Part shown: positions 1 through 32,930 of the stretch, in pieces
Position numbering within the stretch: position 1 is the first letter of the stretch
Layout of the letters: each line of letters opens with the position of its first letter
DNA from: a virus
Lineage: Duplodnaviria; Heunggongvirae; Uroviricota; Caudoviricetes
Reading direction: 5' to 3' (one strand)
Length of the DNA: 32,930 bases
IMG/VR virus record: IMGVR_UViG_2690316161_000021
Span: 1-32,930 of that record
Program-made: the position numbers and the translations under genes
The notes under the pieces: generated by a model
Databases searched by the model: none
What the model saw: only the letters and a program-made list of their open reading frames with translations
What the model was told of the DNA's origin: nothing

Positions 1-981
1 CTAACGTCTTGCTTTTAACAATAACCAGATAAACACCGGCGCACCCAACGTTGCGGTGACCACGCCAATAGGCAGCTCTGCGGCAGCTAATGCCAGGCGC
101 GCTACAATATCGGCCAGCAGCAATGCGCTCGCCCCTGCCAGCGCGCAGCCGGGAAGTAATACGCGATGATCGGTTAAACCACACAACCGAAGAATATGTG
201 GGATCACCAGACCAATAAAGCCGATAGCACCCGCCAGCGCCACACTGACGCCAACCATCCAGCCGGTCGCGGCCACCAGCACATTGCGCCAGAACCACAG
301 GGGTAAACCCAGTTGCCGCGCCGAGATCTCGCCAAGTGCTAACATATTCATCGGCCTGGACTGACAACAGATCCACAACAACACGGGGATCAATGCCAGC
401 ATCAGCCAGCTTTGCCGCCAGTCTACGCCGCCAAAACCGCCCATCATCCAGTACATCAGCTGACGTAAATCAACAGAGGTGGAAAAGTAGATAGCCCACG
501 TCATTAGTGCGCTACAGATAATCCCTAATGCAACGCCAGCCAGCAATAACCGACTGGTCGAAAGATGACGACGGGCGAAACGTAAGAGTATTAAAGTGAT
601 GATAAGCGCGCCAGCAATCGCACACAGCCCTAGCGCCCAGTTGGGGAGTTGCCCTTGCCCAAGCAATACCGCGGCGATAAGCCCCACGCCTGCGCCGTTA
701 GAGACGCCAAGTAGTCCAGGTTCTGCCAGAGGATTTTCAAACAACGCCTGCATTACAGCGCCGGATATAGCCAGCGCCGCACCAACCAGCAATACAGCCA
801 GCGTACGTGGCAGGCGAATTTGCCAGACGAACAGTTCGCCACGAGGAGTAAACCAGTCACCTGGCGAGATCCATTGTTCACCGGCGCAAAGGCTTAAGAG
901 AAGCGCCAGCAGCATCAAAACTGACAGGCATAATAACCAGCGAATATTTTGTCGCTGTTGTTGGCGGGCAAGTGTCAGCAT
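1..981 (-). CDS. btuC: Vitamin B12 ABC transporter permease BtuC (FecCD family), complete 326 aa
   Basis: Full-length minus-strand ORF with multi-pass hydrophobic profile; sequence matches E. coli BtuC as I recall it ([17 protein letters not shown]...). GC-rich host-like composition. Confidence 0.9.
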
Positions 982-1038
982 GGTATCCGTTCTGCTGAAG
1001 TGTCATGGCGTTGATTTTACGGTGACTCTTCGACAGTG

Positions 1039-1064
1039 AAAAGAAAAAAGGCCGCAGAGCGGCC
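1039..1064 (-). terminator. Intrinsic terminator ending the int-cargo transcript
   Basis: Perfect 6-bp GC stem GGCCGC/GCGGCC with 3-nt loop (1050-1064), followed on the minus strand by a U-run (complement of the A-run at 1039-1049); lies 110 bp past the stop of the 184-aa cargo gene. Confidence 0.5.
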
Positions 1065-1173
1065 ATAAACACAAGCAAAAATCAATAAGTTAGATAATTA
1101 TCAAAGACTTACAGACACACAAAAACACAGCCAACCACAACAAATAACAGGGATGTGGTCAATTTGTGGATCA

Positions 1174-1728
1174 TCAGCCAACAAATTTAGCAACAAATAC
1201 AGCAACCGCCGCCGTGAAAATGGTTGTGCATACTGGCACAATAATGCCACTCCAACGCCACTTCGTATTATCATCAACCTTGTCAAACCGCCGATTCATC
1301 TCATCCATAATCTTGTCAAAGCGTTTATCCATCGCTTCGGTAAGCTCACCCTTCAGGCTGTTAATGTCTGATTTGAGCTGCTCTTTCAGGTGAGCTGTAT
1401 CAGATTTAAGCTCACCTTTTAGATTCGCAATATCGCATTTAAGATCACCTTTCAGATGAGCAATGTCTGCTTTGAGCTCACCTTTCACCTCACCAACATC
1501 AGCTTTGGTTGAGAGGTTTGTAGTGCGTTCAGTAAGCGTCGCAAGGTCGTTTCTTGTTAGCGATAAATCACCTTCGAGTCGCTCAATTCGCCTTTCAAGT
1601 TTATCTGACATTCCGCCTCCACTACTGCCGCCATCGCCGCCATGATAAAGCACATCACGCTCAGAATGCGACATACTACCTGCTGAATTACCGAAAAGGT
1701 TTCTTGCTGCATTACCCATTTTCACCAT
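1174..1728 (-). CDS. Hypothetical tail-anchored coiled-coil protein with five 11-residue repeats (cargo)
   Basis: 184-aa ORF with Gly-rich N-terminus, five tandem hendecad repeats (VKGELKADIAH / LKGDLKCDIAN / LKGELKSDTAH / LKEQLKSDINS / LKGELTEAMDK) and one C-terminal hydrophobic segment (IIVPVCTTIFTAAVAVFVAKFV). Start overlaps the upstream gene by 17 nt. Confidence 0.6.
   Translation of the reverse strand: MVKMGNAARNLFGNSAGSMSHSERDVLYHGGDGGSSGGGMSDKLERRIERLEGDLSLTRNDLATLTERTTNLSTKADVGEVKGELKADIAHLKGDLKCDIANLKGELKSDTAHLKEQLKSDINSLKGELTEAMDKRFDKIMDEMNRRFDKVDDNTKWRWSGIIVPVCTTIFTAAVAVFVAKFVG
1335..1495. repeat. Roughly 33-bp tandem repeats (about 5 units) inside the 184-aa cargo CDS
   Basis: Recurring TTTGAGCTCACCTTTCA-like units at 33-bp period on the plus strand, corresponding to the 11-residue protein repeats. 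Confidence 0.6.
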
Positions 1729-2212
1729 CCTGCGCTTTGTCTTTCTCCAACCACTTCAGCACCGCAGACGTACGGTAAAGGCTCAGGTAACCACAATTCA
1801 GGCAATGCAGCGTGTAATAAGTTTTGCGCATATCAGGTATGCTCTTAACATCACCAAAAAAAGTATAAGATACATAATGCTTTATGTTCTCTTTAATTAA
1901 CTCACTCTGCTCCTCCAAGGGTAGATTGTTAAAATTTTCTGGTTTCTTATTTTTATCCCAACAAAGATCCATACTTTCAGGAATAGATAATCGCGACGAT
2001 CCACATGAAGGGCAGACACTGGAGACCCCCTTCTCAGACAAGAAACGGAAGAAGATTTCTGGCGTAATCTCCATCAGCCGCTCTTTATGTTTTTTGACAC
2101 GACTCATCGACTTCTTATTGATTTCATCAGCTTCTTCTTTGCATTTATCTTCTATATATTTCGATAGTAAATAGTCATATAACTCTTTTTTTGTAGGTTT
2201 TTTTATTTCCAT
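1712..2212 (-). CDS. Hypothetical zinc-ribbon protein (two CxxC pairs), AT-rich cargo gene coupled to int
   Basis: 166-aa Lys/Glu-rich ORF with CPSCG and CLNCG motifs. Its ATG lies 3 nt after the int stop (TAACTATGG); local GC is clearly lower than the flanking phage and host DNA. Confidence 0.6.
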   Translation of the reverse strand: MEIKKPTKKELYDYLLSKYIEDKCKEEADEINKKSMSRVKKHKERLMEITPEIFFRFLSEKGVSSVCPSCGSSRLSIPESMDLCWDKNKKPENFNNLPLEEQSELIKENIKHYVSYTFFGDVKSIPDMRKTYYTLHCLNCGYLSLYRTSAVLKWLEKDKAQDGENG

Positions 2213-2214
2213 AG

Positions 2215-3192
2215 TTACATTCCTCCCAAGGGATTAAACCTCACCGCATCCTGCAAGTAATCCGGCGCAAGATGGGCATAAATCATCGTTGTCTGAATCT
2301 TTGCGTGCCCCAGAATTTTCTGGAGCGTCAGAATATTGCCGCCGTTCATCATGAAATGACTGGCGAAGGTGTGGCGCAGCGCATGAACAGCCTGGCCGTC
2401 GGGAACATCAGGTGCGACCGTTTTGATGACATCGCGAACCAATGGATAATCCAGCGTCGGAAACACCAGTTTCCCGCCCCGTTTTTTGATCTTTTCAAAC
2501 AGGCTTTCAGAAATAGGAACGGTACGGTTTTTGCTGTTCTTCGTTTTTGAAAAAGTGATTCGACAATGAAGAACACGGCGCTGCTCCAGTGCCGCTACCT
2601 CGCCCCATCGCGCCCCGGTCGACAGAAGGATTTCGACAGCCAGCCGTTCATCGGGATTTTCAGCCAGTGCATCCAGCAACTGAACACATTCAGACTTACT
2701 CAGATATCCCATTTCACGCTCGTTAACCTTCATTCCTTTAAGGCCTTGAACGGGGTTATCATTAAGAAAATGGCCGGATGAGATGAGTGCGGTAAACATC
2801 GCGCTTAACGCCCCAATCTCTCGATTTATGGTGCTGGGCTGTATCCCCTGCTCTATCCTGGACACACGTAGCTCGGTGAGCATTGTTGTATTAAGTTTAT
2901 GCACGCACGGGTCATCCATTGCCTCACTCAAGCGCAGCAATTTAAGGCGCGTGTTATGCCCTGACTTCATTAGCTGGCCGTGGTATTTCCACCACAAGTC
3001 AATAAGCACTGACAGAGGACGGCGATCAATAGAGTTTCCTTTCCACTCATTGTTATGCTGTTGCGCCAGCACCCACCGCTCATATAAAACTGCATCCGAT
3101 TTCGTTTTAAATTTTTTGCGAATGCGTTTGCCTTTACGCCCCTCAGGGCGCATGTCAAGAAGATACCCTCCCGGAATTGATTTTATGCTCAT
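2215..3192 (-). CDS. int: Tyrosine-type site-specific integrase (P2 Int-like)
   Basis: C-terminal catalytic region with HxLRHT-type motif (AVHALRHTFASHF) and the catalytic tyrosine region (IQTTMIYAHLAPDYL). The ORF extends to 3342, but the start is placed at the internal ATG at 3192 (MSIKSIPGGYLL) so it does not overlap the repressor gene. Confidence 0.9.
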   Translation of the reverse strand: MSIKSIPGGYLLDMRPEGRKGKRIRKKFKTKSDAVLYERWVLAQQHNNEWKGNSIDRRPLSVLIDLWWKYHGQLMKSGHNTRLKLLRLSEAMDDPCVHKLNTTMLTELRVSRIEQGIQPSTINREIGALSAMFTALISSGHFLNDNPVQGLKGMKVNEREMGYLSKSECVQLLDALAENPDERLAVEILLSTGARWGEVAALEQRRVLHCRITFSKTKNSKNRTVPISESLFEKIKKRGGKLVFPTLDYPLVRDVIKTVAPDVPDGQAVHALRHTFASHFMMNGGNILTLQKILGHAKIQTTMIYAHLAPDYLQDAVRFNPLGGM

Positions 3193-3241
3193 TCGTGAAA
3201 CCCCAGCGTTACAAGACCACCATGCCCCCAGCGCTCCATGA

Positions 3242-3550
3242 TTAGCCGGGCTGTGTGCCAGTCTTGCGGGGTTTTTGAGAAGGCGATGTGCTTTTTGGCC
3301 CATCAGGGGAGAGAGACGGACTGATCTGCCCAGCAGCCTCATTTGTTTTTCCCGTCATAAGCCAATTCATGTACTTAAAAAAGCGAGGGTGATTAACAAT
3401 CTTGATAAGCACTTCGCCCCCTATGTTTTCAATCCGCCCCGTTTCATAACGACGCAAAGTGCCGATAGGCACATCAATCAGGCCGCAAAATTCTTCGCGC
3501 GTTAAATCCTCTGATTCACGAATCACTCTAATTTTTTCACCGATAAGCAT
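3242..3550 (-). CDS. Immunity repressor, P2 C-type
   Basis: About 100-aa protein; the pattern EKI..R.SE.L.R...GTL..YE.GR....P.F.KY..W.MT...ESGQI.P...SP.SGQKTG matches P2 C as I recall it. Sits upstream of int and divergent from the early operon. The start is uncertain (the ORF extends to 3586). Confidence 0.75.
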   Translation of the reverse strand: MLIGEKIRVIRESEDLTREEFCGLIDVPIGTLRRYETGRIENIGGEVLIKIVNHPRFFKYMNWLMTGKTNEAAGQISPSLSPDGPKSTSPSQKPRKTGTQPG

Positions 3551-3646
3551 TGACAGTGTTCCTATAAGTACACTAAGCTTGCGCACAAGGTGTACTTATA
3601 AGTACACCAAGTCACAAACAACCACAGATAGCGCAGGTTATCACAC
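3551..3646. promoter_or_regulatory. Immunity switch region with operator repeats (Pe/Pc area)
   Basis: Three copies of TATAAGTACAC: direct at 3564-3574 and 3597-3607, inverted at 3590-3600, giving the 18-bp palindrome GTGTACTTATAAGTACAC. A TTGACA hexamer lies at 3550-3555. Confidence 0.55.
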
Positions 3647-3925
3647 ATGGCAAAAGTCCTGAACACACACGAACAGGCAGACTTTGAGCGTTTAGCAGCG
3701 TTCTATCCCTACCGCGATGAGCATGGGTTACCAGTACTTGAAGAAAGCCTGAAAGATTACGCAAAGCGTACCAACCAAGCTGTTAACACAGTGAAAAGAC
3801 AGGCTGACAGAGGTTCAATTCCCATCAACCAGGATGAAAAGAACTCAAGACGCACAGTAAATCTCTTCGCTCTTTTCCTGAAAACAATCAGGAGCGCAGA
3901 AAAATACGTGCAGATGACAAAATAA
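3647..3925 (+). CDS. Cox/Apl-like small early regulator (assigned by position)
   Basis: 92-aa first gene of the rightward early operon, divergent from the repressor. I do not see clear sequence similarity to P2 Cox; the call rests on synteny only. Confidence 0.45.
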   Translation: MAKVLNTHEQADFERLAAFYPYRDEHGLPVLEESLKDYAKRTNQAVNTVKRQADRGSIPINQDEKNSRRTVNLFALFLKTIRSAEKYVQMTK

Positions 3926-3939
3926 CGAGGTGTCATTTT

Positions 3940-4278
3940 ATGCTGAAGCAACGCCGTAATTTTCGTACCGGAACAGAACGCCACGCTAACCGTTTCACTA
4001 CCAGTGCATCACGCAGCAACATCCGCTACAGCCTGAGTGATACACACGCAACGCCGGATGGCTACCCAGTAAAACAAATCGGCGAGCACGCCTGGCTGAT
4101 TGAGAAAGCTGGAATCGTGATCCACAAATGCCCACGCAATCCGTTTACCGGAAACCGCATTTTTGCATTGAGCTGTGGCGACAATCAGTTCGGGCAGGAT
4201 TTCACATTATACGAAGCACTTCGCACGGTTGATCGTCTGCTTCGCGGGCAAAGTTTTATTAAACAGGCTGATTTATAA
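3940..4278 (+). CDS. Hypothetical early protein
   Basis: 112-aa ORF in the early operon, tightly packed after the cox-like gene. Confidence 0.5.
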   Translation: MLKQRRNFRTGTERHANRFTTSASRSNIRYSLSDTHATPDGYPVKQIGEHAWLIEKAGIVIHKCPRNPFTGNRIFALSCGDNQFGQDFTLYEALRTVDRLLRGQSFIKQADL

Positions 4279-4288
4279 CAGGCGCTTT

Positions 4289-4576
4289 ATGACCAAAGAC
4301 CATGCACAAGGTGTATTTATCCGTTTTATTGATTTTCGCGGTGAACTGTTATTACGTGCATCCGCTATTGACGGAGTGACTCCGGCGGGTAAAAACGGAA
4401 CCGACGAAGCCACTTACGTTTATCTGAACGGCACGCGACTGCTTGTGGAACTTCCGTACCAGACCGTACGAGAAATCATTAGCGAAGCTGAAAAGGCACG
4501 CCAGGTTAATGCCGATGAACCCTATATCGAAATTATTTGTATGGATTCAGAAGCTGAAATACAGAAAGCAGATTAA
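4289..4576 (+). CDS. Hypothetical early protein
   Basis: 96 aa from the ATG at 4289 (MTKDHAQGVF...); the longer 4175 start would overlap the previous gene in another frame. Confidence 0.5.
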   Translation: MTKDHAQGVFIRFIDFRGELLLRASAIDGVTPAGKNGTDEATYVYLNGTRLLVELPYQTVREIISEAEKARQVNADEPYIEIICMDSEAEIQKAD

Positions 4577-4587
4577 AGGGCGTTGTG

Positions 4588-4830
4588 ATGGGCAAAGAAT
4601 ATAAAACTCTCATTAACAAAGCACTTGAGCGTTTTTATTTTCGCTTAAGTGCATCAGGCGCTCATGCTGAACGTGCGGCCCGTGACTCATTGACCAGAGC
4701 AATCCGAAGTCTGTATGACGTGGCTTTTTACGCTGATGATCTGGATGCACTTAACGAACTTTCCGAGCTGATCTGTGCCGCAGAATGCGGGGAACATATT
4801 GAACCGTATAAGCTGGGAAATATCGCATGA
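4588..4830 (+). CDS. Hypothetical early protein
   Basis: 80-aa ORF with GTG-ATG start and AAAGGG upstream; its stop overlaps the next start (ATGA). Confidence 0.45.
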   Translation: MGKEYKTLINKALERFYFRLSASGAHAERAARDSLTRAIRSLYDVAFYADDLDALNELSELICAAECGEHIEPYKLGNIA

Positions 4831-4940
4831 GTATATTTATCTCATGGCTTGTTCTGATTATTTCGGTGGTCTGCGCCATTGGGATTATGCGAATTATTAA
4901 TTCAGTGAAAAAGATCGAGCGTTTTTTCTCTGATGAATAA
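4827..4940 (+). CDS. Small hydrophobic peptide (37 aa, single predicted TM)
   Basis: MSIFISWLVLIISVVCAIGIMRIINSVKKIERFFSDE; ATGA overlap with the upstream gene; absent from the ORF track because it is under 60 aa. Confidence 0.35.
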   Translation: MSIFISWLVLIISVVCAIGIMRIINSVKKIERFFSDE

Positions 4941-5032
4941 CGATACAAATAAAACATCAAATTAAATAAGAAAACGTGAAAACCATCCGTATTAATGGAG
5001 GTATTCGCACGCGTAAATAACGGAGATATAAA

Positions 5033-5449
5033 ATGAAAGCAAAAGAAGAAGGCATTATCGACACATTAAAAAAAATATCAGAAGCGGAAGATGAAATGGC
5101 TAAAGATGCCGTGAAGCGTAGCCAACATATGGCAGCACTTCACGCACTGACCATTGCAAAAATCACCGCTGACGCAGCCAAAATTATTGAGGAACAGGGC
5201 AAAGAAATCGATACTCTTAAAACACAGTCAACAGTTGCAGCCATGAATCCGTCCAGCATTGGACGCCGCATTTACATTCTTGGTTCGGCAATAATGACGC
5301 AATACACCATTATTGCCGAACTGCACGGCAAATACCTGATAACGCCTTACCACACAAAAGAGTCAGAGCTTCTGACAAATCTCCGCCTGATAGAACGCTC
5401 TCAAGCTGTATTCATTGATGACGCGCAACGTGCCGTATTTAACGCATAG
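5033..5449 (+). CDS. Hypothetical protein in an AT-rich early-region moron
   Basis: 138-aa ORF with GGAG RBS; the 4830-5450 interval is visibly AT-rich compared with its neighbours. Confidence 0.5.
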   Translation: MKAKEEGIIDTLKKISEAEDEMAKDAVKRSQHMAALHALTIAKITADAAKIIEEQGKEIDTLKTQSTVAAMNPSSIGRRIYILGSAIMTQYTIIAELHGKYLITPYHTKESELLTNLRLIERSQAVFIDDAQRAVFNA

Positions 5450-5472
5450 GGTTACTGGACAAAGGGGGCGCA

Positions 5473-5676
5473 ATGGCAATTAAGCATTTTCCCGTCGTTC
5501 GCTTTACCTCCAGAGGGCGCGAATACGAGGTCGACGAACGCCTGATTACCACTATCGACAAACATCGTTCGGAAAAGGATGCACACCACATCTACCTCAC
5601 TGACGGCACTTACTTCTGCGCCACCAACGTGGCGCGAGTAAATCTTATCCGACAGGTACAGGAGCCACGCAGATGA
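5473..5676 (+). CDS. Hypothetical early protein
   Basis: 67-aa ORF with GGGGG RBS 7 nt upstream. Confidence 0.45.
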   Translation: MAIKHFPVVRFTSRGREYEVDERLITTIDKHRSEKDAHHIYLTDGTYFCATNVARVNLIRQVQEPRR

Positions 5677-5939
5677 TCATTCTGGACTACATCGCTACTC
5701 ATCCGGGGTGTAGCGGCGGAGAGATCGCCGCAGCACTGAATACCCCAACCACAGCCATTAATGCTGAGTTACGCCGACTTTGGCGCGGCGGCTTAGTCAT
5801 CAGAACAAACCGCAGCACAGGTGGTCGCGCTCGCAAAACAGGAGGCCAGGCTTCTTACCACGTAAACCCGATGCCGTTCGGGTGTAGCAATCCACTTACT
5901 CACATGTTTAACCAGCTACTGAAGGAAGCCAGAGCATGA
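5673..5939 (+). CDS. Hypothetical early protein, possible winged-helix DNA-binding fold
   Basis: 88-aa ORF, ATGA-coupled to both neighbours; the winged-helix suggestion is a guess from the LDYIATHPGCSGGEIAAALN...LRRLWRGGLV pattern. Confidence 0.4.
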   Translation: MIILDYIATHPGCSGGEIAAALNTPTTAINAELRRLWRGGLVIRTNRSTGGRARKTGGQASYHVNPMPFGCSNPLTHMFNQLLKEARA

Positions 5940-6235
5940 GCACCATCAACCACCAGAAGCTACGCGAACTGGCATTTGCCCTGCAACGAATGGCAACGCC
6001 TCAAAAATTACTGGCATTTCGCGCAATGCTCTCGCCGTCTGCTGTGCTGGCACTGCTGAATGAGCTGGAGCACGCCAGAACCACGGCTCCTGCCATTCGC
6101 CTGACGCTCCATCATGAAATCGCTGATTTCTGCGCGACGTTGGAGGCGCCGGGCGAACCGGAAACGCCGGAAGCAATACAGCAAGAGCTGCTGCAACGCA
6201 TTGACAAGGTTTTTGATTTTTTTCTGAACCAGTAA
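5936..6235 (+). CDS. Hypothetical early protein
   Basis: 99-aa ORF, translationally coupled to the upstream gene. Confidence 0.45.
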   Translation: MSTINHQKLRELAFALQRMATPQKLLAFRAMLSPSAVLALLNELEHARTTAPAIRLTLHHEIADFCATLEAPGEPETPEAIQQELLQRIDKVFDFFLNQ

Positions 6236-6358
6236 GAAACCAGAACATGCACACACAAAAAAACCGCTTGCCATGCCGCAATCAGTCAGGTTACATTTCC
6301 GCTGCACCTCATAAAACGGGTGCCGGGATTTCCACCCCGCTGACAACCAAAGCGCACA

Positions 6359-6378
6359 ACCGCGCCAGCGGTTTTTTT
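6359..6378 (+). terminator. Intrinsic terminator inside the early operon
   Basis: Stem ACCGC/GCGGT with GCCA loop followed by seven T residues (6372-6378). Confidence 0.5.
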
Positions 6379-6557
6379 GTGCGTACCGTATCGCCACGTC
6401 TTTTTCGCACACGAATTATGGTGGGGCGTACAGGGCCGACTTCGGTCGGGCCGGGTTCTTTGGTTGCCGGTTGTGGAAACCCTGTACGTCTCACCACCCC
6501 GAGTTTTCCACCTCTGGATGGTGAGTTTTCAAAACTTACAACCAAAGAGGCCACCCC

Positions 6558-6788
6558 ATGGCAAACCGCAAACAACAGCGCGCATACGCTGCGCGTCGTC
6601 ACATCCAGACTGAAATCAACCGCAGACTTTACCGCGCATCACGCGTCGCTCGTATCATGTTCATCAACATGTCACATGAGCACAGCCACGTGCTGTCAAA
6701 CGCCTACTCCGCCGCAGTATTTAGCTATCTGGCGGATGATCTGCGCGAGCTTCAGCAGCTCATCGAGCAGCAAAACAAACCCCATTAA
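6558..6788 (+). CDS. Hypothetical early protein
   Basis: 76-aa ORF with AAAGAGG RBS 7 nt upstream. Confidence 0.45.
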   Translation: MANRKQQRAYAARRHIQTEINRRLYRASRVARIMFINMSHEHSHVLSNAYSAAVFSYLADDLRELQQLIEQQNKPH

Positions 6789-6860
6789 TTCCTGTTCCGG
6801 GCCTTTCCTGCACCTTGCGGCGGGAGGCCTTCGCACATCTGTAGTAAAGAGAATTGCAGC

Positions 6861-7250
6861 ATGATTGACGCTCATGACTTCACAAGATGGGTGCGCACAC
6901 AGGACACCCGTCTGGCTCCCGTTCTTCAGGGATTATTTGATCTCTACATCCGTGGTCGTGACAACAGAGCACGCACCACAAAACCGGAGAATGCAGACAC
7001 CCTTTATTTCACAGTAGACGACTGCTACCGCGTGGACTTCACACCACACGGGCTGGCGTTGCACTGCCTGACACCACACGGAGAATCACTGCTGGCGTAT
7101 TACGACTCCCCGGCCTCCGTATTTGCGGCAATGCTGGCGCATCGCACTGCTGGCGGGTGTGCCTCGCTGAGTGAATACACCGCTGAATTTAACCGCCTTT
7201 CTGCCCTCTTCTCGCAGGAGTGGCAGCGCGTGACGGGATACCAGCCATGA
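6861..7250 (+). CDS. Hypothetical early protein
   Basis: 129-aa ORF immediately upstream of gene A; its stop overlaps the A start. Confidence 0.45.
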   Translation: MIDAHDFTRWVRTQDTRLAPVLQGLFDLYIRGRDNRARTTKPENADTLYFTVDDCYRVDFTPHGLALHCLTPHGESLLAYYDSPASVFAAMLAHRTAGGCASLSEYTAEFNRLSALFSQEWQRVTGYQP

Positions 7251-10093
7251 ATGAGTTTGCATGGAGCTGGAATGAACCACGGCCAGCCATTGATCCGGCC
7301 AGATTTACGGAGCACAGGCAGGAAACTGAAACCGACCTGCAACGCGCCATCCGTTACTACCTTGAGGCAGACAAAAAGGCTCTGGAAGAACAGGAAGCGA
7401 AGGAGGAAGCCTTTTTCGCACAATCCACCGTGGGTAAAAAACTCATGGCATCCCTTGAGGAAGCCGGACAGCGTGAAAAGCTGGCACAAAGCATCATCAG
7501 CAAGCGTCAGGCAACAGAACAAGACCCGGTGGCCCGTGCTTTTGCCACACTGAAGGTGCTTCCCGTTTATCTGCGTGAACCTCTGAGCCGCCACCTCTCT
7601 TTCCTGCGCAAAAAACAGGAAGCCGATCGCCAGAAAGGCAAAAAGAGCTGGCAGGCTGAACGCTACGCGCGCGGAACCCTGCGCAAAATATTCGAACGCC
7701 TGGACCGCACCGACCACCGCTGGCTGACACCGGGTTATCGCTCCCTTGCCGGACGCGAACGCCTGGATGATTTGCTTTACCTGCCGCAGCTCAACAAGCA
7801 CCAGATACAGACGCTGGCCACCATGACGGCGGCGATGTTCAGCAGCACCTTCGAAAAACTCTGCGATGGCTTTGGCGCGACCGATGGTGAGCTGACCATG
7901 GATGTAACGCTGAAGGCGTATCAGATGCTGGCCCGCATGGCGTTACACCTGCACGCCATGCCTCCACATTATGACGCACTGACAACAGACAAAGACCGGA
8001 GGAACGAACCGGACACGGAGCTGCTGCCGGGCGCAATCCTTCGCCTGACCTGTGCGGAATGGTGGAAACGCAAACTGTGGCTGTTACGTTGCGAGTGGCG
8101 GGAAGAACAACTCCGCGCCGCCTGTCTGGTTTCCAGAAAAACATCACCCTATCTGAGCCAGGACGCGTTAAGCGAGTTTCGCGCACAGCGCGAGAAAACA
8201 CGCGATTTCCTGAAAAGTTTCATGCTGGAAAATGAAGACGGGTTCACGATTGATCTCGAGACGGTGTATTACGCGGGAGTAAGTAACCCGGTTCACCGTA
8301 AGGCAGAAATGATGGCCACCATGAAGGGGCTGGAACTTCTGGCCGAAGCCCGTGGCGACAGAGCGGTGTTTCTGACTGTCACCTGCCCGTCAAAATACCA
8401 CGCAACAACGGAGAACGGTCATCCGAATCCCAAATGGAACGGGGCCACTATGCGCGACTCCAGCGATTACCTGGTTAACACGTTTTTTGCGGCGGTCCGC
8501 AAAAAACTGAACCGCGACGGCCTGCGCTGGTATGGCATCCGCACGGTGGAGCCTCACCATGACGGCACTGTGCACTGGCATATGATGGTCTTTGCACATC
8601 CGGACGAGATTGAAACCATCGTGTCCCACGTCTGCGATATTGCCATTCAGGAAGACCGCCACGAGCTGGGCGATGACATAACTCCGCGTTTTAAGGCGGA
8701 GTACGTCGACGGCTCAAAAGGCACGCCAACCAGCTACATCGCCACCTACATCGGAAAGAACCTGGACAGCCGCGCCGTGGATGGCATCGACCCGAAAACG
8801 GGCAAGCCACGCGTTGACCACGAAACAGGTAAATCAATGGCCGAGAGCGTGGAGCGCGCCATCGGCTGGGCGCGCCTTCACCGGGTCCGTCAGTTCCAGT
8901 TCTTTGGCATCCCCTCCCGTCAGGTGTGGCGTGAACTGCGCCGCCTTGCCAGCCAGATGGCACGCAATCCGGAAGGCCCGCAACGGCTGAAGGATGACGC
9001 AATGGACGCGGTACTCGCTGCCGCTGATGCCGGATGTTTTGCCACCTACATTGAGAAACAGGGTGGCGTACTTGTTCCACGCAAAGACTACCTGATTCGC
9101 ACCGCCTACGACCTCGCAGATGAGCTGAACGATTACGGTGAACAGAGCGTACAGATTTACGGGATCTGGTCGCCGCTCATTGGGGAGTCTTCCCGCGTAT
9201 GCACGCATCCGGATAACTGGAAGCTGGTAAGACGCAAACCGGAAGCGGAAGACAGCGCCCGCGAAAATGGTTTTGACCTTCAGGGCGGCCCTGCCGCCCC
9301 TTGGACTCGGACTCGTGGCAATAACTGTCCCCGTGTACAGGAAACAGGCAACAACGGGACAGAACAGCCGGAAGAACGGCCAGCACCGTGGCCGCAGCTT
9401 CCTGACGGCGTTGAAGTAAATGAATGGATGCGCTCACTGAAACGGCACGAACGCCGGGCGCTGATGCGTTCGCTTCGTGACAAACAGGCAAAAAACAGCA
9501 GCGATGAAATGCAGAACTGGACACAGAGCCGCAAACAGCAGCGGCCTTTGCCTGATAACCACGAGTTACTCGCTAAAGAATGGCGGGAGTCTGCTGAATC
9601 TCTCGGCCTGCATATCGGTGAACAACAGATGCAGCACCTGTTACGGGGCGGCAGTCTGTACGTTGACGGCAGCATCATTGCACCGCAGGGATTTGAAATT
9701 GTACGCAAACCGGATACCCGCCCGGACAGCCGAATCACGCAGCTCTGGCAGCGTCTGAGCCGTAATCATGGCGTAAGCAGCACGGAGATCCGCCATAACC
9801 CGGTCGCCAGCTATCTGGCACAGCTGGGGGCATCAGACCCTGAAGCCGCCGCACGCCTGGCATCCACACTTCAGCAGGACCAGAACACCATGAAAACACC
9901 CGTTACCGTGCTTTCTGACATGCTGCGCGCCATCCGCGACGCAGAGCACGCACAGAGAATCAGTGAAACCACTGAACGCGCCAGCCGCAAAGCAGACCTG
10001 CTGCGGGGTGGCCTGACCAGTGGAAACAAAAAACAGACAGAAACGGGACTCACGAATCCCGTAAATGAGCAAAAAACGCGCAGCGATATATGA
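7247..10093 (+). CDS. A: Replication initiation endonuclease, P2 gpA family (rolling circle)
   Basis: About 950 aa with an HUH-type motif (HHDGTVHWHMMVF) and a tyrosine-containing region (YIATYIGKN) typical of P2 A-type initiators. The start could be 7220 or 7247; the C-terminal roughly 250 aa looks like an extension. Confidence 0.85.
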   Translation: MNEFAWSWNEPRPAIDPARFTEHRQETETDLQRAIRYYLEADKKALEEQEAKEEAFFAQSTVGKKLMASLEEAGQREKLAQSIISKRQATEQDPVARAFATLKVLPVYLREPLSRHLSFLRKKQEADRQKGKKSWQAERYARGTLRKIFERLDRTDHRWLTPGYRSLAGRERLDDLLYLPQLNKHQIQTLATMTAAMFSSTFEKLCDGFGATDGELTMDVTLKAYQMLARMALHLHAMPPHYDALTTDKDRRNEPDTELLPGAILRLTCAEWWKRKLWLLRCEWREEQLRAACLVSRKTSPYLSQDALSEFRAQREKTRDFLKSFMLENEDGFTIDLETVYYAGVSNPVHRKAEMMATMKGLELLAEARGDRAVFLTVTCPSKYHATTENGHPNPKWNGATMRDSSDYLVNTFFAAVRKKLNRDGLRWYGIRTVEPHHDGTVHWHMMVFAHPDEIETIVSHVCDIAIQEDRHELGDDITPRFKAEYVDGSKGTPTSYIATYIGKNLDSRAVDGIDPKTGKPRVDHETGKSMAESVERAIGWARLHRVRQFQFFGIPSRQVWRELRRLASQMARNPEGPQRLKDDAMDAVLAAADAGCFATYIEKQGGVLVPRKDYLIRTAYDLADELNDYGEQSVQIYGIWSPLIGESSRVCTHPDNWKLVRRKPEAEDSARENGFDLQGGPAAPWTRTRGNNCPRVQETGNNGTEQPEERPAPWPQLPDGVEVNEWMRSLKRHERRALMRSLRDKQAKNSSDEMQNWTQSRKQQRPLPDNHELLAKEWRESAESLGLHIGEQQMQHLLRGGSLYVDGSIIAPQGFEIVRKPDTRPDSRITQLWQRLSRNHGVSSTEIRHNPVASYLAQLGASDPEAAARLASTLQQDQNTMKTPVTVLSDMLRAIRDAEHAQRISETTERASRKADLLRGGLTSGNKKQTETGLTNPVNEQKTRSDI

Positions 10094-10138
10094 GGCGCGC
10101 ACAAAACAGGCAAAAACGGGATTTCAGAATCCCGTAAA
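10030..10138. repeat. Two near-identical hairpin-containing repeats straddling the gene A stop
   Basis: AAACGGGACTCACGAATCCCGTAAA at 10041-10065 and AAACGGGATTTCAGAATCCCGTAAA at 10114-10138, each with a 6-bp inverted repeat ACGGGA/TCCCGT; both are preceded by AAAACAG-CA-AAA. Confidence 0.7.
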
Positions 10139-10169
10139 CGATTAATTAATCAACATAAGGAAAACCGAC

Positions 10170-11129
10170 ATGAAAATTTACATCGACGACGGCTCCACCA
10201 ACATCAAGCTGGCATGGACTGAGAACGGCGAACGCCGCAACGCCATCAGCCCGAACAGCTTCAAGTCGGAATGGTCTGCGCCGTTCGGTGGCTCGCAGCC
10301 TGCTAACTACATGCTTGATGGCGTGCGCTATGGTTTTGATCCGGTCAGCGATCGCTTTGTCCAGACGACCGACACGCAATACCAGTACAGCGATGTGAAT
10401 GTCATTGCCATTCATCACGCGCTGGTCAAATCAGACATCACGCCACAGGAAGTGGATGTGGTTGTTACCCTGCCACTGAGCGAATATTTCGACACAAACG
10501 CACAGCCGGACATGGCCAACATCAACCGCAAAAAAGCGAACGTCATGCGCCCGGTGGAGTACCAGAACGGCGAAGCATTCACTATCCGTAACGTACGGGT
10601 TATGCCTGAATCCATTCCGGCTGGCTTTAAAGCACTGGCTGACATGAGTCCGTTTGAATCCCTGCTGATTGTGGATTTGGGCGGAACCACGCTGGATGTG
10701 GCAAAGGTTCAGGGGCAACTGGCAGGTATCAGCCAGGTGTTTTGCGATCCACACGTAGGCGTTTCTCTTATGGCCGATGCCGTACTGTCGGTGATGGCCA
10801 CTAACGGTATGCGCACCAGTCACCACATCGCCAATACCATTATCGAACATCGCCATAATGAAGCCTGGCTGCGCCAGCACATCCACAATGACGCGCATTA
10901 CGCCAGCCTGATGGCGGTTATTCGTGAAAAGGAAGAAACACTGAAACAACGCGTGATCCGCGCGCTGGCGGTTTTTTCGGGTTACGGGCGGGTGATGGTT
11001 GTCGGTGGCGGGGCGGAGATTGTGGCACCCGCTATCCGCGAAGCCTGCGGAGTTAATGCGACTTTCATCGCGGACGGGGTGCCACAGTTTGCTCTGGTTA
11101 ATGGGCTGTACGCAATGGACAAGGAGTAA
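10170..11129 (+). CDS. parM: ParM/StbA-like actin-type segregation ATPase
   Basis: 319 aa with actin-fold motifs IDDGSTNIKL, DLGGTTLD and VVGGGAE. From memory it is collinear with plasmid R1 ParM (YSDVNV, ERKKAN, VMPESIPAG); not verified by search. Confidence 0.8.
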   Translation: MKIYIDDGSTNIKLAWTENGERRNAISPNSFKSEWSAPFGGSQPANYMLDGVRYGFDPVSDRFVQTTDTQYQYSDVNVIAIHHALVKSDITPQEVDVVVTLPLSEYFDTNAQPDMANINRKKANVMRPVEYQNGEAFTIRNVRVMPESIPAGFKALADMSPFESLLIVDLGGTTLDVAKVQGQLAGISQVFCDPHVGVSLMADAVLSVMATNGMRTSHHIANTIIEHRHNEAWLRQHIHNDAHYASLMAVIREKEETLKQRVIRALAVFSGYGRVMVVGGGAEIVAPAIREACGVNATFIADGVPQFALVNGLYAMDKE

Positions 11130-11133
11130 ACCA

Positions 11134-11445
11134 ATGACGACACCAACCAGACGGATAAGTTTCTATCTGAAGCCCGCCGCCGTCAAGAACGAAGGAGAAG
11201 CATGCGCCTGGCTGGACAGCCTTACACCAGAAGCCCGCAAAAGCGGCCAACGCGTGGCTTTTCTGGCCGGGCTGGCACTTCTGAAGACGAATCCGGCAGA
11301 GGCTTACCGACTGGCCGCATGGGCTGATGATGAGATGTTACCTGTGACACAAATCAGCTCAAAAAAGTTTGAAGCACAGTCTGCACCAGTGGCTAAGATA
11401 ACCAGCCAGATGGCTGGGAATATCCGGGCGTTATTTCCTGAGTAA
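11134..11445 (+). CDS. parR: ParR/StbB-like small DNA-binding partner
   Basis: 103 aa starting 4 nt after the parM stop with AAGGAG RBS; N-terminal RRISFYLKP and LAGLAL resemble R1 ParR as I recall it, and the C-terminus ends IRALFPE. Confidence 0.6.
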   Translation: MTTPTRRISFYLKPAAVKNEGEACAWLDSLTPEARKSGQRVAFLAGLALLKTNPAEAYRLAAWADDEMLPVTQISSKKFEAQSAPVAKITSQMAGNIRALFPE

Positions 11446-11573
11446 AAGCATCTGCGCGAAAAATGCTCACGTTTATAGAGACAGTATCATTCCATTTGGC
11501 ACACTTACTTCAATAATCGATCTGTTAAACAAATAGATTGTCTATTATCTATCGATTAAAACGATCAATTATC

Positions 11574-11601
11574 TTGACAGTAATGTGCCTTTTTGTAAGA
11601 T
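11574..11601 (+). promoter_or_regulatory. Candidate sigma70 promoter for the hotspot moron gene
   Basis: TTGACA (11574-11579), 16-bp spacer, TAAGAT (11596-11601) with TG one base upstream (extended -10). Confidence 0.45.
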
Positions 11602-11735
11602 CGTTCGCATTGTGAGCGACAAGATAATTGCGCGGCATTGTCCATGCAAAACGCCCCAATAGCAGCAACTATTGGGGCGTAAAACTCGGTCGGACTCACT
11701 TAACCTGATATGCGTGCCTTCCGAAGTAAATCAAA

Positions 11736-11804
11736 ATGTGCGTCGTATATTTTATTGCTTACACGCACCTCTGTAAAGGCACGCATATTTTTCCTATGAG
11801 GTAA
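11736..11804 (+). CDS. Possible 22-aa leader peptide (MCVVYFIAYTHLCKGTHIFPMR)
   Basis: Short ORF ending 5 nt before the GTG start of the 89-aa gene and covering its RBS; it sits inside an inverted repeat. Speculative. Confidence 0.2.
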   Translation: MCVVYFIAYTHLCKGTHIFPMR

Positions 11805-11809
11805 ATAAA

Positions 11810-12079
11810 GTGCGGGCTAAAACAGGTATTTGCAAGAACCCTCATCGTTATAATCCAACATTTCTGTCTCTCCCTGAATATCAAGGACAAGAAGGTCGGC
11901 ACAAATGCGCTGCCTGTGCTTTTGAGCTAGGCATAAAAGATGCGCTTGAAGGACGCGCTATGGCTCAGAATGATTTAGTTTTAGCTAACATTCCGTTTAG
12001 CCAGGCTGGAACTGTAAGGCACAGAGATGCCTATGAAGCATATGTTCGTGGTTGGCGATTAATAAACAGCAACAATTGA
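11810..12079 (+). CDS. Hypothetical 89-aa protein (single CxxC, basic) in the A-to-cos cargo hotspot
   Basis: GTG start with GAGG RBS 8 nt upstream; followed by an intrinsic terminator; embedded in AT-rich DNA. Confidence 0.5.
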   Translation: MRAKTGICKNPHRYNPTFLSLPEYQGQEGRHKCAACAFELGIKDALEGRAMAQNDLVLANIPFSQAGTVRHRDAYEAYVRGWRLINSNN

Positions 12080-12087
12080 TACTTTTG

Positions 12088-12112
12088 AAGCGCCGATAAG
12101 GCGCTTTTTTTG
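12088..12112 (+). terminator. Intrinsic terminator after the 89-aa moron gene
   Basis: Stem AGCGCC/GGCGCT with GATAA loop followed by an 8-T run. Confidence 0.7.
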
Positions 12113-12566
12113 TTTGCACGATAGTGCACAAGTTTGCACAATTTTTTTGAACGACTTTTTGTACTTCCGGCCCGCGTGGTGGCTGGATCCGTCAAGGATC
12201 CGTACGTGCACAAAAAAACGCGTTTTTTCTGCGCGCAGGTGACGGGGGAACAGCCCGCGTTTCAGGGGGGTAAATAGCGTTCCCTTAACGATGTCGCAGC
12301 GACACGACAGAATGGCCGTATTTCTCACGCTGAGCGTGAAAAATACGTGAGGGATTCTGGTTTGATGGGGTGAAAGGTAAGGCCGTCAAAATCGCACTGA
12401 GGCGGCGAGAACATGCAGTCAGCGCAGTGGGATTGCGTAAGAATCTGACCGTCGATGATGGCAATAAGCAGGAAAGCGTCGTGAAATTATCTGACTGATA
12501 CAGGAGCTGGAGAGTCGGGGCATAAATTTTTTATGCCCCGGCGAAGCAGCAGACAAGCGAAGCGCG
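12113..12566. other. Packaging region upstream of portal gene Q; probable cos site
   Basis: Noncoding interval between the hotspot and Q, where cos lies in P2-family genomes. Contains GTTTGCAC and GGATCCGT direct repeats, the palindrome AAAAAACGCGTTTTTT, and GACGGGGGAACAGC (around 12241-12254), which resembles the recalled P2/186 cohesive-end motif GGCG.GGCGGGGAAAGCA. Confidence 0.4.
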
Positions 12567-13613
12567 TCAGGATGTGGGCTGGGTATCTAACAGTGCGTAA
12601 GGGTTAAAGCGGATCACCTCTTCGCCAAGCCAGTCATTGATGTGCTTCATGGCCTCCATGACGGGCATCAGCTCGTTAATTGCGTAAACCCGCGCGGCCT
12701 TCTCCACATCACCAAACGCACTTTTTTCGCCCGGCATCGCCCCCATCAGTTGCGGTGGAACACGGTGCGCAGCCAGCACATCATCACGGGATGCCGCCTT
12801 AACATTCATGAACTCATCTTTTGCGGTGATCTGCTGGAACGGCAAAATTTGCACCCCCTCTTTGCCCCCGTTGGGCGCATGGATGAGCACGTTTTTAAAC
12901 GCACCACCACCACGCGCACCCTGTAACGTTTCTTTCAGGGAGTCCATGCTTTCGCGGTTTACCTGCGCTGCACCGATATAGATGATGCACCCGGCGTGGG
13001 ATCCATTGTCGTAATACAGTTTTCTGAACATGTCCGCCGAATGAGACAGGCTGGCCGAGAGTAATGCGCCAAGATATTCCGGCATGCCGTAAATTTCCTG
13101 GTTAATGTCCGGATTCATCAGGTGGCACACTTTGCCAGGGCGAAACTGAAACGCATCCTTGCCATCCTGAACATACCACCATGATTCAAGATCGCTTCCG
13201 CGTCGCATGTATTTCGCCAGGGCGTGCCGTAATTTAAGCGGTTCGCCGAGCATATTGCTTCGAAGCTCAAGAAATGCGTTACCGAACACAAACCAGTCCA
13301 GCGCCAGCGCCGAGAAATCCTGCCGGGAAAGCAGCGGGTGCGGAATATAGCAACCGAGCAATACATTGCGCTTAAAGTAAAGCGCAGACTGATGCCAGGA
13401 CGTTTGCCGGGCAGCTCTTGCCAGACCGTACCAGTCCACCGGGGTTTCATACCACCGCCCGTTATCAGCACAGTACATATTGTCCAGCAAATCATGCCCG
13501 GTCAGGCGATAAGGACCATCAAATGTGAATGCACTGAGCGACGATTCTTTCCTGAGCGCATCAGCGAGATCAATGCGTGAACTCATGCGCACTTTTTTAT
13601 TTTTTCTGCTCAT
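12567..13613 (-). CDS. Q: Portal protein (P2 gpQ-like)
   Basis: 348 aa, first gene left of cos on the minus strand and overlapping the P stop, as in P2. Confidence 0.8.
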   Translation of the reverse strand: MSRKNKKVRMSSRIDLADALRKESSLSAFTFDGPYRLTGHDLLDNMYCADNGRWYETPVDWYGLARAARQTSWHQSALYFKRNVLLGCYIPHPLLSRQDFSALALDWFVFGNAFLELRSNMLGEPLKLRHALAKYMRRGSDLESWWYVQDGKDAFQFRPGKVCHLMNPDINQEIYGMPEYLGALLSASLSHSADMFRKLYYDNGSHAGCIIYIGAAQVNRESMDSLKETLQGARGGGAFKNVLIHAPNGGKEGVQILPFQQITAKDEFMNVKAASRDDVLAAHRVPPQLMGAMPGEKSAFGDVEKAARVYAINELMPVMEAMKHINDWLGEEVIRFNPYALLDTQPTS

Positions 13614-15364
13614 CAGAACTCCATAACCGTAAAACGCTCGTTTTCCCCTTCGCCGCCAATTGGTTCGTTAATGACAGCAAGCATGGTTGCCCACGCAAGG
13701 TCGCCGTGGCTGATCCCCCTCGCACGGTCCGTTTCGTAAGTGATAAAACCGCCCGGTGTTTTCACCTTACGCACGGCGTTAAAGGCCGCGACCAGCTCGC
13801 GTTCGGCGCGATCGTATTCCCACCGCCCGGCACGCATTATTTGCAGCATTTTCAGTACCAGCGACCGTTTTGATGACAGCGTGAAGGTGTACGGAATAGC
13901 AGCAGGGAAAAACCGTTTCACTATCTGATAAACAGCCTCCCCGTTCCCGCCCGTCACATCAATGCCGATGTGTTCCACGTTGTAGCGACACGTGAACTCT
14001 TCAATGACTCTGGCCTGTTCTTCAAACTCCAGCCCCTGAACGCGTCGCGTCTCCACCGTTCGAAAACGGCCACCAGGAACAGCCGGAGGAACCACCACGG
14101 ACACAGCGCCGCTGTCGCCGTTGCCACTGCTGCCGTTTGCGTCATACCCAATCCATACCGGACGATTCCCCATCGGGCGGGGAGCAAAAGGTTTCCAGTC
14201 TTTCCAGTCGTCGTATCCGTCAACACCGCAGCCAATCAGGATATTCAGGTTAAATGCCGATTCCCCTTCGCGGACAAACTCACACATATAGAGATTGCGG
14301 AACTCGTCTTCGGTGTTTTCATCACGAATTTCGTCAATATCGGTGTGTTTCCAGCCGTGATTAACCACATCTTCCAGCGTGACAATTTGCCGCCACGTCC
14401 GGTCAGGGCAGATAAGCCCGTTATGCAGCGTTTTCCAGTCCACAGAAAAACGCTGGCGTTTATGCGTGGCCTTTTTCTCGTTCCAGCGGTCGCCGTTCCA
14501 GTAGGCGTATGCCTCGTGCGTTTCGGTGGATGGCGTGGAGAAGTAGGTGCGCCGCAGTCCGCTGAGGGTTGCCATAGCGCCAGCCACCTTGCGCAGTTCA
14601 GCAAAGCGACTGACCCAGAAAAATTCATCAAAATAAAAATTGCCCGTATAGGACTGTGCCGACGCAGCAGAAGTGCCGAGAAAATGCAGCTCTGCACCGT
14701 TGGAGAGGATGATTTTATCGCCCCCTTTCAGCTCCACATCAACTTCAGCCGCGGCCTTCTGAATAATGCTTTTGAACTGGAACGCCTGACGACGCGACGC
14801 AGACAAAAAAATCTGGTTACGCTGGTAAGGTTGCGCCACATCGTCACGCAGCGCCATCAGCAGAGCTTCCTGTGCAAAATACCAGGTCGCCCCAATCTGT
14901 CGGGATTTCAGGATCATCCTGTTACGTATCCCGGCTTCCTTGCAAAGTGTCAGGGAGTCAAACCAGCCCCGCTGATGCCACTCCAGCCTGCTGATGATTT
15001 TTTCCCGCAGTGCGGCAATCTGTTCCGGCGTGAAATGATTTTTGAGTTTTTTCGCCCGGCCTTTCTTTCCTGCGGCCATCACATCCGGCTGGCCATCATG
15101 CAGCTTTTTAAGCTGCCGGGTCAGCAGGTCTATTTCCTTAAAGTCACCGCCTGTTTTATTCTGTTTTTCAGTAAGCTGGATGAGGCGCGCATCGATGGAC
15201 TGCGTGACACGCTGCACGGGTGGCGTTTCATCCCACTGGTCGCGTTTTTTCCACGCATAAACCGTGTTCGGGTTTATTCCCATCAGACGTGATATTTCTG
15301 CGGGCGGATAACCCTGCCAGTAAAGTTGCCGCGCACGCTGGCGCACAAAAGCGTCCTGAATCAT
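13613..15364 (-). CDS. P: Terminase large (ATPase) subunit (P2 gpP-like)
   Basis: 583 aa, in the P2 position upstream of Q and divergent from O. Confidence 0.85.
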   Translation of the reverse strand: MIQDAFVRQRARQLYWQGYPPAEISRLMGINPNTVYAWKKRDQWDETPPVQRVTQSIDARLIQLTEKQNKTGGDFKEIDLLTRQLKKLHDGQPDVMAAGKKGRAKKLKNHFTPEQIAALREKIISRLEWHQRGWFDSLTLCKEAGIRNRMILKSRQIGATWYFAQEALLMALRDDVAQPYQRNQIFLSASRRQAFQFKSIIQKAAAEVDVELKGGDKIILSNGAELHFLGTSAASAQSYTGNFYFDEFFWVSRFAELRKVAGAMATLSGLRRTYFSTPSTETHEAYAYWNGDRWNEKKATHKRQRFSVDWKTLHNGLICPDRTWRQIVTLEDVVNHGWKHTDIDEIRDENTEDEFRNLYMCEFVREGESAFNLNILIGCGVDGYDDWKDWKPFAPRPMGNRPVWIGYDANGSSGNGDSGAVSVVVPPAVPGGRFRTVETRRVQGLEFEEQARVIEEFTCRYNVEHIGIDVTGGNGEAVYQIVKRFFPAAIPYTFTLSSKRSLVLKMLQIMRAGRWEYDRAERELVAAFNAVRKVKTPGGFITYETDRARGISHGDLAWATMLAVINEPIGGEGENERFTVMEF

Positions 15365-15518
15365 TGCTCCCCCTGAGTAATTACAGGAAGATTACCCGCG
15401 CGCGAAACCGTTCTCCTTAACCCCCTGTTCTGGCCGTTTTCTTACAACAAAAGCCCTTTGTATCAGCCTGTTACGCTTTGCCATCATGACTGAAGAACCA
15501 GTCAGAGGGGCAAAAACT
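15365..15518. promoter_or_regulatory. Divergent late promoter region between P and O
   Basis: Intergenic region between divergent capsid operons; contains TGT...ACA dyads but with a spacing different from the canonical N12. Confidence 0.35.
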
Positions 15519-16355
15519 ATGGCTAATGAAAAAAAGACATCCCGCAAAAAGTTTCGCGTGGCTGTCTCCGGATCAACTGTTGATGGCCGCGAAATCAGCC
15601 CGGTACATCTGCGTGAAGCCGCCGAGAACTTCAACCCGGATGTTTACGCTGCCCGCGTGAACGTTGAGCACTATCTCTCGCCATGCCCGTCAAGCGAATT
15701 TTCCGCAATGGGCGATGTCACCGCACTGAGTACGGAAGATATTACGGAAGGCCCGCTGGCCGGACGTACTGCGCTGTATGCAGAAATCGAACCGACCGAG
15801 CGCATGAAGCAGCTTGTCGCTGACGGCAAGAAAATCTATTCCAGTATCGAACTGCACCCGCAGTTCTCCGTTAACGGGCGCGCCTATCTGGTCGGGCTGG
15901 CGATGACCGACACCCCGGCAAGCCTGGGCACTGAGCGCCTGAAATTCACGGCACAGCAACGTCAGGCGGTGATGACGTTCAACAGTATCCAGGGTGAAGC
16001 ACCGCTTATCTCCGAAGCCATCGAGTCTGAAATCATCGAAATGGCAGAACAACGCCAGGAAGAAGGCACCCAGTGGTTTAACCGCGTAATGGGGATTATT
16101 GGTCGTGGCCGCAAAGCGGATGACGCCAGTTTTTCCCGTATTCAGGAAGCGGTGGAAGGCGTCGCAACGTCACAGGCCGACATTATCGACCGTTTTAATG
16201 TGCTGGAAACCCGCCATCAGCAGGACCGCCAGAAAATCACGTCACTGACCACAGAGCTGACAGCACTGAAGGAAAAACTGCGCACGCAGGACGGCGATCC
16301 GCAGAACCGGTTCACCGCAACGGGCGCAGCCTCCGAGCAGCTGGCTGACTTCTGA
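15519..16355 (+). CDS. O: Capsid scaffolding protein (P2 gpO-like)
   Basis: N-terminus MANEKKTSRKKFRVAVSGSTVDGREIS matches the gpO pattern as recalled; the ORF extends upstream to 15486. Confidence 0.8.
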   Translation: MANEKKTSRKKFRVAVSGSTVDGREISPVHLREAAENFNPDVYAARVNVEHYLSPCPSSEFSAMGDVTALSTEDITEGPLAGRTALYAEIEPTERMKQLVADGKKIYSSIELHPQFSVNGRAYLVGLAMTDTPASLGTERLKFTAQQRQAVMTFNSIQGEAPLISEAIESEIIEMAEQRQEEGTQWFNRVMGIIGRGRKADDASFSRIQEAVEGVATSQADIIDRFNVLETRHQQDRQKITSLTTELTALKEKLRTQDGDPQNRFTATGAASEQLADF

Positions 16356-16378
16356 TAAGACAAAGGAGCAAATTTTTT

Positions 16379-17431
16379 ATGAATCTGGTGATGTCAGATA
16401 TTACCCGCAACAAGCTGGGTTGCTATATGGCGCAGCAGGCGTCGCTTAACAATATCCCGGTTTCCGCACTGGTATCGCGATTTACCGTGGAACCCTCGGT
16501 ACAGCAGCGTTTTGAAAACGCCTCAAAGGAAAGCACCGAATTTACAAAAAGAATTAACGTGATCGGCGTGACCGACCAGAAAGGCGAAAAAATCCTCCTG
16601 GATACCACCGGGCCGATTGCGCGCACGAATACCAGTTATGACGGCACAAAACGCCGTAACCCGAATAATGTGGTTGATCTGAAAAACCGCAAATACCAGT
16701 GCGAACAGGTGAACTACGACACGTTTATTTCATATCCGCAGCTTGATGCCTGGGCGGCACACCCTGATTTTCAGTCCCACATCAGCGCACAGATTGCCCG
16801 ACAGGTGGCACTTGACCGCATCATGATCGGTTTCAACGGCACGTCTCACGCGGATGAGTCCAACTTCAGCACCAACAAGTTGCTTCAGGACGTTAACGTG
16901 GGGTGGCTGGAGCACATCAGAACCGACGCCAGCGAACGCGTTATGAATGACGTGACGCTGACCTCCCGTAACATGGACAACACCGTGGCGCACGCGGGTA
17001 AGTATGCGAACGCTGATGCACTGGTACAGGACGCGCGCTCATCCCTGCTGGATGAATGGCACAAGGAAGCTGACGACCTCGTGGTGATTATGGGGCGCAA
17101 CCTGTTTAACTCGCTGCGTCTGCCCGTGCTGAACAGCATCAGCGGCCAGAATCCTAATGCGGAATTACTCGCCGGGCAGCTCATTCTGTCATCGCGCACC
17201 ATTGGCGGGCTGGGCGTGTTCCTTGCGCCGTTCTTCCCGGATGCAACGATGCTGATCACCTCGTTCAACAACCTGTCGATTTACTGGCAGAAAGGTTCAA
17301 TGCGTCGTCTGATGAAAGACGAACCGGAATACAACCGCATCGCCACCTACCAGTCCATCAATGACGCTTATGTCGTTGAAGACTATGGCAAGTGCGCGAT
17401 GGTCACTGGCCTGAAGTTCGCCGACAGCTAA
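16379..17431 (+). CDS. N: Major capsid protein (P2 gpN-like)
   Basis: 350 aa; FTVEPSV...FTKRINVIGVTDQKGEKI matches the gpN N-terminal region as recalled. Confidence 0.85.
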   Translation: MNLVMSDITRNKLGCYMAQQASLNNIPVSALVSRFTVEPSVQQRFENASKESTEFTKRINVIGVTDQKGEKILLDTTGPIARTNTSYDGTKRRNPNNVVDLKNRKYQCEQVNYDTFISYPQLDAWAAHPDFQSHISAQIARQVALDRIMIGFNGTSHADESNFSTNKLLQDVNVGWLEHIRTDASERVMNDVTLTSRNMDNTVAHAGKYANADALVQDARSSLLDEWHKEADDLVVIMGRNLFNSLRLPVLNSISGQNPNAELLAGQLILSSRTIGGLGVFLAPFFPDATMLITSFNNLSIYWQKGSMRRLMKDEPEYNRIATYQSINDAYVVEDYGKCAMVTGLKFADS

Positions 17432-17476
17432 TCAACTCACGGCGGGCATCATGCCCGCCTGTAACGGAGAGAAAAA

Positions 17477-18277
17477 ATGATTACTCCTGCACAGCAACAC
17501 TGGCAGAACGTGATGGCACAGCGCGCAGGCCGGGCGAATGAAGGCGTGGACCATGCCGCGCGTACCGCGCATGAAGAGGTGCTGTATCGTCTGCGTCTGG
17601 CACAGGCCCGGCTTAAGGGCGTACAGGCCAGAAGCGCGAAAGCCGCCATCAAAAAAGAGTTGTTGCCGGATTTTTCCGGCTGGATTGAGGGAACGCTGGA
17701 GGCTGACGGCGGGCAGCAGGATGAAGTGATTGCCACGCTGATGGTGTGGGCGATTGACTGTGGCGATCTTCCGCTTGCGCTGCGTATCGGCGCGTATGTG
17801 GTCCATCACAACCTCATCATGCCGGATAACTTTGGCCGTACTGCTGCCACGGTACTGACCGAAGAAATCTGTAATCCGGTACTGACGCAGGCCGGGACGG
17901 ATGCCGACGCGGATTTGTCCGCCTTTATCGAACCACTGGACACCCTCCGGGAGATTGTCACCGACCAGGACATGCCGGACGAAGTGCGCGCCAAATTATG
18001 CAAAGCGTGCGCCTTTGCCCGCCGTGGCCTGACCGATGCGGACAGCATGGCCTCATCACTGAAGCTGCTGCGCGAAGCGATGCACCTGAACCCGAACGCA
18101 GGTGTGAAACGCGAGATTGCAACCCTTTCCCGCGCCCTGAAAAAAGCCGATTCCGCAGCCGCACCAGAAGATGCCAGCACACCGCAGGCGCAGGACGAAA
18201 GCAGCAAAAGTAAAAAGACAACGCGGAAGCCTGCAACACGAAAAACCACCGCGACGCAGAAGGCGAAGCGCGGTTAA
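17477..18277 (+). CDS. M: Terminase small/endonuclease subunit (P2 gpM-like)
   Basis: 266 aa in the gpM position with a basic C-terminal tail. Confidence 0.75.
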   Translation: MITPAQQHWQNVMAQRAGRANEGVDHAARTAHEEVLYRLRLAQARLKGVQARSAKAAIKKELLPDFSGWIEGTLEADGGQQDEVIATLMVWAIDCGDLPLALRIGAYVVHHNLIMPDNFGRTAATVLTEEICNPVLTQAGTDADADLSAFIEPLDTLREIVTDQDMPDEVRAKLCKACAFARRGLTDADSMASSLKLLREAMHLNPNAGVKREIATLSRALKKADSAAAPEDASTPQAQDESSKSKKTTRKPATRKTTATQKAKRG

Positions 18278-18380
18278 CGACTGACCCCGTCAGCGGGCGG
18301 CGTGCGCGGTGTTCCGGTTTGACTCCGTGACCGTTTACACCGAGCACCCACCGCCCGATTTTTTTCAGGAGTGAACCCCC

Positions 18381-18875
18381 ATGAGTATGGTTGCCAGAAC
18401 TGAACCAAGACCCGCAGAGGACGACATCACCGATACCGATGATGGTGATACCCGTATTTCAGCGGGTGCATTCTGGCCGGATATTGTGCTGCGTGAGCTG
18501 CGTCTGGCGATACGACTGCCGGGCCGTGTGACCACCTCCCGCCTGCTGCATACCGCCACCGGGGCAGTGGCACACGTTACCCGCGAGCTGGAAGCGTGGC
18601 AGCAGGAACAGCAGGCGGCTGGCCATCTGACGCTGGCCGATGTTCCGGCACCCGTAATTAACGGAGAAAGCGTCAATCTCTGGCACTGGCGCAATGCTGT
18701 TTATACCGCCACACGCGCCCTGATTCTGGAGCGTTACCGCGATGTGGACACAACGGACAAGGGCGACCGCAGGGCGGACGCACTGGATATACAGACATCG
18801 GATTTGTGGCGTGATGTGAGCTGGGCCATCTCTGACATTCTGTGCCGCCCGCGAATCTTTGCGGAGTTGTGCTGA
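18381..18875 (+). CDS. L: Head completion/stabilisation protein (P2 gpL-like)
   Basis: 164 aa, by synteny and size. Confidence 0.7.
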   Translation: MSMVARTEPRPAEDDITDTDDGDTRISAGAFWPDIVLRELRLAIRLPGRVTTSRLLHTATGAVAHVTRELEAWQQEQQAAGHLTLADVPAPVINGESVNLWHWRNAVYTATRALILERYRDVDTTDKGDRRADALDIQTSDLWRDVSWAISDILCRPRIFAELC

Positions 18876-19075
18876 TGAAAGTAAAGGCACTGGAAGGCGA
18901 CACCGTGGATTCGCTCTGTTTCCGGTACTACGGCACGACGCAGGGCGTCACCGAAAAGGTGCTGGATGCCAACCCCGGACTCTGCCAGCAGGTATTTCTG
19001 GACGCCGGGCAGGACGTGGAGATGCCAGAGCCGGAGAAGAAGAAACGAGAAATGATTCAGTTGTGGGGGGAGTAG
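18875..19075 (+). CDS. X: Tail protein X (P2 gpX-like)
   Basis: 66 aa; start overlaps the L stop (TGATG). Confidence 0.65.
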   Translation: MKVKALEGDTVDSLCFRYYGTTQGVTEKVLDANPGLCQQVFLDAGQDVEMPEPEKKKREMIQLWGE

Positions 19076-19077
19076 CA

Positions 19078-19401
19078 GTGAGCACCATTCAAACAGGGAT
19101 CACAGAGCAGGTTATTGCGTGGCTCTTTGACCACCTGCCAACGGTGTATGCAGTAGGCGCGGCGGTCAGCATTTCCGCGCTGATGAGTCTTTATGACGGA
19201 CGAACACTGGTTCAGACCGTAACGGGATCGCTGGCGTGCGGCGTTCTTGCCATGGCCGTGGCCGGGTCGTTGCGCTTCTTCGGGCTTCCTGAAGATGCCG
19301 TGACGTTTATCGGCGCATCAATCGGTTTTATGGGGGCAGAGAAAGCACGCGACAAGGTTATTGCGGCCTTTAATCGCAGGGTGAAGGAGAAGGACGAATG
19401 A
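19078..19401 (+). CDS. Holin
   Basis: About 107 aa from a GTG with GGGGGGAG RBS; predicted transmembrane helices; immediately upstream of the endolysin. Confidence 0.6.
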   Translation: MSTIQTGITEQVIAWLFDHLPTVYAVGAAVSISALMSLYDGRTLVQTVTGSLACGVLAMAVAGSLRFFGLPEDAVTFIGASIGFMGAEKARDKVIAAFNRRVKEKDE

Positions 19402-19790
19402 GCAACACATTTAAATTCAGCAGCCGGAGCGAAAAGAATTTGCAGGGCGTAAACCCTGATCTGGTGAAAGTGACCCGACGGGCACTGGAAATTTCGGAAG
19501 TGGATTTTGGTATCACCGAAGGGTTGCGCAGCCGTTACCGCCAGAAGCAACTTGTGGCCACAGGTAAGAGCCAGACCATGAACAGCCGCCACCTTACGGG
19601 GCATGCCGTGGATGTTGTGGCTTATATCGGCAGCCAGGTGTCATGGGAATGGCCGCTGTACGAAAAAATCGCAGCAGCATTCAGACAGGCCAGCCGGGAA
19701 CTGAATATTCCGGTGGAATGGGGCGGCGACTGGAAGACCCTGAAAGACGGACCGCATTTTCAGTTACCACACGGAGCCTATCCGGCATGA
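19398..19790 (+). CDS. Endolysin, peptidase M15 type (L-alanyl-D-glutamate peptidase-like)
   Basis: 130 aa with zinc-peptidase motifs SRHLTGHAVDV and GGDW; overlaps the holin stop and the spanin start. Confidence 0.75.
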   Translation: MSNTFKFSSRSEKNLQGVNPDLVKVTRRALEISEVDFGITEGLRSRYRQKQLVATGKSQTMNSRHLTGHAVDVVAYIGSQVSWEWPLYEKIAAAFRQASRELNIPVEWGGDWKTLKDGPHFQLPHGAYPA

Positions 19791-20194
19791 AGCTCTGGCC
19801 CACGCTTGGCGTCGCTTTCCTTCTGATTGCCGGATGGGGAACATCCATGCGTCTGTCGTGGTCGCTGGGCCGGGAGAACGCCAGAAACGAAGCGCAGGCC
19901 AGCACCCTGAAAAGTACCGCCGACACCCTGAATATCATCAGCGCCGGGGTACAGGATATGCAGCAGGTGCTGGCGCAACTCCGCGTGGAAAATCAGCAAC
20001 GCAATCAGGACGGAGAGGTAAGACGTGAACAGCTACGCAACGATATTGCAAAAGATGAATGCGCCCACGCTTTGCCTGACGCTCGTTTTACTGACAGGCT
20101 GCGCAGGCACGCAGAACGCGCCACTGCCAGCGCCGTCAGTCCGGCTTATACCGCAGACGCTGACCATACCGGTAACGCCTCCCCCCTTCCCTGA
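19787..20194 (+). CDS. i-spanin (Rz/LysB-like)
   Basis: N-terminal TM (LWPTLGVAFLLIAGWG) followed by a Q/R-rich coiled coil; ATGA overlap with the endolysin. Confidence 0.65.
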   Translation: MKLWPTLGVAFLLIAGWGTSMRLSWSLGRENARNEAQASTLKSTADTLNIISAGVQDMQQVLAQLRVENQQRNQDGEVRREQLRNDIAKDECAHALPDARFTDRLRRHAERATASAVSPAYTADADHTGNASPLP

Positions 20195-20345
20195 CACTCC
20201 CACATGGGGAAATCTCGGTATATGGGGCGACCGCCTTCTGGATGCACTGGAAACCTGTAACGCGGATAAACGGGCCATTGAATTACTGGAACAACGCAGG
20301 CTGCAACGACTGAACAACGAGGATAACAACCATGCTGAAAACTGA
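20025..20345 (+). CDS. o-spanin lipoprotein (Rz1/LysC-like)
   Basis: Lipobox LLTGCAG, Pro-rich; overlaps the i-spanin 3' end in another frame. Start could be 20025 or 20055. Confidence 0.65.
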   Translation: MNSYATILQKMNAPTLCLTLVLLTGCAGTQNAPLPAPSVRLIPQTLTIPVTPPPFPDTPTWGNLGIWGDRLLDALETCNADKRAIELLEQRRLQRLNNEDNNHAEN

Positions 20346-20799
20346 TTCCCTGCGTGAAGCCATGACCCGTTCATGCCGATGGTGTCAGGCTAACCCGGAA
20401 AAATTCACCATTTTCGTGGAGAGCGGCAACATTGAAACGACCGGAGAAACTCCCTCGTTTGTTTACCACTATCAGATGGTGATGTTTGTCATGGATTACG
20501 CCGGGGAGCTGGACGACCTCACGCTGCCGCTGCTGGCGTGGTTATCCGAAAATCAGCCACAGTTGTTGCTCAATCCGGAGCGTAATCAGGACATCAAATT
20601 TTCCGCCGTTATCAATGACGATGACAGCGCCGATCTCCTGTTTACGCTCCCCCTGCGGGAACGCGTTCGCATTACGCGCAACAGTCAGGGCACACCGCAG
20701 GCAGAACACCTGCCGGAGCCAAAACCCCGCCTGCCCTCTTCCGAAGGCGACTGGTCGCATGTATTCCAGGATGTGACGCGGGGTGAAAGCGATGGATAA
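20332..20799 (+). CDS. R: Tail completion protein (P2 gpR-like)
   Basis: 155 aa, by synteny and size. Confidence 0.7.
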   Translation: MLKTDSLREAMTRSCRWCQANPEKFTIFVESGNIETTGETPSFVYHYQMVMFVMDYAGELDDLTLPLLAWLSENQPQLLLNPERNQDIKFSAVINDDDSADLLFTLPLRERVRITRNSQGTPQAEHLPEPKPRLPSSEGDWSHVFQDVTRGESDG

Positions 20800-21427
20800 G
20801 GCATTCACCCGCGTGGATGAAACCTTTGAGGCTATCCGCGACAGCCTGAATCAGCAGGCCATCAATAACATCGCCAGAAAGCTGGCACAGGATTTACGCC
20901 GCGCCCAGCAGGCGCGCATCCGGTCACAGAAAGCGCCGGACGGGACCGCATGGACACCACGCAGACGCCGCGTAACCCGGATACAGGAGCGCATTCGCTT
21001 TATCTGGAATAACGAAGCACGCACGCTGAAAAACTGGCATCACGACACGGGGAAATACGGGCGAACCATTACCGGGTGGGATGAGGATAAAAACAATATC
21101 CGCACGTTTTATCGGGATGACATCGACCGTTTTCTGGAAATACGCACCCGGCGCATCAACCAGGACAGCACAAAGCGCGTCCCCATGTTCGTAAAACTGC
21201 GCACCGCCCGCTACCTGAAAGCCCGTGCAGATGCTTCCGGTGTGACGGTGGGTTACAGCGGCGTAGCCGCACGTATTGCCCGCGTTCATCAGTACGGTGA
21301 GCGCGATCAGGTTGCGCCGGGCATTTTCACCGATTACCCGGTACGTGAGCTGCTGGGTATCAGCCAGGCAGATGAGCGTCTGATTTATAACACGGTGCTG
21401 GGCCGGATTGCGGAGGCTGTACGGTGA
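20783..21427 (+). CDS. S: Tail completion/virion morphogenesis protein (P2 gpS-like)
   Basis: By synteny; start could be 20783 or 20792. Confidence 0.65.
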   Translation: MKAMDKAFTRVDETFEAIRDSLNQQAINNIARKLAQDLRRAQQARIRSQKAPDGTAWTPRRRRVTRIQERIRFIWNNEARTLKNWHHDTGKYGRTITGWDEDKNNIRTFYRDDIDRFLEIRTRRINQDSTKRVPMFVKLRTARYLKARADASGVTVGYSGVAARIARVHQYGERDQVAPGIFTDYPVRELLGISQADERLIYNTVLGRIAEAVR

Positions 21428-22005
21428 GCGCAGAACTCATGCGACTGCTGAGCAATATCATCCGCACCGGGATCATCTCTGAAGTTGATGAGAAGTCCTG
21501 GCGCGTGCGCGTTCGCAGCGGCGAACTGGAAACAGGCTGGTTGCGCTGGAACACCACGCGCGCGGGAACCTTCAATGTGTGGCTGCCGCCATCAGTGGGC
21601 GAACAGGTGGTAATTGCCTGCATTGGCGGCAACCCGGAAACCGCCATGATAATTGGCAGCCTGTGGAGTGATGCCAATCCGGCCCCCGGCAAAAGCCTGA
21701 AAGAAATCGTGGTCAGCGCGCCGGATGGCGCGGTGTTCCGCTACGACGCGGACGCAGGCGCACTGAGCGCCAGCGGCATGAAAACAGCCACCCTGCAGGC
21801 ATCCGTCAGCGTGAAACTGGATACGCCCGTCGTGGAATGCACAAACCTTCTGAAAACAGCCGAGATTGACGTCACAAAAGGGGGAAAGATGAGCGGCAAT
21901 ATCACGCACAGCGGCGGCGATTTCACCTCAAACGGCATCACAGTGCATACGCATAAGCACGGTGGCGTTAAAGGTGGCAGCGATTCGACAGGAGGCCCGC
22001 AGTGA
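21424..22005 (+). CDS. V: Baseplate spike/assembly protein (P2 gpV-like)
   Basis: 193 aa, by synteny, overlapping its neighbours. Confidence 0.7.
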   Translation: MSAELMRLLSNIIRTGIISEVDEKSWRVRVRSGELETGWLRWNTTRAGTFNVWLPPSVGEQVVIACIGGNPETAMIIGSLWSDANPAPGKSLKEIVVSAPDGAVFRYDADAGALSASGMKTATLQASVSVKLDTPVVECTNLLKTAEIDVTKGGKMSGNITHSGGDFTSNGITVHTHKHGGVKGGSDSTGGPQ

Positions 22006-22352
22006 CAACCCGCTACACAGGAATGAACCCGGACGGAACGGGAAACCTGAACGATATGGAGCACCTGAAACAGTCAGTCAGGGACATCCTGACCACCCCG
22101 CTGGCAAGCCGGGTTATGCGACGGGAATATGGCAGCCTTGTGCCTGATTTGATTGACGAACCCATGAATAACACCACGCGTCTGCAATGCATGAGTGCTG
22201 CCGTGATTGCGCTGACACGATGGGAACCCCGCATTGCCCTGGACGCTATCGACGTTGTCTGGAAGGCAGGAGGCCGCGCCGGGGTGACGCTGTCGGGCAC
22301 TGTTATGCAGACCATGCAGAATGTTGAATTAACCATCACGCTGAGAGAGTAA
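22002..22352 (+). CDS. W: Baseplate protein (P2 gpW-like)
   Basis: 116 aa, by size and synteny. Confidence 0.75.
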   Translation: MTTRYTGMNPDGTGNLNDMEHLKQSVRDILTTPLASRVMRREYGSLVPDLIDEPMNNTTRLQCMSAAVIALTRWEPRIALDAIDVVWKAGGRAGVTLSGTVMQTMQNVELTITLRE

Positions 22353-22355
22353 ATC

Positions 22356-23252
22356 ATGCCTGCTGTTGACCTTTCCCAGTTACCGGAACCCGCCATCATC
22401 GCGAAGCCTGATTTTGAGGCAATTCTGGCTGACACAAAGGCCATGATGATTGCGGCTTATCCCGCCGAACAGCGTGAAGCCGTTTCCGCCGCGCTGGAGC
22501 TGGAATCGGAACCCCTGAACGTTATCGCCCAGACAACAGCGTTTCGTGAAATGCTGTTACGCCAGCGGGTCAATGAGGGGGCACGCGCCTGCATGTTAAG
22601 CCACAGCGCCGGGACAGACCTGGACAACCTCGCGGGCAATATGAACACAAAGCGCCTGACCATCACTCCGGCAACGGATACCACCGACGCGGTGATGGAG
22701 AGCGACACCTCGCTGAGACTGCGGGCGCAGCGGGCGTACGACGGCCTGAGTGTTGCTGGCCCGTCAGGTGCATACGAGTATTTTGCCCGCAGCGCCAGCG
22801 GTCTGGTGCGTGATGCGCGGGCTATCAGCCCGTCTCCGGCAAATGTGACGGTTTCCATCCTGTCCACTGAGGGCGACGGCACAGCAACGGAGGCGTTGCT
22901 TAATACCGTTCGCGCCGTTCTGAATGCAGAGGATACCCGCCCGGTGGCCGACCGCCTGACCGTACAGAGCGCCAGAATCGTGACATGGCGGCTGAATGCA
23001 AAACTGTACTTTTACCCCGGCCCGGAATCCGAACCTATTCTGGCCGCGGCTGAATCGTCGTTCAGGAAGTGGCTGGCTGAGCAGGGGCTTATCGGTCAGG
23101 ACGTGGCGTTGTCCGCCATTGCTGCCGCACTGCATGTGCACGGTGTGCAACGCGTGGAGATAATCGAACCCACACAGAATATGACCATCAGCGACATACA
23201 GGCGGCGCGCTGTGAGTCATTCACCATCAGCGAAGGTGGACGCAATGAGTAA
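22356..23252 (+). CDS. J: Baseplate protein (P2 gpJ-like)
   Basis: 298 aa, by size and synteny. Confidence 0.8.
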   Translation: MPAVDLSQLPEPAIIAKPDFEAILADTKAMMIAAYPAEQREAVSAALELESEPLNVIAQTTAFREMLLRQRVNEGARACMLSHSAGTDLDNLAGNMNTKRLTITPATDTTDAVMESDTSLRLRAQRAYDGLSVAGPSGAYEYFARSASGLVRDARAISPSPANVTVSILSTEGDGTATEALLNTVRAVLNAEDTRPVADRLTVQSARIVTWRLNAKLYFYPGPESEPILAAAESSFRKWLAEQGLIGQDVALSAIAAALHVHGVQRVEIIEPTQNMTISDIQAARCESFTISEGGRNE

Positions 23253-23853
23253 TTCGTTGTTACCACCATCAGCCAGCAATTTCATGCGTTGTGCCGAAGC
23301 CGTCGGAACACGCATTACAGACATTCCGGTAGACCTCAACACGCTGTGGTCGCCGGACACCTGCCCGGTGCATCTGCTGCCTTATCTCGCCTGGGCGTTT
23401 TCCGTTGACCGCTGGGATCGCAACTGGCCGGAAGAGACAAAGCGACAGGTAATTCGTGATGCATGGCTGATACACCGACACAAAGGGACCATCAGCGCAC
23501 TGCGAAGAGCCGTGGAGCCTCTCGGCTACCTGATTGAAGTAAAGGAGTGGTGGCAACTCAACGAGGAGCCAGGAACATTTCGCATTGTTGTCGGAGTACT
23601 TGATCAGGGCATCACCGATGAAATGTATCAGGAACTTGAGCGCCTTATTGCGGATGCAAAACCAGTAAGTCGCCATCTGACGGGGCTGGCGATCAGCCTG
23701 AGTGTGAACGGAAAGATTTTCGTTGGTACGGGATGCTATCACGGCGATGCCCTGACGGTTTATCCCTACACCCCGGAGTCCATTATTGTCGAAGGGGATT
23801 ATTTCCCTGCCCCGGCCATTCATTTAATTGATAATCTGAGAGTAAACGCATGA
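23245..23853 (+). CDS. I: Baseplate/tail protein (P2 gpI-like)
   Basis: About 200 aa from the ATG at 23245, overlapping the J stop. Confidence 0.7.
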   Translation: MSNSLLPPSASNFMRCAEAVGTRITDIPVDLNTLWSPDTCPVHLLPYLAWAFSVDRWDRNWPEETKRQVIRDAWLIHRHKGTISALRRAVEPLGYLIEVKEWWQLNEEPGTFRIVVGVLDQGITDEMYQELERLIADAKPVSRHLTGLAISLSVNGKIFVGTGCYHGDALTVYPYTPESIIVEGDYFPAPAIHLIDNLRVNA

Positions 23854-25331
23854 CAGTGAAATACTACGCCATTCTGACTAATCAGGGCGCAGCACGACTG
23901 GCTAACGCGACGATGCTCGGCAGTAAGCTGAATCTGACGCAAATGGCCGTTGGTGATGCAAATGGTGTGTTACCAACACCAGACCCTGCACAAACAAAAC
24001 TGATTAACCAGAAACGCATTGCACCGCTGAATCTTCTGAGTGTTGACCCTAACAATCAGAGCCAGATTATTGCGGAGCAAATCATCCCTGAAAACGAGGG
24101 AGGATTCTGGATCCGTGAGATTGGTCTTTATGATGATGAAGGTGTACTCATTGCGGTGGCAAACTGCCCGGAAACGTACAAACCGCAGTTGCAGGAAGGC
24201 AGTGGACGCACCCAGACTATCCGCATGATTCTGGTTGTCACGAACACCGAAGCTATCACGCTGAAAATCGACCCGTCTGTGGTTCTGGCAACCCGCAAAT
24301 ATGTGGATGATAAAATCTCAGAGCACGAACAGTCACGACGTCACCCGGACGCCTCGCTGACCGCAAAAGGTTTTACTCAGTTAAGCAGTGCAATTAACAG
24401 TGAATCAGAAACACTGGCCGCAACACCGAAAGCGGTTAAGGCTGCATATGACCTGGCTAACGGGAAATATACCGCCCAGAACGCCACCACTATACAAAAA
24501 GGGATTGTTCAGCTCAGTAGCGCCACGAACAGCACGTCTGAAACGCTGGCAGCGACACCAAAAGCTGTTAAGGTGGTAATGGATGAAACGAACAAGAAAG
24601 CACCATTAAACAGCCCGGCACTGACCGGAACGCCAACAACACCAACAGCGCCACAGGGAACTAATAGTACCCAGATCGCAAGCACGGCTTTCGTTATGGC
24701 CGCGATTGCCGCACTTGTAGATTCGTCACCTGATGCACTGAACACGCTGAACGAACTGGCTGCGGCGCTGGGCAATGACCCGAATTTTGCGACCACCATG
24801 ACTAACGCGCTTGCGGGTAAGCAACCGAAGGATGCCACCCTGACGGCGCTGGCGGAGCTTGCTACATCAGCAGATAAACTCCCATATTTTACAGGGGCAG
24901 ATCGTGCCGCGTTAACCGCGTTGACAAGTGTTGGACGTGCCATTCTTGGTAAAACCAGCACTCAGGGAGTTCTTGATTACCTTGGTTTGGGAGAAGCGGC
25001 AAAACGGAATGTGGGAACAGGGGAAAATCAGATACCAGATATGTCTGCATTTCCATCTGGCAAAAACTGGTTTCAGTTACCAAGTGGTCATATTGTCCAA
25101 ATGTTTTCGATGAATGTTTATGGGGCGGACACTAACGGAACTACAGGTAATTTCCCTATTGCATTTCCTTCAGGCGCACTGGCTGTTAGTGCCTTATGGT
25201 CAGATGGCTCATTAACCGCTGCTCCGACCTTTAAACTTATGGGGTACACGACAACAAGGACATCAGTAACCTTAAAAGTATCAACCGGAAATGGTTTGTA
25301 TGGAACTATGATTATCGCAATAGGAAGATAA
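23850..25331 (+). CDS. H: Tail fibre protein (P2 gpH-like) with exchangeable C-terminal tip
   Basis: 493 aa; conserved N-terminus (MAVGDANG...GGFWIREIGLYDDEGVLIAVAN) and an internal duplicated QLSSA.NS.SETLAATPKAVK motif. A hix-like site lies inside the gene at 24970-24995. Confidence 0.85.
   Translation: MTVKYYAILTNQGAARLANATMLGSKLNLTQMAVGDANGVLPTPDPAQTKLINQKRIAPLNLLSVDPNNQSQIIAEQIIPENEGGFWIREIGLYDDEGVLIAVANCPETYKPQLQEGSGRTQTIRMILVVTNTEAITLKIDPSVVLATRKYVDDKISEHEQSRRHPDASLTAKGFTQLSSAINSESETLAATPKAVKAAYDLANGKYTAQNATTIQKGIVQLSSATNSTSETLAATPKAVKVVMDETNKKAPLNSPALTGTPTTPTAPQGTNSTQIASTAFVMAAIAALVDSSPDALNTLNELAAALGNDPNFATTMTNALAGKQPKDATLTALAELATSADKLPYFTGADRAALTALTSVGRAILGKTSTQGVLDYLGLGEAAKRNVGTGENQIPDMSAFPSGKNWFQLPSGHIVQMFSMNVYGADTNGTTGNFPIAFPSGALAVSALWSDGSLTAAPTFKLMGYTTTRTSVTLKVSTGNGLYGTMIIAIGR
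24970..24995 (+). other. Candidate Gin/Hin/Pin-type crossover site inside H (TTCTTGATTACC TT GGTTTGGGAGAA)
   Basis: 26-bp site with 12-bp half-sites flanking a 2-bp core, resembling the hix/gix pattern as recalled; its 3' 15 bp are identical to the site at 31411-31425. Confidence 0.55.
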
Positions 25332-25332
25332 T

Positions 25333-25437
25333 ATGAATCAATATATTTATTCCCCTTCGGAAAATGCTTTTTATGCTGTTAATTTAAAAAACACTTATGA
25401 AGTAAATGGAACATGGCCTGCTGATGCATTAGAGTAA
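25333..25437 (+). pseudogene. G: Tail fibre assembly gene (gpG/Tfa-like), 5' fragment interrupted by IS66
   Basis: AGGAAG RBS and ATG at 25333; 34 codons (MNQYIYSPSENAFYAVNLKNTYEVNGTWPADALE) ending in a stop created by the IS end; the remainder is on the minus strand at 32466-32816. Confidence 0.8.
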
Positions 25438-25486
25438 CCGGCTCATTTAAACCGTCTGGTCTGTTTCCTCCGGCTCTACAAAAATA

Positions 25487-26164
25487 ATGTCCATCATTTT
25501 TAATGGACACTATCGTATGAAACACCGGACCTGGATCACTGAAGCTTTACGTCTTCACTTTGAAGAACATTTACCCCGGGTTGTGGCCGGGCGTCGCCTG
25601 GGTGTACCAAAATCAACAGTTTGTAGTATGTTCGTGCGCTTTCGGAGAGCTGGCCTTTCGTGGCCTTTGCCCGCAGGCATGTCGGAGCAGGAACTTGATG
25701 CCTGCCTTTACGGACAATTTTCCACGGTACCAGTCGTACGTCCTGAAAGCACCGTTATATCCGAAGCCCCCGTGGTAAAAAAACGTCCCCGGCGGCCCAA
25801 CTTCCCTTATGAGTTTAAAATCGCCTTAGTGGAGCAGTCACTGCAGCCCGGAGCCTGTGTGGCGCAGATCGCCCGGGAAAACGGAATCAACGATAACCTG
25901 CTCTTCAACTGGCGCCATCAATACCGGAAAGGTGGCCTGCTGCCTTCCGGAAAAAATATGCCGGCACTGCTTCCCGTGACGTTAACGCCGGAGCCGGATA
26001 ATAAAATCCCGGCCCCCGCACAGGAACCAGAGCAGATAAATACACCGTCCGACAGTCTGTGTTGTGAGCTGGTTCTGCCGGCCGGAACTCTCAGGCTTAA
26101 AGGTAAACTGACGCCGGCGTTATTACAGACACTTATCCGCGAAATAAAAGGGAGCAGCCACTGA
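25487..26164 (+). CDS. tnpA: IS66-family accessory protein TnpA (orf1)
   Basis: First ORF of the element, ATGA-coupled to tnpB; start codon uncertain. Confidence 0.6.
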   Translation: MSIIFNGHYRMKHRTWITEALRLHFEEHLPRVVAGRRLGVPKSTVCSMFVRFRRAGLSWPLPAGMSEQELDACLYGQFSTVPVVRPESTVISEAPVVKKRPRRPNFPYEFKIALVEQSLQPGACVAQIARENGINDNLLFNWRHQYRKGGLLPSGKNMPALLPVTLTPEPDNKIPAPAQEPEQINTPSDSLCCELVLPAGTLRLKGKLTPALLQTLIREIKGSSH

Positions 26165-26511
26165 TGATATCTCTCCCTGCAGGTTCGCGTATCTGGCTGG
26201 TTGCAGGTATCACCGATATGCGAAATGGCTTTAACGGCCTGGCATCAAAAGTTCAGAACGTCCTGAAGGATGACCCGTTCTCCGGACACCTGTTCATCTT
26301 CCGCGGACGCCGGGGTGACCAGATAAAAGTGTTGTGGGCTGACAGTGACGGACTGTGCCTCTTCACCAAACGCCTGGAGCGGGGCCGCTTCGTCTGGCCA
26401 GTCACCCGTGACGGCAAGGTGCACCTTACTCCGGCTCAGTTATCCATGCTTCTTGAAGGTATCAACTGGAAGCACCCGAAACGAACGGAACGCGCTGGAA
26501 TCCGCATATAA
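26164..26511 (+). CDS. tnpB: IS66-family TnpB (orf2)
   Basis: 115 aa, typical size and position for IS66 orf2. Confidence 0.8.
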   Translation: MISLPAGSRIWLVAGITDMRNGFNGLASKVQNVLKDDPFSGHLFIFRGRRGDQIKVLWADSDGLCLFTKRLERGRFVWPVTRDGKVHLTPAQLSMLLEGINWKHPKRTERAGIRI

Positions 26512-26530
26512 CCCGTTGTAAAGTGAGGAT

Positions 26531-28102
26531 ATGGACACCTCACTTGCTCATGAGAACGCCCGCCTGCGGGCACTGTTGCAGACGCAACAGGACACCATCC
26601 GCCAGATGGCTGAATACAACCGCCTGCTCTCACAGCGGGTGGCGGCTTATGCTTCCGAAATCAACCGGCTGAAGGCGCTGGTTGCGAAACTGCAACGTAT
26701 GCAGTTCGGTAAAAGCTCAGAAAAACTTCGTGCAAAAACCGAACGGCAGATACAGGAAGCACAGGAGCGAATCAGCGCACTTCAGGAAGAAATGGCGGAA
26801 ACGCTGGGTGAGCAATATGACCCGGTACTGCCATCCGCCCTGCGCCAGTCTTCAGCCCGTAAACCGTTACCGGCCTCACTTCCCCGTGAAACCCGGGTTA
26901 TCCGGCCGGAAGAGGAATGCTGTCCTGCCTGTGGTGGTGAACTCAGTTCTCTGGGATGTGATGTGTCAGAGCAACTGGAGCTTATCAGCAGCGCCTTTAA
27001 GGTTATCGAAACACAACGTCCGAAACAGGCCTGTTGCCGGTGCGACCATATCGTGCAGGCACCAGTACCTTCAAAACCCATTGCACGCAGTTATGCCGGA
27101 GCGGGGCTTCTGGCCCATGTTGTCACCGGGAAATATGCAGACCATCTGCCGTTATACCGCCAGTCAGAAATATACCGTCGTCAGGGAGTGGAGCTGAGCC
27201 GTGCCACACTGGGGCGCTGGACAGGTGCTGTTGCTGAACTGCTGGAGCCGCTGTATGACGTCCTGCGCCAGTATGTGCTGATGCCCGGTAAAGTCCATGC
27301 TGATGATATCCCCGTCCCGGTCCAGGAGCCGGGCAGCGGTAAAACCCGGACAGCCCGGCTGTGGGTCTACGTCCGTGATGACCGTAACGCCGGTTCACAG
27401 ATGCCCCCGGCGGTCTGGTTCGCGTACAGTCCGGACCGGAAAGGTATCCATCCACAAAATCACCTGGCCGGTTACAGCGGTGTGCTTCAGGCCGATGCTT
27501 ACGGTGGTTACCGGGCGTTATACGAATCCGGCAGAATAACGGAAGTCGCGTGTATGGCTCATGCCCGGAGAAAAATCCACGATGTGCATGCAAGAGCGCC
27601 CACCTACATCACCACGGAAGCCCTGCAGCGTATCGGTGAACTGTATGCCATCGAGGCAGAGGTCCGGGGCTGTTCAGCAGAACAGCGTCTGGCGGCAAGA
27701 AAAGCCAGAGCCGCGCCACTGATGCAGTCACTGTATGACTGGATACAGCAACAGATGAAAACACTGTCGCGTCACTCAGATACGGCAAAAGCGTTCGCAT
27801 ACCTGCTGAAACAGTGGGATGCACTGAACGTGTACTGCAGTAATGGCTGGGTGGAAATCGACAACAACATCGCAGAGAACGCCTTACGGGGAGTGGCCGT
27901 AGGCCGGAAAAACTGGATGTTCGCGGGTTCCGACAGCGGTGGTGAACATGCGGCGGTGTTGTACTCGCTGATCGGCACATGCCGTCTGAACAATGTGGAG
28001 CCAGAAAAGTGGCTGCGTTACGTCATTGAACATATCCAGGACTGGCCGGCAAACCGGGTACGCGATCTGTTGCCCTGGAAAGTTGATCTGAGCTCTCAGT
28101 AA
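26531..28102 (+). CDS. tnpC: IS66-family transposase TnpC
   Basis: 523 aa with N-terminal leucine-zipper-like region, a CxxC...CxxC zinc motif and a DDE-type core; ends 30 bp before the right IR. Confidence 0.85.
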
Positions 28103-28132
28103 ATATCAATACGGTTCTGACGAGTCGCTTAC

Positions 28133-30216
28133 GGAGCGATGCCGCCAGTGGGCAGGCATTTCTTGCAATGGCTGGTTTTACTCCGCAGGCCATTCAGGCT
28201 GCGCTTCCCGGCGTGCTGAGCATGGCAACGGCTGGCGGTATGGATCTCGGCGAGACGGCGGATATTGGCTCAAATATCCTGACGCAGTTCGGCCTTTCTG
28301 CTGACCAGATGGACCGGGTCGGTGACACACTTACCGCAGCGTTTACCCGTACCAACACTGACCTTCGCGCACTGGGTGAAACCATGAAATATGCAGGTCC
28401 GGTGGCGGGCAAGCTGGGAATATCGCTGGAGCAGGCCGCAGCGATGGCGGGCGTACTGGCGAATATGGGTATCAGGGGAAGTGATGCCGGGACGGCAATG
28501 CGTGCCAGCCTGGCTCGTCTGGCATCACCGCCAAAGGCGGCGGCAGAAGCTCTGAAAGAGCTGGGCGTGTCCGTCTCTGATGCGAACGGCAAAATGCGCC
28601 CGATGGAGGATTTGCTGGCCGACCTTTATAAAGCCACCCGCAAATACGGGGAAGTTGACCGGGTATCGTTCTTTAAGGACATTGCCGGAGAAGAGGCTTT
28701 CACATCATTTATGGCCCTCGTTGATGCGGCAGGTGACGGCTCCTTACCTAAACTGAGAAAAGAACTTGAAGGCGCGCGCGGTGAGGCTGAGCGCACGGCA
28801 AAGGTTATGGCCAACAACCTTGACGGCGATCTGAAATCACTCGGCAGTGCATGGGAAGGGTTGCGCATCCGCATTGCAGATCTGATTGACGGTCCGCTGC
28901 GTTCTGTCACGCAGTGGCTAACGCGGGTGGTCTCAAAGGTGACGGCACTGGCGCAGGCCCATCCTGTACTGACGCGCCAGCTACTGATTGCAGGCGGTGC
29001 GCTGCTGGCAGTGACTGCAACCGTAGGCTCGTTGTCGCTTGCTCTTGGTGTGCTTGCTGGCCCACTGGCAAAACTGCGTCTTGGTTTTTCCCTCCTGACC
29101 GGATCAATGAATGCTGTCAGGCTCCTGCCAGCACTATGGGGAATGGTGACGGGTTCCGTTTCTTTGCTGGGGGGTGCTATCGGGGCGCTGTTCAGTCCGG
29201 TTGGTCTTATCGTGGCTGCGCTTGCCGGAGCTGCCGTTCTTATCTGGAAATACTGGGATCCCATCAGGGCATTTTTTGCCGGGGTGTTCAGCGGGATTAT
29301 GGAAAGGCTGGCCCCGTTGCGCGAAACCTTTGAACGGTTTGGTCCTGTTTTTGACGCAATCGGAAGCGGGATCAGCCAGGTGTTTAACTGGTTTAAATCG
29401 CTGCTGTCACCGATGGAGTCCAGCAAGGAAACGCTGGATAAATGTACCAGTGCTGGCGAGATATTCGGTAACGTTCTTGGCGGTGCGTTACAACTTGTTC
29501 TGACGCCTGCAAAAATGCTACTGGATACGCTGGCGTGGATACTTGAAAAACTTGGCGTCCTTCCGGATGAAGCGGAAAGGGCGCGCAAGAAAATCGAAGA
29601 CGCACAGCGTGCGGCCATTCTTCAGGACAAGGTTGCCTTGCTTCAGGGGGACCTGGCGAAAATCAATCCGCCGAAGCCTGTGGAAAATGGCAATGGCACC
29701 GGAGGTGATAAACCCAAAGACAACAAACCGCTCACAGACAGCAATACCGGTACGCTACGCAGACTCAGCAAAATTGCTGATAACACAGGTAAGCTGGTTG
29801 ATGAGACGAAAAAACGCATTGGCCCCGGCGATATTGTCTTTAAGAACCTGCCCCGCGCACTTGCTGTTCGTGGGGAGTGGCAGGAGCGGAAGATTGCGCA
29901 GGTCAGTAAGCCTGCTTCCGCAATCAACATCACACCCGTGGTCCCGACTCCTCTGCCTCCGGCGCTGGTCCCTGTTGTTGCGGCCAGCTCCCGCCCGGTG
30001 GCGGAGGCCATACGATCGCCAGTGGCATCAGTTCCTGCAACTTCCCGTAACCGGGAGCCTGTTGTCTCCGGATTTGGCGGTGAAATTCATGTTCATCTGC
30101 ATAACGTTGTTACGCAGAATCCCCGCGAACTGGCGAAACTGGTCGGTGAAATGGTCAGGGCAGAATTGGAACGACGCGACCGTGCCGGACGTGGCAGTTT
30201 TTACGATAAAGATTGA
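28133..30216 (+). pseudogene. T: Tail tape measure protein (P2 gpT-like), 5'-truncated at the IS66 boundary
   Basis: The reading frame is open from the first base after the IS; 682 codons from the first ATG at 28168; Ala/Gly-rich with hydrophobic central segments; followed by gpU. Confidence 0.75.
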
Positions 30217-30222
30217 GGAGTC

Positions 30223-30717
30223 ATGGCCATGATGATGATCTACGGCATGTTTGTTTTTGAGCTGCGCACATTGCCGCATCAGCAGTTACAGCAAAATAAA
30301 AGCTGGCGGCATGTGAAAAATGAACGCGTTAACCGTTCAGCAAGCTGGCAGTATATCGGGGCAGGCGATGATCGCATCGTGCTTTCTGGTGTGCTTTATC
30401 CTGAAATCACAGGTGGCGAAGTGTCGCTGTCGCTGCTGACCACGCAGGCGTATACAGGACGCCCCTGGCCTCTGATTGATGGCGTCGGACAGATTTACGG
30501 CATGTATGTACTGACTGAAACGAATACGACCCGCTCCGAGTTTGATCGCTACGGTAAGGCGAAAAAGATAGAATTTTCACTGACTCTTGAACGCTGTGAT
30601 GAGGATTTGCGGGAGCGCCTGCAATCCTCATCGTTCAGTGATATGCTGTCCGGCTTCAAAGATAAGGTCACATCATCCCTTAACAGCGCGGCCAGCTCCG
30701 TTAAAGGGCTGTTTTGA
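30223..30717 (+). CDS. U: Tail protein (P2 gpU-like)
   Basis: 164 aa; N-terminal MMMIYGMFVFELRT pattern and position after T. Confidence 0.75.
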   Translation: MAMMMIYGMFVFELRTLPHQQLQQNKSWRHVKNERVNRSASWQYIGAGDDRIVLSGVLYPEITGGEVSLSLLTTQAYTGRPWPLIDGVGQIYGMYVLTETNTTRSEFDRYGKAKKIEFSLTLERCDEDLRERLQSSSFSDMLSGFKDKVTSSLNSAASSVKGLF

Positions 30718-30724
30718 TTAACGC

Positions 30725-30758
30725 AAAACCGCTAATGGTCAGATTAGCGGTTTTCATT
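30725..30758. terminator. Bidirectional intrinsic terminator between convergent U and the invertase gene
   Basis: 8-bp stem CCGCTAAT/ATTAGCGG with 6-nt loop, flanked by an A-run upstream and a T-run downstream. Confidence 0.6.
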
Positions 30759-31343
30759 TTCCTGAATCTGCCTGATTGTTTCTTCAGCCTGTATATCGCC
30801 TACAGGGTGATAACGATAAATCGTCGATATGCCGATGTCGTAAATGATCGCCAGTTGTTTCCTGTCATGACCGTTTTTAATCAGCCTCGCTATTTGCTCG
30901 TGTTGTTCTTTTGTCAACTTCGGGCGACGTCCGCCAATGCGTCCTTGTGCGCGTGCTGCTGCCAGCCCGGCCAGTGTACGCTCTACAATTAATTCACGTT
31001 CCATTTCGGCTAAAGCTCCCATGACGTGAAAAAAGAAACGCCCCATGGGTGTTGATGTGTCAATGCTGTCCGTCAGACTACGGAAATTAACACCTTTTTC
31101 CCGCAATTCCTCAATAAGCGTGATCAGGTGTTTCATACTTCTGCCCAGTCTGTCCAGCTTCCAGACAACCAGCGTATCTCCTTCTGATAGCGTTCTGAGC
31201 AGTTTTTTCAATCCCGGTCTGGCTGATTTCGTTCCGCTGATTTTATCTTCAAAAATCAGTTCACATCCTGCGCACTCCAGCGCGTTACGCTGCAATTCTG
31301 TATTCTGGTCATTTGTTGATACGCGGACATAGCCAATAAGCAT
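30744..31343 (-). CDS. pin: Serine recombinase, DNA invertase of the Gin/Hin/Pin family
   Basis: 199 aa; N-terminal MLIGYVRVSTNDQNTELQ with catalytic serine and a C-terminal HTH; very similar to e14 Pin as recalled. Confidence 0.9.
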   Translation of the reverse strand: MLIGYVRVSTNDQNTELQRNALECAGCELIFEDKISGTKSARPGLKKLLRTLSEGDTLVVWKLDRLGRSMKHLITLIEELREKGVNFRSLTDSIDTSTPMGRFFFHVMGALAEMERELIVERTLAGLAAARAQGRIGGRRPKLTKEQHEQIARLIKNGHDRKQLAIIYDIGISTIYRYHPVGDIQAEETIRQIQENENR

Positions 31344-31370
31344 GATGGATCCCCTGAATAAAAACCGGGG

Positions 31371-31892
31371 ATGATGCCAGTTAGCCGTAATCTCTGCATT
31401 TTCTTAAACGTTGGTTTGGGAGAAGGCTCTGCATTACCTGTTGGTGTGCCTGTTCCATGGCCTTCAGCCACACCGCCAACAGGCTGGCTGAAATGCAACG
31501 GTGCGGCTTTTTCTGCTGAAGAATACCCGGAACTGGCAAAGGCTTATCCGACAAATAAATTACCTGATTTACGTGGTGAGTTTATTCGTGGCTGGGATGA
31601 CGGGCGCGGTATTGATGCAGGACGTGTTTTATTGAGCATTCAGACAGGGATGCTGGAAAAACACCGCCATATTGTTGTTGCCAATGATGGTTACGACACA
31701 AAAGATGAATGGGAACTGGCTACGATTTTCAAAAAGACATACACACAAGGACGTGGACTTGATGCCACAAATACAGGAGGGAGTCTGATCCCATCACCGA
31801 CACTTCATTCACGAGGGAGTATCGGTAATACTGGCGGGAGTGAAACCCGTCCACGAAATATTGCATTTAACTATATCGTGAGGGCTGCATAA
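31371..31892 (+). CDS. Alternative tail-fibre C-terminal (variable) segment with tail-collar-like motifs; not a free-standing gene
   Basis: The frame begins at the crossover site (GLGEG matches GLGEA in H); contains LPDLRGEFIRGWDDGRGID and a C-terminal NYIVRAA typical of phage tail-fibre tips; the ORF ATG at 31371 is probably fortuitous. Confidence 0.6.
   Translation: MMPVSRNLCIFLNVGLGEGSALPVGVPVPWPSATPPTGWLKCNGAAFSAEEYPELAKAYPTNKLPDLRGEFIRGWDDGRGIDAGRVLLSIQTGMLEKHRHIVVANDGYDTKDEWELATIFKKTYTQGRGLDATNTGGSLIPSPTLHSRGSIGNTGGSETRPRNIAFNYIVRAA
31399..31424 (+). other. Candidate invertase crossover site (TTTTCTTAAACG TT GGTTTGGGAGAA)
   Basis: Shares its 3' 15 bp with the site inside H; lies between the invertase gene and the alternative tail-fibre tip. 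Confidence 0.55.
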
Positions 31893-32494
31893 TGGATAAC
31901 GCCGTATTAAATAGCGAGCTTATTGCCACGAAGGCGGGGAATATTACCGTCTATAACTATGATGGTAAAACTCGGGAATATATTTCTACTTCAAATGAAT
32001 ATCTTGCCATTGGTGTCGGTATCCCTGCATATTCCTGTCTGGATGAACCTGGTATACATAAGGCGGGTTATGCTATCTGCCGTTCGATGGATTTAAACTC
32101 ATGGGAATATGTGCCAGACCATCGCGGTGAAATCGTCTATAACACCGAAACGGGAGACGCCAAAGAAATCACAGCTCCGGGTGATTATCCTGAAAATACA
32201 ACCACTATCGCCCCGTTAACGCCATTCGATAAATGGGATGGTAAGAAATGGGTGACCGATACTGAGGCACAACACGGTGCCGCAGTAGAAGCGGCAGAAG
32301 CACAGCGCCAGTCACTGATTGATGCAGCAATGGCTTCCATCAGTCTGATTCAACTGAAATTGCAGGCCGGACGTAAACCGACGCAGGCAGAAACAACCAG
32401 ACTTAACGCTGTGCTGGATTACATTGACGCGGTGACGGCAACAGATACCAGCACCGCGCCGGATGTCATCTGGCCTGAACTGCCGGAGGCGTAG
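31892..32494 (+). CDS. Tail fibre assembly chaperone (Tfa) paired with the alternative tip
   Basis: 200 aa; C-terminal ...LDYIDAVTATDTSTAPDVIWPELPEA is homologous to the C-terminus of the split G gene; converges with the G 3' fragment. Confidence 0.7.
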   Translation: MDNAVLNSELIATKAGNITVYNYDGKTREYISTSNEYLAIGVGIPAYSCLDEPGIHKAGYAICRSMDLNSWEYVPDHRGEIVYNTETGDAKEITAPGDYPENTTTIAPLTPFDKWDGKKWVTDTEAQHGAAVEAAEAQRQSLIDAAMASISLIQLKLQAGRKPTQAETTRLNAVLDYIDAVTATDTSTAPDVIWPELPEA

Positions 32495-32816
32495 GCCATT
32501 CAATATCTGGCGCACTGGAGGTATCAACCAGCTCCAGTGCCTCCAGATAATCCAGCCACAAATTATATTGCGCCAGTTCCTCACCTTTCAGACGACCAAT
32601 AGCGGCTTTACCGGGCCATTGTTTACTGTTCATGTATTCGTTGGCCTGGTTAATCAATAATTGCCTCTCTGATTCGGCCTGTTCAATAAGTTCCTCATGT
32701 GATGGTGGAGGTATTTCAGCCCATGTGGGAAAACCATTTTCCCCTGCAACTCGGATTTTCCCTTGTGGCGGTTCCGCCATATATTTTACAGAAATGTCAT
32801 CAGGAATATCTAATGC
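32466..32816 (-). pseudogene. G: 3' fragment of the split tail fibre assembly gene G
   Basis: Minus-strand frame reads ALDIPDDISVKYMAEPPQGK...DIEWPTPPAVQAR; joined to the 25333-25433 fragment across the shared 8-mer it gives an intact Tfa of about 147 aa. Confidence 0.8.
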
Positions 32817-32930
32817 GTAAGCGACTCGTCAGAACCGTATTGATATTTACTGAGAGCTCAGATCAACTTTCCAGGGCAACAGATCGCGTACCCGGTTTGC
32901 CGGCCAGTCCTGGATATGTTCAATGACGTA
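32817..32930 (-). mobile_element. IS66-family element, copy 2 (partial, inverted; right IR plus tnpC 3' end)
   Basis: 32817-32930 is the exact reverse complement of 28019-28132 (the tnpC 3' end and right IR of copy 1). Confidence 0.9.

Follow-up and report, generated by a model that had tools for sequence, protein, structure and literature searches.

A zinc-ribbon gene and a tail-anchored coiled-coil gene in the int-att interval of a P2-like Escherichia coli prophage: a candidate exclusion module

The P2-like prophage of E. coli O157:H7 carries two uncharacterised genes between its integrase and its attachment site. The window, i.e. the whole stretch of 32,930 nucleotides that was analysed, contains these genes, their parts and their neighbours at the following positions:

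about 1037..1064, minus strand: att core at attL, which is the intrinsic terminator of host ihfA (from empty-site homology, the attR repeat and a terminator scan)
1065..1173, minus strand: non-coding phage arm of attL (33% GC), separating the core from the stop codon of gene 2
1174..1719, minus strand: gene 2, tail-anchored DUF1640/CCDC90-like coiled-coil protein, 181 aa (from the ORF and start-site signals)
1189..1251, minus strand: C-terminal transmembrane segment of gene 2, residues about 157-177, followed only by KFVG (from hydropathy)
1321..1506, minus strand: five 11-residue (33-nt) stalk repeats of gene 2, residues 79-133 (from the repeats and the ORF)
1498..1515, minus strand: beta-layer motif LSTKAD of gene 2, residues 69-74 (from the consensus [aliphatic]-A-T-K-[polar]-[D/E])
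1612..1719, minus strand: N-terminal peptide of gene 2 (residues 1-26) and Gly-rich linker GGDGGSSGGG (residues 27-36; from partner comparison)
1712..2212, minus strand: gene 1, 166-aa predicted Cys4 zinc-ribbon protein (phrog_4293), ORF directly after int
1793..1804, minus strand: second zinc knuckle of gene 1, CLNC (C137 and C140; residues 137-140), followed by G141, invariant in 61 sequences
2003..2014, minus strand: first zinc knuckle of gene 1, CPSC (C67 and C70; residues 67-70), invariant in 61 sequences
2215..3192, minus strand: P2-type tyrosine integrase (RefSeq start; the longest ORF extends to 3342), from annotation and profile matches
3242..3550, minus strand: C-type HTH repressor, first gene of a presumed C-int-gene1-gene2 lysogenic transcript

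Gene 1 is the 166-aa reading frame that the first-pass annotation had placed directly after int; the int stop codon occupies 2215-2217. The two CxxC pairs already noted in its product are conserved, all four cysteines being invariant in 61 members of the family, and the other two cysteines of the protein are variable. The invariant positions also include G141 and W154. With both CxxC knuckles present family-wide, the protein is predicted to be a Cys4 zinc ribbon. It was rightly described as Lys/Glu-rich (these residues make up 25% of the total), and it consists of a globular zinc-ribbon domain preceded by a long N-terminal helix rich in these two residues. The AlphaFold model has a pLDDT of 91, and structure searches with it gave no matching solved fold. 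The protein matched phrog_4293 (E 1.2e-22), and no named zinc-ribbon family of Pfam was matched at its cut-off. The family is very small, with 85 clusters among 1.84 billion representatives. We also considered whether the protein is a zinc finger of the Ogr/Delta type, or a decoy for one, and rejected this assignment on the basis of a different cysteine spacing and of the absence of a profile match.

For gene 2, the ATG at 1719, which gives a protein of 181 aa, is most likely the start, judging from the nucleotide context: AGGA lies 8 nt upstream, and the resulting 8-nt overlap with gene 1 (ATGGGTAA) is the same as that called in divergent homologues. The longest reading frame, starting with ATG 1728, does exist as first annotated (184 aa, 17-nt overlap), but has no spacing to a Shine-Dalgarno sequence. 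RefSeq/PGAP annotates gene 2 as 145 aa only, from M40 (1611; 1174-1611), and this start therefore cuts off the conserved N-terminal peptide together with the Gly linker.

The three features ascribed to gene 2 at first sight, namely a Gly-rich N-terminus, five 11-residue repeats and a single C-terminal membrane anchor, were all recovered, and 15 partner genes were compared. Fourteen of the 15 encode a comparable N-terminal peptide and linker, the partner at locus L025 being devoid of a Gly-rich stretch. The beta-layer motif is present in 13 of the 15, and T71, K72 and D74 are invariant in a five-sequence alignment; a motif of this kind was defined by Hartmann et al. 2016 (PMC4786415) for the start of the DUF1640 C-terminal stalk. 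The repeats that follow (KGELKADIAHL, KGDLKCDIANL, KGELKSDTAHL, KEQLKSDINSL and KGELTEAMDKR) are also visible in the DNA, as 33-nt direct repeats at 1346-1506, and the length of the stalk varies by exact 11-residue steps, with alleles of 192, 181, 170, 159 and 148 aa. A sixth copy of the 33-nt repeat, at 32581-32609 in the tail-fibre-assembly ORF, was judged to be a chance resemblance. The transmembrane segment, where the Kyte-Doolittle profile (19 residues) reaches its maximum of 2.43 at residue 159, is C-terminal in 15 of 15 partners, and here it leaves 4 residues beyond it.

The boundary between phage and host was defined, as had been suggested, by comparison with empty ihfA-btuC sites. Homology with K-12 reaches window position 1064 and stops there, and a second copy of the core, of 23-28 nt, was found at attR beside ihfA. 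The terminator scan revealed a hairpin, GGCCGC-TCT-GCGGCC at 1064-1050, followed by TTTTTTCTTTTC on the minus strand, 110 nt past the gene-2 stop, and the same terminator is identical in genomes with an empty site. Since this sequence is duplicated at attL and attR, it is the att core. The intrinsic terminator reported about 110 bp past the stop is therefore present, but it is the ihfA terminator of the host and not one belonging to the unit; btuC starts just past it, at 981, in agreement with the earlier description. Of 5426 E. coli genomes, 299 contain the phage arm of attL (1065..1173), at 90-100% identity and regardless of the adjoining cargo. Gene 1 is carried by 23 of the 5426 complete E. 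coli genomes, all 23 times linked to int and btuC, and the pair is absent from the empty ihfA-btuC sites that were compared. The gene pair is thus phage-borne, inside attL, as proposed; the same genes at this locus without the prophage, which would have marked them as host genes, were not encountered in E. coli. The AT-rich composition noticed at first is borne out by GC contents of 0.38 (gene 1) and 0.45 (gene 2), as compared to 0.49 for int and 0.55 for btuC. A distant homologous pair was found intact next to ihfA beside a decayed integrase remnant, on contigs of up to more than 1 Mb, which points to retention after decay of the prophage. In strain FRIK944, a hok/gef toxin is also encoded by the same prophage, on the opposite side of attP.

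The int stop is separated from the ATG of gene 1 by 2 nt (2213-2214) and not by the 3 nt first given. GGAGG, within the last int codons, serves gene 1, and a simple scan of the strand of the pair did not reveal any sigma-70-like site. These observations make the suggested co-transcription of the pair with C and int plausible. At every locus whose contig includes the upstream flank, the lysogeny repressor precedes the pair on the same strand, the gene orders being C-int-pair-att, cI-pair-int and cI-pair. To our knowledge, canonical P2 has nothing at the int-att position. The description of the two genes as atypical for P2 is thus a fair one, though a preprint of 2026 (10.64898/2026.02.27.708500) already lists int-att as a minor P2 defence hotspot. 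The lysis genes of the prophage are elsewhere, in the late operon.

The two genes are strictly paired. The zinc-ribbon loci read, which come from E. coli, Salmonella, Klebsiella and metagenomes and include homologues of as little as about 25% identity, are in 16 of 16 cases followed by a gene for a DUF1640/CCDC90-like coiled-coil protein with a C-terminal transmembrane segment, at a distance ranging from -8 to +11 nt. In a phage collection, neither the region (megablast) nor gene 1 (tblastn) had a match, and gene 2 (tblastn) retrieved only a P2-like Klebsiella record of 32 kb, which was deposited as a plasmid and carries a related pair, and DUF1640 genes without a partner from Liberibacter and APSE phages. 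In 15 pairs, the divergence of the zinc-ribbon protein was compared with that of the partner, and the Spearman coefficient was 0.24 for both the N-terminal peptide and the core; allele-specific co-variation of the zinc-ribbon protein with this peptide was not seen. As the N-terminal peptide was correctly split in only 6 of the 15, the coefficient is not relied upon. At two loci, L007 and L016, the zinc-ribbon proteins are 30% identical and the partner cores 89%. As this comparison shows, zinc-ribbon and stalk alleles are shuffled independently.

The content of the slot varies among closely related prophages. Four different sequences occupy it in the 299 E. coli prophages that share the attL arm, three of them being alleles of the pair that differ greatly from one another and the fourth an unrelated gene. 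Allele-specific DNA searches assigned the present allele to 23 of them, the second allele to 14, the third allele to 86 and the unrelated gene to 158. The zinc-ribbon protein of the second allele is only 25% identical to the one described here, inside flanks that are about 99% identical, and the recombination breakpoint with the TUM1880 allele falls in the N-terminal peptide and linker of gene 2 (1612..1719). Divergent alleles within near-identical flanks fit the behaviour of arms-race cargo. With the attL core at about 1037-1064, the pair at 1174-2212 and int at 2215-3192, the slot holds the cargo of an int-att accessory hotspot. It resembles in this respect the P2-like accessory hotspots, where a variable cargo slot is likewise set in a conserved backbone (PMC9122126; 10.64898/2026.02.27.708500). 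According to these sources, the main P2 hotspots are between gpA and portal and within the tail genes (PMC9122126; 10.64898/2026.02.27.708500), and the int-att interval accounts for 3% of P2 defence systems (10.64898/2026.02.27.708500). For the terms searched, neither Rousset et al. 2022 (PMC9122126) nor 10.64898/2026.02.27.708500 mentions the pair.

Neither protein could be assigned a function from searches of Pfam, NCBIfam, PADLOC and PHROGs. In PADLOC-DB 2.0.0 no significant defence-system match was obtained for either of them: the matches consisted of low-complexity coiled-coil similarity to the stalk regions of ZorA, LmuB and LeoBC (E 2e-05 to 3e-02) and of a single DUF3800 match (E 0.005), and PADLOC searches with three other alleles gave nothing. 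Gene 2 matched PF07798 with 26.5 bits (E 6.7e-06), which is below the Pfam gathering cut-off of 33.5; several close homologue clusters have a precomputed PF07798 hit, and NCBI/RefSeq names the protein as DUF1640/CCDC90 family. It also matched phrog_9415 (E 9.5e-15). Neither phrog_4293 nor phrog_9415 has an assigned function, and membership therefore does not indicate a mechanism. Sequence searches of the PDB gave nothing significant, the bacterial structure 6H9L being matched by gene 2 with E 0.2. The homology and structure comparison recommended for the two proteins was thus rewarding in part: it gave the DUF1640/CCDC90-like character of gene 2 and the PHROG matches, but neither a fold match for gene 1 nor a functional family for either protein. 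Literature searches on DUF1640/CCDC90 in prophages, on tail-anchored superinfection exclusion and on the RefSeq protein accessions returned nothing relevant.

Gene 2 shares with the DUF1640/CCDC90 proteins (PF07798; MCUR1, CCDC90B) the head helix, the beta-layer motif, the coiled-coil stalk and the C-terminal transmembrane segment. It differs from them in the additional N-terminal peptide and Gly-rich linker, in the 11-residue units that vary in copy number, and in being prophage-borne and always paired with a zinc-ribbon gene. We know of no function for bacterial members of this family. In lambda, the gene order is cI-rexA-rexB, and the Rex proteins are encoded by abortive infection genes co-transcribed with cI. 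RexA/RexB are similar to the present pair in being a two-gene cargo of a temperate-phage repressor operon with one soluble and one membrane component, and the RexAB-type context is found here as far as position is concerned, the pair being downstream of the lysogeny repressor and co-oriented with it. However, RexB has four transmembrane helices as compared to the single C-terminal one of gene 2, similarity of sequence and fold is absent, and the pair had no match to the RexA/RexB families in Pfam, PHROG or PADLOC. Type II toxin-antitoxin operons with a zinc antitoxin, such as MqsRA, likewise consist of two small overlapping or tightly adjacent genes, one of which encodes a zinc-binding protein. 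In MqsRA, however, the first gene encodes the toxin, an RNase, and in the present pair the product of the second gene is a membrane coiled-coil protein; an MqsA-like match of gene 1, in BFVD, had only E 0.7.

The analysis thus shows the phage-borne position, the strict pairing, the operon context, the architecture, the allelic hyper-diversity and the variation in repeat number. We favour, tentatively and at less than even odds, a conserved functional module that would act as a Rex-like or toxin-antitoxin-like membrane exclusion device expressed by the lysogen. As regards topology, trimeric state, interaction of the two products, expression in the lysogen and antiviral function, we infer the following scheme. 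Read-through from the repressor promoter of this P2/186-like prophage would express both genes in the lysogen. Gene 2 would be a tail-anchored inner-membrane protein with a DUF1640/CCDC90-type stalk, possibly trimeric, that projects into the cytoplasm, has a length set by the number of 11-residue units and ends, via the flexible Gly-rich linker, in the short N-terminal peptide. Gene 1, with its translation coupled to that of gene 2, would provide a cytoplasmic Cys4 zinc-ribbon protein that binds and controls it. At the inner face of the membrane, some component of an incoming phage might be sensed by the zinc-ribbon subunit or might titrate it, and the membrane subunit might then block entry or damage the membrane. 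A device of this kind, with two components and serving exclusion or abortive infection, would have its counterpart in lambda RexA/RexB or in a toxin-antitoxin pair whose antitoxin gene comes first. In its most specific form, this would be a new exclusion or abortive-infection system in which a zinc-ribbon sensor controls a trimeric tail-anchored alpha/beta-coiled-coil effector whose membrane reach is tuned by 11-residue units, and this we regard as possible but doubtful.

The exclusion reading is favoured by the strict pairing across deep divergence (16/16 loci), by the position downstream of the repressor, as in lambda cI-rexA-rexB, by the variable slot in an interval reported as a minor defence hotspot, and by the retention of a distant pair after prophage decay. 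Antitoxin-toxin operons often have a small soluble protein first, with overlapping stop and start, and the soluble-first, membrane-second order with overlapping stop and start seen here argues in the same direction. In the preprint, 6 of 8 randomly chosen unknown cargos of P4 hotspots protected against phages (10.64898/2026.02.27.708500). On the other hand, the preprint also gives a machine-learning estimate that only 15-32% of unknown P2 proteins are antiviral (10.64898/2026.02.27.708500), which disfavours exclusion, as do the lack of homology to known defence, exclusion or toxin families and the lack of a fold match for the zinc-ribbon protein. Moreover, one transmembrane segment that is followed by 4 residues does not readily suggest a channel. 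CCDC90B, like MCUR1, is described as a scaffold and not as a toxin, which also weighs against an exclusion module; the roles of both in mitochondria are still debated.

This last point is shared with another explanation, which we consider unlikely, namely that the pair is lysogenic-conversion cargo unrelated to defence: a membrane-tethered cytoplasmic scaffold that alters host physiology, for example by affecting stress tolerance, by tethering ribosomes or proteins in the manner of the tail-anchored ElaB/YqjD family of E. coli, or by contributing to virulence-associated fitness of STEC/EPEC. Gene 2 belongs to the DUF1640/CCDC90 architectural class, whose mitochondrial member MCUR1 is a scaffold factor in papers on the family, the carriers include many STEC/EPEC strains (O157, O145, O103, O26), and the pair is retained after prophage decay. 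However, alleles of 25% identity within 99% identical flanks and swaps with an unrelated gene are unexpected for a housekeeping-type benefit, ElaB/DUF883 and virulence families were not matched, and the family extends beyond these pathotypes to Salmonella, Klebsiella and metagenomic contigs. The pair intact beside a degraded integrase would also fit a membrane toxin of small size (gene 2) with a zinc-binding antitoxin (gene 1), the two being selected through killing upon prophage loss and not through defence. The antitoxin-first order and the 4- to 8-nt overlaps agree with such an addiction module, and the hok/gef toxin of the FRIK944 prophage indicates that addiction cargo occurs near the att site. 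We nevertheless think it quite improbable, considering that the pair has no similarity to known toxin-antitoxin families, that an unrelated single gene in the slot of 158 genomes implies ready loss or replacement, and that gene 2, mostly a soluble stalk, is far larger than typical membrane-peptide toxins.

The same replacement bears on a role in the life cycle of the phage, either as membrane-linked control of lysogeny, integration/excision or induction, or as an XhlA/holin-type lysis accessory. The pair adjoins int and the repressor, and the C-terminal third of gene 2 is weakly similar to PHROG holin, XhlA-like haemolysin and spanin (E 0.006-0.04). These matches (holin E 0.0064, haemolysin E 0.04, in that third only) are below a meaningful threshold, however, and Pfam XhlA was absent up to E 1. 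In addition, the pair is apparently missing in about half or more of the near-identical prophages (158 with the unrelated gene as compared to 299 with the arm) and is therefore dispensable, canonical P2 is empty here, the lysis genes sit in the late operon, and the pair can be kept without the phage; we consider a life-cycle role likewise quite improbable. Finally, non-functional or mis-annotated reading frames in AT-rich att-arm DNA might be suspected, since PGAP omits the zinc-ribbon gene in five TUM1880-type genomes and truncates gene 2. This suspicion is effectively refuted by the conservation pattern: protein-level conservation of both genes extends from 99% to about 25% identity, with invariant Cys4, G141 and W154 and a conserved architecture, and gene 1 has a model with pLDDT 91.

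Should the pair prove to serve exclusion or abortive infection, its tail-anchored coiled-coil protein with a zinc-ribbon partner would be a mechanistically unfamiliar addition to the repertoire of P2-like prophages and the founding example of a new system, and the little-studied int-att slot would carry hyper-variable alleles of one module and not unrelated systems only. It would also provide the first function for a bacterial DUF1640/CCDC90 (MCUR1) member and a tractable bacterial entry to this family. As the zinc-ribbon gene is unannotated by PGAP in the five listed TUM1880-type (second-allele) genomes, and gene 2 is truncated, surveys based on annotation would under-count the pair.

The two genes lie between the integrase gene (int) and btuC, in the following order.

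1–981, minus strand: btuC
1174–1728, minus strand: gene 2, longest open reading frame, 184 aa
1712–2212, minus strand: gene 1, 166 aa
2215–3342, minus strand: P2-type integrase, longest open reading frame (RefSeq start at 3192)
3242–3550, minus strand: HTH repressor as called by RefSeq (longest open reading frame to 3586)

Positions 900–3400 share 100% identity with E. coli O157:H7 FRIK944 and with six further complete genomes, and the RefSeq labels over this interval are 'phage integrase', 'hypothetical protein' and 'DUF1640 domain-containing protein'. The pair is AT-rich, as the first-pass annotation had stated, with a GC content of 0.38 (gene 1) and 0.45 (gene 2) as compared to 0.49 for int and 0.55 for btuC; the gap between int and gene 1, given there as 3 nt, is 2 nt. 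A GGAGG motif is found within the final int codons, 9 nt ahead of the gene 1 ATG. The window differs from FRIK944 in btuC (1–849, 7 mismatches), and the register between the two is lost from about 5076, where the FRIK944 gene is frameshifted.

When 700–1400 was searched by megablast in 5426 complete E. coli genomes, most of them, including K-12, matched only up to position 1064. At the empty site of K-12 the sequence is ...gtgaaaagaaaaaaggccgcagagcggcc/tttttagttagatcagattactcg (ihfA stop), and in the window phage DNA takes over after the hairpin common to this site. This comparison, suggested earlier as a way to define attL, places the pair within the prophage, in the interval from attL to int. 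In FRIK944 the hairpin is repeated about 35 kb away, immediately before ihfA. Since K-12 homology ends at 1064 and the hairpin recurs before ihfA, the hairpin and T-run are the host ihfA terminator duplicated as att core (about 1037–1064). The intrinsic terminator proposed past gene 2 was recovered by the terminator scan, but belongs to ihfA and not to the unit. As stem and T-run are both inside the core, it can still stop a phage transcript ahead of btuC. That the pair is phage-borne is borne out by 23 of 23 carrier genomes, in which gene 1 occurs once, joined to int and btuC. A promoter-like site (TTTTCA-17-TAAAAT, 1042–1014, minus strand) begins in the att-core T-run and is directed into btuC, so that the DNA immediately upstream of btuC is not altered when the prophage inserts. 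On the opposite side of attP from the pair, FRIK944 carries a hok/gef family toxin gene between ogr and attR (locus L006, 12907–13047, outside the window), and a 201-aa hypothetical gene between gene D and ogr.

The genomic context was read for 16 homologues of the zinc-ribbon protein, with identity down to about 25%. At all 16 loci the gene that follows, at a spacing of −8 to +11 nt, codes for a coiled-coil protein that has a transmembrane segment (TM) at its C-terminus. These partners share a plan consisting of a variable N-terminal peptide, a Gly-rich linker (not in the L025 partner), a conserved helix M-L/S-D-x-L-E-x-R-V/I-E-x-L-E, the motif [F/Y/L]-[A/S/V]-[T/S]-K-x-[D/E] (13 of 15 partners), a stalk of variable length and, last, the TM. 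A related pair was found in the phage collection, on a P2-like record of 32 kb from Klebsiella that had been deposited as a plasmid. P2-like elements, which occupy the btuC site in E. coli and Salmonella and also a site beside queC, have the order C, int, pair, att. In 186-like elements the S24 repressor gene cI comes first, then the pair and then int, and one further element has cI followed by the pair. All three orders place the pair after the lysogeny repressor and in its orientation, and in the window a simple scan gave no sigma-70-like site between them on that strand, so that expression in the lysogen by read-through would be the most economical reading. A distant pair is intact next to the ihfA terminator in an enterobacterial metagenome lineage (L027/L028, 3800–4728, contigs up to >1 Mb), with a degraded integrase C-terminal fragment just upstream and no further phage genes nearby; it faces ihfA, as compared to btuC in the window.

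The 109-nt phage arm of attL (1065–1173) is present in 299 of the 5426 genomes. Allele-specific DNA searches in the same set gave 23 genomes with the window's allele of the pair, 14 with a second allele (TUM1880 type), 86 with a third, very divergent one (DLI.5a type) and 158 with an unrelated gene for a protein of 131 to 138 aa (E2348/69 type). The TUM1880 type is about 99% identical in DNA from attL to the Gly linker, but the zinc-ribbon gene beyond this point encodes a protein with no more than 25% identity (E 2e-11). This zinc-ribbon gene (L002, 3806–4219) is without annotation in the five listed genomes of this type; in general, zinc-ribbon and stalk alleles re-assort independently. In the TUM1880 type the zinc-ribbon gene has an ATG-less reading frame, and TTG is its only in-frame start in the open reading frame list. 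The E2348/69-type protein (L003, 5472–5888), the commonest occupant of the slot, has neither TM nor Cys4 and gave no match in PADLOC.

The two CxxC pairs reported for gene 1 were found at C67/C70 and C137/C140, and these are the sole invariant cysteines among 61 aligned members. The family is very small, with 14 matches in 5.8 billion proteins, and a profile search of 1.84 billion representatives gave 85 clusters with E no higher than 0.001; gene 1 matches phrog_4293, a PHROG family without assigned function. The AlphaFold model (61-sequence input, pLDDT 91, pTM 0.72) starts with a 40-residue N-terminal helix, absent from shorter members (110–137 aa), followed by a short helix that corresponds to the conserved ITPExFxxFL segment; next comes a small zinc-ribbon domain, rich in beta structure, which a C-terminal helix closes. 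As modelled, this domain has an unmatched fold.

For gene 2, the described Gly-rich stretch (GGDGGSSGGG), five 11-residue units (KGELKADIAHL, KGDLKCDIANL, KGELKSDTAHL, KEQLKSDINSL and KGELTEAMDKR, visible in the DNA as 33-nt repeats) and single C-terminal anchor, one hydrophobic segment followed by four residues, were all recovered. The 17-nt overlap and 184-aa length hold only if translation starts at the ATG furthest upstream. A start at 1719 is preferred; this ATG has AGGA 8 nt upstream and gives an 8-nt ATGGGTAA overlap, a geometry also called in homologues of 47–58% identity, and for these reasons gene 2 most likely encodes 181 aa. PGAP/RefSeq starts at M40 (145 aa, 1174–1611) and loses the N-terminal peptide and Gly linker, which are conserved coding sequence in the partner genes read. 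The PGAP start is likewise at M40 in the Klebsiella record (L022, 3992–4303). Gene 2 resembles the DUF1640/CCDC90 family and is named a member by NCBI, but fails the formal Pfam CCDC90-like cut-off (26.5 vs. 33.5 bits). The partners' [F/Y/L]-[A/S/V]-[T/S]-K-x-[D/E] motif corresponds to the beta-layer signature at the stalk start of DUF1640 membrane proteins (Hartmann et al., PMC4786415).

The lengths of full-length alleles (192, 181, 170, 159 and 148 aa) are spaced by whole 11-residue units. One E. coli allele (L029, 3887–4471) has three perfect LKGELKADIAH and two perfect LKSEFKCDIAN units, which indicates that the 33-nt unit was recently duplicated in tandem; the three perfect copies show the number of repeats to be in active change. 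A further, sixth copy, 83% identical, at 32581–32609 within a tail-fibre-assembly reading frame (32466–32780, minus strand), is probably a chance similarity of a KAAIGRLKGE-like peptide. Considering the 150-residue charged N-terminal region without signal peptide and the four residues after the TM, and what is generally known of tail-anchored proteins, the stalk would be cytoplasmic. A Cys4 zinc protein would be located in the same compartment.

The two genes are strictly paired and translationally coupled, stand in the context of a repressor operon and are retained after prophage decay; their alleles turn over as in an arms race, in an interval that is reported to be a minor P2 defence hotspot, and unknown P4 hotspot cargo is frequently active (6/8; both reports from preprint 10.64898/2026.02.27.708500). 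This makes it possible, at somewhat less than even likelihood, that the pair is a two-component module for exclusion or abortive infection, tethered to the membrane and expressed in the lysogen. It would then work in logic like cI-rexA-rexB, or like an antitoxin-first toxin-antitoxin pair. Against this reading stand the preprint's own estimate that only 15–32% of unknown P2 proteins look antiviral (10.64898/2026.02.27.708500), the absence of homology to any defence family in PADLOC, an effector with a single TM and the scaffold-type mitochondrial relatives of gene 2. Lysogenic conversion unrelated to defence is an unlikely alternative; we consider an addiction module rather less probable, and an action in the phage life cycle more doubtful still. 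That both reading frames are spurious is hardly credible.

Accessory cargo in P2-like hotspots is already known as a kind, and the int-att slot, too, has been pointed out before (preprint 10.64898/2026.02.27.708500). The pair is not described in the literature searched and matches no model in PADLOC-DB 2.0.0 or other family libraries; it joins a zinc-ribbon domain of unmatched predicted fold to a DUF1640-type tail-anchored stalk.

Elsewhere in the window, a ParM-type actin-like segregation gene (319 aa, StbA_N and ParM) and a small downstream 'partitioning/stability' gene (10170–11445) lie between replication gene A and portal, the main P2 accessory hotspot. Among the tail genes, an IS66-family element (25487–28102; reading frames of 225 aa, HTH_Tnp_1, 115 aa, TnpB_IS66, and 523 aa, DDE_Tnp_IS66) is found directly after the tail-fibre gene (23850–25331) and directly before the tape-measure reading frame (28168–30216), which aligns to its Pfam model from position 27 onwards only and runs on the opposite strand from the FRIK944 copy. 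The prophage in the window is probably rearranged and defective.

Follow-up and report, generated by a model that had tools for sequence, protein, structure and literature searches.

A conserved membrane-peptide gene and an optional 138-aa gene in the early operon of a P88-like Escherichia coli prophage

Introduction

The toxins Hok, Fst/Ldr and TisB and the regulators MgrB, AcrZ and SidA are proteins of about 30-50 aa that carry one hydrophobic helix and a short charged tail. In the Gre, DksA and TraR factors, conserved acidic residues at the tip of a helical hairpin reach the catalytic site. Temperate phages also carry genes that can be present or absent at a given position, among them the phage morons, the P2 accessory genes old, tin and Z/fun, and the cargo of the gpA-gpQ hotspot, which is the only hotspot of P2-like phages found in a term search of Rousset et al. 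2022 (PMC9122126).

Here we describe a locus in a stretch of viral DNA of 32,930 nucleotides (IMG/VR record IMGVR_UViG_2690316161_000021), which we refer to in its whole length as the window. Like morons, the P2 accessory genes and the gpA-gpQ hotspot, the locus has an optional gene and a slot in which alternative, unrelated cargo is found; the optional gene is also lower in GC content than the window. We show that the finding is composed of two unrelated items in the early (Pe/Cox-side) operon, a 37-aa membrane peptide and a 138-aa protein, and we ask what each of them might do.

Results

The window is a P88-like E. coli prophage (genus Xuanwuvirus, Peduoviridae, P2-family). E. coli JP538 matches positions 4500-5700 at 100% identity, and phages P88, P884B11, vB_EcoM-569R5 and Citrobacter phage Shae_phiSM match them at 85-94%. 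The features of the region are as follows:

2215-3342, minus strand: integrase
3242-3586, minus strand: HTH repressor
Rightward run, first part: Cox-like gene, DUF4761, phrog_3800, DUF4754, 37-aa ORF, 138-aa ORF
Rightward run, second part: phrog_3459, MarR-type winged helix, Ead/Ea22-like gene, replication endonuclease (7220-10093)
4585-4830, plus strand: DUF4754 gene, 81 aa from GTG or 80 aa from the ATG at 4588
4827-4940, plus strand: 37-aa single-pass membrane peptide gene, a core gene of P88-like phages
4941-5013, plus strand: AT-rich backbone spacer of 73 nt, left border of the variable slot
5014-5459, plus strand: presence/absence cassette of 446 bp, comprising an RBS, the 138-aa gene and a short tail that gives the next gene its RBS
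5473-5676, plus strand: 67-aa gene matching phrog_3459 (without assigned function; E 1.1e-45)

The rightward run has the same position and orientation as the early operon in the P2 annotation, and since layout and direction agree, the original prediction, made from the letters of the window, was fair in calling it an early operon. The run starts beside the C repressor and Cox-like genes, and in P2, according to its annotation, this operon is repressed in lysogens. The gene that precedes the peptide matches Pfam PF15946 (DUF4754; E 2.9e-54) and phrog_2549, a PHROG without assigned function, and has a pN/pS of 0.054. In a homologue search its family was restricted to Escherichia-type prophages, with members at least 71% identical; longer DUF4754 "fusion" proteins were set aside as frameshift artefacts. 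The phrog_3459 gene, with a pN/pS of 0.16, lies directly 3′ of the slot in all loci that we compared.

Both ORFs are confirmed (37 aa at 4827-4940 and 138 aa at 5033-5449). We compared 87 related sequences, which are the window, six annotated or genome records, and 80 IMG/VR contigs picked by DUF4754 similarity. The original prediction had taken 4827-5449 for an AT-rich block acquired as a moron. The block is AT-rich: its GC content is 0.406 and that of the window is 0.530. Just 1.5% of windows of 623 bp lie as low, and the lowest-GC 300-bp window in all 32.9 kb starts at 4801. However, it is not one inserted unit. Phages P88 and P884B11 both have the peptide gene and the AT-rich spacer without the 138-aa gene, and in alignments with the window the common sequence ends at 5013 and restarts at 5460. 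P88, P884B11 and all 87 loci have the spacer (4941-5013), whether or not a cassette follows it. The peptide gene and spacer are thus backbone (87/87 loci), and only 5014-5459 varies. The GC content is 0.351 in the peptide gene and 0.333 in the spacer, compared with 0.434 in the cassette and 0.459 in the DUF4754 gene. Because the lowest GC content belongs to the backbone and that of the cassette is higher, the dip in composition does not mark an insertion. The moron description holds for the 138-aa gene as far as it is accessory, and fails for the peptide gene, which is not.

We examined the peptide gene across these loci. The start codon at 4827-4829 shares two bases with the TGA (4828-4830) that ends the DUF4754 gene, so the ATGA coupling that had been noticed is real, and all 87 loci have an intact ORF with this coupling. 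Among 29 distinct alleles the pN/pS is 0.20 in frame, compared with 1.68 and 1.15 in the other two frames, and variable columns fall at codon positions 1/2/3 in the numbers 7/3/14. Judged by this pattern of substitution, the peptide gene is a real and conserved core early gene under purifying selection. In seven loci a one-base change in a T-run replaces the last four residues with a 12-residue tail, so the extreme C-terminus is dispensable, while M1-F33 is kept. Although the peptide is missing from the ORF track, as had been pointed out, it is not missing from public annotation, where it is WP_000021666.1 in RefSeq, the "membrane protein" gp07 in P88 and a "Prophage membrane protein" in UniRef. 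It is present on at least 1000 contigs, and tblastn among phages found it in P88-like phages only. No Pfam, PHROG, NCBIfam or PADLOC family recognizes its sequence.

The mean Kyte-Doolittle hydropathy over residues 3-21 is 2.81, which is that of a strong transmembrane segment and bears out the single membrane span of the original prediction. The tail that follows (residues 22-37) is K/R-rich and amphipathic. Under the established positive-inside rule, the peptide should have its C-terminus in the cytoplasm and its N-terminus out. We also considered by eye whether the peptide could be a lipoprotein and rejected this reading, as the N-terminal region has no K/R and the S-V-V that precedes Cys16 in this allele does not make a lipobox. 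The tight coupling suggests that the peptide and the DUF4754 protein may act together.

We next consider the contents of the slot. It is empty in 46 of the 87 loci. In 45 of these, the peptide stop and the start of the phrog_3459 gene lie 85-87 nt apart; in the other they lie 61 nt apart, and the gene that follows is truncated. A family member of 136-138 aa fills the slot in 34 loci. One locus (L038) has a relative of 122 aa that shares the N-terminal half but differs in its C-terminus, and one from E. albertii (L006) has a 137-aa relative of 38% identity together with an extra gene. The remaining five carry an unrelated 87-aa gene, which hhalign compared with the 138-aa family at a probability of 4%, indicating no real relationship. 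No flanking duplication was found at the cassette borders among the junctions of the 87 loci. Every cassette type stops at the ATG of the phrog_3459 gene, which forms the right border of the slot, and the differing cassettes each keep an RBS or a start-codon overlap for the downstream gene.

Among 5426 complete E. coli genomes, the backbone (4585-5015) was found in 1389, at 1553 places, and the cassette in 836, at 876 places, in identity bands from ≥99% down to 60-80%. Presence or absence across related prophages had been proposed as a check, and the collinear relatives with and without the 138-aa gene show that it is optional. The slot alleles fall into two groups, of approximately 78-100% and 52-62% amino-acid identity to that of the window, with further alleles at 37-38%, and two mosaic alleles (P0004 and P0015) have the N-terminal half from one group and the C-terminal half from the other. 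Divergent alleles at the same position, along with the mosaics, argue for an old slot that has been reshuffled by recombination, so the 138-aa gene is an old resident and not the recent acquisition that its composition had suggested. We also asked if the state of the slot depends on immunity type, and rejected this idea: C/Cox alleles that are nearly the same (96-100% identity to those of the window) accompany empty slots as well as slots with allele A (138 aa) or allele B (136 aa). A phrog_3459 protein identical to that of the window is likewise found with different slot states.

A crude consensus scan of the plus strand found no promoter-like or terminator-like site in 4641-6268, although a weak internal promoter could escape such a scan. 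Promoter-like matches in the region numbered 4, compared with 4.1 expected from shuffles, and a weak match lies on the minus strand within the peptide ORF (4911 to 4884, 9/12). The 138-aa gene has its own RBS inside the operon (GGAG at 5022-5025, 7 nt 5′ of the ATG), as originally described. With no flanking plus-strand promoter or terminator detected, it is not a moron in the sense of an autonomous gene; most simply, it belongs to the early transcript and is not expressed in the lysogen. We conclude that the 138-aa gene is probably transcribed within the early operon; a weak internal promoter, if present, would allow expression in lysogens. Exclusion by the lysogen is unlikely for both genes, because they appear to be transcribed from the repressed early promoter alone. 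The spacer contains a 5-bp hairpin (4986-4999), the 3′ arm of which lies within a GGAGG (4997-5001). The hairpin is paired in 98.9% of cells, with one compensatory C-G to U-A pair, and the RNA fold of 4925-5045 has a z of -2.8. No Rfam family was found in 4800-5100.

The 138-aa protein is WP_000644726.1, a "Prophage protein", and its sole profile match is phrog_9338 (without assigned function; E 2e-80). In agreement with the original prediction, which recognized no family, there was no significant match in Pfam, NCBIfam or PADLOC or to PDB sequences, the last searched with both the single sequence and a profile; neither protein matched a PADLOC defence model at E <= 1. When 1.84 billion representative proteins were searched exhaustively with a profile, there were 25 matches, all of them members or fragments of the same narrow enterobacterial family. 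This family occurs in P88-like phages only and reaches phages of E. albertii and Citrobacter, at 38-56% identity and in the same position.

The ORF is full-length in 35/35 carrier loci. Its pN/pS is 0.52, compared with 0.05-0.20 for its neighbors, and its pN is 0.178, compared with 0.007-0.041. By part, pN/pS is 0.72-0.89 over codons 21-40 and 0.31-0.38 towards the C-terminus; it is nowhere above 1, and the pattern is also compatible with relaxed constraint. Alleles that are 52-98% identical retain 33 invariant columns. Conservation is found at the extreme N-terminus (MNAKEEGII..LK) and the end of helix 2 (AAEIIEKQ..E...LK.Q), and is highest in the C-terminal domain (YLITP...ES..LTNLRLIERSQ..FIDDA..FNA). 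The protein is near neutral (pI 6.4), with no hydrophobic segment and no catalytic motif.

Structure prediction, which had also been proposed as a check, was performed with AlphaFold and gave models of moderate confidence (mean pLDDT 76-79) with two domains:

5033-5227, plus strand: predicted N-terminal domain (residues 1-65), an antiparallel two-helix hairpin
5228-5449, plus strand: predicted C-terminal domain (residues 66-138), a small five-stranded SH3-like beta-barrel

With a 22-sequence alignment, the model has helices at residues 3-28 and 32-64, followed by a less confident beta domain. Within the hairpin, the mean pLDDT of 10-residue blocks is 92-95 from residue 11 to residue 50 and drops towards either end. 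The base of the hairpin is conserved, and variability in the protein is greatest at the tip (approximately residues 17-45). Residues 66-138 modelled alone gave the five-stranded barrel with a pLDDT of 78.7. The barrel resembles structures of Spt5/NusG KOW domains, of PWWP-ssDNA and of B. subtilis YfhH (1sf9, a "putative transcriptional regulator"), and a Foldseek search of BFVD with the 138-aa protein found no match at E <= 0.001. The hairpin and barrel thus come without an informative relative in sequence or fold, and the models predict a non-enzymatic two-domain protein.

Discussion

Based on these results, we suggest that the two genes have separate roles. The peptide would be translated by ATGA re-initiation after the DUF4754 gene and would cross the inner membrane once as a helix, leaving the K/R-rich tail on the cytoplasmic side and the N-terminus on the other. 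Its target during the lytic cycle is probably the membrane itself or a membrane protein, and the DUF4754 protein may be its partner. The 138-aa protein would be produced only once the early operon is derepressed and would act by stoichiometric binding, in which the surface of the hairpin base and the barrel stays constant and that of the tip varies. Its role would probably be on the phage side of a conflict, neutralizing a host defence, a host factor or a competitor such as a P4-type satellite, and it would be neither a core replication function nor a lysogenic-conversion gene.

We give a probability of about 0.4 to the main reading, in which the 138-aa protein acts by binding during the lytic cycle, in a conflict of the phage with its host or with a satellite. 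Presence and absence, deep allele divergence, domain swapping and alternative cargo are together the usual signature of conflict genes. Counting against this reading, the gene is missing from approximately 40-50% of related prophages, which means that a benefit, if there is one, is conditional, and SH3-like barrels are functionally promiscuous. The main alternative, which we regard as unlikely, is that the gene is an unimportant passenger under relaxed constraint that is lost by deletion, and that the slot is a tolerated junction between modules. This would account for a gene that is missing in about half of the relatives, that has a pN/pS approximately 3-10x that of the neighboring genes and that has no detected homology to anything functional. 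However, a passenger would not be expected to stay full-length in every one of 35 carriers, to keep its pN/pS below 1 (and at 0.31-0.38 in the C-terminal domain) and 33 invariant columns among divergent alleles, or to persist at the same position in phages of E. albertii and Citrobacter, nor would each cassette type be expected to keep an RBS or start-codon overlap for the gene downstream. There is a smaller chance again that the 138-aa protein regulates by binding nucleic acid or polymerase, either as a Gre/DksA/TraR-like secondary-channel factor or as a KOW/Tudor-like accessory of replication or transcription. Its architecture of a hairpin and a small globular domain would suit such a role, as would the likeness of the barrel to Spt5/NusG KOW, PWWP-ssDNA and YfhH; P2 has the DksA/TraR-like Orf82 in the equivalent early operon, and no TraR-like gene is seen in that of the window. 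Yet the hairpin tip, where such factors have their acidic residues, is the most variable part of the protein and is not acidic (KRSQH in this allele), and the C-terminal fold is SH3-like, unlike that of Gre C-terminal domains or zinc fingers, with no C4 cysteine pattern. Moreover, no Pfam KOW, GreA or DksA match was found, the protein is near neutral, and its gene is optional.

The peptide could instead be a membrane-damaging toxin acting in the mode of the type I toxins Hok, Fst/Ldr or TisB, which kills or arrests the cell early in the lytic cycle and is perhaps checked by an antisense RNA. We consider this improbable. Its size, single hydrophobic helix and charged C-terminal tail are like those of Fst/Ldr-type toxins, and the weak minus-strand match within the ORF could be read as an antisense promoter. 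But the number of promoter-like matches is what shuffled sequence would give, no Pfam, NCBIfam or PHROG toxin family and no Rfam RNA were found, and the gene is ATGA-coupled in an operon and does not stand alone behind a structured 5′ UTR; killing the host early would also be a cost to the phage. The least probable of the readings, with very little to be expected of it, is the one from which the analysis started, in which the whole AT-rich block is a recently acquired moron and its products act in the lysogen as toxic, exclusion or takeover factors. The low GC content (0.406), the presence and absence of the 138-aa gene among relatives and the small hydrophobic peptide are in its favor. Against it, the peptide gene and spacer are backbone in every locus and are also the most AT-rich part, slot alleles at the same position diverge down to 37% identity and so are not recent, no flanking promoter or terminator was found, and the operon starts beside C repressor and Cox-like genes, an arrangement that is repressed in P2 lysogens.

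The conflict reading can be extended to the slot as a whole, which might be a new diversity hotspot in the early lytic operon, with the cargo family as a new class of counter-defence or anti-satellite binders in which variation of the tip tracks the targets. The family would be modular, with a conserved hairpin base, a hypervariable tip and an exchangeable C-terminal barrel, but we hold this extension to be doubtful. If the slot gene does have a counter-defence or anti-satellite function, P2-like phages would have an early-operon hotspot in addition to gpA-gpQ, and there would be a new family of small inhibitors; a peptide with a membrane target would give the P88-like group a conserved factor for early manipulation of the host. 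P88-like prophages are found in approximately one quarter of complete E. coli genomes (1389/5426), including O157:H7 EDL933, and both proteins are therefore very common. A literature search covering both proteins, DUF4754, P88, CP-933T and phage 186 early genes gave no functional data and no mention of the proteins. Both are already annotated, as hypothetical or prophage proteins, and we conclude that this is an ordinary case of uncharacterized accessory genes in a temperate phage, for which the reading as a recent moron has been corrected.

Several known systems can be set beside the locus. The peptide is similar to the type I toxins and to MgrB, AcrZ and SidA in its size, helix and charged tail, without a sequence family match to them, and differs from the type I toxins in being coupled within a phage operon instead of forming a stand-alone locus with an antisense RNA. 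The C-terminal domain of the 138-aa protein is predicted to have the five-stranded barrel fold in common with Spt5/NusG KOW, with Tudor/chromo/PWWP domains and with YfhH (1sf9), but sequence identity to SH3-like barrels is 2-17% and there is no Pfam KOW or Tudor match; because the fold is common to many unrelated functions, it indicates a "binding module" and little more. P2 Orf82 (DksA/TraR-like) and the Gre factors are, like the 138-aa protein, small and made of a hairpin and a globular part, and Orf82 is encoded in a P2-family early operon. The 138-aa protein has no zinc finger, no conserved acidic tip and another globular fold, and we take the likeness to be an analogy of shape only. Compared with morons and the P2 accessory genes, the 138-aa cassette has no detected promoter or terminator, encodes a single small protein and matches no defence model, and, as far as the arrangement of the operon can tell, its gene is expected to be expressed in the lytic cycle and not in the lysogen. 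Finally, the slot differs in location from the gpA-gpQ hotspot (PMC9122126), as it falls within the early operon, with the peptide gene on one side and the phrog_3459 gene on the other.

Variation at the borders of the slot and in the peptide gene

The variable slot, which lies downstream of the 37-aa peptide gene and is filled here by the cassette carrying the 138-aa gene, has a short potential RNA structure at its left border:

4986-4999, 5-bp hairpin (UCCGY, 4-nt loop, RCGGA)

This hairpin is kept in 87 of 87 related loci and shows one compensatory pair, in which C-G is replaced by U-A. Paired cells amounted to 98.9%, as compared with 33-60% when the partner columns were slid. The 3′ arm is taken in by a Shine-Dalgarno-like GGAGG at 4997-5001, and no usable start codon was found after this motif. 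We suggest that the hairpin may act as a boundary for recombination or have a regulatory role. At the other side of the slot, the phrog_3459 gene is preceded just 5′ of its start by a purine run that is its ribosome-binding site (window equivalent 5460-5472) and that varies in length, reading AAAGGGGG in the window, A8G7 in locus L041 and G11 in locus L064. The length differences in L041 and L064 could alter translation of the phrog_3459 gene.

A second run of variable length, the T-run at 4925-4930, lies close to the 3′ end of the peptide ORF and differs by one base in seven of the 87 relatives (loci L033, L034, L058, L073, L074, L076 and L079), where a 12-residue tail takes the place of the last four residues and yields a 45-aa form. 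The peptide gene is also present, within a P88-like early region whose DUF4754 protein is 97.5% identical, on a 226-kb contig titled Vagococcus sp. WN89Y (locus L005, NZ_JBQPOM010000071.1), which probably reflects contamination or an enterobacterial assembly that was given the wrong label.

State of the prophage and neighboring elements

A RefSeq record with 100% identity across 4500-5700 has its DUF4761 gene (equivalent to window ~3937-4288) annotated as frameshifted and its ash-like gene annotated as truncated, and therefore the prophage may be partly decayed. In the immunity region, the C repressor of this record is 62% identical to that of the window and the Cox-like protein 86%. The ash-like gene corresponds to a mechanical 205-aa ORF (6247-6864), named in RefSeq as a truncated "ash family protein", within which two RNA matches both fall:

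6304-6378, +, isrK Hfq-binding sRNA (Rfam, 64 bits; gathering score (GA) 50)
6414-6501, +, C4 antisense RNA of P1/P7/P4-type immunity systems (Rfam, 82 bits; GA 45)

Both matches are upstream of 6558-6788, the site of the "derepression protein" gene in P88 and the EDL933 prophage.

The gpA-gpQ interval, a known P2 defence hotspot, gave no PADLOC match and contains, in the window, two genes in succession:

10170-11129, +, ParM/StbA actin-like partition ATPase (Pfam, E 1e-80 and 3e-68)
11134-11445, +, StbB-like "plasmid stability protein" (E 1e-23)

We conclude that these genes are a plasmid-type segregation pair within a P2-like prophage.

Follow-up and report, generated by a model that had tools for sequence, protein, structure and literature searches.

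A probable IsrK-C4 RNA immunity cassette among the early genes of a P88-like, P2-type phage

What does a gene-free stretch inside the early operon of a P2-type phage encode? The question was raised by positions 6236 to 6557 of a 32,930-nt phage sequence (IMG/VR record IMGVR_UViG_2690316161_000021; this whole stretch is referred to here as the window), which represents a P88-like P2-type phage. The original prediction was that this island might encode a small RNA or an attenuator that gates transcription into replication gene A. The analysis presented here indicated, with a probability of about 0.85, that positions 6236 to 6557 form an intact IsrK-C4 cassette for RNA immunity (anti-immunity), of the P4/P1/N15/Gifsy-1 type, placed in the early operon and acting by the mechanism proposed below. 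This identification was supported directly by family membership, structure covariation, exact complementarity, the co-variation of six recognition elements, and synteny with P4. The island is of an already known kind; it is a routine member of the IsrK-C4 modules and leaves the current understanding of such modules unchanged.

Direct reading of the sequence, the ORF boundaries, and a terminator scan bore out the description of a gene-free island carrying a terminator and a UUCG hairpin. The upstream ORF stopped at 6235, and the next well-formed ORF began at 6558. The terminator was found where it had been proposed, with ACCGC at 6359-6363, GCCA at 6364-6367, GCGGT at 6368-6372, and a T run at 6372-6378, and the terminator scan matched 6358-6373 plus the T tail. 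The UUCG hairpin was also present, but the stem originally proposed for it was too long. The true stem had 5 bp, formed by CCGAC (6436-6440) and GUCGG (6445-6449) around UUCG (6441-6444), and the flanking GG and GCC were parts of other helices in a larger 88-nt structure. A 205-aa ORF (6247-6864) that overlaps the downstream 76-aa gene in another frame existed as predicted. The idea that the island encodes small RNAs and serves as a regulatory gate ahead of the early genes that follow stood as well, but two already curated Rfam families, isrK and C4 (the P4/P1-type immunity module), had been missed. A scan of the 32.9-kb window revealed no tRNA or tmRNA, and an Rfam search of the window did not find isrJ.

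The first of the two RNAs was an IsrK/P4 SeqA-like small RNA located at 6304-6378 on the + strand. The match to RF01394 (isrK) scored 64.3 bits against a gathering score of 50 (E = 9.7e-12) and covered model positions 1-77 of 77. Hairpin 1 (6304-6323) and hairpin 2 (6324-6339) were followed by a single-stranded linker and then by the intrinsic terminator (6359-6378), which was recognized by Rfam in addition to the direct reading and the terminator scan. Covariation across 15 homologues supported the fold: 83% of the cells were paired, nine pairs showed compensatory changes, and none of 500 shuffles reached the observed score. The terminator was strong and invariant among P88-like relatives, and it closes the IsrK-like sRNA at its 3' end and is not a free-standing attenuator.

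Directly upstream, we identified a predicted σ70-like promoter on the + strand (6268-6297), which consisted of a -35 hexamer TTGCCA (6268-6273), an 18-nt spacer, and a -10 hexamer TACATT (6292-6297). The predicted transcription start was at about 6304, and the Rfam isrK match also began at 6304. Neither hexamer varied among P88-like relatives, including those with a different spacer or different upstream DNA. The hexamers matched at 9 of 12 positions, and the scan of the region yielded 2 sites when 2.2 were expected from shuffled sequences. In Gifsy-1, TTGACA-17-TATATT occupies the same position relative to the mapped IsrK start (mapping in PMC4825925). We regard 6268-6297 as a putative promoter.

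The second RNA, a C4/P4 CI-like antisense RNA, was located at 6414-6501 on the + strand, and it matched RF01695 (C4) over model positions 1-87 of 87 with 82 bits against a gathering score of 45 (E = 7.4e-15). Its structure consisted of a basal stem (6419-6435 with 6480-6496), the UUCG hairpin (6436-6449), and hairpin 2 (6450-6471); the UUCG hairpin is thus the first internal hairpin, or one arm, of the C4 antisense RNA. The minimum free energy (MFE) fold, a long basal stem around two hairpins, equaled the family structure. Its energy was -46.4 kcal/mol (z = -3.9), and none of 200 shuffles was as stable. Among 20 homologues, 93% of the cells were paired, compared to only 30-48% in slid controls; 13 pairs showed compensatory changes, and 0 of 500 shuffles reached the score. 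The isrK sequence was located 35 nt upstream of C4 and carried copies of both C4 targets, an arrangement that was also found in 13 other loci, including P4 and Gifsy-1.

The C4 RNA carried two recognition elements, each with one upstream and one downstream target on the + strand. Element b' (TCTTTGGTTG, 6457-6466) lay in the 12-nt loop of C4 hairpin 2 and was complementary to b1 (CAACCAAAG, 6344-6352) in the isrK linker over 9 nt and to b2 (CAACCAAAGA, 6539-6548) over 10 nt. Element a' (GTGGAAA, 6473-6479), located in the internal loop 3' of C4 hairpin 2, matched both a1 (TTTCCAC, 6329-6335), in the loop of isrK hairpin 2, and a2 (TTTCCAC, 6505-6511) at 7 of 7 positions. The local duplex energies of b' were -14.2 kcal/mol with b1 and -20.9 kcal/mol with b2, and those of a' were -12.3 kcal/mol with a1 and -15.6 kcal/mol with a2. 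Outside C4 itself, the two best complements of this RNA anywhere on the window's + strand were 6344-6352 and 6539-6548, and the longest was b2, which overlaps the Shine-Dalgarno sequence AAGAGG (6545-6550) of the downstream 76-aa gene. A second complementarity, between 6355-6362 and 6468-6475, was not collinear with b1/b' in an antiparallel duplex and was taken as chance or repeat similarity.

These elements varied as sets. All six a/b elements changed together across about 20 alleles, and the downstream assignment of a2 was supported by this co-variation as well as by complementarity. In a comparison of 20 alleles, the mean longest complements for a1, b1, a2, and b2 were 6.9, 6.95, 7.05, and 8.7 nt when RNA and targets came from matched loci, compared to 3.6, 4.35, 3.8, and 4.55 nt for mismatched loci, and no mismatched pair reached the typical matched total. 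In 71 P88-like loci, 11 b loops and 7 a segments occurred in 18 combinations; a1 and a2 matched a' in essentially all of these, and the b targets matched b' in most. Among near-identical relatives, the a/b elements were enriched for variation, holding 31 of the 84 variable island positions in 57 of 302 nt. For these comparisons, a' and b' were parsed by motif, since MFE-based parsing was unsuitable at several loci. An IMG/VR pattern scan with CTTCGGNNNNGCCGGNTTC was filtered by fold, and about 35 of its 120 matches were real C4 RNAs, the rest being chance matches; one locus (L027) passed the fold filter and yet behaved as a false positive.

The gene that begins behind the island (6558-6788, + strand) putatively encodes a 76-aa epsilon-like derepression (anti-repressor) protein. 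The product matched the Pfam Derepression family (PF25738, E = 4.6e-8) and was 35% identical to P4 epsilon over 51 aa (E = 5e-8). Its variable sites fell at codon positions 1, 2, and 3 in the ratio 23/24/44, a third-position excess in its own frame. Because of the identity to epsilon over these 51 residues, the 76-aa protein would be expected to act as an anti-repressor. The overlap of b2 with the Shine-Dalgarno sequence supports this gene as the first one that the RNA module would control. The prediction of a gate was upheld in outline, but the direct target supported by sequence is the ribosome-binding site (RBS) of the 76-aa epsilon-like gene and not gene A.

Farther downstream on the + strand are a 129-aa ORF (6861-7250, phrog_3237; orf129) and the gene for the replication initiator gpA, a rolling-circle nickase (7247-10093; Pfam Phage_GPA, E = 1.5e-129). 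The gpA protein was 31% identical to P2 A, and PGAP places its start at the equivalent of 7247. The start of orf129 overlaps the stop of a leader frame in an ATGA sequence, and a second ATGA joins the orf129 stop to the gpA start at 7247. No similarity was found when homology between orf129 and P4 orf151 was sought. We presume that gpA is the distal gene under polarity from the RNA switch; the gating of gene A would follow by homology only, from the analogy with P4 and P1, plus the chain of overlapping start and stop codons. A GC-rich hairpin in the 6789-6860 spacer was not significant (z = -1.6) and had no U tract. The original prediction had also set the island against an uninterrupted P2 early operon. 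The contrast held in that neither isrK nor C4 was detected by Rfam in the P2 early region, but the P2 operon is not strictly uninterrupted: the P2 record annotates a putative terminator after gene B.

These features suggest how the cassette may work. Transcription from the 6268-6297 promoter would start near 6304, and most transcripts would stop at 6359-6378 to yield an IsrK/SeqA-like RNA of about 75 nt, while read-through transcripts would carry the 88-nt C4/CI-like RNA (6414-6501). In P1 and P4, C4-type RNA is cut out by RNase P, and processing of the RNA in the window is likely by analogy. The exposed b' and a' elements would then pair with b2 (6539-6548) and a2 (6505-6511), and the b2 pairing would cover the Shine-Dalgarno sequence and block translation of the 76-aa gene. 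The likely target of the 76-aa protein would be the phage's own P2-C-type repressor; the repressor in the window, encoded at 3242-3586 on the minus strand, was 39% identical to P2 C. The untranslated RNA would be ended by Rho, as in P1 (icd-ant) and P4 (kil, timm), and polarity of this kind would probably extend onto gene A. No Rho-dependent terminator was identifiable from sequence. In this way, orf129 and replication gene A would stay off, whether in the lysogen or in a homo-immune phage that superinfects it. IsrK, with its exact target copies a1 and b1, could sequester C4 in cis or in trans and so tip the switch to expression.

Experiments in Gifsy-1 showed that IsrK switches on translation of the anti-repressor operon behind it and promotes induction of the prophage (PMC4825925). 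The authors of that study attributed activation to alternative cis structures and orf45 translation, not to simple titration of a trans-acting C4, and co-expression of STnc1160 did not counteract IsrK (PMC4825925). A complication is that the early promoter also drives transcription of the operon around the island, and lytic transcripts must pass the IsrK terminator and C4.

The same Rfam pair occurs in P4 (seqA and CI loci), in Gifsy-1 (isrK and STnc1160 loci, which were defined experimentally), and in phage P88. In the case of P4, seqA scored 60.8 bits with the isrK model and CI scored 74.9 bits with the C4 model, so that these RNAs belong to the same families as the RNAs in the window. The P4 immunity region reads PLE, seqA, CI RNA, seqC, kil, epsilon, orf151, alpha. 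The window showed this P4-type order, with an upstream target, an antisense RNA, a downstream target, an epsilon homologue, further ORFs, and a replication gene (gpA) that follows orf129 with an ATGA overlap. In both, the frame through the antisense RNA overlaps the start of a downstream gene, which is epsilon in P4 and orf129 in the window. P4 is a satellite, whereas the window represents a complete P2-type phage. Unlike P4, the window lacks a 65-aa kil-like gene and has its epsilon homologue at the kil position, directly behind b2. The isrK-C4 spacer is 35 nt in the window and 107 nt in P4, and the replication gene encodes the gpA nickase rather than the alpha primase-helicase. The recognition sequences also differ.

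The likeness to P1/P7 immI (c4; a1 b1/a' b'/a2 b2) is one of family and arrangement, with the same C4 family and the same two-element recognition logic. In P1, there are upstream and downstream target copies, the downstream copy overlies the first gene's RBS, and it is an anti-repressor that comes under control. The P1 c4 antisense RNA mechanism and its control of icd-ant are reportedly the subject of Citron and Schuster 1990 and Biere et al. 1992. P1 differs in that the downstream genes in the window are not icd or ant, and the upstream target copy in the window is a separately terminated sRNA. The Rfam family for a1/b1 targets, c4-a1b1 (RF03163), overlapped isrK in related loci.

The Gifsy-1 region isrK-STnc1160/orf45-anrP (Hershko-Shalev et al. 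2016, PMC4825925) has the same isrK/C4 pair and a σ70 promoter directly upstream, where the window has its putative one. The AUG that is conserved at the C4 5' end serves there as the start of orf45 (A107), which is translated. In Gifsy-1 as in the window, an ATGA sequence joins a stop codon to the start of a downstream gene, and b2 adjoins the RBS of a gene of the anti-repressor type. The Gifsy-1 leader ORF is 45 codons long and stops where the anti-repressor gene starts, whereas the frame in the window has 148 codons, runs across the whole epsilon-like gene, and stops at the gene after it. The downstream protein is an ORF6N-type AnrP in Gifsy-1 and epsilon-like in the window.

The open frame through the island could be read in another way, in which the 205-aa ORF, or part of it, is a real Pfam "Ash" protein and the hairpins are incidental. 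The ORF scored 32.7 bits against a cutoff of 26 with PF10554 (Phage_ASH) over residues 16-110, several PHROG "transcriptional regulator" families matched it within residues 12-133, an "ash family protein" is annotated at the locus in RefSeq, and the frame is open in most homologues. The Pfam match (nt 6292-6576), however, covered exactly the two RNAs and is a conceptual translation of these RNA genes, and the longer PHROG, "Rha," and "peptidase" calls were real downstream genes extended upstream across the RNAs. No NCBIfam model matched the ORF, and PGAP annotates only a truncated pseudogene. The variable sites in the island were distributed over the three codon positions without bias (27/31/26), and inside the epsilon-like gene, the third-position excess followed the epsilon frame; in this overlap, the Ash frame had 4-6 synonymous and 20-36 non-synonymous changed codons. 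Some indels in relatives were not multiples of three, and the variable segments were the a/b elements that changed as complementary RNA sets, which a protein model does not predict. C4 was stop-free in all three + strand frames, and the whole island had only three stops in the other two frames, so an open frame in the island says little. In P4, the cI "ORF137" over the CI RNA was reportedly excluded as the immunity factor decades ago, and the P4 record still lists it. Codon-position bias, synonymous and non-synonymous counts, indels, and public annotation led us to reject a protein-coding Ash gene as the primary function, and we consider this reading very improbable.

A part of the same ORF may nevertheless be functional in P88-like phages as a coupling device, a suggestion that we regard as tentative and on balance doubtful. 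The frame from the conserved C4 AUG (6418-6864, + strand, 148 codons) is the positional homologue of Gifsy-1 orf45. Once IsrK or refolding had opened the structure, ribosomes could start at the C4 AUG, and the predicted translation of the leader would then extend, together with protection from Rho, to the replication genes, independent of epsilon translation. The frame runs out of frame across the entire epsilon-like gene before its ATGA overlap with orf129. It was open in 39 of 39 unique relatives, compared to 0 of 39 for the other alternative frame, and about 5% of synonymous re-codings of the epsilon-like gene keep it open. Among 82 observed variants, none introduced a new stop into the frame when 2.95 were expected (P about 0.05). 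One relative restored the frame with -1, +2, and +2 indels, and another fused it in-frame to the next gene. Against coupling, the leader frame showed no amino acid conservation, and its continuity was broken in 4 of 80 loci. Direct reading revealed no obvious Shine-Dalgarno sequence before 6418. Taken together, the evidence for coupling is suggestive only.

A purely cis-acting attenuator, in which the 6359-6378 terminator and alternative leader folding set read-through and no RNA acts in trans, was also considered. When the full read-through transcript was folded, the predicted MFE structure paired a1/b1 with a'/b' in cis and resembled the translationally silent "structure A" of Gifsy-1 (PMC4825925), and the strength and invariance of the terminator agree with such a device. 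It would need neither its own conserved promoter nor a separately stable, covariation-supported C4 fold, however, and the homologous RNA in P1, P4, and N15 acts in trans and defines immunity specificity. In addition, very high allelic diversity with matched triplets is a signature of selection for specificity between elements, and IsrK acts in trans in Gifsy-1 (PMC4825925). We therefore judged an exclusively cis-acting device to be unlikely. Still less likely is the proposal that the cassette mainly protects a helper-type phage from P4-like satellites or hetero-immune relatives and does not control the phage's own lysis-lysogeny decision. Barquist et al. proposed inter-element conflict for lambdoid prophages with IsrK-C4 (PMC3632133); P88-like phages are P2-type and belong to the helper class for P4, the cassette and an epsilon homologue are common to P4, and the specificity alleles are extremely diverse and recombining. 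The a' and b' elements in the window nevertheless differed from those of P4 and of the sampled P4-like loci, which predicts no direct cross-reaction, and the perfectly matched targets were the window's own. A role in such conflicts is compatible with the IsrK-C4 immunity cassette that we favor.

Of 5426 complete E. coli genomes, 1138 contained the island at a coverage of at least 80%, among them O157:H7 strains. The locus is labeled in RefSeq as a pseudogene of an "ash family protein," and the GenBank record of P88 has a minus-strand hypothetical protein there; public records mis-annotate two regulatory RNA genes, and the practical value of the finding is in annotation. P88-type P2-like phages are mitomycin-inducible (PMC5285337). 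Our results suggest that these phages have their RNA immunity cassette and their epsilon-type derepression gene in common with satellite P4, which points to module exchange between helpers and satellites and to an RNA-gated, anti-repressor route of induction that classical P2 does not have. With so many a/b combinations in one phage lineage, the cassette also offers a clean natural dataset of orthogonal antisense-target pairs.

The island at positions 6236-6557 lacked convincing genes, as the original prediction had held, since a 99-aa ORF stopped at 6235 and a 76-aa ORF began at 6558. When the whole window was scanned against Rfam at curated thresholds, only two matches were returned, and both were inside the island. 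The upstream match, at 6304-6378 on the + strand, was to isrK (RF01394; 64.3 bits versus a gathering score of 50), and the downstream match, at 6414-6501 on the same strand, was to the C4 antisense RNA (RF01695; 82 bits versus 45). The 3' end of isrK was the terminator that had been predicted, and it was found where expected (ACCGC at 6359-6363, GCCA, and GCGGT at 6368-6372, with T residues continuing to 6378). The predicted UUCG hairpin corresponded to the first internal hairpin of C4, but the proposed stem was too long: CCGAC (6436-6440) and GUCGG (6445-6449) flanked the UUCG loop, and the extra G and C residues belonged to adjoining helices. Folded alone, C4 adopted the family structure (-46.4 kcal/mol, z = -3.9). 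The hairpins were then supported by the covariance analysis suggested for them. Across 20 C4 homologues, 93% of cells were paired and 13 pairs carried compensatory double changes; none of 500 shuffles reached the observed score, and pairing was 30-48% with slid partners. For isrK (15 homologues), 83% of cells were paired, with double changes in 9 pairs.

The predicted 205-aa frame (6247-6864, +) was present and overlapped the 76-aa gene in a different frame. Because its conservation or translation had been named as grounds for refuting a noncoding island, we tested whether it encoded an Ash protein. The frame passed Pfam Phage_ASH, and the RefSeq label at the locus is "ash family protein"; however, the Pfam match covered exactly the two RNAs, and variable sites in the island had no codon-position bias (27/31/26). 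Moreover, where the frame crossed the 76-aa gene, its changed codons were 4-6 synonymous versus 20-36 non-synonymous, and PGAP called the locus only as a truncated pseudogene. The protein reading was rejected as the primary function on these grounds. The match was taken to reflect translation of conserved RNA genes, which left the RNA reading unrefuted. The RefSeq pseudogene covered window positions 6247-6516 (4498-4767 in our record of Escherichia coli O157:H7 FRIK944, which was identical to the window across the 311-nt island queried), and the P88 GenBank record had a minus-strand hypothetical protein over the RNA genes (5020-5208 in our copy). Both annotations look spurious.

A shorter part of this frame had a counterpart in Gifsy-1. 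Specifically, the AUG at 6418, conserved at the 5' boundary of C4, was homologous to the first orf45 AUG (A107); orf45 is translated and is coupled to anrP via an ATGA overlap (PMC4825925). The leader frame that starts at 6418 in the window was open for 148 codons, crossed the 76-aa gene out of frame, and ended in an ATGA with the 129-aa orf129. All 39 unique relatives had it open, whereas none of the 39 had the other alternative frame open, and only about 5% of synonymous re-codings left it open. No new stops were found among 82 variants (2.95 expected, P ~0.05), and continuity from the leader AUG was broken in 4 of 80 loci. These comparisons provided suggestive but weak evidence that the leader frame may be kept open across the 76-aa gene and couple translation to orf129, as orf45 does to anrP.

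Two segments of C4 were exposed. The loop of hairpin 2 contained b' (TCTTTGGTTG, 6457-6466, +), and the internal loop behind this hairpin contained a' (GTGGAAA, 6473-6479, +). In the + strand of the full 32.9-kb window, the two longest non-self complements to C4 were b2 (CAACCAAAGA, 6539-6548) and b1 (CAACCAAAG, 6344-6352). The complement of a', TTTCCAC, was located on the + strand in the loop of isrK hairpin 2 (a1, 6329-6335) and downstream of C4 (a2, 6505-6511). The element order, a then b on the targets and b' then a' on C4, fitted an antiparallel duplex, and b2 overlapped the Shine-Dalgarno sequence of the 76-aa ORF (AAGAGG, 6545-6550). The same a1 b1/a' b'/a2 b2 layout is known from P1 c4, and its P4 equivalent is seqA/seqB/seqC.

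A degenerate pattern scan of IMG/VR followed by a fold filter yielded 29 distinct C4 loci with 20 a'/b' alleles, and the complements kept the same upstream and downstream offsets in every allele. In matched loci, the mean longest complements were 6.9 nt (a1), 6.95 nt (b1), 7.05 nt (a2), and 8.7 nt (b2), compared to 3.6, 4.35, 3.8, and 4.55 nt, respectively, when C4 was paired with the flanks of another allele. The mismatched totals had a maximum of 24, whereas 70% of the matched totals were at least 28. Among 71 P88-like loci fetched via the 76-aa protein, there were 11 different b loops and 7 different a segments, in 18 combinations; the targets matched in essentially all combinations for a and in most for b. 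When near-identical P88-like relatives were aligned, 31 of the 84 variable positions in the island fell within the a/b elements (57 of 302 nt), an enrichment. Together, these comparisons were direct evidence that the a/b pairings are the selected function and that they determine specificity. The window a' was also the exact reverse complement of the Stx-phage-type a' (TTTCCAC; loci L008 and L016), so antisense and target were swapped for this 7-mer between lineages; loci L022 and L073 showed a comparable near-swap. At least two places matching the module were present in some E. coli O157 genomes.

The 76-aa ORF (6558-6788, +) belonged to the Pfam family "Derepression" and was 35% identical to P4 epsilon, a protein that derepresses P2, over 51 residues. 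Third codon positions of this epsilon-like gene were enriched in variable sites (23/24/44). The gene order in the window was isrK, C4, epsilon-like, orf129, gpA, and the order in P4 is seqA, CI, kil, epsilon, orf151, orf106, alpha. The epsilon-like gene and orf129 were separated by a 72-nt spacer containing a GC-rich hairpin (6799-6830; GGGCCUUUCCUGC...GCGGCGGGAGGCC), which had no U tract (z = -1.6) and was kept in some relatives and replaced in others. The stop codon of orf129 (start 6861, stop 7248-7250, +) overlapped the gpA ATG at 7247, which indicated that the two genes are tightly coupled. This ATGA overlap and the choice of PGAP made 7247 a more likely gpA start than the GTG at 7220 of the mechanical ORF. 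The gpA protein was about 190 aa longer than P2 A, for the most part C-terminally. A ParM/StbA plasmid-segregation gene (10170-11129) directly followed gpA and, by analogy with P4 and N15, hints at a plasmid-like maintenance option.

The window phage is a P88-like, P2-type phage (Xuanwuvirus). It carried an integrase and an early operon; its repressor was 39% identical to P2 C, and its gpA was 31% identical to P2 A. ParM was also present, and the late genes were P2-type, in line with the 86-96% identity of the phage to complete P88-type genomes. The island region was 86-96% identical to P88 and relatives, and both RNAs were present in P88; neither isrK nor C4 was found in the P2 early region. 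The P2 early operon, which the original prediction took to be uninterrupted, is not strictly so, because a putative Rho-independent terminator after gene B is listed in the P2 record (2981-3008 in our copy, P2 26980-27007).

The isrK-C4 pair was also found at about 70-75% identity in Stx-converting phages (one record already annotates both RNAs), N15, ST64B, cdtI, and Yersinia phages, and the module was present in 1138 of 5426 complete E. coli genomes (at least 80% coverage). Rfam placed the pair both in satellite phage P4, where the loci are called seqA and CI RNA, and in Gifsy-1, at the experimentally studied isrK/STnc1160 locus. Hershko-Shalev et al. (PMC4825925) describe IsrK as structurally homologous to P4 SeqA and STnc1160 as similar to CI. 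The kind of system is thoroughly known, the module is very common, and the window locus is close to what is already known, even though our literature search found no paper on isrK/C4 RNAs in P88-type phages. As far as sequence can tell, the locus appeared to have every feature expected of the C4 family, the isrK family, and the P4-type operon layout, with a candidate promoter for isrK. Compared to P4, the module sat in a full P2-type phage, lacked kil, preceded a gpA-type replication gene, and had a shorter spacer; compared to Gifsy-1, it differed in leader-frame length and anti-repressor type.

In P88-like relatives, homology started abruptly at about 6250-6256, just 5' of the -35 hexamer, and the genes upstream differed. 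This mosaic boundary suggested that the RNA cassette behaves like a mobile module. The gene immediately following C4 varied among other lineages (Rha-type, ORF6N-type [Gifsy-1 AnrP], DUF3077, DUF6124, or a kil-like 64-65-aa ORF), which makes the cassette a portable regulator placed before anti-repressor-like genes. One viral record (IMGVR_UViG_2698536657_000004) had two tandem modules about 660 nt apart (4574-4762 and 5233-5421) whose recognition loops differed from each other; this pair may be a double immunity cassette. The int-alpA RNA (RF02996) and TwoAYGGAY (RF01731) were located near C4 loci of related viral contigs (L029, 5981-6049; L064, 2832-2951).

A conserved promoter-like site (TTGCCA, 18 nt, TACATT; 6268-6297) would start transcription at about 6304, the exact start of the isrK model, and Gifsy-1 has a near-consensus promoter at the equivalent relative position. 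Terminated transcripts would give an IsrK-like RNA, and read-through transcripts would give C4, presumably by processing. Pairing of C4 with a2/b2 would block the ribosome binding site of the epsilon-like gene. When translation is lost in P1 (icd-ant) and P4 (kil, timm), Rho is able to act. By analogy with these systems (see also PMC4825925 and PMC3632133), the untranslated RNA would be exposed to Rho, and orf129 and gpA would be unexpressed. The perfect target mimics in IsrK suggested that it is able to bind C4. MFE folding of the read-through transcript predicted pairing of a1/b1 with a'/b' in cis, an arrangement closely resembling the silent "structure A" of Gifsy-1. IsrK supplied in trans in that prophage leads to translation of the downstream operon and prophage induction (PMC4825925). 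P88 is inducible by mitomycin (PMC5285337). Because the window repressor was P2-C-like, the epsilon-like protein would be a plausible anti-repressor of the phage itself.

Follow-up and report, generated by a model that had tools for sequence, protein, structure and literature searches.

A candidate parC-like cis site upstream of parM and parR in the cargo region of a P88-like prophage

Organization of the locus

The window, i.e., the whole stretch of 32,930 nucleotides that was analyzed, represents a P88-like prophage of E. coli, which belongs to the P2 family. The variable region between its replication gene A and cos holds a cargo cassette with two partition-type genes, parM and parR, which are preceded by a pair of repeat units at the A/parM junction (Table 1).

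Table 1. Features at the A/parM junction and in the adjoining cassette (window coordinates).
Feature	Position	Strand	Basis and remarks
Replication gene A (Phage_GPA)	7220..10093	+	Pfam 1.5e-129; last ~21 codons are cassette DNA
Mobile parC-like/parM/parR cassette	10028..11445	+	blastn homology borders
Repeat unit 1 (A-tract, dyad and GTAAAT)	10027..10068		In the last codons of the A ORF
Dyad 1, ACGGGA-CTCACGAA-TCCCGT	10043..10062		Exact match
Central spacer, 31 nt	10069..10099		Repeat search; not duplicated; holds the A stop, TGA
Repeat unit 2 (intergenic)	10100..10141		Repeat search
Dyad 2, ACGGGA-TTTCAGAA-TCCCGT	10116..10135		GGG starts 52 nt 5' of the parM ATG
Conserved leader with TTAATCAA and Shine-Dalgarno AAGGA (10157-10161)	10142..10169	+	Clade alignment
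parM, actin-like ATPase, 319 aa	10170..11129	+	Pfam StbA_N 9.7e-81; ParM C-terminal domain 3e-68; PHROG 691, partition protein
parR, 103 aa adaptor, by homology ribbon-helix-helix	11134..11445	+	Pfam Plasmid_stab_B 2.4e-23

The Pfam matches of ParM identify the actin-like ATPase of a type II (ParMRC) partition locus, and the protein is 46-52% identical to plasmid ParM/StbA. Also as in a type II locus, a small adaptor of the ParR type is encoded directly downstream of parM, and its assignment as a ribbon-helix-helix protein is by homology. When searched against the PDB as a single sequence, ParR gave no match, and only a profile that includes it reached pB171 ParR (PDB 2JD3; E 8.8e-15). An AlphaFold (AF2) monomer model of ParR was of low confidence (pLDDT 57) and too poor for a fold search. 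PADLOC returned no match for ParM/ParR as a defense system in this P2 cargo hotspot.

Conservation of ParR is concentrated at the N-terminus, outside of which identity within the E. coli clade falls to about 45%. The stretch MTTPTRRISFYLKPAAVK is identical in the 36 distinct full-length E. coli-clade ParR proteins from fetched loci, except for four single-site variants, and a database alignment of 20 sequences has slightly more variation at residues 3, 5, 15, and 18. Residues R6-P14 (RRISFYLKP), which in an alignment correspond to the beginning of the pB171 ParR structure, are invariant in the 20-sequence alignment and substituted in one fetched locus (F10Y); ParR of Hafnia and Plesiomonas retains TRR[IV]SFYL. 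For ParM, a scan of genome contigs together with a plasmid search yielded no relative between 97% and 51% identity, and intermediates came from the protein database. One contig (P0018) encodes a ParM that is 80% identical and ends at the upstream side of parM.

Two dyad-bearing repeat units at the A/parM junction

As an earlier note on this DNA had described, the junction holds two 25-bp units with ACGGGA/TCCCGT arms, AAACGGGACTCACGAATCCCGTAAA at 10041-10065 and AAACGGGATTTCAGAATCCCGTAAA at 10114-10138. A repeat search places them in a 42-nt unit that is present twice, with 81% identity between the copies and a start-to-start distance of 73 bp. The pattern ACGGGA-N8-TCCCGT occurs exactly twice in the 32.9-kb window, compared with 0.04 occurrences expected from shuffles. 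The described placement was borne out as well: the A reading frame ends with TGA at 10091-10093, which puts copy 1 within the last A codons and copy 2 in the 76-bp gap between the A stop and the parM ATG at 10170. Copy 2, when read in the frame that matches copy 1, gives ...KTGFQNPVND and a stop codon, i.e., an A-like C-terminus. The conclusion drawn in the note from the placement of the two copies, that about 70 bp of the A 3' end had been tandemly duplicated, has to be rejected: the 31-nt spacer is unique, with no second copy on either side, and A-only relatives are without the unit.

The repeats belong to a mobile parMR cassette

According to blastn, homology with two loci that carry a different upstream gene (L085, L072) begins at 10028/10029, while homology with six loci that differ in the cargo further downstream extends to 11445. 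This sets the left edge of the cassette at the first base of repeat 1 and the right edge at the parR stop codon. A parC site downstream of parR was considered and rejected, since homology stops exactly at this codon and a different, variable cargo slot lies beyond.

At the left edge, gene A reads about 21 codons into the cassette, and the repeats are the cassette's, not A's. Copy 1 lies inside the A reading frame only because, at the module junction, the gene no longer has a stop of its own; A-only relatives terminate near the equivalent of ~10030 with ...GNSEKKK and a stop. The cassette limits also explain the alternative C-terminal tails of gene A. The cassette is found behind unrelated A genes and, once, fully detached from A: in L085, a different A gene and another ORF are followed by repeat 1, spacer, repeat 2, parM, and parR, with both units kept and neither of them part of an intact A gene. 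In L072, a different A 3' end is fused at the repeat start. Two loci without parMR (L086, L087), whose A genes are 95-96% identical, have no repeat. Alignment with relatives that lack the ParM module had been set beforehand as a test, and the finding that P88-like A genes without parMR have neither copy favors a parC-like role, one of the possibilities raised in the note.

Among the loci from IMG/VR, the exact motif has parM at a distance of ≤300 nt in 109 of 115 assessable cases; of the six remaining motif loci, one is also near parM on inspection and five are unrelated perfect palindromes. Both repeat copies are nearly always retained, as a single-copy contig was found once in IMG/VR vs. 241 contigs of that database encoding a ParM relative. 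What lies directly upstream of parM is repeated cis DNA that travels with the genes, as in a type II locus.

Conservation within the E. coli clade and across genera

Within the E. coli clade (52 distinct sequences), the arms and the flanking A-tract are conserved, and the loops and the spacer vary most. The A-tract and left arm of unit 1 (22 nt) contain two variable columns and the leader, 10142-10169, five of 28, whereas the spacer is the most variable segment (19 of 31 columns).

P2-like prophages of Hafnia and Plesiomonas encode a ParM that is 62% identical, and their cassettes, like that of E. coli, each contain two GGG-N10-CCC dyads 72-73 bp apart. Across the three genera, the proximal dyad lies 52-59 nt and the distal dyad 125-131 nt from the parM ATG, and the GG/CC of the dyads is invariant. 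In dinucleotide-preserving shuffles, the two-dyad arrangement arose in ≤5e-5 of trials per genus. The leaders of all three share TTAATCAA...ATAAGG. The layout is hence kept in Hafnia, where it is located inside a different ORF, and in Plesiomonas, despite sequence divergence. The joint invariance of the dyads and the ParR N-terminus is compatible with recognition of one by the other, but amounts to no true covariation.

These data bear on two alternative explanations. Firstly, the repeats could be a neutral recombination scar, in which unit 2 is the leftover 3' end of another A gene that arrived with parMR, and the palindromes have no function. The A-like reading of copy 2 fits this, as does the coincidence of the repeat start with the mosaic junction, and in the single-copy variant L031, repeat unit 2 is the actual A C-terminus. 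However, A-only relatives end otherwise, L085 keeps both units outside any intact A gene, and the single-copy state is very rare. Moreover, a scar would not account for arms that are conserved while spacer and loops drift, or for a two-dyad layout that persists in Hafnia and Plesiomonas despite wholesale divergence, and we consider this explanation improbable. The note had likewise thought of a scar of the cargo insertion; of this, the position of copy 1 at the module junction holds, whereas the direction was wrong, with A reading into a cassette to which the repeats belong.

Secondly, the units might be sites for a protein other than ParR, for instance a nucleoid protein of the host or a different regulator of the phage, and their linkage to the cassette would then be one of chance. 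Dyad symmetry and helical phasing would suit any dimeric DNA-binding protein, and the tie of the sites to ParR in particular is an inferred one. Against this, the sites occur only together with parMR, which holds for three genera and for phage backbones that differ in their A genes, and ParR is the sole DNA-binding protein encoded in the module. The P2 Ogr-type late-promoter dyad is TGT-N12-ACA, which the dyads do not fit; on inspection, they do not fit an IHF consensus either. A chance linkage with another protein's sites thus appears unlikely, too.

RNA structure, terminators and promoters

Alternatively, the units could act as RNA hairpins in the early transcript, where an attenuator, a processing site or a 3' stabilizer would set the level or survival of the parMR message. 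The genes on either side of them are co-oriented, each E. coli unit can form a moderately stable hairpin of 6-8 bp (-9.0 and -10.7 kcal/mol; z -2.5 and -3.0), and some natural variants are G-U-compatible on the plus strand. However, the equivalent sites of Hafnia and Plesiomonas fold at just -4.6 to -4.9 kcal/mol, with z-scores of -0.2 to -1.0 in three of the four (the distal Plesiomonas site reaches z -2.4 with a 4-bp stem), while the GGG-N10-CCC geometry and the 72-73 bp spacing persist. Of 15 sequences, 3-6 have lost the pairing at inner and outer stem positions, and stem covariation (0.148 vs. 0.109 ± 0.028 in shuffles) is not significant, as 54 of 500 shuffles equaled or exceeded the observed value. 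Rfam gave no match at E ≤ 1, and with neither compensatory change nor a known family, the marks of a structured RNA are absent. On the plus strand, neither hairpin is followed by a U-run but by AAA, and for this reason an intrinsic terminator or attenuator, which is marked by a stable GC-rich hairpin plus a U-run on the transcribed strand, was rejected. Since neither hairpin stability nor the T-run nor compensatory change is conserved, a role as an RNA hairpin, attenuator or terminator is quite improbable, and the attenuator of read-through from A that the note had proposed finds no support.

Intrinsic termination of antisense transcripts, which would come into A from the cargo on the minus strand, is very improbable. 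Both hairpins do have T-rich tails on that strand, and a scan lists ACGGGATTCTGAAATCCCGT TTTTGCCTGT and ACGGGATTCGTGAGTCCCGT TTCTGTCTGT as terminator-like, but the T-run is the mere complement of the A-tract and is absent after the Hafnia and Plesiomonas dyads, where the hairpins are weak and the terminators not conserved. Just downstream, moreover, there is neither a gene nor a promoter-like site on the minus strand, parM and parR both being encoded by the plus strand.

The plus strand of 9500-10170 contains no sigma70-like site at ≥9/12, and the best candidate by eye, ATGAGC-N16-TATATG, scores 7/12. As the scan, at its threshold, listed no such promoter between the units or beyond them, a role as an autoregulatory operator is unsupported. 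Since the region has no recognizable promoter, parMR are probably transcribed by read-through from the early operon via A.

A candidate centromere of a type II partition cassette

The reading that we favor, and consider likely though far from certain, is that the two units form the cis site, a candidate parC-like centromere, of a type II parC-parM-parR cassette, to which ParR would bind. It is favored because the repeats form the edge of the module, travel with parMR, and keep their layout in Hafnia and Plesiomonas. Of the possibilities raised in the note, it is this one that the comparative evidence supports, while the attenuator falls away and the scar survives just as the position of copy 1 at the junction.

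In the proposed mechanism, ParR dimers would recognize the partly symmetric GGG-N10-CCC dyads, which, at 73 bp or about seven helical turns from each other, would face the same side of the helix. With both dyads occupied, an unbound core of 31 bp would be left between them, as in R1 parC, and the whole would form a nucleoprotein complex, which the conserved C-terminal tail of ParR, NIRALFPE, may link to ParM filaments. The same site is probably also an operator: if read-through holds, ParR bound at the A/parM junction could throttle it as well. A more far-reaching proposal, which we put forward tentatively and regard as rather doubtful, is a minimal centromere of new architecture, with ParR on inverted half-sites seven turns apart and a promoter-less cassette riding the early operon. 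Rather than serving plasmid inheritance, it would position or separate excised, replicating phage genomes during lytic growth, in the manner of AlpAC or PhuZ.

Comparison with known systems

A parC site directly upstream of parM is known from R1, pB171, and C. perfringens plasmids (PMC2241845, PMC9426499). R1 parC consists of two sets of five 11-bp tandem direct iterons, between which a core of 39 bp contains the par promoter (PMC2241845). The phage element resembles it in lying directly upstream of parM and abutting the Shine-Dalgarno sequence (CATAAGGA in both), in its bipartite build with repeats on either side of a core of ~30-40 bp, and in being A-rich on the parM coding strand; the R1 homologs are 46% (ParM) and 25% (ParR) identical to the phage proteins. 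Unlike R1 parC, it belongs to an integrating phage and overlaps the end of a replication gene, and it has two 42-nt units with an internal GGG-N10-CCC dyad around a 31-bp core and no promoter at the scan threshold. The right half of the dyad with the A-run (AATCCCGTAAAC; in Hafnia, AAACCCAAAAAC) resembles R1-type iterons (AACCCAAAAAC), a resemblance by eye and not by test. The tandem arrays of R1, two with about five direct 11-bp iterons each, have no counterpart here, as there are two dyad-bearing units only. Enrichment of AAAC-type iterons is specific to E. coli (P 0.003), being not significant in Hafnia (0.11) and Plesiomonas (0.88), and an R1-style AAAC iteron array was rejected as a conserved feature.

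pB171, as cited in PMC9426499, provides a precedent for a centromere of only two repeats upstream of parM, and its ParR is the structure matched by the profile. Its repeats are described as short and direct, whereas those of the phage have dyad symmetry and a spacing of 73 bp. The ParRs characterized so far reportedly bind direct repeats of 10-20 bp in arrays (PMC9426499). This tells against the favored reading, as the phage element consists of two units only; if it is indeed a ParR site, it would also differ from the known ones in its dyad symmetry.

For the function of a ParMR-like system in a phage that integrates, there is a precedent in the Corynebacterium glutamicum prophage CGP3, whose AlpA/AlpC/alpS system is needed for efficient phage DNA replication and not for plasmid inheritance (PMC4446434). 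Both prophages carry an actin-like filament protein, and in CGP3 a DNA adaptor binds repeats upstream of its own operon (PMC4446434), as would be the case here. However, alpS comprises 24 short TTAAnnG repeats, the proteins are not closely related, and host and phage type are different.

The parMR cassettes of P2-like prophages from Serratia and Enterobacter likewise sit between A and the portal gene, agree in gene order, and have the GGCAAAAACGGGA lead-in in common with E. coli repeat 2. They differ in that a single long inverted repeat, CGGGAACGAAATAGAAAAAT-N28-ATTTTTCTATTTCGTTCCC, takes the place of the two short dyads 73 bp apart, and in a ParR N-terminus that reads NRKISFYL vs. TRRISFYL in the E. 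coli clade. Their repeat layout includes ATTTTTCT-type motifs in common with IncL/M and IncK plasmids.

Annotation and prevalence

Database records annotate the cassette only as 'ParM' and 'partition protein', and a literature search found no paper on its cis site or role. Placing the candidate centromere/operator at 10028-10141 defines the full mobile module as 10028-11445, and gives a precise target for work on the role of an actin-like segregation machine in a phage that integrates. Of 5426 complete E. coli genomes, 1373, or about a quarter, have the P88-like prophage junction.

Structure and prevalence of the duplicated element

The duplicated hairpin element that the earlier note placed at the A/parM junction of this P88-like prophage (Xuanwuvirus, P2 family) is real: a 42-nt unit is present twice, at 81% identity and a spacing of 73 bp, and each unit carries one ACGGGA-N8-TCCCGT dyad, of which the whole window contains 2 vs. 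0.04 expected by chance. It is not, as had been proposed, a simple tandem duplication of the A 3' end, because the 31 nt separating the units have no further copy nearby. Copy 2, translated in the frame corresponding to that of copy 1, reads ...TKQAKTGFQNPVND followed by a stop, and looks like an alternative A C-terminus. A single hybrid unit, with A ending ...KKQTKTGFKNPVTD directly 5' of parM, was found in only one IMG/VR contig (IMGVR_UViG_2657245439_000011; fetched loci L031 and L110), compared to 241 IMG/VR contigs that encode a ParM relative; presumably, it arose by deletion via recombination between the two units.

E. coli O157:H7 FRIK944 carries the junction (window 9400-10700) on its chromosome at 100% identity; among complete E. 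coli genomes, 1373 of 5426 have it, some in up to three copies. A 15-codon open reading frame (MRRAQNRQKRDFRIP, 10090-10137), the start codon of which overlaps the A stop (ATGA) and which ends within dyad 2, stays in frame in those E. coli variants that were inspected; it is probably fortuitous.

Features of the window and of related cassettes (window positions unless a fetched locus is named)
Feature	Position	Details
Gene A, replication endonuclease	7220-10093 (TGA stop 10091-10093)	Pfam Phage_GPA, 1.5e-129
42-nt unit, copy 1	10027-10068	last codons of A
42-nt unit, copy 2	10100-10141	intergenic
parM	10170-11129	StbA_N, 9.7e-81
parR	11134-11445	Plasmid_stab_B, 2.4e-23
Perfect 11-bp inverted repeat	11566-11576 and 11620-11630	CAATTATCTTG; brackets the promoter
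Sigma70-like promoter	11574-11601	TTGACA-16-TAAGAT; 5' of 89-aa ORF
89-aa ORF, second cargo slot	11810-12079	PHROG 3941, unknown function
Terminator-like hairpin, second cargo slot	12087-12107	
31-bp near-perfect palindrome	12317-12347	CGTATTTCTCACGCT-g-AGCGTGAAAAATACG; between cargo region and portal gene
GC-rich hairpin	12516-12540	CGGGGCATAAA-TTT-TTTATGCCCCG; A/T runs on both sides; between cargo region and portal gene
Plesiomonas sites (L101)		GCGGGACAACAAAAACCCG and GCGGGACAACACTAACCCAC; 72 bp apart; first within last codons of A
Hafnia sites (L098)		TGGGATTGAGGAAACCCA and CGGGTTCATTAAATCCCA; 73 bp apart; both inside or at end of an unrelated 167-aa ORF
Long inverted repeat, Serratia/Enterobacter cassettes	L102 3370-3460; L103 3380-3450; L105; L107	

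The repeats as part of a mobile cassette

Where the upstream gene differs (fetched loci L085, L072), blastn homology begins at 10028/10029, the first base of unit 1; where the downstream cargo differs (six loci), it ends at 11445, the parR stop codon. In L085, a different A gene and an additional ORF precede the entire block of unit 1, spacer, unit 2, parM and parR, and in the PGAP annotation of this locus, unit 1 and the spacer form a truncated pseudogene of a "DNA replication protein". The earlier note had proposed an alignment to P2-like genomes without the ParM module: in two E. coli prophages with other cargo (L086, L087), A is 95-96% identical up to window 9977-9981 and terminates differently (...GNSEKKK), and neither repeat nor dyad is present. 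The exact motif AAACGGGA-N8-TCCCGTAAA has parM at most 300 nt downstream in 109 of 115 assessable IMG/VR contigs; one more has parM on inspection, and the other five are unrelated perfect palindromes in contigs that are themselves unrelated. Taken together, these comparisons show that the repeats form the 5' portion of a mobile cassette that spans 10028-11445; gene A reads ~21 codons into it.

This bears on the proposal that the repeats are a neutral scar of cargo insertion. The resemblance of copy 2 to an A C-terminus, as well as the use of the L031 hybrid unit as the end of A, had suggested such a scar; however, the wider comparison points the opposite way by assigning the repeats to the cassette, and this origin is unlikely.

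A putative parC-like site conserved across genera

Distant ParM relatives were taken from the protein database and their contigs fetched. In Hafnia and Plesiomonas, ParM is 62% identical and parM-parR lies between A and the portal gene of P2-like prophages. The DNA upstream of parM is almost completely diverged, yet the same two-site layout is retained: across E. coli, Hafnia and Plesiomonas, GGG-N10-CCC sites are found upstream of parM, their starts 52-59 and 125-131 nt from the ATG, and two such sites 70-76 bp apart occurred in ≤5e-5 of shuffle trials (20,000 dinucleotide-preserving shuffles for each of the three genera). Among the 52 distinct sequences of the E. coli clade, the A-tract and dyad arms are conserved, and the 8-nt dyad centres and the 31-nt spacer (19 of 31 columns) are most variable. 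Since the repeats travel with parMR and keep this layout in three genera, they are best explained, in line with one reading of the earlier note, as a putative parC-like ParR binding site that bounds a parC-parM-parR cassette on its 5' side, a reading that we regard as reasonably likely.

ParR is the sole DNA-binding protein encoded in the cassette, and a profile built from ParRs of phages and plasmids hits the solved structure of pB171 ParR (2JD3, E 8.8e-15); that the site is bound by another protein instead seems improbable. Among near-identical E. coli prophages (L002-L081), ParR is hypervariable (45-100% identity, vs. 98-100% for ParM), with divergence concentrated in the linker (residues ~65-95), a pattern suggestive of mosaic or diversifying linker evolution. 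A 20-sequence database alignment shows no variation at R6-P14 (RRISFYLKP), and the first 18 residues (MTTPTRRISFYLKPAAVK) are identical across 36 distinct full-length sequences from fetched loci, barring four single-site variants; the dyad cores are constant in the same loci. Conservation extends to the C-terminal N-I-x-x-x-F-P tail, typically NIRALFPE. Hafnia and Plesiomonas ParR retain TRR[IV]SFYL, Serratia/Enterobacter phage cassettes combine NRKISFYL with a different site layout, and IncL/M and IncK plasmid ParRs begin with NRKCSFYI, which is suggestive of a correspondence between ParR N-terminus and site layout among cassette groups.

DNA site or RNA hairpin

An RNA hairpin, for instance the attenuator of read-through from A that had also been proposed, would fit the E. 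coli folding energies (-9.0 and -10.7 kcal/mol), but the equivalent Hafnia and Plesiomonas sites reach merely -4.6 to -4.9 kcal/mol, with z-scores of -0.2 to -1.0 at three of four sites and -2.4 at the distal Plesiomonas site, the stem of which has just 4 bp. Among 15 distinct dyads, the central GG/CC pairs are the only ones that never vary, pairing at the outer and inner stem positions is lost in 3-6 of them, and covariation does not exceed that of shuffles (54 of 500 equal or higher). Neither hairpin has a U-run behind it on the plus strand, and an Rfam search of the element gave no match. On these counts, the RNA hairpin reading is quite improbable. The columns without variation form an asymmetric set (G7 G8 ... 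A17 C19 C20 ... A24 A25), and conservation of half-site identity, spacing and helical phasing is characteristic of a protein-binding site in double-stranded DNA. Minus-strand terminators, suggested by a T-run that is the complement of the A-tract, are highly improbable, as this run is absent from Hafnia and Plesiomonas.

Comparison with known partition systems

R1 parC spans 159 bp, in which two sets of five 11-bp iterons, each bound separately by ParR, flank a 39-bp core with the par promoter (PMC2241845). All characterised ParRs target direct repeats, which in pB171 are just two of 10 bp (PMC9426499). Like these sites, the phage element lies directly 5' of parM, abutting the SD; it is bipartite with a 31-bp core and A-rich on the parM coding strand, and its right half-sites loosely resemble R1-type iterons. 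Unlike them, it consists of two units only, each with an internal dyad, and overlaps the last codons of a replication gene carried by an integrating phage; in addition, no sigma70-like promoter within it reaches the scan threshold. An R1-type iteron array is not claimed, because AAAC "iteron" enrichment is significant in E. coli only.

A second architecture of the presumed ParR site is found in parMR cassettes of Serratia/Enterobacter P2-like prophages: one long inverted repeat (CGGGAACGAAATAGAAAAAT-N28-ATTTTTCTATTTCGTTCCC; 19-nt arms, ~28-nt spacer), the ATTTTTCT motif of which resembles iterons 5' of IncL/M and IncK parM, and a small GCCGTTTAAACGGC palindrome 5' of parM. We found no publication on the P88-type cassette or on its cis site. 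The nearest functional precedent in a prophage is AlpAC/alpS of CGP3, a system that serves phage DNA replication, not plasmid inheritance (PMC4446434).

Cargo slots around the cassette

The slot after gene A is a cargo hotspot (L086, L087, L097, L102, L103), occupied in relatives by an AAA ATPase with an S8 peptidase, minus-strand hypothetical genes, a DUF3800 gene, HicAB, or a KAP NTPase, which either replace parMR or adjoin it. A second, independent cargo slot (11446-12114) directly follows the parR stop codon, and its 89-aa ORF has no match in Pfam or PADLOC. Further downstream, the 31-bp palindrome and the GC-rich hairpin are probably cos-region elements and a bidirectional terminator.

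Follow-up and report, generated by a model that had tools for sequence, protein, structure and literature searches.

What does a phage that integrates into the chromosome of its host gain from a pair of genes of the kind with which plasmids segregate their copies? This question is raised by a locus in a P2-family prophage of Escherichia coli, where an actin-like ParM protein and a ParR adaptor are encoded directly behind the replication gene. The window (the whole stretch of DNA that was analyzed, 32,930 nt) is an integrated prophage of the P88-like type (Xuanwuvirus, Peduoviridae). Its integrated state is evident from the chromosomal FecCD gene alongside and from the presence of both an integrase and a repressor gene. 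From the left, the gene order is FecCD, integrase, an HTH repressor-like gene, early genes, gene A, parMR, Q, terminase gene P and late genes. E. coli O157:H7 FRIK944 has an identical (100%) parMR region in its chromosome, and in Escherichia phages 520873, P88 and other members of Xuanwuvirus (Peduoviridae) the identity is 96–98%. The landmarks that frame the locus are:

Left end of the window: chromosomal FecCD-family permease gene, adjoining the prophage.
2215–3342, minus strand: tyrosine integrase.
7220–10093, plus strand: replication gene A of the P88 type (957 aa; Pfam Phage_GPA, 1.5e-129), directly upstream of parM.
12567–13613, minus strand: portal gene Q, an ORF whose counterparts in P88 and 520873 carry the annotation portal protein; right boundary of the A–Q interval.

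The remainder of the prophage has features of its own. Rfam models match an isrK Hfq-binding RNA (6304–6378) and a C4 antisense RNA (6414–6501), both on the plus strand and inside or beside an Ash-family ORF (6247–6864), the P88 homolog of which is annotated as ‘derepression protein’. This region (6304–6864) constitutes a P1/P7-type antisense immunity element within a P2-family prophage. The tail region (23850–31343) is disrupted: a tail-fiber gene (23850–25331) precedes a complete IS66-family element (three ORFs, 25487–28102), beyond which lie a tape-measure fragment that begins mid-domain (28168–30216) and a serine invertase (30744–31343, minus strand). Judged from this disrupted region, the prophage copy in the window is probably rearranged or defective. 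The N-terminus of gpA is mosaic as well: the initial ~350 nt of gene A (7220–7568) align in two related phages only, Chuche and PhiR44_2, and in the remaining relatives the alignment starts at nt 349 of the gene.

The pair itself begins 76 nt past gene A, with position 10094 as the first base behind the stop codon of A, and consists of the following elements:

10170–11129, plus strand: parM, encoding the actin-fold ATPase (319 aa) of a type II partition system, assigned from Pfam, PDB and alignment.
11121–11126, plus strand: AAGGAG ribosome-binding site for parR, within the last parM codons, read from the sequence.
11134–11445, plus strand: parR, encoding an adaptor protein (103 aa; PF10784 Plasmid_stab_B, 9.8e-24), with its ATG 4 nt past the parM stop.

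ParM matches the Pfam models StbA_N (9.7e-81) and ParM C-terminal domain (3e-68), and aligns end-to-end (residues 1–316) with the structure of R1 ParM (1mwk, E 7.7e-92). It is 45.9% identical to R100 ParM over the full length. The motifs IDDGSTNIKL, DLGGTTLD and VVGGGAE are present, and the stretches DDGSTNIKL, MPESIPAG, DLGGTTLD and GGGAE (covering the phosphate-1, phosphate-2 and adenosine motifs) are the same letter for letter in R100 ParM. Both ParM and ParR fall into ‘partition protein’ families of PHROGs. Among NCBIfam models, no specific one was found, with sub-threshold matches only. The match of ParM to ALP_N (24.9 bits) lies under the Pfam cut-off of 26.3. A first-pass annotation of this DNA, made from the letters alone, had described the two ORFs with their motifs, the 4-nt gap and the AAGGAG site, had named R1 ParM and ParR as homologs, and had placed the pair between A and cos. 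These descriptions are borne out by the coordinates above, by the profile searches and by the position of the pair between the end of A (10093) and the termini of a related linear phage record (~12160), with Q beyond.

ParR is the more variable partner. It is 29.8% identical to R100 ParR and matches phrog_2515 (‘partition protein’, 2e-59), and the protein consists of a conserved N-terminal PTRRISFYLKP, a variable linker (approximately residues 66–92) and a conserved C-terminal tail, NIRALFPE. Pairwise dN/dS follows these segments, with 0.13 for residues 1–65, 0.60 for the linker (66–92) and 0.06 for the last 11 residues. Across 25 homologs there is little or no change in PTRRISFYLKP or in the tail NI(R/Q)xxFPE, and residues N96, I97, F101 and P102 do not vary at all. 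Alignment matches this tail to the C-termini of R100 ParR (…KKNAMKLIN) and of the ParR of IncL/M plasmids (…RKNVQHLFPDDD). In R1 ParR, the C-terminal region is the ParM-binding peptide, and the alignment, the invariance and the dN/dS of 0.06 together identify the tail of the phage protein as the predicted ParM-binding tail. More broadly, the segmental dN/dS matches the known domain layout of ParR, as would be expected if ParR is a functional adaptor that binds DNA and has a flexible linker. A search of PDB sequences gave no match for ParR, and the AF2 model of the monomer is of low confidence (mean pLDDT 58), leaving the N-terminal 19 residues unmodelled and placing helices, as expected, at residues 20–29 and 32–52. 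An N-terminal ribbon-helix-helix fold, as is characteristic of ParR adaptors, is therefore putative in the phage protein.

Both genes appear to be kept in working order. Full-length ParM ORFs are found in 78 of 78 recognizable cases (among 80 IMG/VR loci), and pairwise dN/dS is 0.07 for parM versus 0.24 for the adjoining gpA C-terminus. Judged by homology and by these patterns of substitution, parMR is a true partition module of type II (ParMRC-like) that purifying selection maintains.

Allelic variation is spread unevenly over the pair. In 78 IMG/VR loci, ParR occurs as 37 distinct proteins in at least two classes that are ~58% identical, while ParM is at least 97% identical. The nucleotide similarity of parR to many relatives stops at residue 18, 48 or 65, which suggests intragenic recombination junctions. 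Avoidance of incompatibility between co-resident prophages was considered as a reason for this diversity of ParR alleles and rejected, as two prophages of one genome (loci L072 and L073) have identical ParR proteins. The finding of one variant of the second 42-nt repeat (see below) with both ParR classes speaks further against it.

Comparison with known systems places the pair close to plasmid partition. The R1/R100 ParMRC system (parA/stbAB) has the same gene order, parM–parR, a ParM with identical nucleotide-binding motifs and a ParR of the same Pfam family with a similar tail. It differs in belonging to a plasmid replicon rather than to an integrating P2-family phage, and its ParR is longer (116 aa versus 103 aa). 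The closest plasmid ParM examined is that of IncL/M (pOXA-48-like) plasmids, at 53.3% identity, and the tail of the IncL/M ParR resembles NIRALFPE; this ParR, however, has 147 aa with a long linker, and the region upstream is unrelated. Among phages, phage-plasmid D6 encodes a StbA-type homolog, but D6 is a 91-kb P1-like prophage that is maintained extrachromosomally, whereas the element described here integrates. With the phage-plasmids as a class (P1, N15 and D6 type), the P88-like phages share a plasmid-type partition system, but not the extrachromosomal upkeep of the prophage. Another likeness is found in the Corynebacterium prophage CGP3 (AlpC/AlpA/alpS). According to two reports, this is an integrated prophage with an actin-like filament protein, AlpC, and a DNA-binding adaptor, AlpA, which serve the transport of phage DNA and its efficient replication (PMC4446434, PMC5539076). 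The sequence relation to this system is distant or absent, as reflected in the ALP_N match below the cut-off, and both the host and the type of phage are different.

The nearest relatives of the pair are found in phages of the same lineage. P88, 520873, PhiSM and P88_4B11 (Xuanwuvirus), as well as the partitioning system reported from the hotspot by Rousset et al. (2022), have the same genes at 94–98% nucleotide identity and in the same position. These pairs and that of the window do not differ in any essential way, the sole difference being the cargo that lies between parR and cos. Among 50,697 phage records, ParM homologs are confined to 14 records that carry this type of gpA and to phage-plasmid D6 (47% identity), and all 14 of the records with a P88-type gpA have the pair. 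Of 5426 complete E. coli genomes, 1303 (24%) carry parMR; at a coverage of at least 80% it is present in 1278 genomes, versus 1320 with a P88-type gpA. Almost every one of these copies is chromosomal (1449 of 1451). The synteny gpA–parM–parR–Q is kept even in divergent copies from Hafnia and from metagenome contigs.

Variation among relatives begins past parR, in the part of the interval that is described by two further features:

11446–12160, no strand: variable slot between parR and cos, with an 89-aa ORF, a promoter-like sequence (11574–11601, plus strand) and a terminator-like sequence (12087–12107, plus strand).
12160–12566, no strand: conserved region next to cos; the linear P88_4B11 record ends at positions that map to 12159 and 12164.

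In the 42 related loci with Q in reach, the stop codons of parR and Q are separated by 480 to 2388 nt, and the cos-proximal 427 nt are present in 42 of 42. The location of cos (~12160) is deduced from the ends of P88_4B11, a linear record of the P88 type; GGCGAGGCGGGGAAAGCAC, which we take to be the cos sequence of P2, gave no match at three or fewer mismatches. The ORF in the slot (11810–12079, plus strand; 89 aa with a CAAC motif) belongs to phrog_3941 (unknown function) and occurs in 9 of the 42 loci; it received no assignment from Pfam, NCBIfam or PADLOC. On the minus strand of the slot (11645–11777), a promoter-like sequence (TTTACA-17-TAAAAT, 11777 to 11749) is followed ~70 nt on by a perfect 13-bp hairpin (11680–11651) and UUUUG. 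This arrangement (fold z-score −4.5) is a possible small RNA and lies opposite the plus-strand promoter-like sequence at 11574–11601, upstream of the 89-aa ORF.

Hotspot cargo varies in presence among similar phages, and parMR does not vary in this manner. The pair is a fixed module of the P88-like replication region, situated where the hotspot interval borders on gene A, and the variable slot is the stretch from parR to cos. The first-pass annotation had framed the pair as cargo of the hotspot, and the survey of relatives instead gives routine core occurrence in the lineage, an outcome that the annotation itself had listed as counting against its reading. Two loci outside the typical context were also seen. 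E. coli O157:H7 strain 7409 has in its chromosome a P2-like remnant (typical of O157:H7) that keeps gpA and an intact parMR; an IS3-family fragment takes the place of the slot and of all that follows up to and including the head genes, and is joined straight to the tail genes. The other is a gpA–parMR–Q segment (NZ_MK439959.1, 41975–49210) in pC-Ec2-KPC, a 228-kb conjugative IncC plasmid with KPC, and appears to be a P88-like prophage integrated in a resistance plasmid.

The pair and its position have been recorded before. Rousset et al. (2022) analyzed 18,150 gpA–gpQ loci of E. coli P2-like phages, an interval that houses old, tin and many defense systems, and reported a putative plasmid partitioning system in about one-quarter of these phages; their supplementary tables list arrangements of StbA with Plasmid_stab_B (PMC9122126). 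Pfeifer et al. (2021) flagged P88 as possibly episomal, with its partition genes as the reason (PMC7969092), and a paper on Citrobacter rodentium prophages gives the gene of PhiSM as a ‘fitness’ factor (PMC6456863). GenBank and RefSeq records of P88, 520873 and other Xuanwuvirus members already label the two genes ‘plasmid segregation protein ParM’ and ‘partition protein’; the paper describing P88 does not discuss partition. The pair, the slot and the episome hypothesis are thus already known, and the first-pass remark of knowing no ParMR pair from this slot is disproved by two papers together with the database records. A functional test of the pair was not found in the literature.

A partition module of this type also needs a site to which ParR can bind. 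The only notable repeats near parMR are two direct repeats of 42 nt:

10027–10068, plus strand: copy 1, in the 3′ end of gene A, with the inverted repeat ACGGGACTCACGAATCCCGT at 10043–10062.
10100–10141, plus strand: copy 2, in the spacer between A and parM, with the inverted repeat ACGGGATTTCAGAATCCCGT at 10116–10135.

The copies are 73 nt apart, and no further match is present in the window, where 0.07 would be expected by chance. Each unit contains a 20-nt inverted repeat, ACGGGAyTnnnnGAATCCCGT, and both copies are found in 70 of 76 related IMG/VR loci. In a Hafnia phage, the core GGGAyT-N4-rAATCCC and an A-rich flank are kept in both copies, despite diverged flanks and diverged encoded amino acids. 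Within E. coli, where divergence is shallow, the inverted repeats are not less variable than their flanks, and we therefore treat the assignment as parC as provisional. With modest confidence, the two units are the most likely ParR site and a parC-like candidate. The arrangement differs from parC of R1, where ten 11-bp iterons surround the promoter, in that the P88-like phages have two units of 42 nt, each with an inverted repeat, and copy 1 lies within gene A. Alternatively, the repeats could act as an RNA hairpin (z = −4.0 on the plus strand) or as a minus-strand terminator, as they are terminator-like in that orientation.

In the gap between A and parM, a scan based on a crude consensus predicted neither a sigma-70-like promoter nor a plus-strand terminator, and repeat 2 could harbor a weak promoter that ParR regulates. 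The simplest reading is therefore that parMR is co-transcribed with A in the early operon. In P2-type phages, gene A belongs to a repressor-controlled early operon that is shut off in lysogens, and replication in lysogeny would need derepression.

We lean towards a role in which parMR segregates or positions extrachromosomal phage circles during gpA-driven replication, with no permanent upkeep of a plasmid prophage. parM and parR would be transcribed with gene A from the early operon, after which the N-terminal segment of ParR would bind near the 3′ end of A, with the two 42-nt repeats as the candidate site. Filaments of ATP-bound ParM would be captured by the C-terminal tail of ParR, and as they grow, they would push sister phage circles apart. 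This would take place after infection, before integration, and again after induction. The likely benefit would be that both daughter cells inherit the phage, or that the substrates for replication and packaging are better spaced. The chromosomal location of 1449 of 1451 copies, the retained integrase and the reading of the pair as part of the early operon argue against a permanent plasmid prophage and likewise against a role in lysogenic conversion or defense.

Stable maintenance as a low-copy episome, with ParMR providing an alternative to integration, has been proposed twice (PMC9122126, PMC7969092). It would agree with the finding that the closest phage ParM outside the lineage is that of a phage-plasmid, D6 (47% identity), and with one circular record in PLSDB (NZ_CP148288.1), a complete P88-like genome of 34,461 bp. 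This ‘plasmid’ comes from a cat E. coli isolate and carries an integrase and parMR; its portal gene, however, is split into ORFs of 217 aa and 154 aa, and the record may represent an excised or induced form or hold an assembly error. Against a facultative plasmid prophage stand the near-complete chromosomal location of the pair, the retained integrase and the repressor control of gene A, which in established P2 biology makes replication in lysogeny dependent on derepression. We consider such a plasmid alternative unlikely, and stable plasmid lysogeny is disfavored. The first-pass annotation had offered persistence as an episome as one of its options, and this part survives as a possibility through the one circular record, but not as the usual state of an element that is integrated in the window and chromosomal nearly everywhere else.

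A different role would be that of an aid to replication or positioning, in which the filament moves phage DNA and boosts lytic replication or packaging without partition to daughter cells, as described for AlpA and AlpC in work on the integrated prophage CGP3 (PMC4446434). The tight linkage of the pair to gpA and its probable co-transcription with that gene are in line with such a role. The packaging substrate of P2, monomeric circles, would suit it as well. ParM is nevertheless close, full-length kin of plasmid-segregating ParM proteins (46–53% identity) and not of AlpC, and we regard positioning without partition as quite unlikely. The first-pass annotation had also suggested recruitment for exclusion or defense against other phages or plasmids. 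Such a role has in its favor that the pair sits in the interval that houses old, tin and many defense systems (PMC9122126), yet it is very improbable: PADLOC matches none of its families to ParM, ParR or the 89-aa ORF, the pair is fixed in the lineage rather than shuffled, no promoter of its own is predicted, and co-resident prophages can have identical ParR. Least probable of all, to the point of being hardly credible, is a decaying relic of past recombination with a plasmid that has no present function. Plasmid ancestry is the one point in its favor, and it is contradicted by the selection data, namely the dN/dS of 0.07 for parM, the intact ORFs in 78 of 78 cases and the domain-specific conservation of ParR.

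Returning to the segregation or positioning of phage circles during replication, the locus can be set in the wider context of the P2 family. It is plausible, if short of probable, that in an integrating, rolling-circle P2-family phage present in a quarter of E. coli strains, an actin-like spindle segregates or positions monomeric circles during establishment and lytic growth, or else supports a facultative episomal carrier state, using a minimal two-unit centromere in the 3′ end of the replication gene; this would be a ParMRC system outside plasmid biology. The pair is very common (24% of complete E. coli genomes) and subject to strong purifying selection, yet resides in a phage that integrates, which makes its benefit a testable question on which two papers have so far only speculated. 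If the pair acts in establishment or lytic growth, it would extend ParMRC from the inheritance of plasmids to the handling of virus genomes, in a coliphage that is tractable.

Follow-up and report, generated by a model that had tools for sequence, protein, structure and literature searches.

The 32,930-nt stretch of viral DNA analysed here (the window; IMG/VR record IMGVR_UViG_2690316161_000021) belongs to a P2-like (Xuanwuvirus) E. coli prophage. Its variable slot between parR and the cos/portal side is occupied by a short cargo cassette, which encodes a single 89-residue protein behind a long leader and ends in an intrinsic terminator. Comparison with homologous cassettes shows two predicted σ70-type promoters that face each other within this one cassette: P(+), upstream of the leader, and P(−), on the opposite strand inside it. 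The features of the cassette are listed in Table 1.

Table 1. Features of the cargo cassette, in window coordinates
Feature	Position	Strand	Description
Cargo cassette (moron), 667 bp	11446–12112	+	Between the parR stop codon and conserved cos-side sequence
Three GATC sites around P(+)	11519–11522, 11563–11566, 11599–11602	.	Read from the sequence
P(+), predicted σ70-type promoter	11574–11601	+	TTGACA (11574–11579), 16-nt spacer, TAAGAT (11596–11601); 10/12 matches
Structured 5′ UTR, ∼200 nt	11608–11809	+	MFE −71.4 kcal/mol, z = −3.87
Predicted cis-antisense sRNA, ∼95 nt	11646–11742	−	From the P(−) start to a hairpin and UUUU; fully complementary to the mRNA leader
GC-rich hairpin, 12 bp, 6-nt loop	11651–11662 / 11669–11680	−	Followed by TTTTG on the minus strand and by TAAAAC on the plus strand
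Perfect inverted repeat, 13 nt	11708–11720 / 11776–11788	+	Long stem of the mRNA leader; brackets P(−)
22-codon ORF (MCVVYFIAYTHLCKGTHIFPMR)	11736–11804	+	Ends 5 nt before the GTG; no Shine-Dalgarno sequence
P(−), predicted internal antisense σ70-type promoter	11749–11777	−	TTTACA (11777–11772), 17-nt spacer, TAAAAT (11754–11749); 10/12 matches
Gene of the 89-residue protein	11810–12079	+	GTG start; GAGG (11798–11801) 8 nt upstream; CxxC at residues 33–36
Intrinsic terminator of the mRNA	12087–12115	+	Stem 12087–12107, 8 bp with 5 GC pairs, then T7

The cassette flanks are found in ∼1430 E. coli genomes, 166 of which carry the cargo. In the cargo-free genomes, the alignment runs to window position 11445 and resumes at ∼12112–12116, and these breakpoints coincide with the cassette ends given in an initial annotation of this DNA. 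The GC content is 0.40–0.45 in the cassette versus 0.54–0.58 in the flanks, which bears out the AT-rich character noted in that annotation. Related prophages hold alternative cargos between the same flanks (ead/Ea22-like genes and DUF3800 genes). Homologous cassettes occupy two classic moron sites: a P22-like phage has its cassette 3′ of cI, and a Providencia phage has one between Q and the lysis genes. A plasmid DNA search returned no match. The cassette has its own predicted promoter, a clean terminator as originally described, an atypical GC content and a presence or absence between flanks that are otherwise filled differently. These properties agree with the earlier proposal of a self-contained moron, and positions 11446–12112 are, on genome comparison, a mobile, self-contained cassette in the parR–cos cargo slot of the P2-like prophage.

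The GTG-initiated ORF of 89 codons and its CxxC motif are as first annotated. The initial annotation could not place the protein in any family, and this holds for named families. In Pfam, neither the protein nor the small leader ORFs had a match at E ≤ 1 beyond noise, NCBIfam scans of the same queries gave nothing usable, and the PADLOC 2.0 defence models matched neither the protein nor the small ORFs. PADLOC matches are limited to its fusion partner or neighbours (PDC-S36, REase_II and PDC-S19). Literature searches on the protein accession, on small proteins in DpnII operons and on type I toxin–antitoxin systems with zinc proteins found nothing relevant. The protein does, however, belong to a very large unnamed family, phrog_3941 (E = 9.1e-49; residues 4–89 on positions 1–86 of the 86-position profile), for which clustering gives 173 representatives at 50% identity and, at 90%, ∼1600 clusters.

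The family has four invariant residues, C8, H12, C33 and C36, which form a C-H-C-C set of putative zinc ligands. The conserved motifs are LPxxQGxxGRHKCxxCA and IPxSQAGTVRHR, and two "SQAGxxRHK" repeats are observed. The 89-residue protein is hydrophilic, with 12 K/R and 8 D/E residues, and its AF2 model has a pLDDT of 88.8. No neighbour of the model was found among PDB structures, a sequence-profile search of the PDB with the protein returned nothing, and no likeness in fold or sequence to any DNA-binding domain was found. We infer a small module that has four putative zinc ligands and consists of two repeats of ∼40 residues each, with R-H-K/R at the end of their exposed loops. A zinc-finger late activator of the Ogr/Delta type, known from P2-like phages, was rejected as an identity for the protein, given the lack of a Pfam or NCBIfam match and the separate annotated Ogr/Delta gene at locus L003, which carries the nearest diverged cassette. 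The CDS call is missing in about half of the sampled RefSeq E. coli genomes that carry the gene, including genomes of enterohaemorrhagic serotypes (O157:H7 and O111, for example). The ORF is intact in the E. coli copies left unannotated by PGAP, and ORF decay was therefore rejected as a sign of toxicity.

P(+) was described in the initial annotation as a near-consensus, TG-extended promoter. Its hexamers and 16-nt spacer stand; the TG abuts the hexamer and does not make a canonical extended −10 element. The predicted mRNA start lies near position 11608. Single promoter-like matches are not beyond chance in the window (2 versus 1.8 ± 1.4 in shuffles), and it is recurrence that points to P(+): 24 homologous cassettes that have diverged in sequence show the pattern TTGAnn-16/17-TAnnAT at a constant distance. 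From P(+) or its equivalent to the downstream TGTAAA motif of P(−), the distance is 166–178 nt in diverged cassettes, compared with 198 nt here. An 11-nt inverted repeat that flanks P(+) (11566–11576 / 11620–11630) is not conserved in L003 and is probably incidental.

The GATC sites around P(+) occupy fixed positions. In the window, the middle site sits 11 nt upstream of the −35 hexamer, and the third overlaps the −10 hexamer. A GATC site 10–11 nt upstream of the P(+) −35 hexamer is present in all 24 cassettes of types A–D, and 16 of the 24 have a further GATC at or just past the −10 hexamer. The P(−) region of type A cassettes, the present one included, contains no GATC, and upstream of family genes generally GATC is enriched only ∼2-fold. 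As shown by sequence comparison, the predicted architecture, including the GATC upstream of the −35 hexamer, is kept in at least four diverged cassette types. The carriers of these types are P2-like, lambdoid and further prophages from Enterobacterales and Gilliamella.

The AT-rich block of CGAT/GATC repeats at positions 11510–11570 lies directly 3′ of parR, and positions 11500–11680 are the best-conserved stretch between the window and L003. The block could accordingly be taken for the parC centromere of the adjacent ParMR system, a reading that we consider barely plausible and rejected. The promoter block travels with the small gene, accompanying it in phages, lambdoid ones among them, whose neighbouring genes do not include parMR, and is absent from ∼1260 E. 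coli genomes that have parR but other cargo. A better parC candidate is located upstream of parM, where two 42-nt repeats with 20-nt palindromes occupy positions 10027–10141.

The mRNA leader is structured, in agreement with the initial annotation, and none of 200 shuffles was as stable. The 13-nt inverted repeat reported in the leader is present; by our estimate, ∼0.015 perfect repeats of this length within 400 nt would be expected in 2.6 kb. Its left arm falls within the region covered by the predicted sRNA. The repeat is not conserved as a sequence, since L003 and L132 differ from it; at the equivalent place, a stem of another sequence (CTTGAGATCTC...GAGATTAnCTCAAG) is present in lambdoid-type cassettes, and a stem brackets the antisense promoter in other cassette types as well. 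The ORF within the repeat has the reported 22 codons and 5-nt gap to the GTG. Its suggested role as a leader peptide does not hold up, for only the window type of cassette has it: the counterparts are an unrelated 6-codon ORF in L003, a 6-codon ORF in L132 and a 3-codon ORF in lambdoid-type cassettes. The 22-codon ORF is probably not a gene.

P(−) is marked by strong conservation. Of 87 non-redundant upstream regions, 33 contain the TGTAAA motif at a distance of 36–56 nt before the Ile7 codon, where ∼0.02 per locus would be expected. Across 25 diverged prophage cassettes (alignment A4), TTTACA-N17-TAnnnT is invariant on the minus strand. The invariant bases are the σ70-critical ones (TTTACA and the T, A and final T of the −10 hexamer) at a 17-nt spacing, and the intervening bases vary. 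P(−) is located ∼35 nt upstream of the ribosome-binding site of the ORF; transcription from it is predicted to start near position 11742 and to run in the opposite direction.

The GC-rich hairpin lies downstream of P(−). It had been reported as a perfect 11-bp stem at positions 11655–11682 and as an element of the leader; a perfect hairpin is present, with 12 bp at positions 11651–11680, but its U-tail, which exists on the minus strand only, does not support a leader structure alone. Because of this tail and the position downstream of the conserved P(−), the hairpin is more plausibly a cis-antisense sRNA terminator than just a leader structure, and promoter and hairpin together predict an sRNA of ∼95 nt (fold −35.6 kcal/mol, z = −3.9). 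The initial annotation contained no antisense sRNA. Under strict criteria, a promoter with a downstream T-tailed hairpin is found in 10 of the 87 regions, versus 0.2 in shuffles and 0/87 in a mirror control. The predicted sRNAs are 65–105 nt long in ∼22 of 30 loci, and the equivalent hairpin position holds 29 distinct sequences in the 30 loci, with ΔG values mostly between −15 and −25 kcal/mol. All cassette types have the T-rich tail on the minus strand, with T6–T7 runs in one type. The hairpin tails comprise 3–6 U (UUUUG here and UUUCCC in many relatives), and because these tails are short, termination efficiency at the hairpin is uncertain.

An ordinary moron without an antisense RNA would have the hairpin and the inverted repeat stabilize the mRNA or act in translation, and TTTACA-N17-TAnnnT would be an RNA or DNA element of the plus strand. 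Such an arrangement would suit the chance density of single promoter-like matches, the short U-tails and the failure of RNAalifold to find a consensus structure in a MAFFT alignment of the predicted sRNAs. The RNAalifold result is attributable to hairpins that are out of register in the alignment, and the hairpin survey above used per-sequence detection instead of a consensus alignment fold. The restriction of the invariant positions to exactly the σ70-critical bases at a fixed spacing on the minus strand, the minus-strand tail common to all cassette types and the empty mirror control make this alternative quite improbable. The Rfam searches identified no family: at a permissive E-value, the best match in the window scored 22 bits against thresholds of 43–45, and 14 related loci gave no match at gathering scores. 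Below threshold, the hairpin weakly matches the terminator portions of two antisense RNA families, ctRNA and sar.

The predicted sRNA does not overlap the ribosome-binding site, and it pairs with the translation-initiation region no better than shuffled controls do. Pairing of the Shine-Dalgarno core is seen in 25 of 26 relatives (z −2 to −5), with arms that differ by locus (CCTCA/TGAGG, CCTAT/ATAGG, GCACCTT/AAGGTGC and CCCTG/CAGGG); the corresponding local hairpin in the window is a weak one (−3.8 kcal/mol, z = 0). In the working model, P(+) would produce an mRNA with the structured leader, the 89-codon ORF and the terminator, and P(−) would produce the sRNA, a perfect complement of the middle of the leader. 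The sRNA would restrain expression of the protein, probably through a 5′ UTR duplex that leads to RNase III cleavage or refolding, and through promoter collision. The local hairpin that sequesters the Shine-Dalgarno sequence would act as a second brake in most relatives.

These features would also suit a true type I toxin–antitoxin or abortive-infection module, with the 89-residue protein as the toxin and the sRNA as its unstable antitoxin. The toxin might, for example, coat GATC sites and block replication or transcription, and would be freed upon prophage loss or phage attack. The predicted sRNA gene within the leader, the sequestered Shine-Dalgarno sequence and start codon of relatives, the weak GTG start of the window copy, the strong terminator and the movement of the cassette as a self-contained unit all fit such a module, and non-membrane type I toxins such as SymE and RalR exist. 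We nevertheless consider it unlikely, while giving it serious weight. The protein lacks the small size (<60 residues) and the hydrophobicity of the membrane-peptide toxins, and the sRNA leaves the ribosome-binding site uncovered. Moreover, the same protein is co-transcribed with M and R genes in dozens of restriction–modification (R–M) operons that lack the sRNA arrangement, which argues against intrinsic toxicity.

The family is repeatedly linked to GATC restriction–modification. At 31–39 of 80 species loci, the family gene is found inside DpnII-type (GATC) R–M operons, with gaps of 0–20 nt around the small gene and matches to DpnII (E = 7.5e-112), D12 methyltransferase and N6_N4 methyltransferase. 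Many loci of relatives, though not the window, have the co-oriented order M–small gene–DpnII–M2; in other R–M operons, the small gene follows M2 or lies on the opposite strand. A second restriction endonuclease family is found next to a D12 methyltransferase. Members of the family are fused to HNH, HNH_2, NOV_C, DndB and WYL domains, and the fusions to HNH and NOV_C (PD-(D/E)xK) nucleases contain one or two copies of the domain. The NOV_C fusions lie within DpnII cassettes at all three loci looked up. From the stand-alone gene in DpnII operons and the nuclease fusions, the NOV_C ones in the same operons, we infer by guilt by association that the protein binds DNA as a module directed at GATC sites and possibly reads their methylation state. 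The GATC sites around its own promoter may be among its targets.

The position directly upstream of the restriction endonuclease gene in many operons, the conserved GATC-containing sites in its own promoters and the fusions to DndB-like and WYL regulators would also be expected of a controller, a non-HTH analogue of the C proteins of GATC R–M systems. The prophage copy would then be an orphan regulator that controls itself or interferes with R–M systems, through anti-restriction or the exclusion of incoming R–M elements. This is improbable: the Pfam scan revealed neither an HTH nor similarity to C proteins, the small gene follows the M gene after only 13–20 nt, which leaves no room for a C-box promoter, and the operon position varies. 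Dam-methylated E. coli DNA already resists DpnII-type enzymes, and an anti-DpnII role would therefore be of little use to the lysogen.

Our preferred reading is thus a mobile, tightly regulated moron that encodes a GATC-linked nucleic-acid-binding protein in a type I toxin–antitoxin-like architecture. It is tentative and held at a little less than an even chance. In the lysogen, the protein would most likely serve as a throttled accessory factor, for exclusion or defence or as a type I toxin–antitoxin-like addiction module, and would act on DNA in Dam-methylating hosts. A more far-reaching proposal, which we regard as distinctly unlikely in its entirety, is that the protein represents a new zinc-dependent DNA-reader fold for GATC or its methylation. 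It would be an accessory or targeting module, both for DpnII-type R–M systems and for the nuclease fusions, captured by temperate phages of Dam-methylating enterobacteria and placed under a cis-antisense sRNA as a device of methylation-based self/non-self exclusion or addiction.

The analysis identifies a large family, distributed over many phyla, that has no Pfam family or structural neighbour. Its repeated association with GATC R–M systems, both stand-alone and nuclease-fused, suggests an unrecognized component of a well-known R–M family. A new family of prophage cis-antisense sRNAs, absent from Rfam, is also predicted. The fixed positions of the promoter GATC sites allow a direct test of whether Dam methylation is linked to moron expression, and the protein, if it does read GATC methylation, would provide a compact new tool domain.

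The cassette can be compared with several known systems. It shares with hok/sok and other type I toxin–antitoxin systems (SymE/SymR and RalR/RalA of the rac prophage) a small protein gene, a long structured leader and compact, prophage-mobile organization, as well as a predicted cis-antisense sRNA of ∼65–100 nt from a promoter within the leader and, in relatives, a sequestered ribosome-binding site. It differs from type I systems in encoding a hydrophilic protein of 89 residues with putative zinc ligands, whose family is mostly found in R–M operons without an sRNA, and from hok/sok in having no mok equivalent and an sRNA that covers no conserved ribosome-binding site or leader ORF. Like R–M C proteins, the family consists of proteins of ∼85 residues encoded immediately upstream of a restriction gene in many operons, with orphan copies on mobile elements; unlike them, it has no helix-turn-helix, no sequence or fold similarity, a variable operon position and no identified C-box. 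The linkage to GATC methylation systems, the fusion to nucleases, which DpnI-like enzymes also show, and the fixed promoter GATC sites recall readers of GATC methylation such as SeqA and the DpnI winged-helix domain, to which the protein has no sequence or predicted-fold similarity and from which it differs in that its GATC binding is deduced from context. The predicted sRNA resembles lambda OOP, P22 sar and plasmid ctRNAs as a short antisense RNA with a GC-rich terminal hairpin that is convergent with a phage mRNA, although it has no Rfam homology at gathering scores and would act on a moron gene, not on a regulator of lysis–lysogeny. The morons of the P2 tin/old slot differ from the present cassette, which has its own predicted antisense regulator and no match to a PADLOC defence family; they share with it a low-GC promoter–gene–terminator unit set between conserved genes close to cos, in a slot that can hold other cargos instead.

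The segment at positions 11446-12112 is a discrete 667-bp cargo of a P2-like prophage. Escherichia phage 520873 (Peduoviridae, Xuanwuvirus) matches this region at 99% identity, and 173 of the 5426 complete E. coli genomes contain it, chromosomally in every case. When positions 10900-12566 were searched against E. coli genomes, the flank on the parR side (ending at 11445) and that on the cos side (beginning at ~12112-12116) were found in ~1430 genomes, but the intervening 667 bp in only 166; in other E. coli genomes the slot is filled by ead/Ea22-like, DUF3800 or other genes. The segment delimited by the initial annotation is exactly the cargo, as the flank breakpoints lie at 11445 and ~12112-12116. 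Its GC content is 0.40-0.45 versus 0.54-0.58 in the flanks. In Salmonella phage BIS08P22, a homologue of the 89-aa gene takes the place that rex has in lambda, downstream of cI; in Providencia phage PSTCR7lys, one is encoded on the opposite strand, with the Q antiterminator on one side and the lysis genes on the other. The initial interpretation of the segment as a moron is thus supported by sharp boundaries, demonstrated by sequence and comparison, and by homologues at other classic moron sites.

Features of the cargo and its surroundings
Feature	Position	Strand	Remark
Replication protein gpA	7220-10093		Phage_GPA domain
42-nt direct repeats	10027-10068; 10100-10141		Within the 3' end of gpA; just upstream of parM
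ParM	10170-11129
ParR/StbB-like protein	11134-11445
Cargo	11446-12112	plus	Between the ParR/StbB-like gene and portal
GATC upstream of -35	11563-11566
11-nt inverted repeat	11566-11576 / 11620-11630		CAATTATCTTG / CAAGATAATTG; perfect; either side of the plus-strand promoter
Plus-strand promoter	11574-11601	plus	TTGACA-16-TAAGAT
GATC at -10	11599-11602		Overlaps TAAGAT
Predicted antisense sRNA	~11742 to ~11646	minus	~95 nt
12-bp hairpin	11651-11662 / 11669-11680		Minus-strand 3' flank TTTTG; plus-strand 3' flank TAAAAC
13-nt inverted repeat	11708-11720 / 11776-11788		Perfect
22-codon ORF	11736-11804	plus	Stop 5 nt ahead of the 89-aa ORF's GTG
Minus-strand promoter	11777 to 11749	minus	TTTACA-17-TAAAAT
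89-aa ORF	11810-12079	plus	GTG start
Terminator	12087-12107	plus	Followed by a T-run
15-nt palindrome	12317-12347		Near-perfect; cos-side region
11-bp hairpin	12516-12540		CGGGGCATAAA/TTTATGCCCCG; perfect; adjoins the portal gene end; Rfam 'gyrA RNA' match of region 12508-12561 below threshold (22 bits vs 45)
Portal	12567-13613	opposite to cargo
Terminase	13613-15364	opposite to cargo

The same P2 slot of E. coli ECL27829 (locus L003) contains a 63%-identical homologue in a diverged cassette copy. The small gene of this copy (L003 positions 4281-4559) lacks an annotation, and the copy is followed by an extra 95-aa ORF (4626-4913) and then an Ogr/Delta-like gene. The P2 slot can therefore hold stacked cargos. 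On the parR side, the prophage carries a ParM/ParR (StbA/StbB) plasmid-partition module, whose DNA (10170-11445) is chromosomal in 2106 of 2109 E. coli places. A ParMR module is odd in an integrated phage and hints at a possible episomal phase. The two 42-nt repeats are 81% identical, and each contains a 20-nt palindrome (ACGGGAnnnnnGAATCCCGT); they are a plausible parC centromere or operator of the ParMR module. In the 957-residue gpA, the Phage_GPA domain covers only residues 194-518, and the ~430-aa C-terminal extension has no family assignment.

The plus-strand transcription unit has the promoter and terminator described initially, except that the -10 element, which had been termed TG-extended, is not canonically so in a promoter scan. 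The leader is more stable than its shuffles (minimum free energy -71.4 kcal/mol, z = -3.9). The reported leader hairpin exists, but its stem measures 12 bp rather than 11 bp and is slightly shifted in its coordinates. The 13-nt inverted repeat is also present as described, although its sequence is not conserved in the related cassettes compared; it brackets the minus-strand promoter, which places its left arm within the sRNA-covered region, and a different stem (CTTGAGATCTC...GAGATTAnCTCAAG) brackets this promoter in like manner in lambdoid-type cassettes. The 11-nt inverted repeat may be incidental or specific to the cassette type of the window, because L003 does not conserve it. The 22-codon ORF had been proposed as possibly encoding a leader peptide. 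This candidate was rejected, since the ORF is not conserved: the one at this place has 6 codons in L003 and 3 codons in lambdoid-type cassettes. In 25 of 26 relatives, the Shine-Dalgarno core, often together with the AUG, is paired in a local hairpin (z of -2 to -5) whose arm sequences vary from locus to locus; the equivalent hairpin of the window is weak (-3.8 kcal/mol, z = 0).

The promoter scan also identified a minus-strand promoter inside the leader, which the initial annotation had missed. Together with the T-tailed minus-strand hairpin, this promoter predicts an RNA with full complementarity to the mRNA leader and a folding energy of -35.6 kcal/mol (z = -3.9). Its conservation was analyzed in 160 related loci, taken from both genomes and viral contigs, whose upstream regions were reduced to 87 non-redundant sequences. 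In 33 of these sequences, TGTAAA, the complement of the minus-strand TTTACA, precedes the conserved Ile7 codon by 36-56 nt (background, ~0.02 per locus). Thirty of these 33 loci hold stand-alone prophage cassettes, which represent at least five sequence types (P2-like, lambdoid, Providencia/Proteus, Gilliamella and Citrobacter/Klebsiella/Serratia). In a 25-sequence alignment, TGTAAAG and the bases exactly 17 nt away that generate a minus-strand TAnnnT are invariant; these columns are the sigma-70-critical positions, and the bases in between are variable. A strict composite of the promoter and a same-strand T-tailed hairpin 30-220 nt further on was found in 10 of the 87 regions, versus 0.2 in block shuffles and 0 in the mirror-image control. 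Per-sequence folding yielded a GC-rich hairpin (-15 to -25 kcal/mol) in ~22 of 30 loci, with its end 61-105 nt away from the predicted sRNA start. The hairpin sequence is nearly always a different one (29 variants in the 30 loci), and the U tails are 3-6 nt long. Rfam returned no family match in the window or 14 related loci, and the complementarity of the sRNA to the translation-initiation region does not exceed chance. Comparison of the sequences shows two convergent predicted promoters and a hairpin where the antisense unit ends; on this sequence conservation, the cassette is predicted to include a conserved cis-antisense sRNA gene. One cassette type, from Citrobacter, Buttiauxella and Klebsiella (L031, L037 and L049), has a predicted antisense sRNA with T6-T7 terminator tails and encodes a ~330-aa DUF4062 protein, without a PADLOC match, 46-108 nt downstream of the small gene.

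The plus-strand promoter is likewise conserved. In 24 cassettes of four diverged types (A-D), TGTAAA is preceded by a TTGAnn-16/17-TAnnAT promoter at a distance of 166-178 nt; the distance is 198 nt in the window, which has a ~27-nt insertion. GATC occurs 10-11 nt upstream of the -35 element in all 24 cassettes and at or just past the -10 element in 16. Further GATC sites are found in the spacer or start region of the minus-strand promoter in 22 cassettes, but not in the type of the window.

The initial annotation assigned the 89-aa protein to no known family. This holds for Pfam, NCBIfam and PADLOC, which gave no usable match, but the protein matches phrog_3941 (unknown function; E = 9e-49). 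The family comprises 173 representatives at 50% identity in an exhaustive HMMER search and 1600 clusters at 90% identity in a profile search, and extends over Proteobacteria, Bacteroidota, Firmicutes, Spirochaetes, Myxococcota and other phyla. Residues C8, H12, C33 and C36 are invariant or nearly so and plausibly form a zinc site. The protein contains two repeats, LPxxQGGxGRHKCxxCAYxxG and LPxSQAGTVRHKxxxxAYxxGY. Because longer fusion proteins keep the Cys/His residues in both repeats, the stand-alone protein resembles a tandem duplication of a ~40-residue unit, and its second copy looks to have lost the putative metal site. The AlphaFold2 model is confident (pLDDT 88.8, pTM 0.82); Foldseek found no structural match to it in BFVD or the PDB, and a sequence-profile search of the PDB gave no match. 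PGAP leaves the gene unannotated in approximately half of the sampled E. coli RefSeq genomes that carry it, and the ORF is intact in all three unannotated copies checked. Five gene copies differ by two synonymous changes and one N85H substitution.

Sequence comparison shows that the family is linked to GATC restriction-modification (R-M) systems and nucleases. Neighbours were clustered in 80 species-representative loci. A D12-class Dam-like methyltransferase is found near the family gene in 39 loci, an N6_N4 methyltransferase in 34 and a DpnII restriction endonuclease (PF04556, E = 7.5e-112) in 31. The small gene lies within these operons, usually in the order M-small-R-M2 with gaps of 0-20 nt, or else following M2, or inverted between R and M2. 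In Treponema and other Spirochaetes (L016, L017, L039, L052 and L053), it occupies the opposite strand between DpnII and the second methyltransferase, a convergent arrangement that could itself be regulatory. Other loci combine the small gene with a D12 methyltransferase and a DUF6996/6997/7226 protein, called as a type II restriction endonuclease by PADLOC. The domain is also fused, in one or two copies, to HNH, HNH_2 and NOV_C (PD-(D/E)xK) nucleases, and it extends the C-terminal ends of DndB-like and WYL proteins. The family of NOV_C fusions counts 927 proteins; in three of three look-ups, the fusion was inside a DpnII cassette, in the order Dam methyltransferase, DpnII, ~160-aa protein, DndB/DpdB-like protein, NOV_C fusion and N6_N4 methyltransferase, or with the last two swapped. 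The DpnII cassettes of Flavobacteriia and other Bacteroidota (L177-L180) are extended with this set of genes, the nuclease with two domain copies and NOV_C being the PADLOC candidate PDC-S36. Their make-up suggests that Bacteroidota DpnII systems have extra, undescribed components. Stand-alone copies in Enterobacterales, Gilliamella or Pasteurellaceae account for ~20 more of the 80 loci. GATC is methylated by Dam in these lineages, as is established for Enterobacterales. Counting these copies in Dam lineages with the R-M loci, a GATC-methylating context applies to approximately three-quarters of the loci.

In the proposed mechanism, the sRNA would limit protein expression by pairing with the 5' UTR in an extended perfect duplex or by promoter interference. 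The protein would be a zinc-stabilised DNA-binding module that acts at GATC sites, and it may sense methylation and may also autoregulate by way of the GATC sites in the promoter. In the lysogen, it would serve as an accessory factor, in exclusion or defence, or in addiction. The likelihood is substantial that it represents a new kind of GATC-directed DNA reader. A literature search found nothing on the 89-aa protein or the sRNA. An antisense-regulated prophage moron is an already known kind of element; the protein fold and family, the R-M linkage and the sRNA family appear to be undescribed. The cassette resembles type I toxin-antitoxin loci in architecture, a likeness that does not establish membership. 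The 89-aa protein is not a short hydrophobic peptide and the sRNA covers no ribosome-binding site. Moreover, the protein is co-transcribed elsewhere with R-M genes without this control, which argues against strong intrinsic toxicity.

Follow-up and report, generated by a model that had tools for sequence, protein, structure and literature searches.

An IS66-disrupted Pin-type tail-fibre switch in a P88-like Escherichia coli prophage

Genes and crossover sites at the tail-fibre locus

The window analysed here is a stretch of 32,930 bp, namely the final 32,930 bp of the draft contig CYBY01000004.1. The host element is a P88-like (Xuanwuvirus, P2-family) E. coli prophage between btuC and ihfA; annotated relatives were colinear with it at 95-99% identity, and the insertion lies beside btuC. 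The genes and sites of a tail-fibre switch were located as follows.

23850-25331, + strand: tail-fibre gene H in its current fusion, 493 aa, with the Pfam domains Phage_tail_fib, Phage_fiber_2 and Gp53-like_C; constant part 23850-24983, variable tip Sv (gp53-like C domain) 24984-25331
24970-24995, listed on the - strand: pix-type crossover site 1; the + strand reads TTCTTGATTACC TT GGTTTGGGAGAA and the reverse complement TTCTCCCAAACC AA GGTAATCAAGAA, core dinucleotide 24982-24983
30744-31343, - strand: pin, an apparently intact Din-family serine DNA invertase gene, 199 aa, with Resolvase and HTH_7 domains
31236-31298, - strand: candidate Fis-dependent recombinational enhancer in the 5' end of pin, two G-N13-C 15-mers
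31371-31892, + strand: Sv', an alternative and silent fibre tip, Pfam Collar
31399-31424, listed on the - strand: pix-type crossover site 2; the + strand reads TTTTCTTAAACG TT GGTTTGGGAGAA and the reverse complement TTCTCCCAAACC AA CGTTTAAGAAAA, core dinucleotide 31411-31412
31892-32494, + strand: tfaB, the intact chaperone gene for Sv', 200 aa, Pfam Caudo_TAP, product 87.5% identical to e14 TfaE

The constant part of H, up to 24996, was 98.7-100% identical to that of JP538 and of sister draft genomes. Sv' is usable only once it is fused to this constant part at the crossover (from 31413), and the fused gene H-c::Sv', encoding 537 aa, is present in JP538 and sister drafts at 99.9-100% identity. 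The Collar and Caudo_TAP domains confirmed that an alternative tip with its own Tfa chaperone lies beside pin and site 2, as a preliminary description of this DNA had claimed.

Direct reading bore out two further statements of that description. Both sites are 26 bp long, lie on the same strand as the window is written, and have 15 bp in common (24982-24996 = 31411-31425); GLGE is encoded across the shared half-site both in the H frame (...VLDYLGLGEA) and in the ORF from 31371 (...NVGLGEG). As written, the sites are direct repeats spaced 6429 bp apart, with site 2 located 56 bp upstream of the pin start codon.

Such sites could be chance matches, and the region mosaic prophage debris without a site-specific switch. 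A lone shared 15-mer is not improbable in 33 kb and has no significance by itself; the shared 14-mer occurs in only two places in the window, even with three mismatches allowed, and this search result was not above that of its shuffles. However, alignment to known invertase sites, which had been proposed as a check, gave 25/26 matches between site 2 and e14 pixR, and 25/26 and 22/26 matches between site 1 and p15B mixQ''R' and e14 pixL, respectively. A weight matrix trained solely on published Din-family sites (PMC3241671) ranked the two sites first and second in the window (site 2, 31.3 bits; site 1, 30.4 bits), whereas the next real match scored 8.1 bits and the best of 30 shuffles 16.8 bits. 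Each site is built from two 12-bp half-sites of imperfect symmetry that enclose a 2-bp core, which is AA as in hix, cix and pix. Moreover, one site falls exactly where the constant part of H meets the variable tip and the other next to the start of pin, and they are the homology breakpoints against relatives in the other orientation; homology to relatives of the other flip state stops at site 1. A chance match was ruled out by the literature-site weight matrix together with these breakpoints. Neither the 14-mer search nor the weight matrix revealed a third site or a multi-segment system in the window.

The preliminary description had placed an intact Pin-family invertase gene next to site 2, and this was verified by the full length, the domains and the Ser9 of the product. 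Pin residues 1-184 aligned to the Mu Gin structure 4m6f at E = 1.5e-91; the serine at position 9 was conserved in this alignment and in that to the Gin structure 3uj3, consistent with a serine recombinase. The identity of Pin was 82.5% to e14 PinE, 87% to the P88 invertase and 76% to Mu Gin, and the pin DNA was 100% identical to that of JP538. The two G-N13-C 15-mers lie at pin nucleotides 46-60 and 94-108, 48 bp apart, and may form a Fis-dependent enhancer; G-N13-C is found at the same two positions in Mu gin and in the P88 invertase gene, a comparison that is confounded by coding conservation. In Din invertases, the Fis/enhancer system enforces orientation-specific synapsis (PMC3798978), and the Fis-independent mutant Hin-H107Y, unlike wild-type Hin, produces deletion and inversion at equal frequency (PMC4817059).

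IS66 copies and the native layout

The rest of the region is occupied by IS66 sequences, a split chaperone gene and tail genes.

25333-25433, + strand: 5' part of tfaA (first 33 codons), which encodes the chaperone of the Sv tip; cut by IS66#1
25434-28132, + strand: IS66#1, ISCro1-like, 2699 bp, with tnpA, tnpB and tnpC; ends GTAACCGG... / ...CGCTTAC
28133-28135, no strand: scaffold join, ...CGCTTACGG N GCGATGCC... in the public record; the window has A in place of the N at 28135
28136-30216, + strand: tape-measure gene T, 3' part, starting near codon 243 of 935; Pfam PhageMin_Tail and TIGR01760, from model position 69
30223-30717, + strand: tail gene U, Pfam Phage_P2_GpU
32466-32816, - strand: 3' part of tfaA, Pfam Caudo_TAP from model position 36
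32817-32930, - strand: right end of IS66#2, 114 bp, opposite in orientation to copy 1 and reaching the end of the source contig

IS66#1 carries the Pfam domains HTH_Tnp_1, TnpB_IS66 and DDE_Tnp_IS66 and is 99.9% identical to the L002 copy, whose ends and 8-bp duplication GGTATCCC set the termini. The assignment to the IS66 family is based on tnpA/tnpB/tnpC, terminal inverted repeats starting with GTAA, and 8-bp duplications, GGTATCCC in L002 and GCATTAGA here. The duplication in the window is split: GCATTAGA stands at 25426-25433, and its reverse complement TCTAATGC at 32809-32816, the inner flank of IS66#2, whose 114 bases all match the right end of copy 1. IS66 copies in H1, H2 and H4 were also considered and are unrelated insertions.

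As written, the block inverted between the IS66 ends spans 28133-32816 (4.68 kb) and contains the 3' parts of T and tfaA together with U, pin, site 2, Sv' and tfaB. When tfaA 25333-25433 was joined to the reverse complement of 32466-32808, the resulting product of 147 aa was identical to JP538 TfaA. Against the IS-free JP538, the window resolved into four blocks that were 98.7-100% identical and broke off at the shared 15 bp and at the IS ends. Thus, the split 8-bp duplication, the rebuilt tfaA and the JP538 colinearity show the earlier proposal, that undoing the IS66 inversion restores the classic layout, to be exact. After this operation, the tip/chaperone pairs Sv/tfaA and Sv'/tfaB stand in opposite orientations, in the layout of JP538. 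That prophage displays the intact invertible segment for which a comparison with P2-like prophages had been suggested. Together, the sites, the invertase and the tips with their chaperones support the claimed Hin/Gin/Cin/Pin-type host-range switch on a P2-family tail fibre.

Both orientations were found at the level of the lineage, with the exchange at the core. The window and the draft CYCC are in the H-c::Sv state, whereas JP538 and the drafts CYCB and JICA are in the H-c::Sv' state; identity was 99.9-100%, and the breakpoints fell within the shared 15 bp. CYCB has the same IS66 insertion in tfaA, and the junctions of both flip states occur within this one assembly. As judged from these comparisons, the opposite flip state of JP538 and the sisters, with homology breaking at the shared 15 bp, indicates an active Pin system in this lineage. 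The sister assemblies provide natural evidence that Pin still flips a segment that has grown to ~4.55 kb by an internal IS66.

In the native switch, Pin dimers would act on two inverted 26-bp pix sites, with Fis on the enhancer in 5' pin, and the segment between the sites would invert. This inversion would exchange the H tip (Sv or Sv') together with the cognate chaperone gene (tfaA or tfaB). Such a mechanism is established for the family, and by homology it is expected to operate here.

Over the 3' part of T, identity to the JP538 gene is 100%, and both JP538 and the sister drafts have an unbroken T of 935 aa. A second IS66 insertion, in T, is suggested by the contig break, the join and the two bases GG. 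A predicted 245-aa 5' T product was found on a 2.2-kb contig of another assembly; as its cluster has 690 fragment members, this occurrence is weak evidence. T-U-invertase is common to P88 and other Xuanwuvirus genomes at 92-94% identity. The reading of T-U toward pin as an older rearrangement of the P2 order was rejected, as this order is native in the viable P88 and its relatives; P88 is inducible (PMC5285337).

The prophage is defective in either orientation, because tfaA is split after 33 codons by IS66#1 and T is apparently broken at an IS66 end. Since no tails would be made in either case, a switch frozen on the current H tip would mean little in functional terms.

Orientation of the segment between the IS66 copies

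The preliminary description had regarded the sites as direct repeats about 6.4 kb apart and the switch as locked on the current H tip. The first part holds for the sequence as written, in which both sites lie on the same strand, but that placement rests on the N join. Base 28135 is N in CYBY01000004.1 and is the sole difference between this contig and the window over 19,081 bp; the N marking the join in the source record had become an ordinary base in the window. The direct-repeat orientation hinges entirely on the choice of the flank that follows IS66#1, and because an N stands there, the locked state is not established. Inversion between inverted IS copies makes no new junction sequences. 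Both isomers have all four IS/flank junctions in common, so that short reads cannot tell them apart.

Several observations bear on the join. The bases GGA at 28133-28135 had no match in the tape-measure gene of any relative, and the GG that directly follows IS66#1 agrees with the T flank (GGCGATGC) but not with the tfaA flank (GCATTAGA). CYBY01000004.1 and the sister contigs end 110-114 bp into IS66 copies. CYCB contig 22 contains a single-N join between 32107 and 24179, which is compatible with no possible isomer. In all six relatives compared (Mu, P88, UTAK-1, JP538, VTB96929v and AHM21C2872I), the two top-scoring sites were on opposite strands. Among complete E. coli genomes, no record spanned at least 80% of 23800-32930 in the window arrangement, and a scan of genome contigs for the exact junctions returned no match.

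We favour, by a modest margin over even chances, a real chromosome that is uninverted, the written orientation being the scaffolder's choice and carrying no sequence evidence. In this isolate, one IS66 sits in tfaA inside the invertible segment, and a second IS66 end, in the opposite orientation, apparently abuts T. In the uninverted arrangement, the order would run H-Sv-tfaA'::IS66::'tfaA, followed by tfaB, Sv', site 2 reversed, and then pin. The sites would be inverted ~4.55 kb apart and the switch still able to flip, as in the sister isolates; the inverted 4.68-kb block of the deposited order is what gives the pix sites their direct orientation, at a spacing of 6.4 kb. As T is intact in the sister drafts, one further event, IS66 into T, is enough for the uninverted form. 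Four points count against this reading. In the deposited scaffold IS66#1 is followed by the T end, and none of the present results prove this wrong; the GG fits the T flank; an indirect search brought up no junctions of the other flip state under this isolate; and 2.7-kb inverted repeats may recombine often enough for the inverted isomer to predominate.

A chromosome truly inverted at 28133-32816, with the fibre fixed as H-c::Sv, is the less probable reading but has a sizeable chance of being correct. It could have arisen by homologous recombination between inverted IS66 copies or by one-step intramolecular replicative transposition. Direct-repeat substrates of Din invertases undergo knotting and rare deletion; with direct pix sites, wild-type Pin could not invert the segment, and at most a rare 6.4-kb deletion would be expected. 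The contig as deposited has this order, GG after IS66#1 fits it, such an inversion predicts a split target duplication, and wild-type Din invertases are orientation-dependent (PMC3798978, PMC4817059). However, the uninverted isomer predicts the split duplication and the four IS/flank junctions just as well, the record shows an N at the join, and the same assembly series has an impossible one-N join at this locus. Starting from T-intact sister genomes, the inverted isomer also needs one more event than the uninverted form.

It is improbable that both isomers coexist, with RecA-dependent flip-flop between the 2.7-kb inverted IS66 copies alternately permitting and blocking Pin and the assembly showing one isomer arbitrarily. 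Two identical inverted IS66 ends do bound a 4.68-kb segment, and a sister assembly shows a population mixture at the locus, but this is for the Pin flip rather than the IS flip, and the IS copy in T appears recent, since there are sister isolates without it. More improbable still is a two-tier switch, in which RecA flipping of the IS66-bounded 4.7-kb block would serve as a lock over the Pin switch with consequences for the host; if it were true, the sites would toggle between inverted (permitted) and direct (blocked, or self-deleting along with pin).

The case carries a lesson for assembly. A short-read scaffolder may place an inverted-IS-bounded segment either way, and claims of direct versus inverted sites inherit this ambiguity.

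Comparison with known switches

The element is an ordinary Pin-type tail-fibre switch of a known kind, damaged by IS66. Its biological weight is small, as it adds a further Pin/pix tail-fibre switch, carried by a prophage that insertion sequences have already inactivated.

It resembles the e14 P-segment of E. coli K-12 (pinE, pixL/pixR, stfP/tfaP, stfE/tfaE) in the half-site TTCTCCCAAACC with the AA core, in the 60% identity of Sv' to StfE, and in the 82-91% identity of the pin-site-tip-tfa DNA. In both, the invertase is encoded outside the segment, with transcription directed away from the adjoining site. However, e14 is a lambdoid remnant, whereas the present prophage is P88-like, belongs to the P2 family and has a complete H gene; the outer half of site 1 is closer to p15B mixQ''R' than to pixL; and here an IS66 lies inside the segment and the sites are direct as written.

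The Mu G segment (gin, gixL/gixR, S/U, S'/U') has the same architecture and mechanism class, with G-N13-C pairs 48 bp apart at the same codon positions of gin, but the gix core is GA, the half-sites differ (16-17/26 match), and Mu belongs to another phage family. For p15B Min, a multiple-inversion system, the likeness is that of site 1 to mixQ''R' (25/26), whereas two sites only are present here, giving a single two-state switch rather than a multi-segment, shufflon-like one.

P88 (Xuanwuvirus) and its relatives are alike in backbone and order, with FI-FII-E-T-U running toward the invertase and invertible tip/chaperone pairs adjoining H. P88 differs in its sites, which are of the bix type with a GA core and are identical to those of Shigella boydii PinB, in its more Gin-like invertase and in having no IS66. 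P2-like prophages of EPEC E2348/69 likewise have invertible loci, in which inversion was shown by sequencing and PCR (PMC4272514).

Crossover sites and the invertase

The switch region of the P88-like prophage contains the following features.

Features of the switch region (window positions)
23850-25331, plus strand: H, tail-fibre gene, 493 aa, gp53-like C-terminal tip
25333-25433, plus strand: first 33 codons of tfaA, a tail-fibre assembly gene (name given here)
25434-28132, plus strand: complete IS66-family element (IS66#1)
28136-30216, plus strand: 3' two-thirds of T, the tape-measure gene
30223-30717, plus strand: tail gene U
30744-31343, minus strand: pin, serine invertase
31371-31892, plus strand: Sv' fibre tip, Collar domain
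31399-31424: site 2
31892-32494, plus strand: tfaB, chaperone
32466-32816, minus strand: 3' part of tfaA
32817-32930, minus strand: first 114 bp of another IS66 copy, in inverted orientation (IS66#2)

Direct reading confirmed the two crossover sites that the preliminary description had recognized, together with the layout around them. Site 1 (24970-24995) reads TTCTTGATTACC-TT-GGTTTGGGAGAA and site 2 (31399-31424) reads TTTTCTTAAACG-TT-GGTTTGGGAGAA. As written, they lie on the same strand with 15 bp in common, and GLGE is encoded across the shared half-site by H and by the 31371 ORF, each in its own frame. When compared with the tabulated Din-family sites (PMC3241671), the reverse complement of site 2, TTCTCCCAAACC AA CGTTTAAGAAAA, was identical to e14 pixR at 25 of 26 positions, and that of site 1, TTCTCCCAAACC AA GGTAATCAAGAA, matched p15B mixQ''R' at 25/26 and e14 pixL at 22/26. 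A weight matrix built only from published Din-family sites was scored on the window and on 30 shuffles. The two sites ranked first (31.3 bits for site 2, 30.4 bits for site 1), far from the next real match (8.1 bits) and the best of the shuffles (16.8 bits). Both score on the minus strand and are therefore in direct repeat. The two best-scoring sites lie on opposite strands in four related E. coli prophages, and likewise in Mu and P88. Neither a 14-mer search nor the weight matrix found a third crossover site in the window.

Pin (199 aa) retains Ser9, and its residues 1-184 align to the Gin crystal structures (E = 1.5e-91). It is 87% identical to the P88 invertase, 82.5% to e14 PinE and 76% to Mu Gin; JP538, an IS-free relative, has the same pin DNA (100% identity). 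Two G-N13-C 15-mers start at nucleotides 46 and 94 of pin, 48 bp apart, where Mu gin has them as well; this pair would fit a candidate Fis enhancer of the kind carried inside invertase genes.

IS66 insertion and flipping of the segment

The 8 bp to the left of IS66#1, GCATTAGA (25426-25433), recur as their reverse complement, TCTAATGC (32809-32816), at the inner flank of IS66#2. When 25333-25433 was fused to the reverse-complemented 32466-32808, the product was a TfaA of 147 aa with the same sequence as in JP538. The JP538 prophage matched the window in four blocks, 12116-24996 (98.7%), 24982-25433 (reversed, 99.6%), 28136-31425 (reversed, 100%) and 31408-32816 (99.9%), with breakpoints at the shared 15 bp and the IS ends. 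From the split 8 bp, the rebuilt TfaA and these blocks, it follows that un-inverting 28133-32816 restores the classic order, as had been proposed, and the reconstruction is exact. The restored order would read H-c (the constant part of H), site, Sv-tfaA (the current tip and its chaperone gene), then tfaB-Sv' reversed, site and pin.

IS66 elements have entered tail-fibre assembly genes repeatedly. In a Mu-like prophage of Logan ERR1512448_161, an IS66 has entered the 8-bp target used in the window, GCATTAGA (L018 10090-10131), within a tfa homologue (98.7% identity); this IS66 is oriented opposite to the window copy, so the insertion is independent. In AHM21C2872I, an IS66 lies in a tfaB-type gene with the duplication GGTATCCC (L002 9483-9491, 12190-12198). 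Such genes may be an insertion hot spot for IS66.

A synthetic H-c::Sv' junction built from the window was found in JP538 at 99.9% identity, where the window's current tip occupies the silent position beside pin. Many genomes match this tip from exactly window 24979-24982. The same IS66 insertion in tfaA is present at 100% DNA identity in three draft assemblies, of which CYCC is H-c::Sv, whereas CYCB and JICA are H-c::Sv'. CYCB (GCA_001283405.1) contains both flip states, H-c::Sv' on contig 3 (CYCB01000003.1) and pin::Sv' with H-c::Sv on contig 22, and ~700-800 bp per side are present twice, for which a culture mixed for both Pin orientations is the simplest explanation. The occurrence of IS66-bearing sisters in both flip states shows that Pin still flips the segment in this lineage with the IS inside, which enlarges it to about 4.55 kb. 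Together with the published-site matches and the Pin homology, both flip states support the earlier classification as a Pin-type invertible tail-fibre switch.

Orientation of the IS66-bounded block

The preliminary description took the switch as now locked because its sites are direct repeats. The window corresponds to the terminal 32,930 bp of draft contig CYBY01000004.1 (GCA_001285845.1), and both end 114 bp into IS66#2. The sole difference is base 28135, an A in the window and an N in the contig (also L012 14286, L008 4796), 3 bp past the IS66#1 end: ...CGCTTACGG N GCGATGCC... This gap marker, turned into an ordinary base, hides a scaffold join at the IS66#1/T junction, which is why GGA at 28133-28135 has no match in the T gene of any relative compared. 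Had two contigs overlapped by one base, the junction would be clean, IS/GGCGATGC. That IS66#1 is followed by the T end of the 4.68-kb block is therefore a scaffolding decision.

When a segment inverts between inverted repeats, no new junction sequence arises. The two isomers have tfaA'/IS-left, IS-right/'tfaA, IS-right/T3' and T5'/IS-left in common (T5' and T3' being the two parts of T; the last junction is predicted), and thus reads shorter than 2.7 kb are unable to discriminate between them. Sister contigs of the same series end at IS66 ends. A single-N join in CYCB contig 22 (CYCB01000022.1, position 8846) connects window-equivalent 32107 to 24179, incompatible with every isomer, which shows that such joins are unreliable in the CYBY/CYCB assembly series. 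T is intact (935 aa) in sister isolates, so the uninverted form requires a single IS insertion in T, and the inverted one an additional event. We consider the chromosome somewhat more probably uninverted than inverted, with its pix sites inverted. On the T5' contig, ...ACCGCAGGCGATGC would be expected to pass into the IS66 left end, GTAACCGGCTC, and GGCGATGC to be the target that was duplicated. The inverted isomer, with direct sites and a locked switch, is what the record as assembled depicts, but its join rests on the N, the sister assembly has an impossible join of this type, and the additional event is needed; we regard it as a possible but less favoured reading. A mixture of both isomers seems quite improbable.

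Direct-repeat substrates lead invertases to knots or rare deletions. In wild-type Din invertases, the Fis/enhancer invertasome enforces orientation-specific synapsis (PMC3798978), and only Fis-independent mutants, Hin-H107Y among them, delete as efficiently as they invert, unlike wild-type Hin (PMC4817059). The argument that direct sites would block Pin is thus sound in principle. If the direct state were true, a rare deletion would yield H-c::Sv' and lose IS66#1, the 3' part of T, U and pin.

tfaA, the chaperone gene of the current tip, is interrupted after 33 codons, and T is broken at approximately codon 243, beside an IS66 end. With both genes broken, the prophage would be unable to build tails in either orientation, a point overlooked previously, and the switch state would therefore have no obvious phenotypic consequence.

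Prophage backbone and known switches

The prophage adjoins btuC and is colinear with prophages of the P2 family that resemble P88 (Xuanwuvirus). The FI-FII-E-T-U operon of this group natively points toward the invertase (window 28136-30717; UTAK-1, JP538, locus L004 and P88); it runs opposite to V-W-J-I-H and converges on the invertase 3' end, while D and ogr are read in the other direction. Since P88 is viable and inducible (PMC5285337), the T-U-pin neighbourhood itself is not rearranged, and we rejected its reading as an altered P2 gene order.

The prophage is a mosaic, in which window 1-12200 and 12116-24996 have different closest matches. The left arm, with btuC, the integrase, a replication gene and a ParM-like cargo gene (~10170-11129), matches a prophage of O157:H7 strains at 99.9% identity. 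JP538 becomes the best match from 12116 on, and upstream of the portal gene it differs, carrying TOPRIM-domain and hypothetical genes. The gpD-like gene is only 267 aa as annotated in UTAK-1 (7730-8530) and JP538 (22968-23768), where a small pseudogene overlaps its start, and 369 aa in strain ML775 and the sister drafts; the 267-aa copies may be 5'-truncated.

The element belongs to a well-known kind of switch. The window, JP538, UTAK-1 and AHM21C2872I have pix-type sites with an AA core, whereas P88 (8893-8918, 11964-11989) and VTB96929v (L005 18932-18957, 22004-22029), which share the backbone of the window, have bix-type sites, whose core is GA and whose sequence equals that of the PinB sites published for Shigella boydii. 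The invertase and its sites appear to be swapped as one unit among otherwise similar prophages.

Follow-up and report, generated by a model that had tools for sequence, protein, structure and literature searches.

The locus raises the question of whether an IS66-mediated inversion of about 4.7 kb splits the tail-fibre assembly gene of a prophage, as a preliminary description of this DNA had proposed. The window, i.e. the whole stretch of 32,930 nucleotides analysed here, ends where draft contig CYBY01000004.1 ends (assembly GCA_001285845.1; the record ends at its position 242450). The E. coli prophage at this locus is P88-like (Xuanwuvirus, P2-family) and carries two ISCro1 junction pairs. It displays P2-type late genes and an FI-U block with an invertase converging on H-tfa, as P88-like phages do, and is not a canonical P2. 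A host other than E. coli was considered and rejected: the low identity stems from the diversity of the cassettes, and the assembly has its proteins labelled E. coli.

The ISCro1 insertion in the tail-fibre assembly gene

A complete ISCro1 (IS66 family, 2699 bp) lies at 25434-28132 on the plus strand, identified by Pfam and by alignment to a named copy: it presented 99.8% identity (2699 nt) to the annotated ISCro1 of E. coli E7476 (2698 nt, RefSeq annotation). Its three ORFs, tnpA (25487-26164), tnpB (26164-26511), and tnpC (26531-28102), encode proteins of 225, 115, and 523 aa that matched HTH_Tnp_1, TnpB_IS66, and LZ_Tnp_IS66/zf-IS66/DDE_Tnp_IS66, respectively. For ISCro1, a length of 2699 bp and a target duplication of 8 bp have been described (PMC12115866). 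The copy retrieved here shares with the described element the three ORFs, the GTAA-type imperfect terminal repeats, and the 8-bp duplication (GCATTAGA in the window, CATCATCA in E7476, and TAACCTTT in pT28R-1); nothing of note sets it apart, and it is an ordinary copy.

Two inverted IS66 copies had been described. The first is the complete element, whereas the second is only a 114-nt stub of the ISCro1 right end (32817-32930, minus strand) at the end of the contig, where it forms the perfect inverted arm of a 115-nt repeat (28019-28133 against 32816-32930).

The gene interrupted by the element is tfa147. Its 5′ part (25333-25433, plus strand) comprises 33 codons and 2 nt, and the ORF stops at a TAA within the IS, giving a 34-aa product. 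Its 3′ part (32466-32816, minus strand) includes the second copy of the target (32809-32816, TCTAATGC on the plus strand). Joining 25333-25433 to the reverse complement of 32466-32808 restores a 444-nt ORF that matches, at 444/444 nt, the uninterrupted Caudo_TAP gene (147 aa) of AP025180.1 (L003), so the two flanks are indeed the halves of one Tfa gene. The preliminary description was also right that the 8-mers left of each copy are reverse complements: GCATTAGA, which abuts the left end of ISCro1 (25426-25433, plus strand), and TCTAATGC (32809-32816). For two given 8-mers, the chance of such a match is 4^-8. GCATTAGA is single-copy in the intact tfa147 (L003 10918-10925), and the two BLAST pieces at the intact AP025180.1 locus overlap by exactly these eight bases. 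The tfa147 insertion therefore has an 8-bp direct target duplication, with GCATTAGA next to the left IS end (25426-25433) and, as the reverse complement of 32809-32816, next to the right IS end, in agreement with the earlier reading of an IS66-family insertion within a Tfa gene.

The same tfa147::IS junctions are found in the sister assemblies CYCC and CYCB, at contig ends and together with an intact 935-aa tape-measure protein T, and three sister assemblies have the 34-aa product among their gene calls. Searching with the 34-aa and 104-aa products, we found this allele in no closed genome, only in draft contigs and one Logan contig. Because sister strains with an intact T carry the same tfa147::ISCro1 allele, it is the ISCro1 insertion that splits tfa147 and not an inversion, which had been proposed as the cause. 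In the scheme that we propose, ISCro1 first inserted into tfa147, one of the two tail-fibre assembly genes in a Pin-invertible fibre cassette, duplicating GCATTAGA; this step we regard as established.

The tape-measure gene and the scaffold joint

To the right of the complete ISCro1 lies the 3′ part of T (28136-30216, plus strand; Pfam PhageMin_Tail), from codon 243 of 935. It contains a 682-aa ORF on the plus strand that starts at an internal ATG (28168), and from 28136 on it is 100% identical to the intact T of L006, L013, and L003. The three bases between the two, 28133-28135, match neither the IS nor T: they read GG followed by an N in the deposited record, which the window shows as A. The N is seen at this position in the deposited contig in all of L005, L011, and L012. 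Since the intact T reads CACCGCAGGCGATGCC, homology to T begins at 28136.

The preliminary description had taken GGAGCGAT (28133-28140) as the target of a second insertion and predicted ATCGCTCC right of copy 2. Both include the artefact base. Because the record has N at 28135 and homology to T starts only at 28136, these 8-mers are artefacts that correspond to no real sequence. The junctions that bear on 28133-28135 and on the target duplication are ...GAGTCGCTTAC|GGCGATGCCGCC and ...CACCGCAGGCGATGC|GTAACCGGCTC. The T piece starts at the first base past the sequence (IS plus G) that is common to the two junctions at the right end of the IS, which is the pattern expected of a node boundary in an assembly graph. 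The real target in T is likely GGCGATGC; the true T junction would most probably be ...CGCTTAC|GGCGATGCC, with that target. If so, the sequence right of copy 2 is predicted to be GCATCGCC followed by TGCGGTGAACTGCG. With an N at 28135 and the other flank outside the window, the T target pair is not readable.

The second insertion seems confined to the source strain. The 682-aa T product is present in the source assembly and in no other assembly, and 0 of 4522 matching records among complete E. coli genomes reached 80% coverage of the IS-T junction. The predicted T 5′|IS junction was absent from species-representative genomes, and the protein collection held neither products across the IS-T joint (44-56 aa) nor 5′-partial T 3′ products. 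Of the seven predicted T 5′-IS fusion products, one exists in the protein collection, once: the 245-aa form, which corresponds to target GGCGATGC. The match possibly is a coincidence, as its cluster consists of 690 partial T N-termini of many lengths, so this product may back GGCGATGC only weakly. As a second step, a further ISCro1, oriented oppositely to the first, would likely have entered codon 243 of T in the source strain only.

Linkage and orientation of the 4.7-kb segment

As written in the scaffold, 28136-32816 is reversed when compared to all intact relatives examined, namely AP025180.1 (L003), E. coli UTAK-1, and phage P88, which encode T and U on one strand and H and tfa on the other. 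In-silico re-inversion of this segment, a check that the preliminary description had proposed, restores exactly the layout of the relatives. Its claim of an inverted 28133-32816 is thus correct for the scaffold as written, but the linkage behind it is a single-N joint and the segment starts at 28136.

All four IS junctions are identical for a flipped and an unflipped segment, and only the linkage across the 2.7-kb IS differs. For this reason, looking for the 8-mer and the T 5′ end beyond copy 2, as had been proposed, cannot tell a flipped from an unflipped arrangement. The spread of the GCATTAGA pair over both copies is what an inversion predicts, but the path of the contig alone gives the same spread with an unflipped segment. 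In the record, tfa 5′-IS is linked to T 3′ through the single-N scaffold joint of a short-read-style draft: the N lies three bases past copy 1, the contig ends inside copy 2, and the sequence is not physically continuous across the IS copies. Sister assemblies break at ISCro1, where the same pipeline left the IS unbridged. Moreover, a single-N joint in the sister contig CYCB01000022.1 ties mid-tfa200 to mid-H and duplicates sequence already in contig 3 of the same assembly; judged from these sequences, that joint is evidently false. The assembly accessions were not mentioned in the papers searched.

As to the third step, the data fit both orders of the 4.7-kb segment that the copies enclose. 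We slightly favour two simple insertions in opposite orientation through which the scaffolder would have taken an arbitrary path. We give an unflipped genome about an even chance, regard a truly flipped one as a serious though lesser possibility, and consider anything else unlikely. The unflipped order agrees with the exact identity of the rejoined tfa147 and its single-copy target, with the tfa147::IS junctions at contig ends beside an intact T in CYCC and CYCB, and with a window that stops at a contig end. It also agrees with the N at 28135 and the node-boundary-like start of T homology at 28136, with the false joint in CYCB01000022.1 and the unbridged IS of the sister assemblies, and, weakly, with the single 245-aa product, coincidence allowing. 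Furthermore, where ISCro1 and IS66 events have been documented, a simple insertion with a direct 8-bp duplication came first and homologous recombination after it. However, the sole physical sequence on hand has the flipped order, and scaffolder joints normally need read-pair support. Besides, a spacing of just 4.7 kb between the ISCro1 copies hints at a local event, the inversion would be the direct product of an intramolecular replicative one, and recombination between inverted repeats of 2.7 kb does take place in RecA+ cells.

A real inversion could have arisen by RecA homologous recombination, in which a crossover between two independent, opposite ISCro1 insertions (in tfa147 and T) flips 4.7 kb and swaps the 8-bp flanks. 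The flipped order of the deposited contig and the tfa147 flanks on different IS copies would follow directly; inversions through homologous recombination between IS copies are common (PMC3072379), and copies of ISCro1 and IS66 are known to serve as substrates for recombination. Yet we hold this route rather unlikely, with a linkage that is a single-N joint, a second copy that is a contig-end stub, and a pipeline that produces false N joints. The second insertion is also unique to the source strain and the sister contigs are 100% identical over ~10 kb, so the insertion is recent and a flip would have had little time to occur. Alternatively, a real inversion could be the product of a single step: by intramolecular replicative transposition, the tfa147 ISCro1 would have moved 4.7 kb into T and thereby generated the second, inverted copy, the flipped segment, and an 8-bp duplication of the T target in inverted form. 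Both copies lie close together within one prophage and the product geometry is exactly the layout of the scaffold. We consider this improbable: we found no evidence for replicative transposition in the IS66 family, where the ISCro1 and IS66 events found were simple insertion and homologous recombination, its end structure is indistinguishable from that of the homologous-recombination route, and the doubts on the N joint apply equally. To our knowledge, the mechanism of IS66-family transposition is still undefined, and a true one-step event would attest, at the level of sequence, to a replicative (Shapiro-type) pathway in this family. Slightly more improbable still is that T contains no second IS; the break at 28136 would then come from the assembly, and the IS-T joint would be a pure mis-scaffold. 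A branch from another P2-like prophage sharing the T 5′ end could produce this; the joint has its N, GG fits T only with one base counted twice, arbitrary piece ends and a false joint are seen in the sister assembly, and junction-spanning ORFs and T 3′ partial products were not found in the protein collection. But the start of the piece coincides exactly with the point at which the IS|GGCGATGC path parts from the IS|GCATTAGA path, and its 4.8 kb greatly exceed the ~0.7-0.8-kb duplicated pieces of the sister assembly. The scaffolder also requires read pairs joining the IS end to T 3′, and the 245-aa form of the T 5′ product is consistent with a duplication of 8 bp. With a second IS, the junctions of the T insertion would be CGCTTAC|GGCGATGCC and GGCGATGC|GTAACCGG. 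Under either order of the segment, the prophage is defective, with T and one tfa split.

The tail-fibre switch and known systems

The preliminary description overlooked a Pin-type invertase and a tail-fibre switch at this locus. The tail fibre gene H (23850-25331, plus strand; 493 aa; Pfam Phage_tail_fib, Phage_fiber_2, and Gp53-like_C) is fused here to a gp53-like C-terminal cassette (state B), and in L003 the same constant part of H bears a Collar-type C-terminus (537 aa). Past T lie tail gene U (30229-30717, plus strand; 162 aa; Pfam Phage_P2_GpU) and, at 30744-31343 on the minus strand, a 199-aa Pin/Hin-type serine DNA invertase (Pfam Resolvase and HTH_7, E-values 6e-52 and 1e-12), listed as DNA invertase or pinE in the annotation of relatives. 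The silent alternative fibre C-terminus follows (31371-31892, plus strand; 172-173 aa; Pfam Collar), which is joined to H in L003 and L007, and then tfa200, the second tail-fibre assembly gene (31892-32494, plus strand; 200 aa; Pfam Caudo_TAP_N and Caudo_TAP). The left crossover site (TTCTTGATTACC-TT-GGTTTGGGAGAA; 24970-24995, plus strand) lies inside H, at the point where the window and L003 cease to be collinear, and the right one (TTTTCTTAAACG-TT-GGTTTGGGAGAA) at 31399-31424, plus strand. We take them to resemble hix/gix sites. They form a direct repeat in this scaffold and an inverted repeat in the intact L003. Both orientations of the switch were found: state A (H-Collar-tfa200) in L003 and L007, and state B (H-gp53-tfa147) in the window and L014.

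The block described as inverted contains half of the invertible tail-fibre segment. Inversion by Pin itself was rejected as the cause, because the two sites bracket whole cassettes and cannot part the tfa147 halves. If the 4.7-kb inversion is real, it would turn the Pin sites into direct repeats and the switch would be locked or disabled, in an already defective prophage.

P88 and other Xuanwuvirus (Peduoviridae), including Citrobacter phage phiSM, share the arrangement of D, opposite-strand FI-FII-E-T-U, invertase, two fibre cassettes, and converging H-I-J-W-V. In this group, T and U naturally converge on H. P88 presents ~91% DNA identity to this prophage over T 3′-U-invertase, but its T and tfa are intact and without IS. 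Invertible tail-fibre segments of the Hin/Gin/Cin/Pin kind include the Mu G segment, the P1 C segment, and the e14 P segment. As in these, a serine invertase lies beside two opposed cassettes, each with a fibre C-terminus and its cognate tfa, with 26-bp boundary sites, one of them in the fibre gene, and both switch states among relatives; unlike in these, one cassette carries an IS and the scaffold sites are direct, not inverted.

IS-flanked rearrangements are documented in a 0.59-Mb inversion in Citrobacter rodentium, flanked by ISCro4 and due to homologous recombination between IS copies (PMC3072379), and in IS66-flanked deletions in Agrobacterium plasmids, recognised through mismatched 8-bp flanks (PMC6778807). 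Here too, identical IS copies bracket a segment, the 8-bp duplication of one insertion sits on two copies, and the orientation is opposite to that of relatives. However, our segment is 4.7 kb, inside a prophage, and seen in a draft scaffold only, with an N at the critical joint, whereas PCR, read pairs, or closed sequence demonstrated the linkage in those cases. Prophage decay is already known to show itself routinely in IS insertions within tail genes and in IS-flanked inversions, and the 4.7-kb inversion, even if real, would be an ordinary IS rearrangement. The lesson is methodological: a target duplication shared by two IS copies proves an inversion only with physically continuous sequence across the IS, and it is no such proof here, because an N lies at one joint and the contig ends inside the other copy.

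Prophage layout and tail-fibre switch

The prophage had been described as P2-like. It belongs to the P2 family, but its gene order and best phage matches (P88-like Xuanwuvirus and Citrobacter phage phiSM, ~91% identity) make it P88-like rather than canonical P2. A chromosomal FecCD-type gene (1-981, minus strand) and the integrase (2215-3342, minus strand) are followed by the gpA replication gene (7220-10093) and then by the portal, terminase, capsid and baseplate genes. The intact locus L003 of the complete genome AP025180.1, E. coli UTAK-1 and phage P88 share the order H-tfa, tfa'-Hv' (other strand), invertase, U-T-E-FII-FI converging on H, and D with ogr. Thus, this comparison identifies tail gene U and tape-measure gene T on the strand opposite tail-fibre gene H as the natural layout.

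The tail region holds a Pin/Hin-type serine invertase (30744-31343, minus strand; Resolvase and HTH_7 domains), a silent Collar-type fibre C-terminus (31371-31892) and a second assembly gene, tfa200 (31892-32494). Comparison with L003 located two crossover sites, 24970-24995 inside H and 31399-31424, which we take to be hix-like; they are direct repeats in the window scaffold and inverted repeats in L003. The invertase and these sites would govern a fibre switch between gp53-like/tfa147 and Collar/tfa200 cassettes. Both states, with the IS lying in the cassette, were seen in sister assemblies: locus L007 has H-Collar-tfa200, and L014, like the window, has H-gp53 followed by the 5' part of tfa147.

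Three further features were observed. The prophage includes a ParM/StbA-like actin-type segregation gene (10170-11129), with two 42-nt direct repeats upstream, each with a hairpin (10027-10068 and 10100-10141), and a small ORF after it (~11134-11445); together, 10027-11445 resembles a partition module of the plasmid type, here within an integrated prophage of the P2 family. Between the integrase and FecCD-type permease genes, a 184-aa coiled-coil ORF (1174-1728, minus strand) contains five tandem 33-nt (11-aa) repeats (1346-1506). In two other draft contigs (L009 9099-10603 and L010 7186-8675), only ~320 bp separate baseplate gene V from tfa200, and W, J, I and H are absent, a pattern that suggests a member of this prophage family with a deletion.

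ISCro1 in the tail-fibre assembly gene

Two inverted IS66 copies had been proposed. Copy 1 (25434-28132) is complete: its ORFs (225, 115 and 523 aa) have IS66 domains (HTH_Tnp_1, TnpB_IS66, DDE_Tnp_IS66), and it shows 99.8% identity over 2699 nt to the ISCro1 annotated in E. coli E7476, a simple insertion with the direct 8-bp repeat CATCATCA on both sides. Published ISCro1 measures 2699 bp and has an 8-bp duplication (PMC12115866). A perfect 115-nt inverted repeat (28019-28133 vs. 32816-32930) supports the second copy, but only as a 114-nt stub at the contig end: the window ends where draft contig CYBY01000004.1 does (242,450 bp; GCA_001285845.1, E. coli).

The preliminary description was right that the 8-mers beside the two copies, GCATTAGA (25426-25433) and TCTAATGC (32809-32816), are reverse complements and that the flanks are halves of one gene. 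When 25333-25433 is fused to reverse-complemented 32466-32808, a 147-aa Caudo_TAP protein results. The rejoined gene (tfa147) is identical to the intact gene of AP025180.1 at 444/444 nt, and the overlap between the two BLAST pieces of L003 is the 8-bp target itself (L003 10918-10925). Judged by this identity and overlap, the split-gene observation is correct, far beyond chance.

It is the insertion, not an inversion, that splits the gene. Sister assemblies of the same lineage (100% identity over ~10 kb), CYCC01000004 with CYCC01000019 and CYCB01000003 with CYCB01000022, carry the tfa147::ISCro1 junctions of the window at contig ends and keep an intact 935-aa T. On these comparisons, the tfa147 insertion predates the event in T and arose independently of it.

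Homologous tail-fibre cassettes carry ISCro1 at least three times. In E7476 (ISCro1 at L001 13903-16600), the target CATCATCA lies, relative to the window target GCATTAGA, some 15-20 nt (a few codons) deeper inside the homologous tfa of a Mu-like prophage. E. coli QA-1986 630 (L021 ~9010-11740) has ISCro1 between H and tfa147 in a prophage of canonical P2 layout. An identical 34-aa tfa147::IS product follows a Mu-like prophage fibre in Logan ERR1512448 (L015 9647-10112; 98.7% identity, counted from the crossover site). This recurrence could reflect an insertion hot spot or cassette exchange between prophages.

The joint with the tape-measure gene and the 4.7-kb segment

CYBY01000004.1 has N and the window A at position 28135, three bases past the right end of copy 1; this is the sole difference between them over 17.6 kb and falls exactly at the IS/T joint. 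Intact T reads ...CACCGCAGGCGATGCC... in three relatives and the window reads ...CGCTTAC-GG-[N]-GCGATGCC; therefore, T homology starts at 28136. Consequently, the 8-mer GGAGCGAT described right of copy 1 is not real sequence, and its predicted counterpart ATCGCTCC loses its basis. The T piece begins at the first base past the sequence (IS plus one G) common to the IS-T and IS-tfa junctions, and this start looks like an assembly-graph node boundary. We consider CGCTTAC|GGCGATGCC, with GGCGATGC as target, the most likely true junction. For this target, the predicted 245-aa T 5' product (stop in the IS end) has one instance in the protein collection, EEQ3938317.1 on a 2.2-kb contig, which lends weak support since 690 partial T N-termini with many different lengths fall in its cluster. 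The other predicted products were not found in that collection, nor was the IS-T junction in any complete E. coli genome; only the GCA_001285845.1 assembly has the truncated T product. That T contains no IS at all seems very improbable to us.

In the deposited order, 28136-32816 runs opposite to its orientation in all relatives, and in-silico re-inversion gives exactly L003 with the Pin segment in the other state. To this extent the deposited order agrees with the proposed inversion of 28133-32816, but the linkage is a single-N joint and the inversion is unproven. With a for H and tfa 5', b for the stretch from tfa 3' to T 3' and c for T 5', the arrangements a-X-IS>-X-b-Y-<IS-Y-c (unflipped) and a-X-IS>-Y'-b'-X'-<IS-Y-c (flipped) have all four IS-flank junctions in common and differ only in linkage across the 2.7-kb IS. 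Thus, these junctions cannot decide orientation, and the proposed check, an 8-mer and the T 5' end right of copy 2, cannot discriminate, being expected in both.

Scaffolders and gap closers leave single Ns where adjacent contigs cannot be merged. The same assembly series left this IS unbridged in sister strains. Moreover, CYCB01000022.1 contains a wrong single-N joint (L013 position 8846) from mid-tfa200 (window 32107) to mid-H (window 24179), which duplicates sequence also in contig 3 of that assembly and yields chimeric ORFs of 88 and 386 aa; it is probably a mis-scaffold from a culture in which both switch states were present. For these reasons, the scaffold path deserves little weight.

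Possible histories and known systems

We see about an even chance that the locus would hold two simple ISCro1 insertions in opposite orientation, joined along an arbitrary scaffold path. A real inversion by homologous recombination between the copies is rather unlikely: such IS-mediated inversions are well known (PMC3072379), but the second insertion is recent, so that a flip would have had only a short time to occur. On the other hand, the short distance between the copies is a hint of a local event, such as a one-step inversion by intramolecular replicative transposition, which we consider quite improbable; the ISCro1 and IS66 events that could be documented consist of simple insertions flanked by direct 8-bp repeats, with the copies then recombining by homology. 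Under every scenario, the prophage is defective. All its components –ISCro1, a Pin/Hin-type fibre switch, a P88-like prophage and an IS-flanked rearrangement– are of known kind, and nothing at the locus is new in kind.
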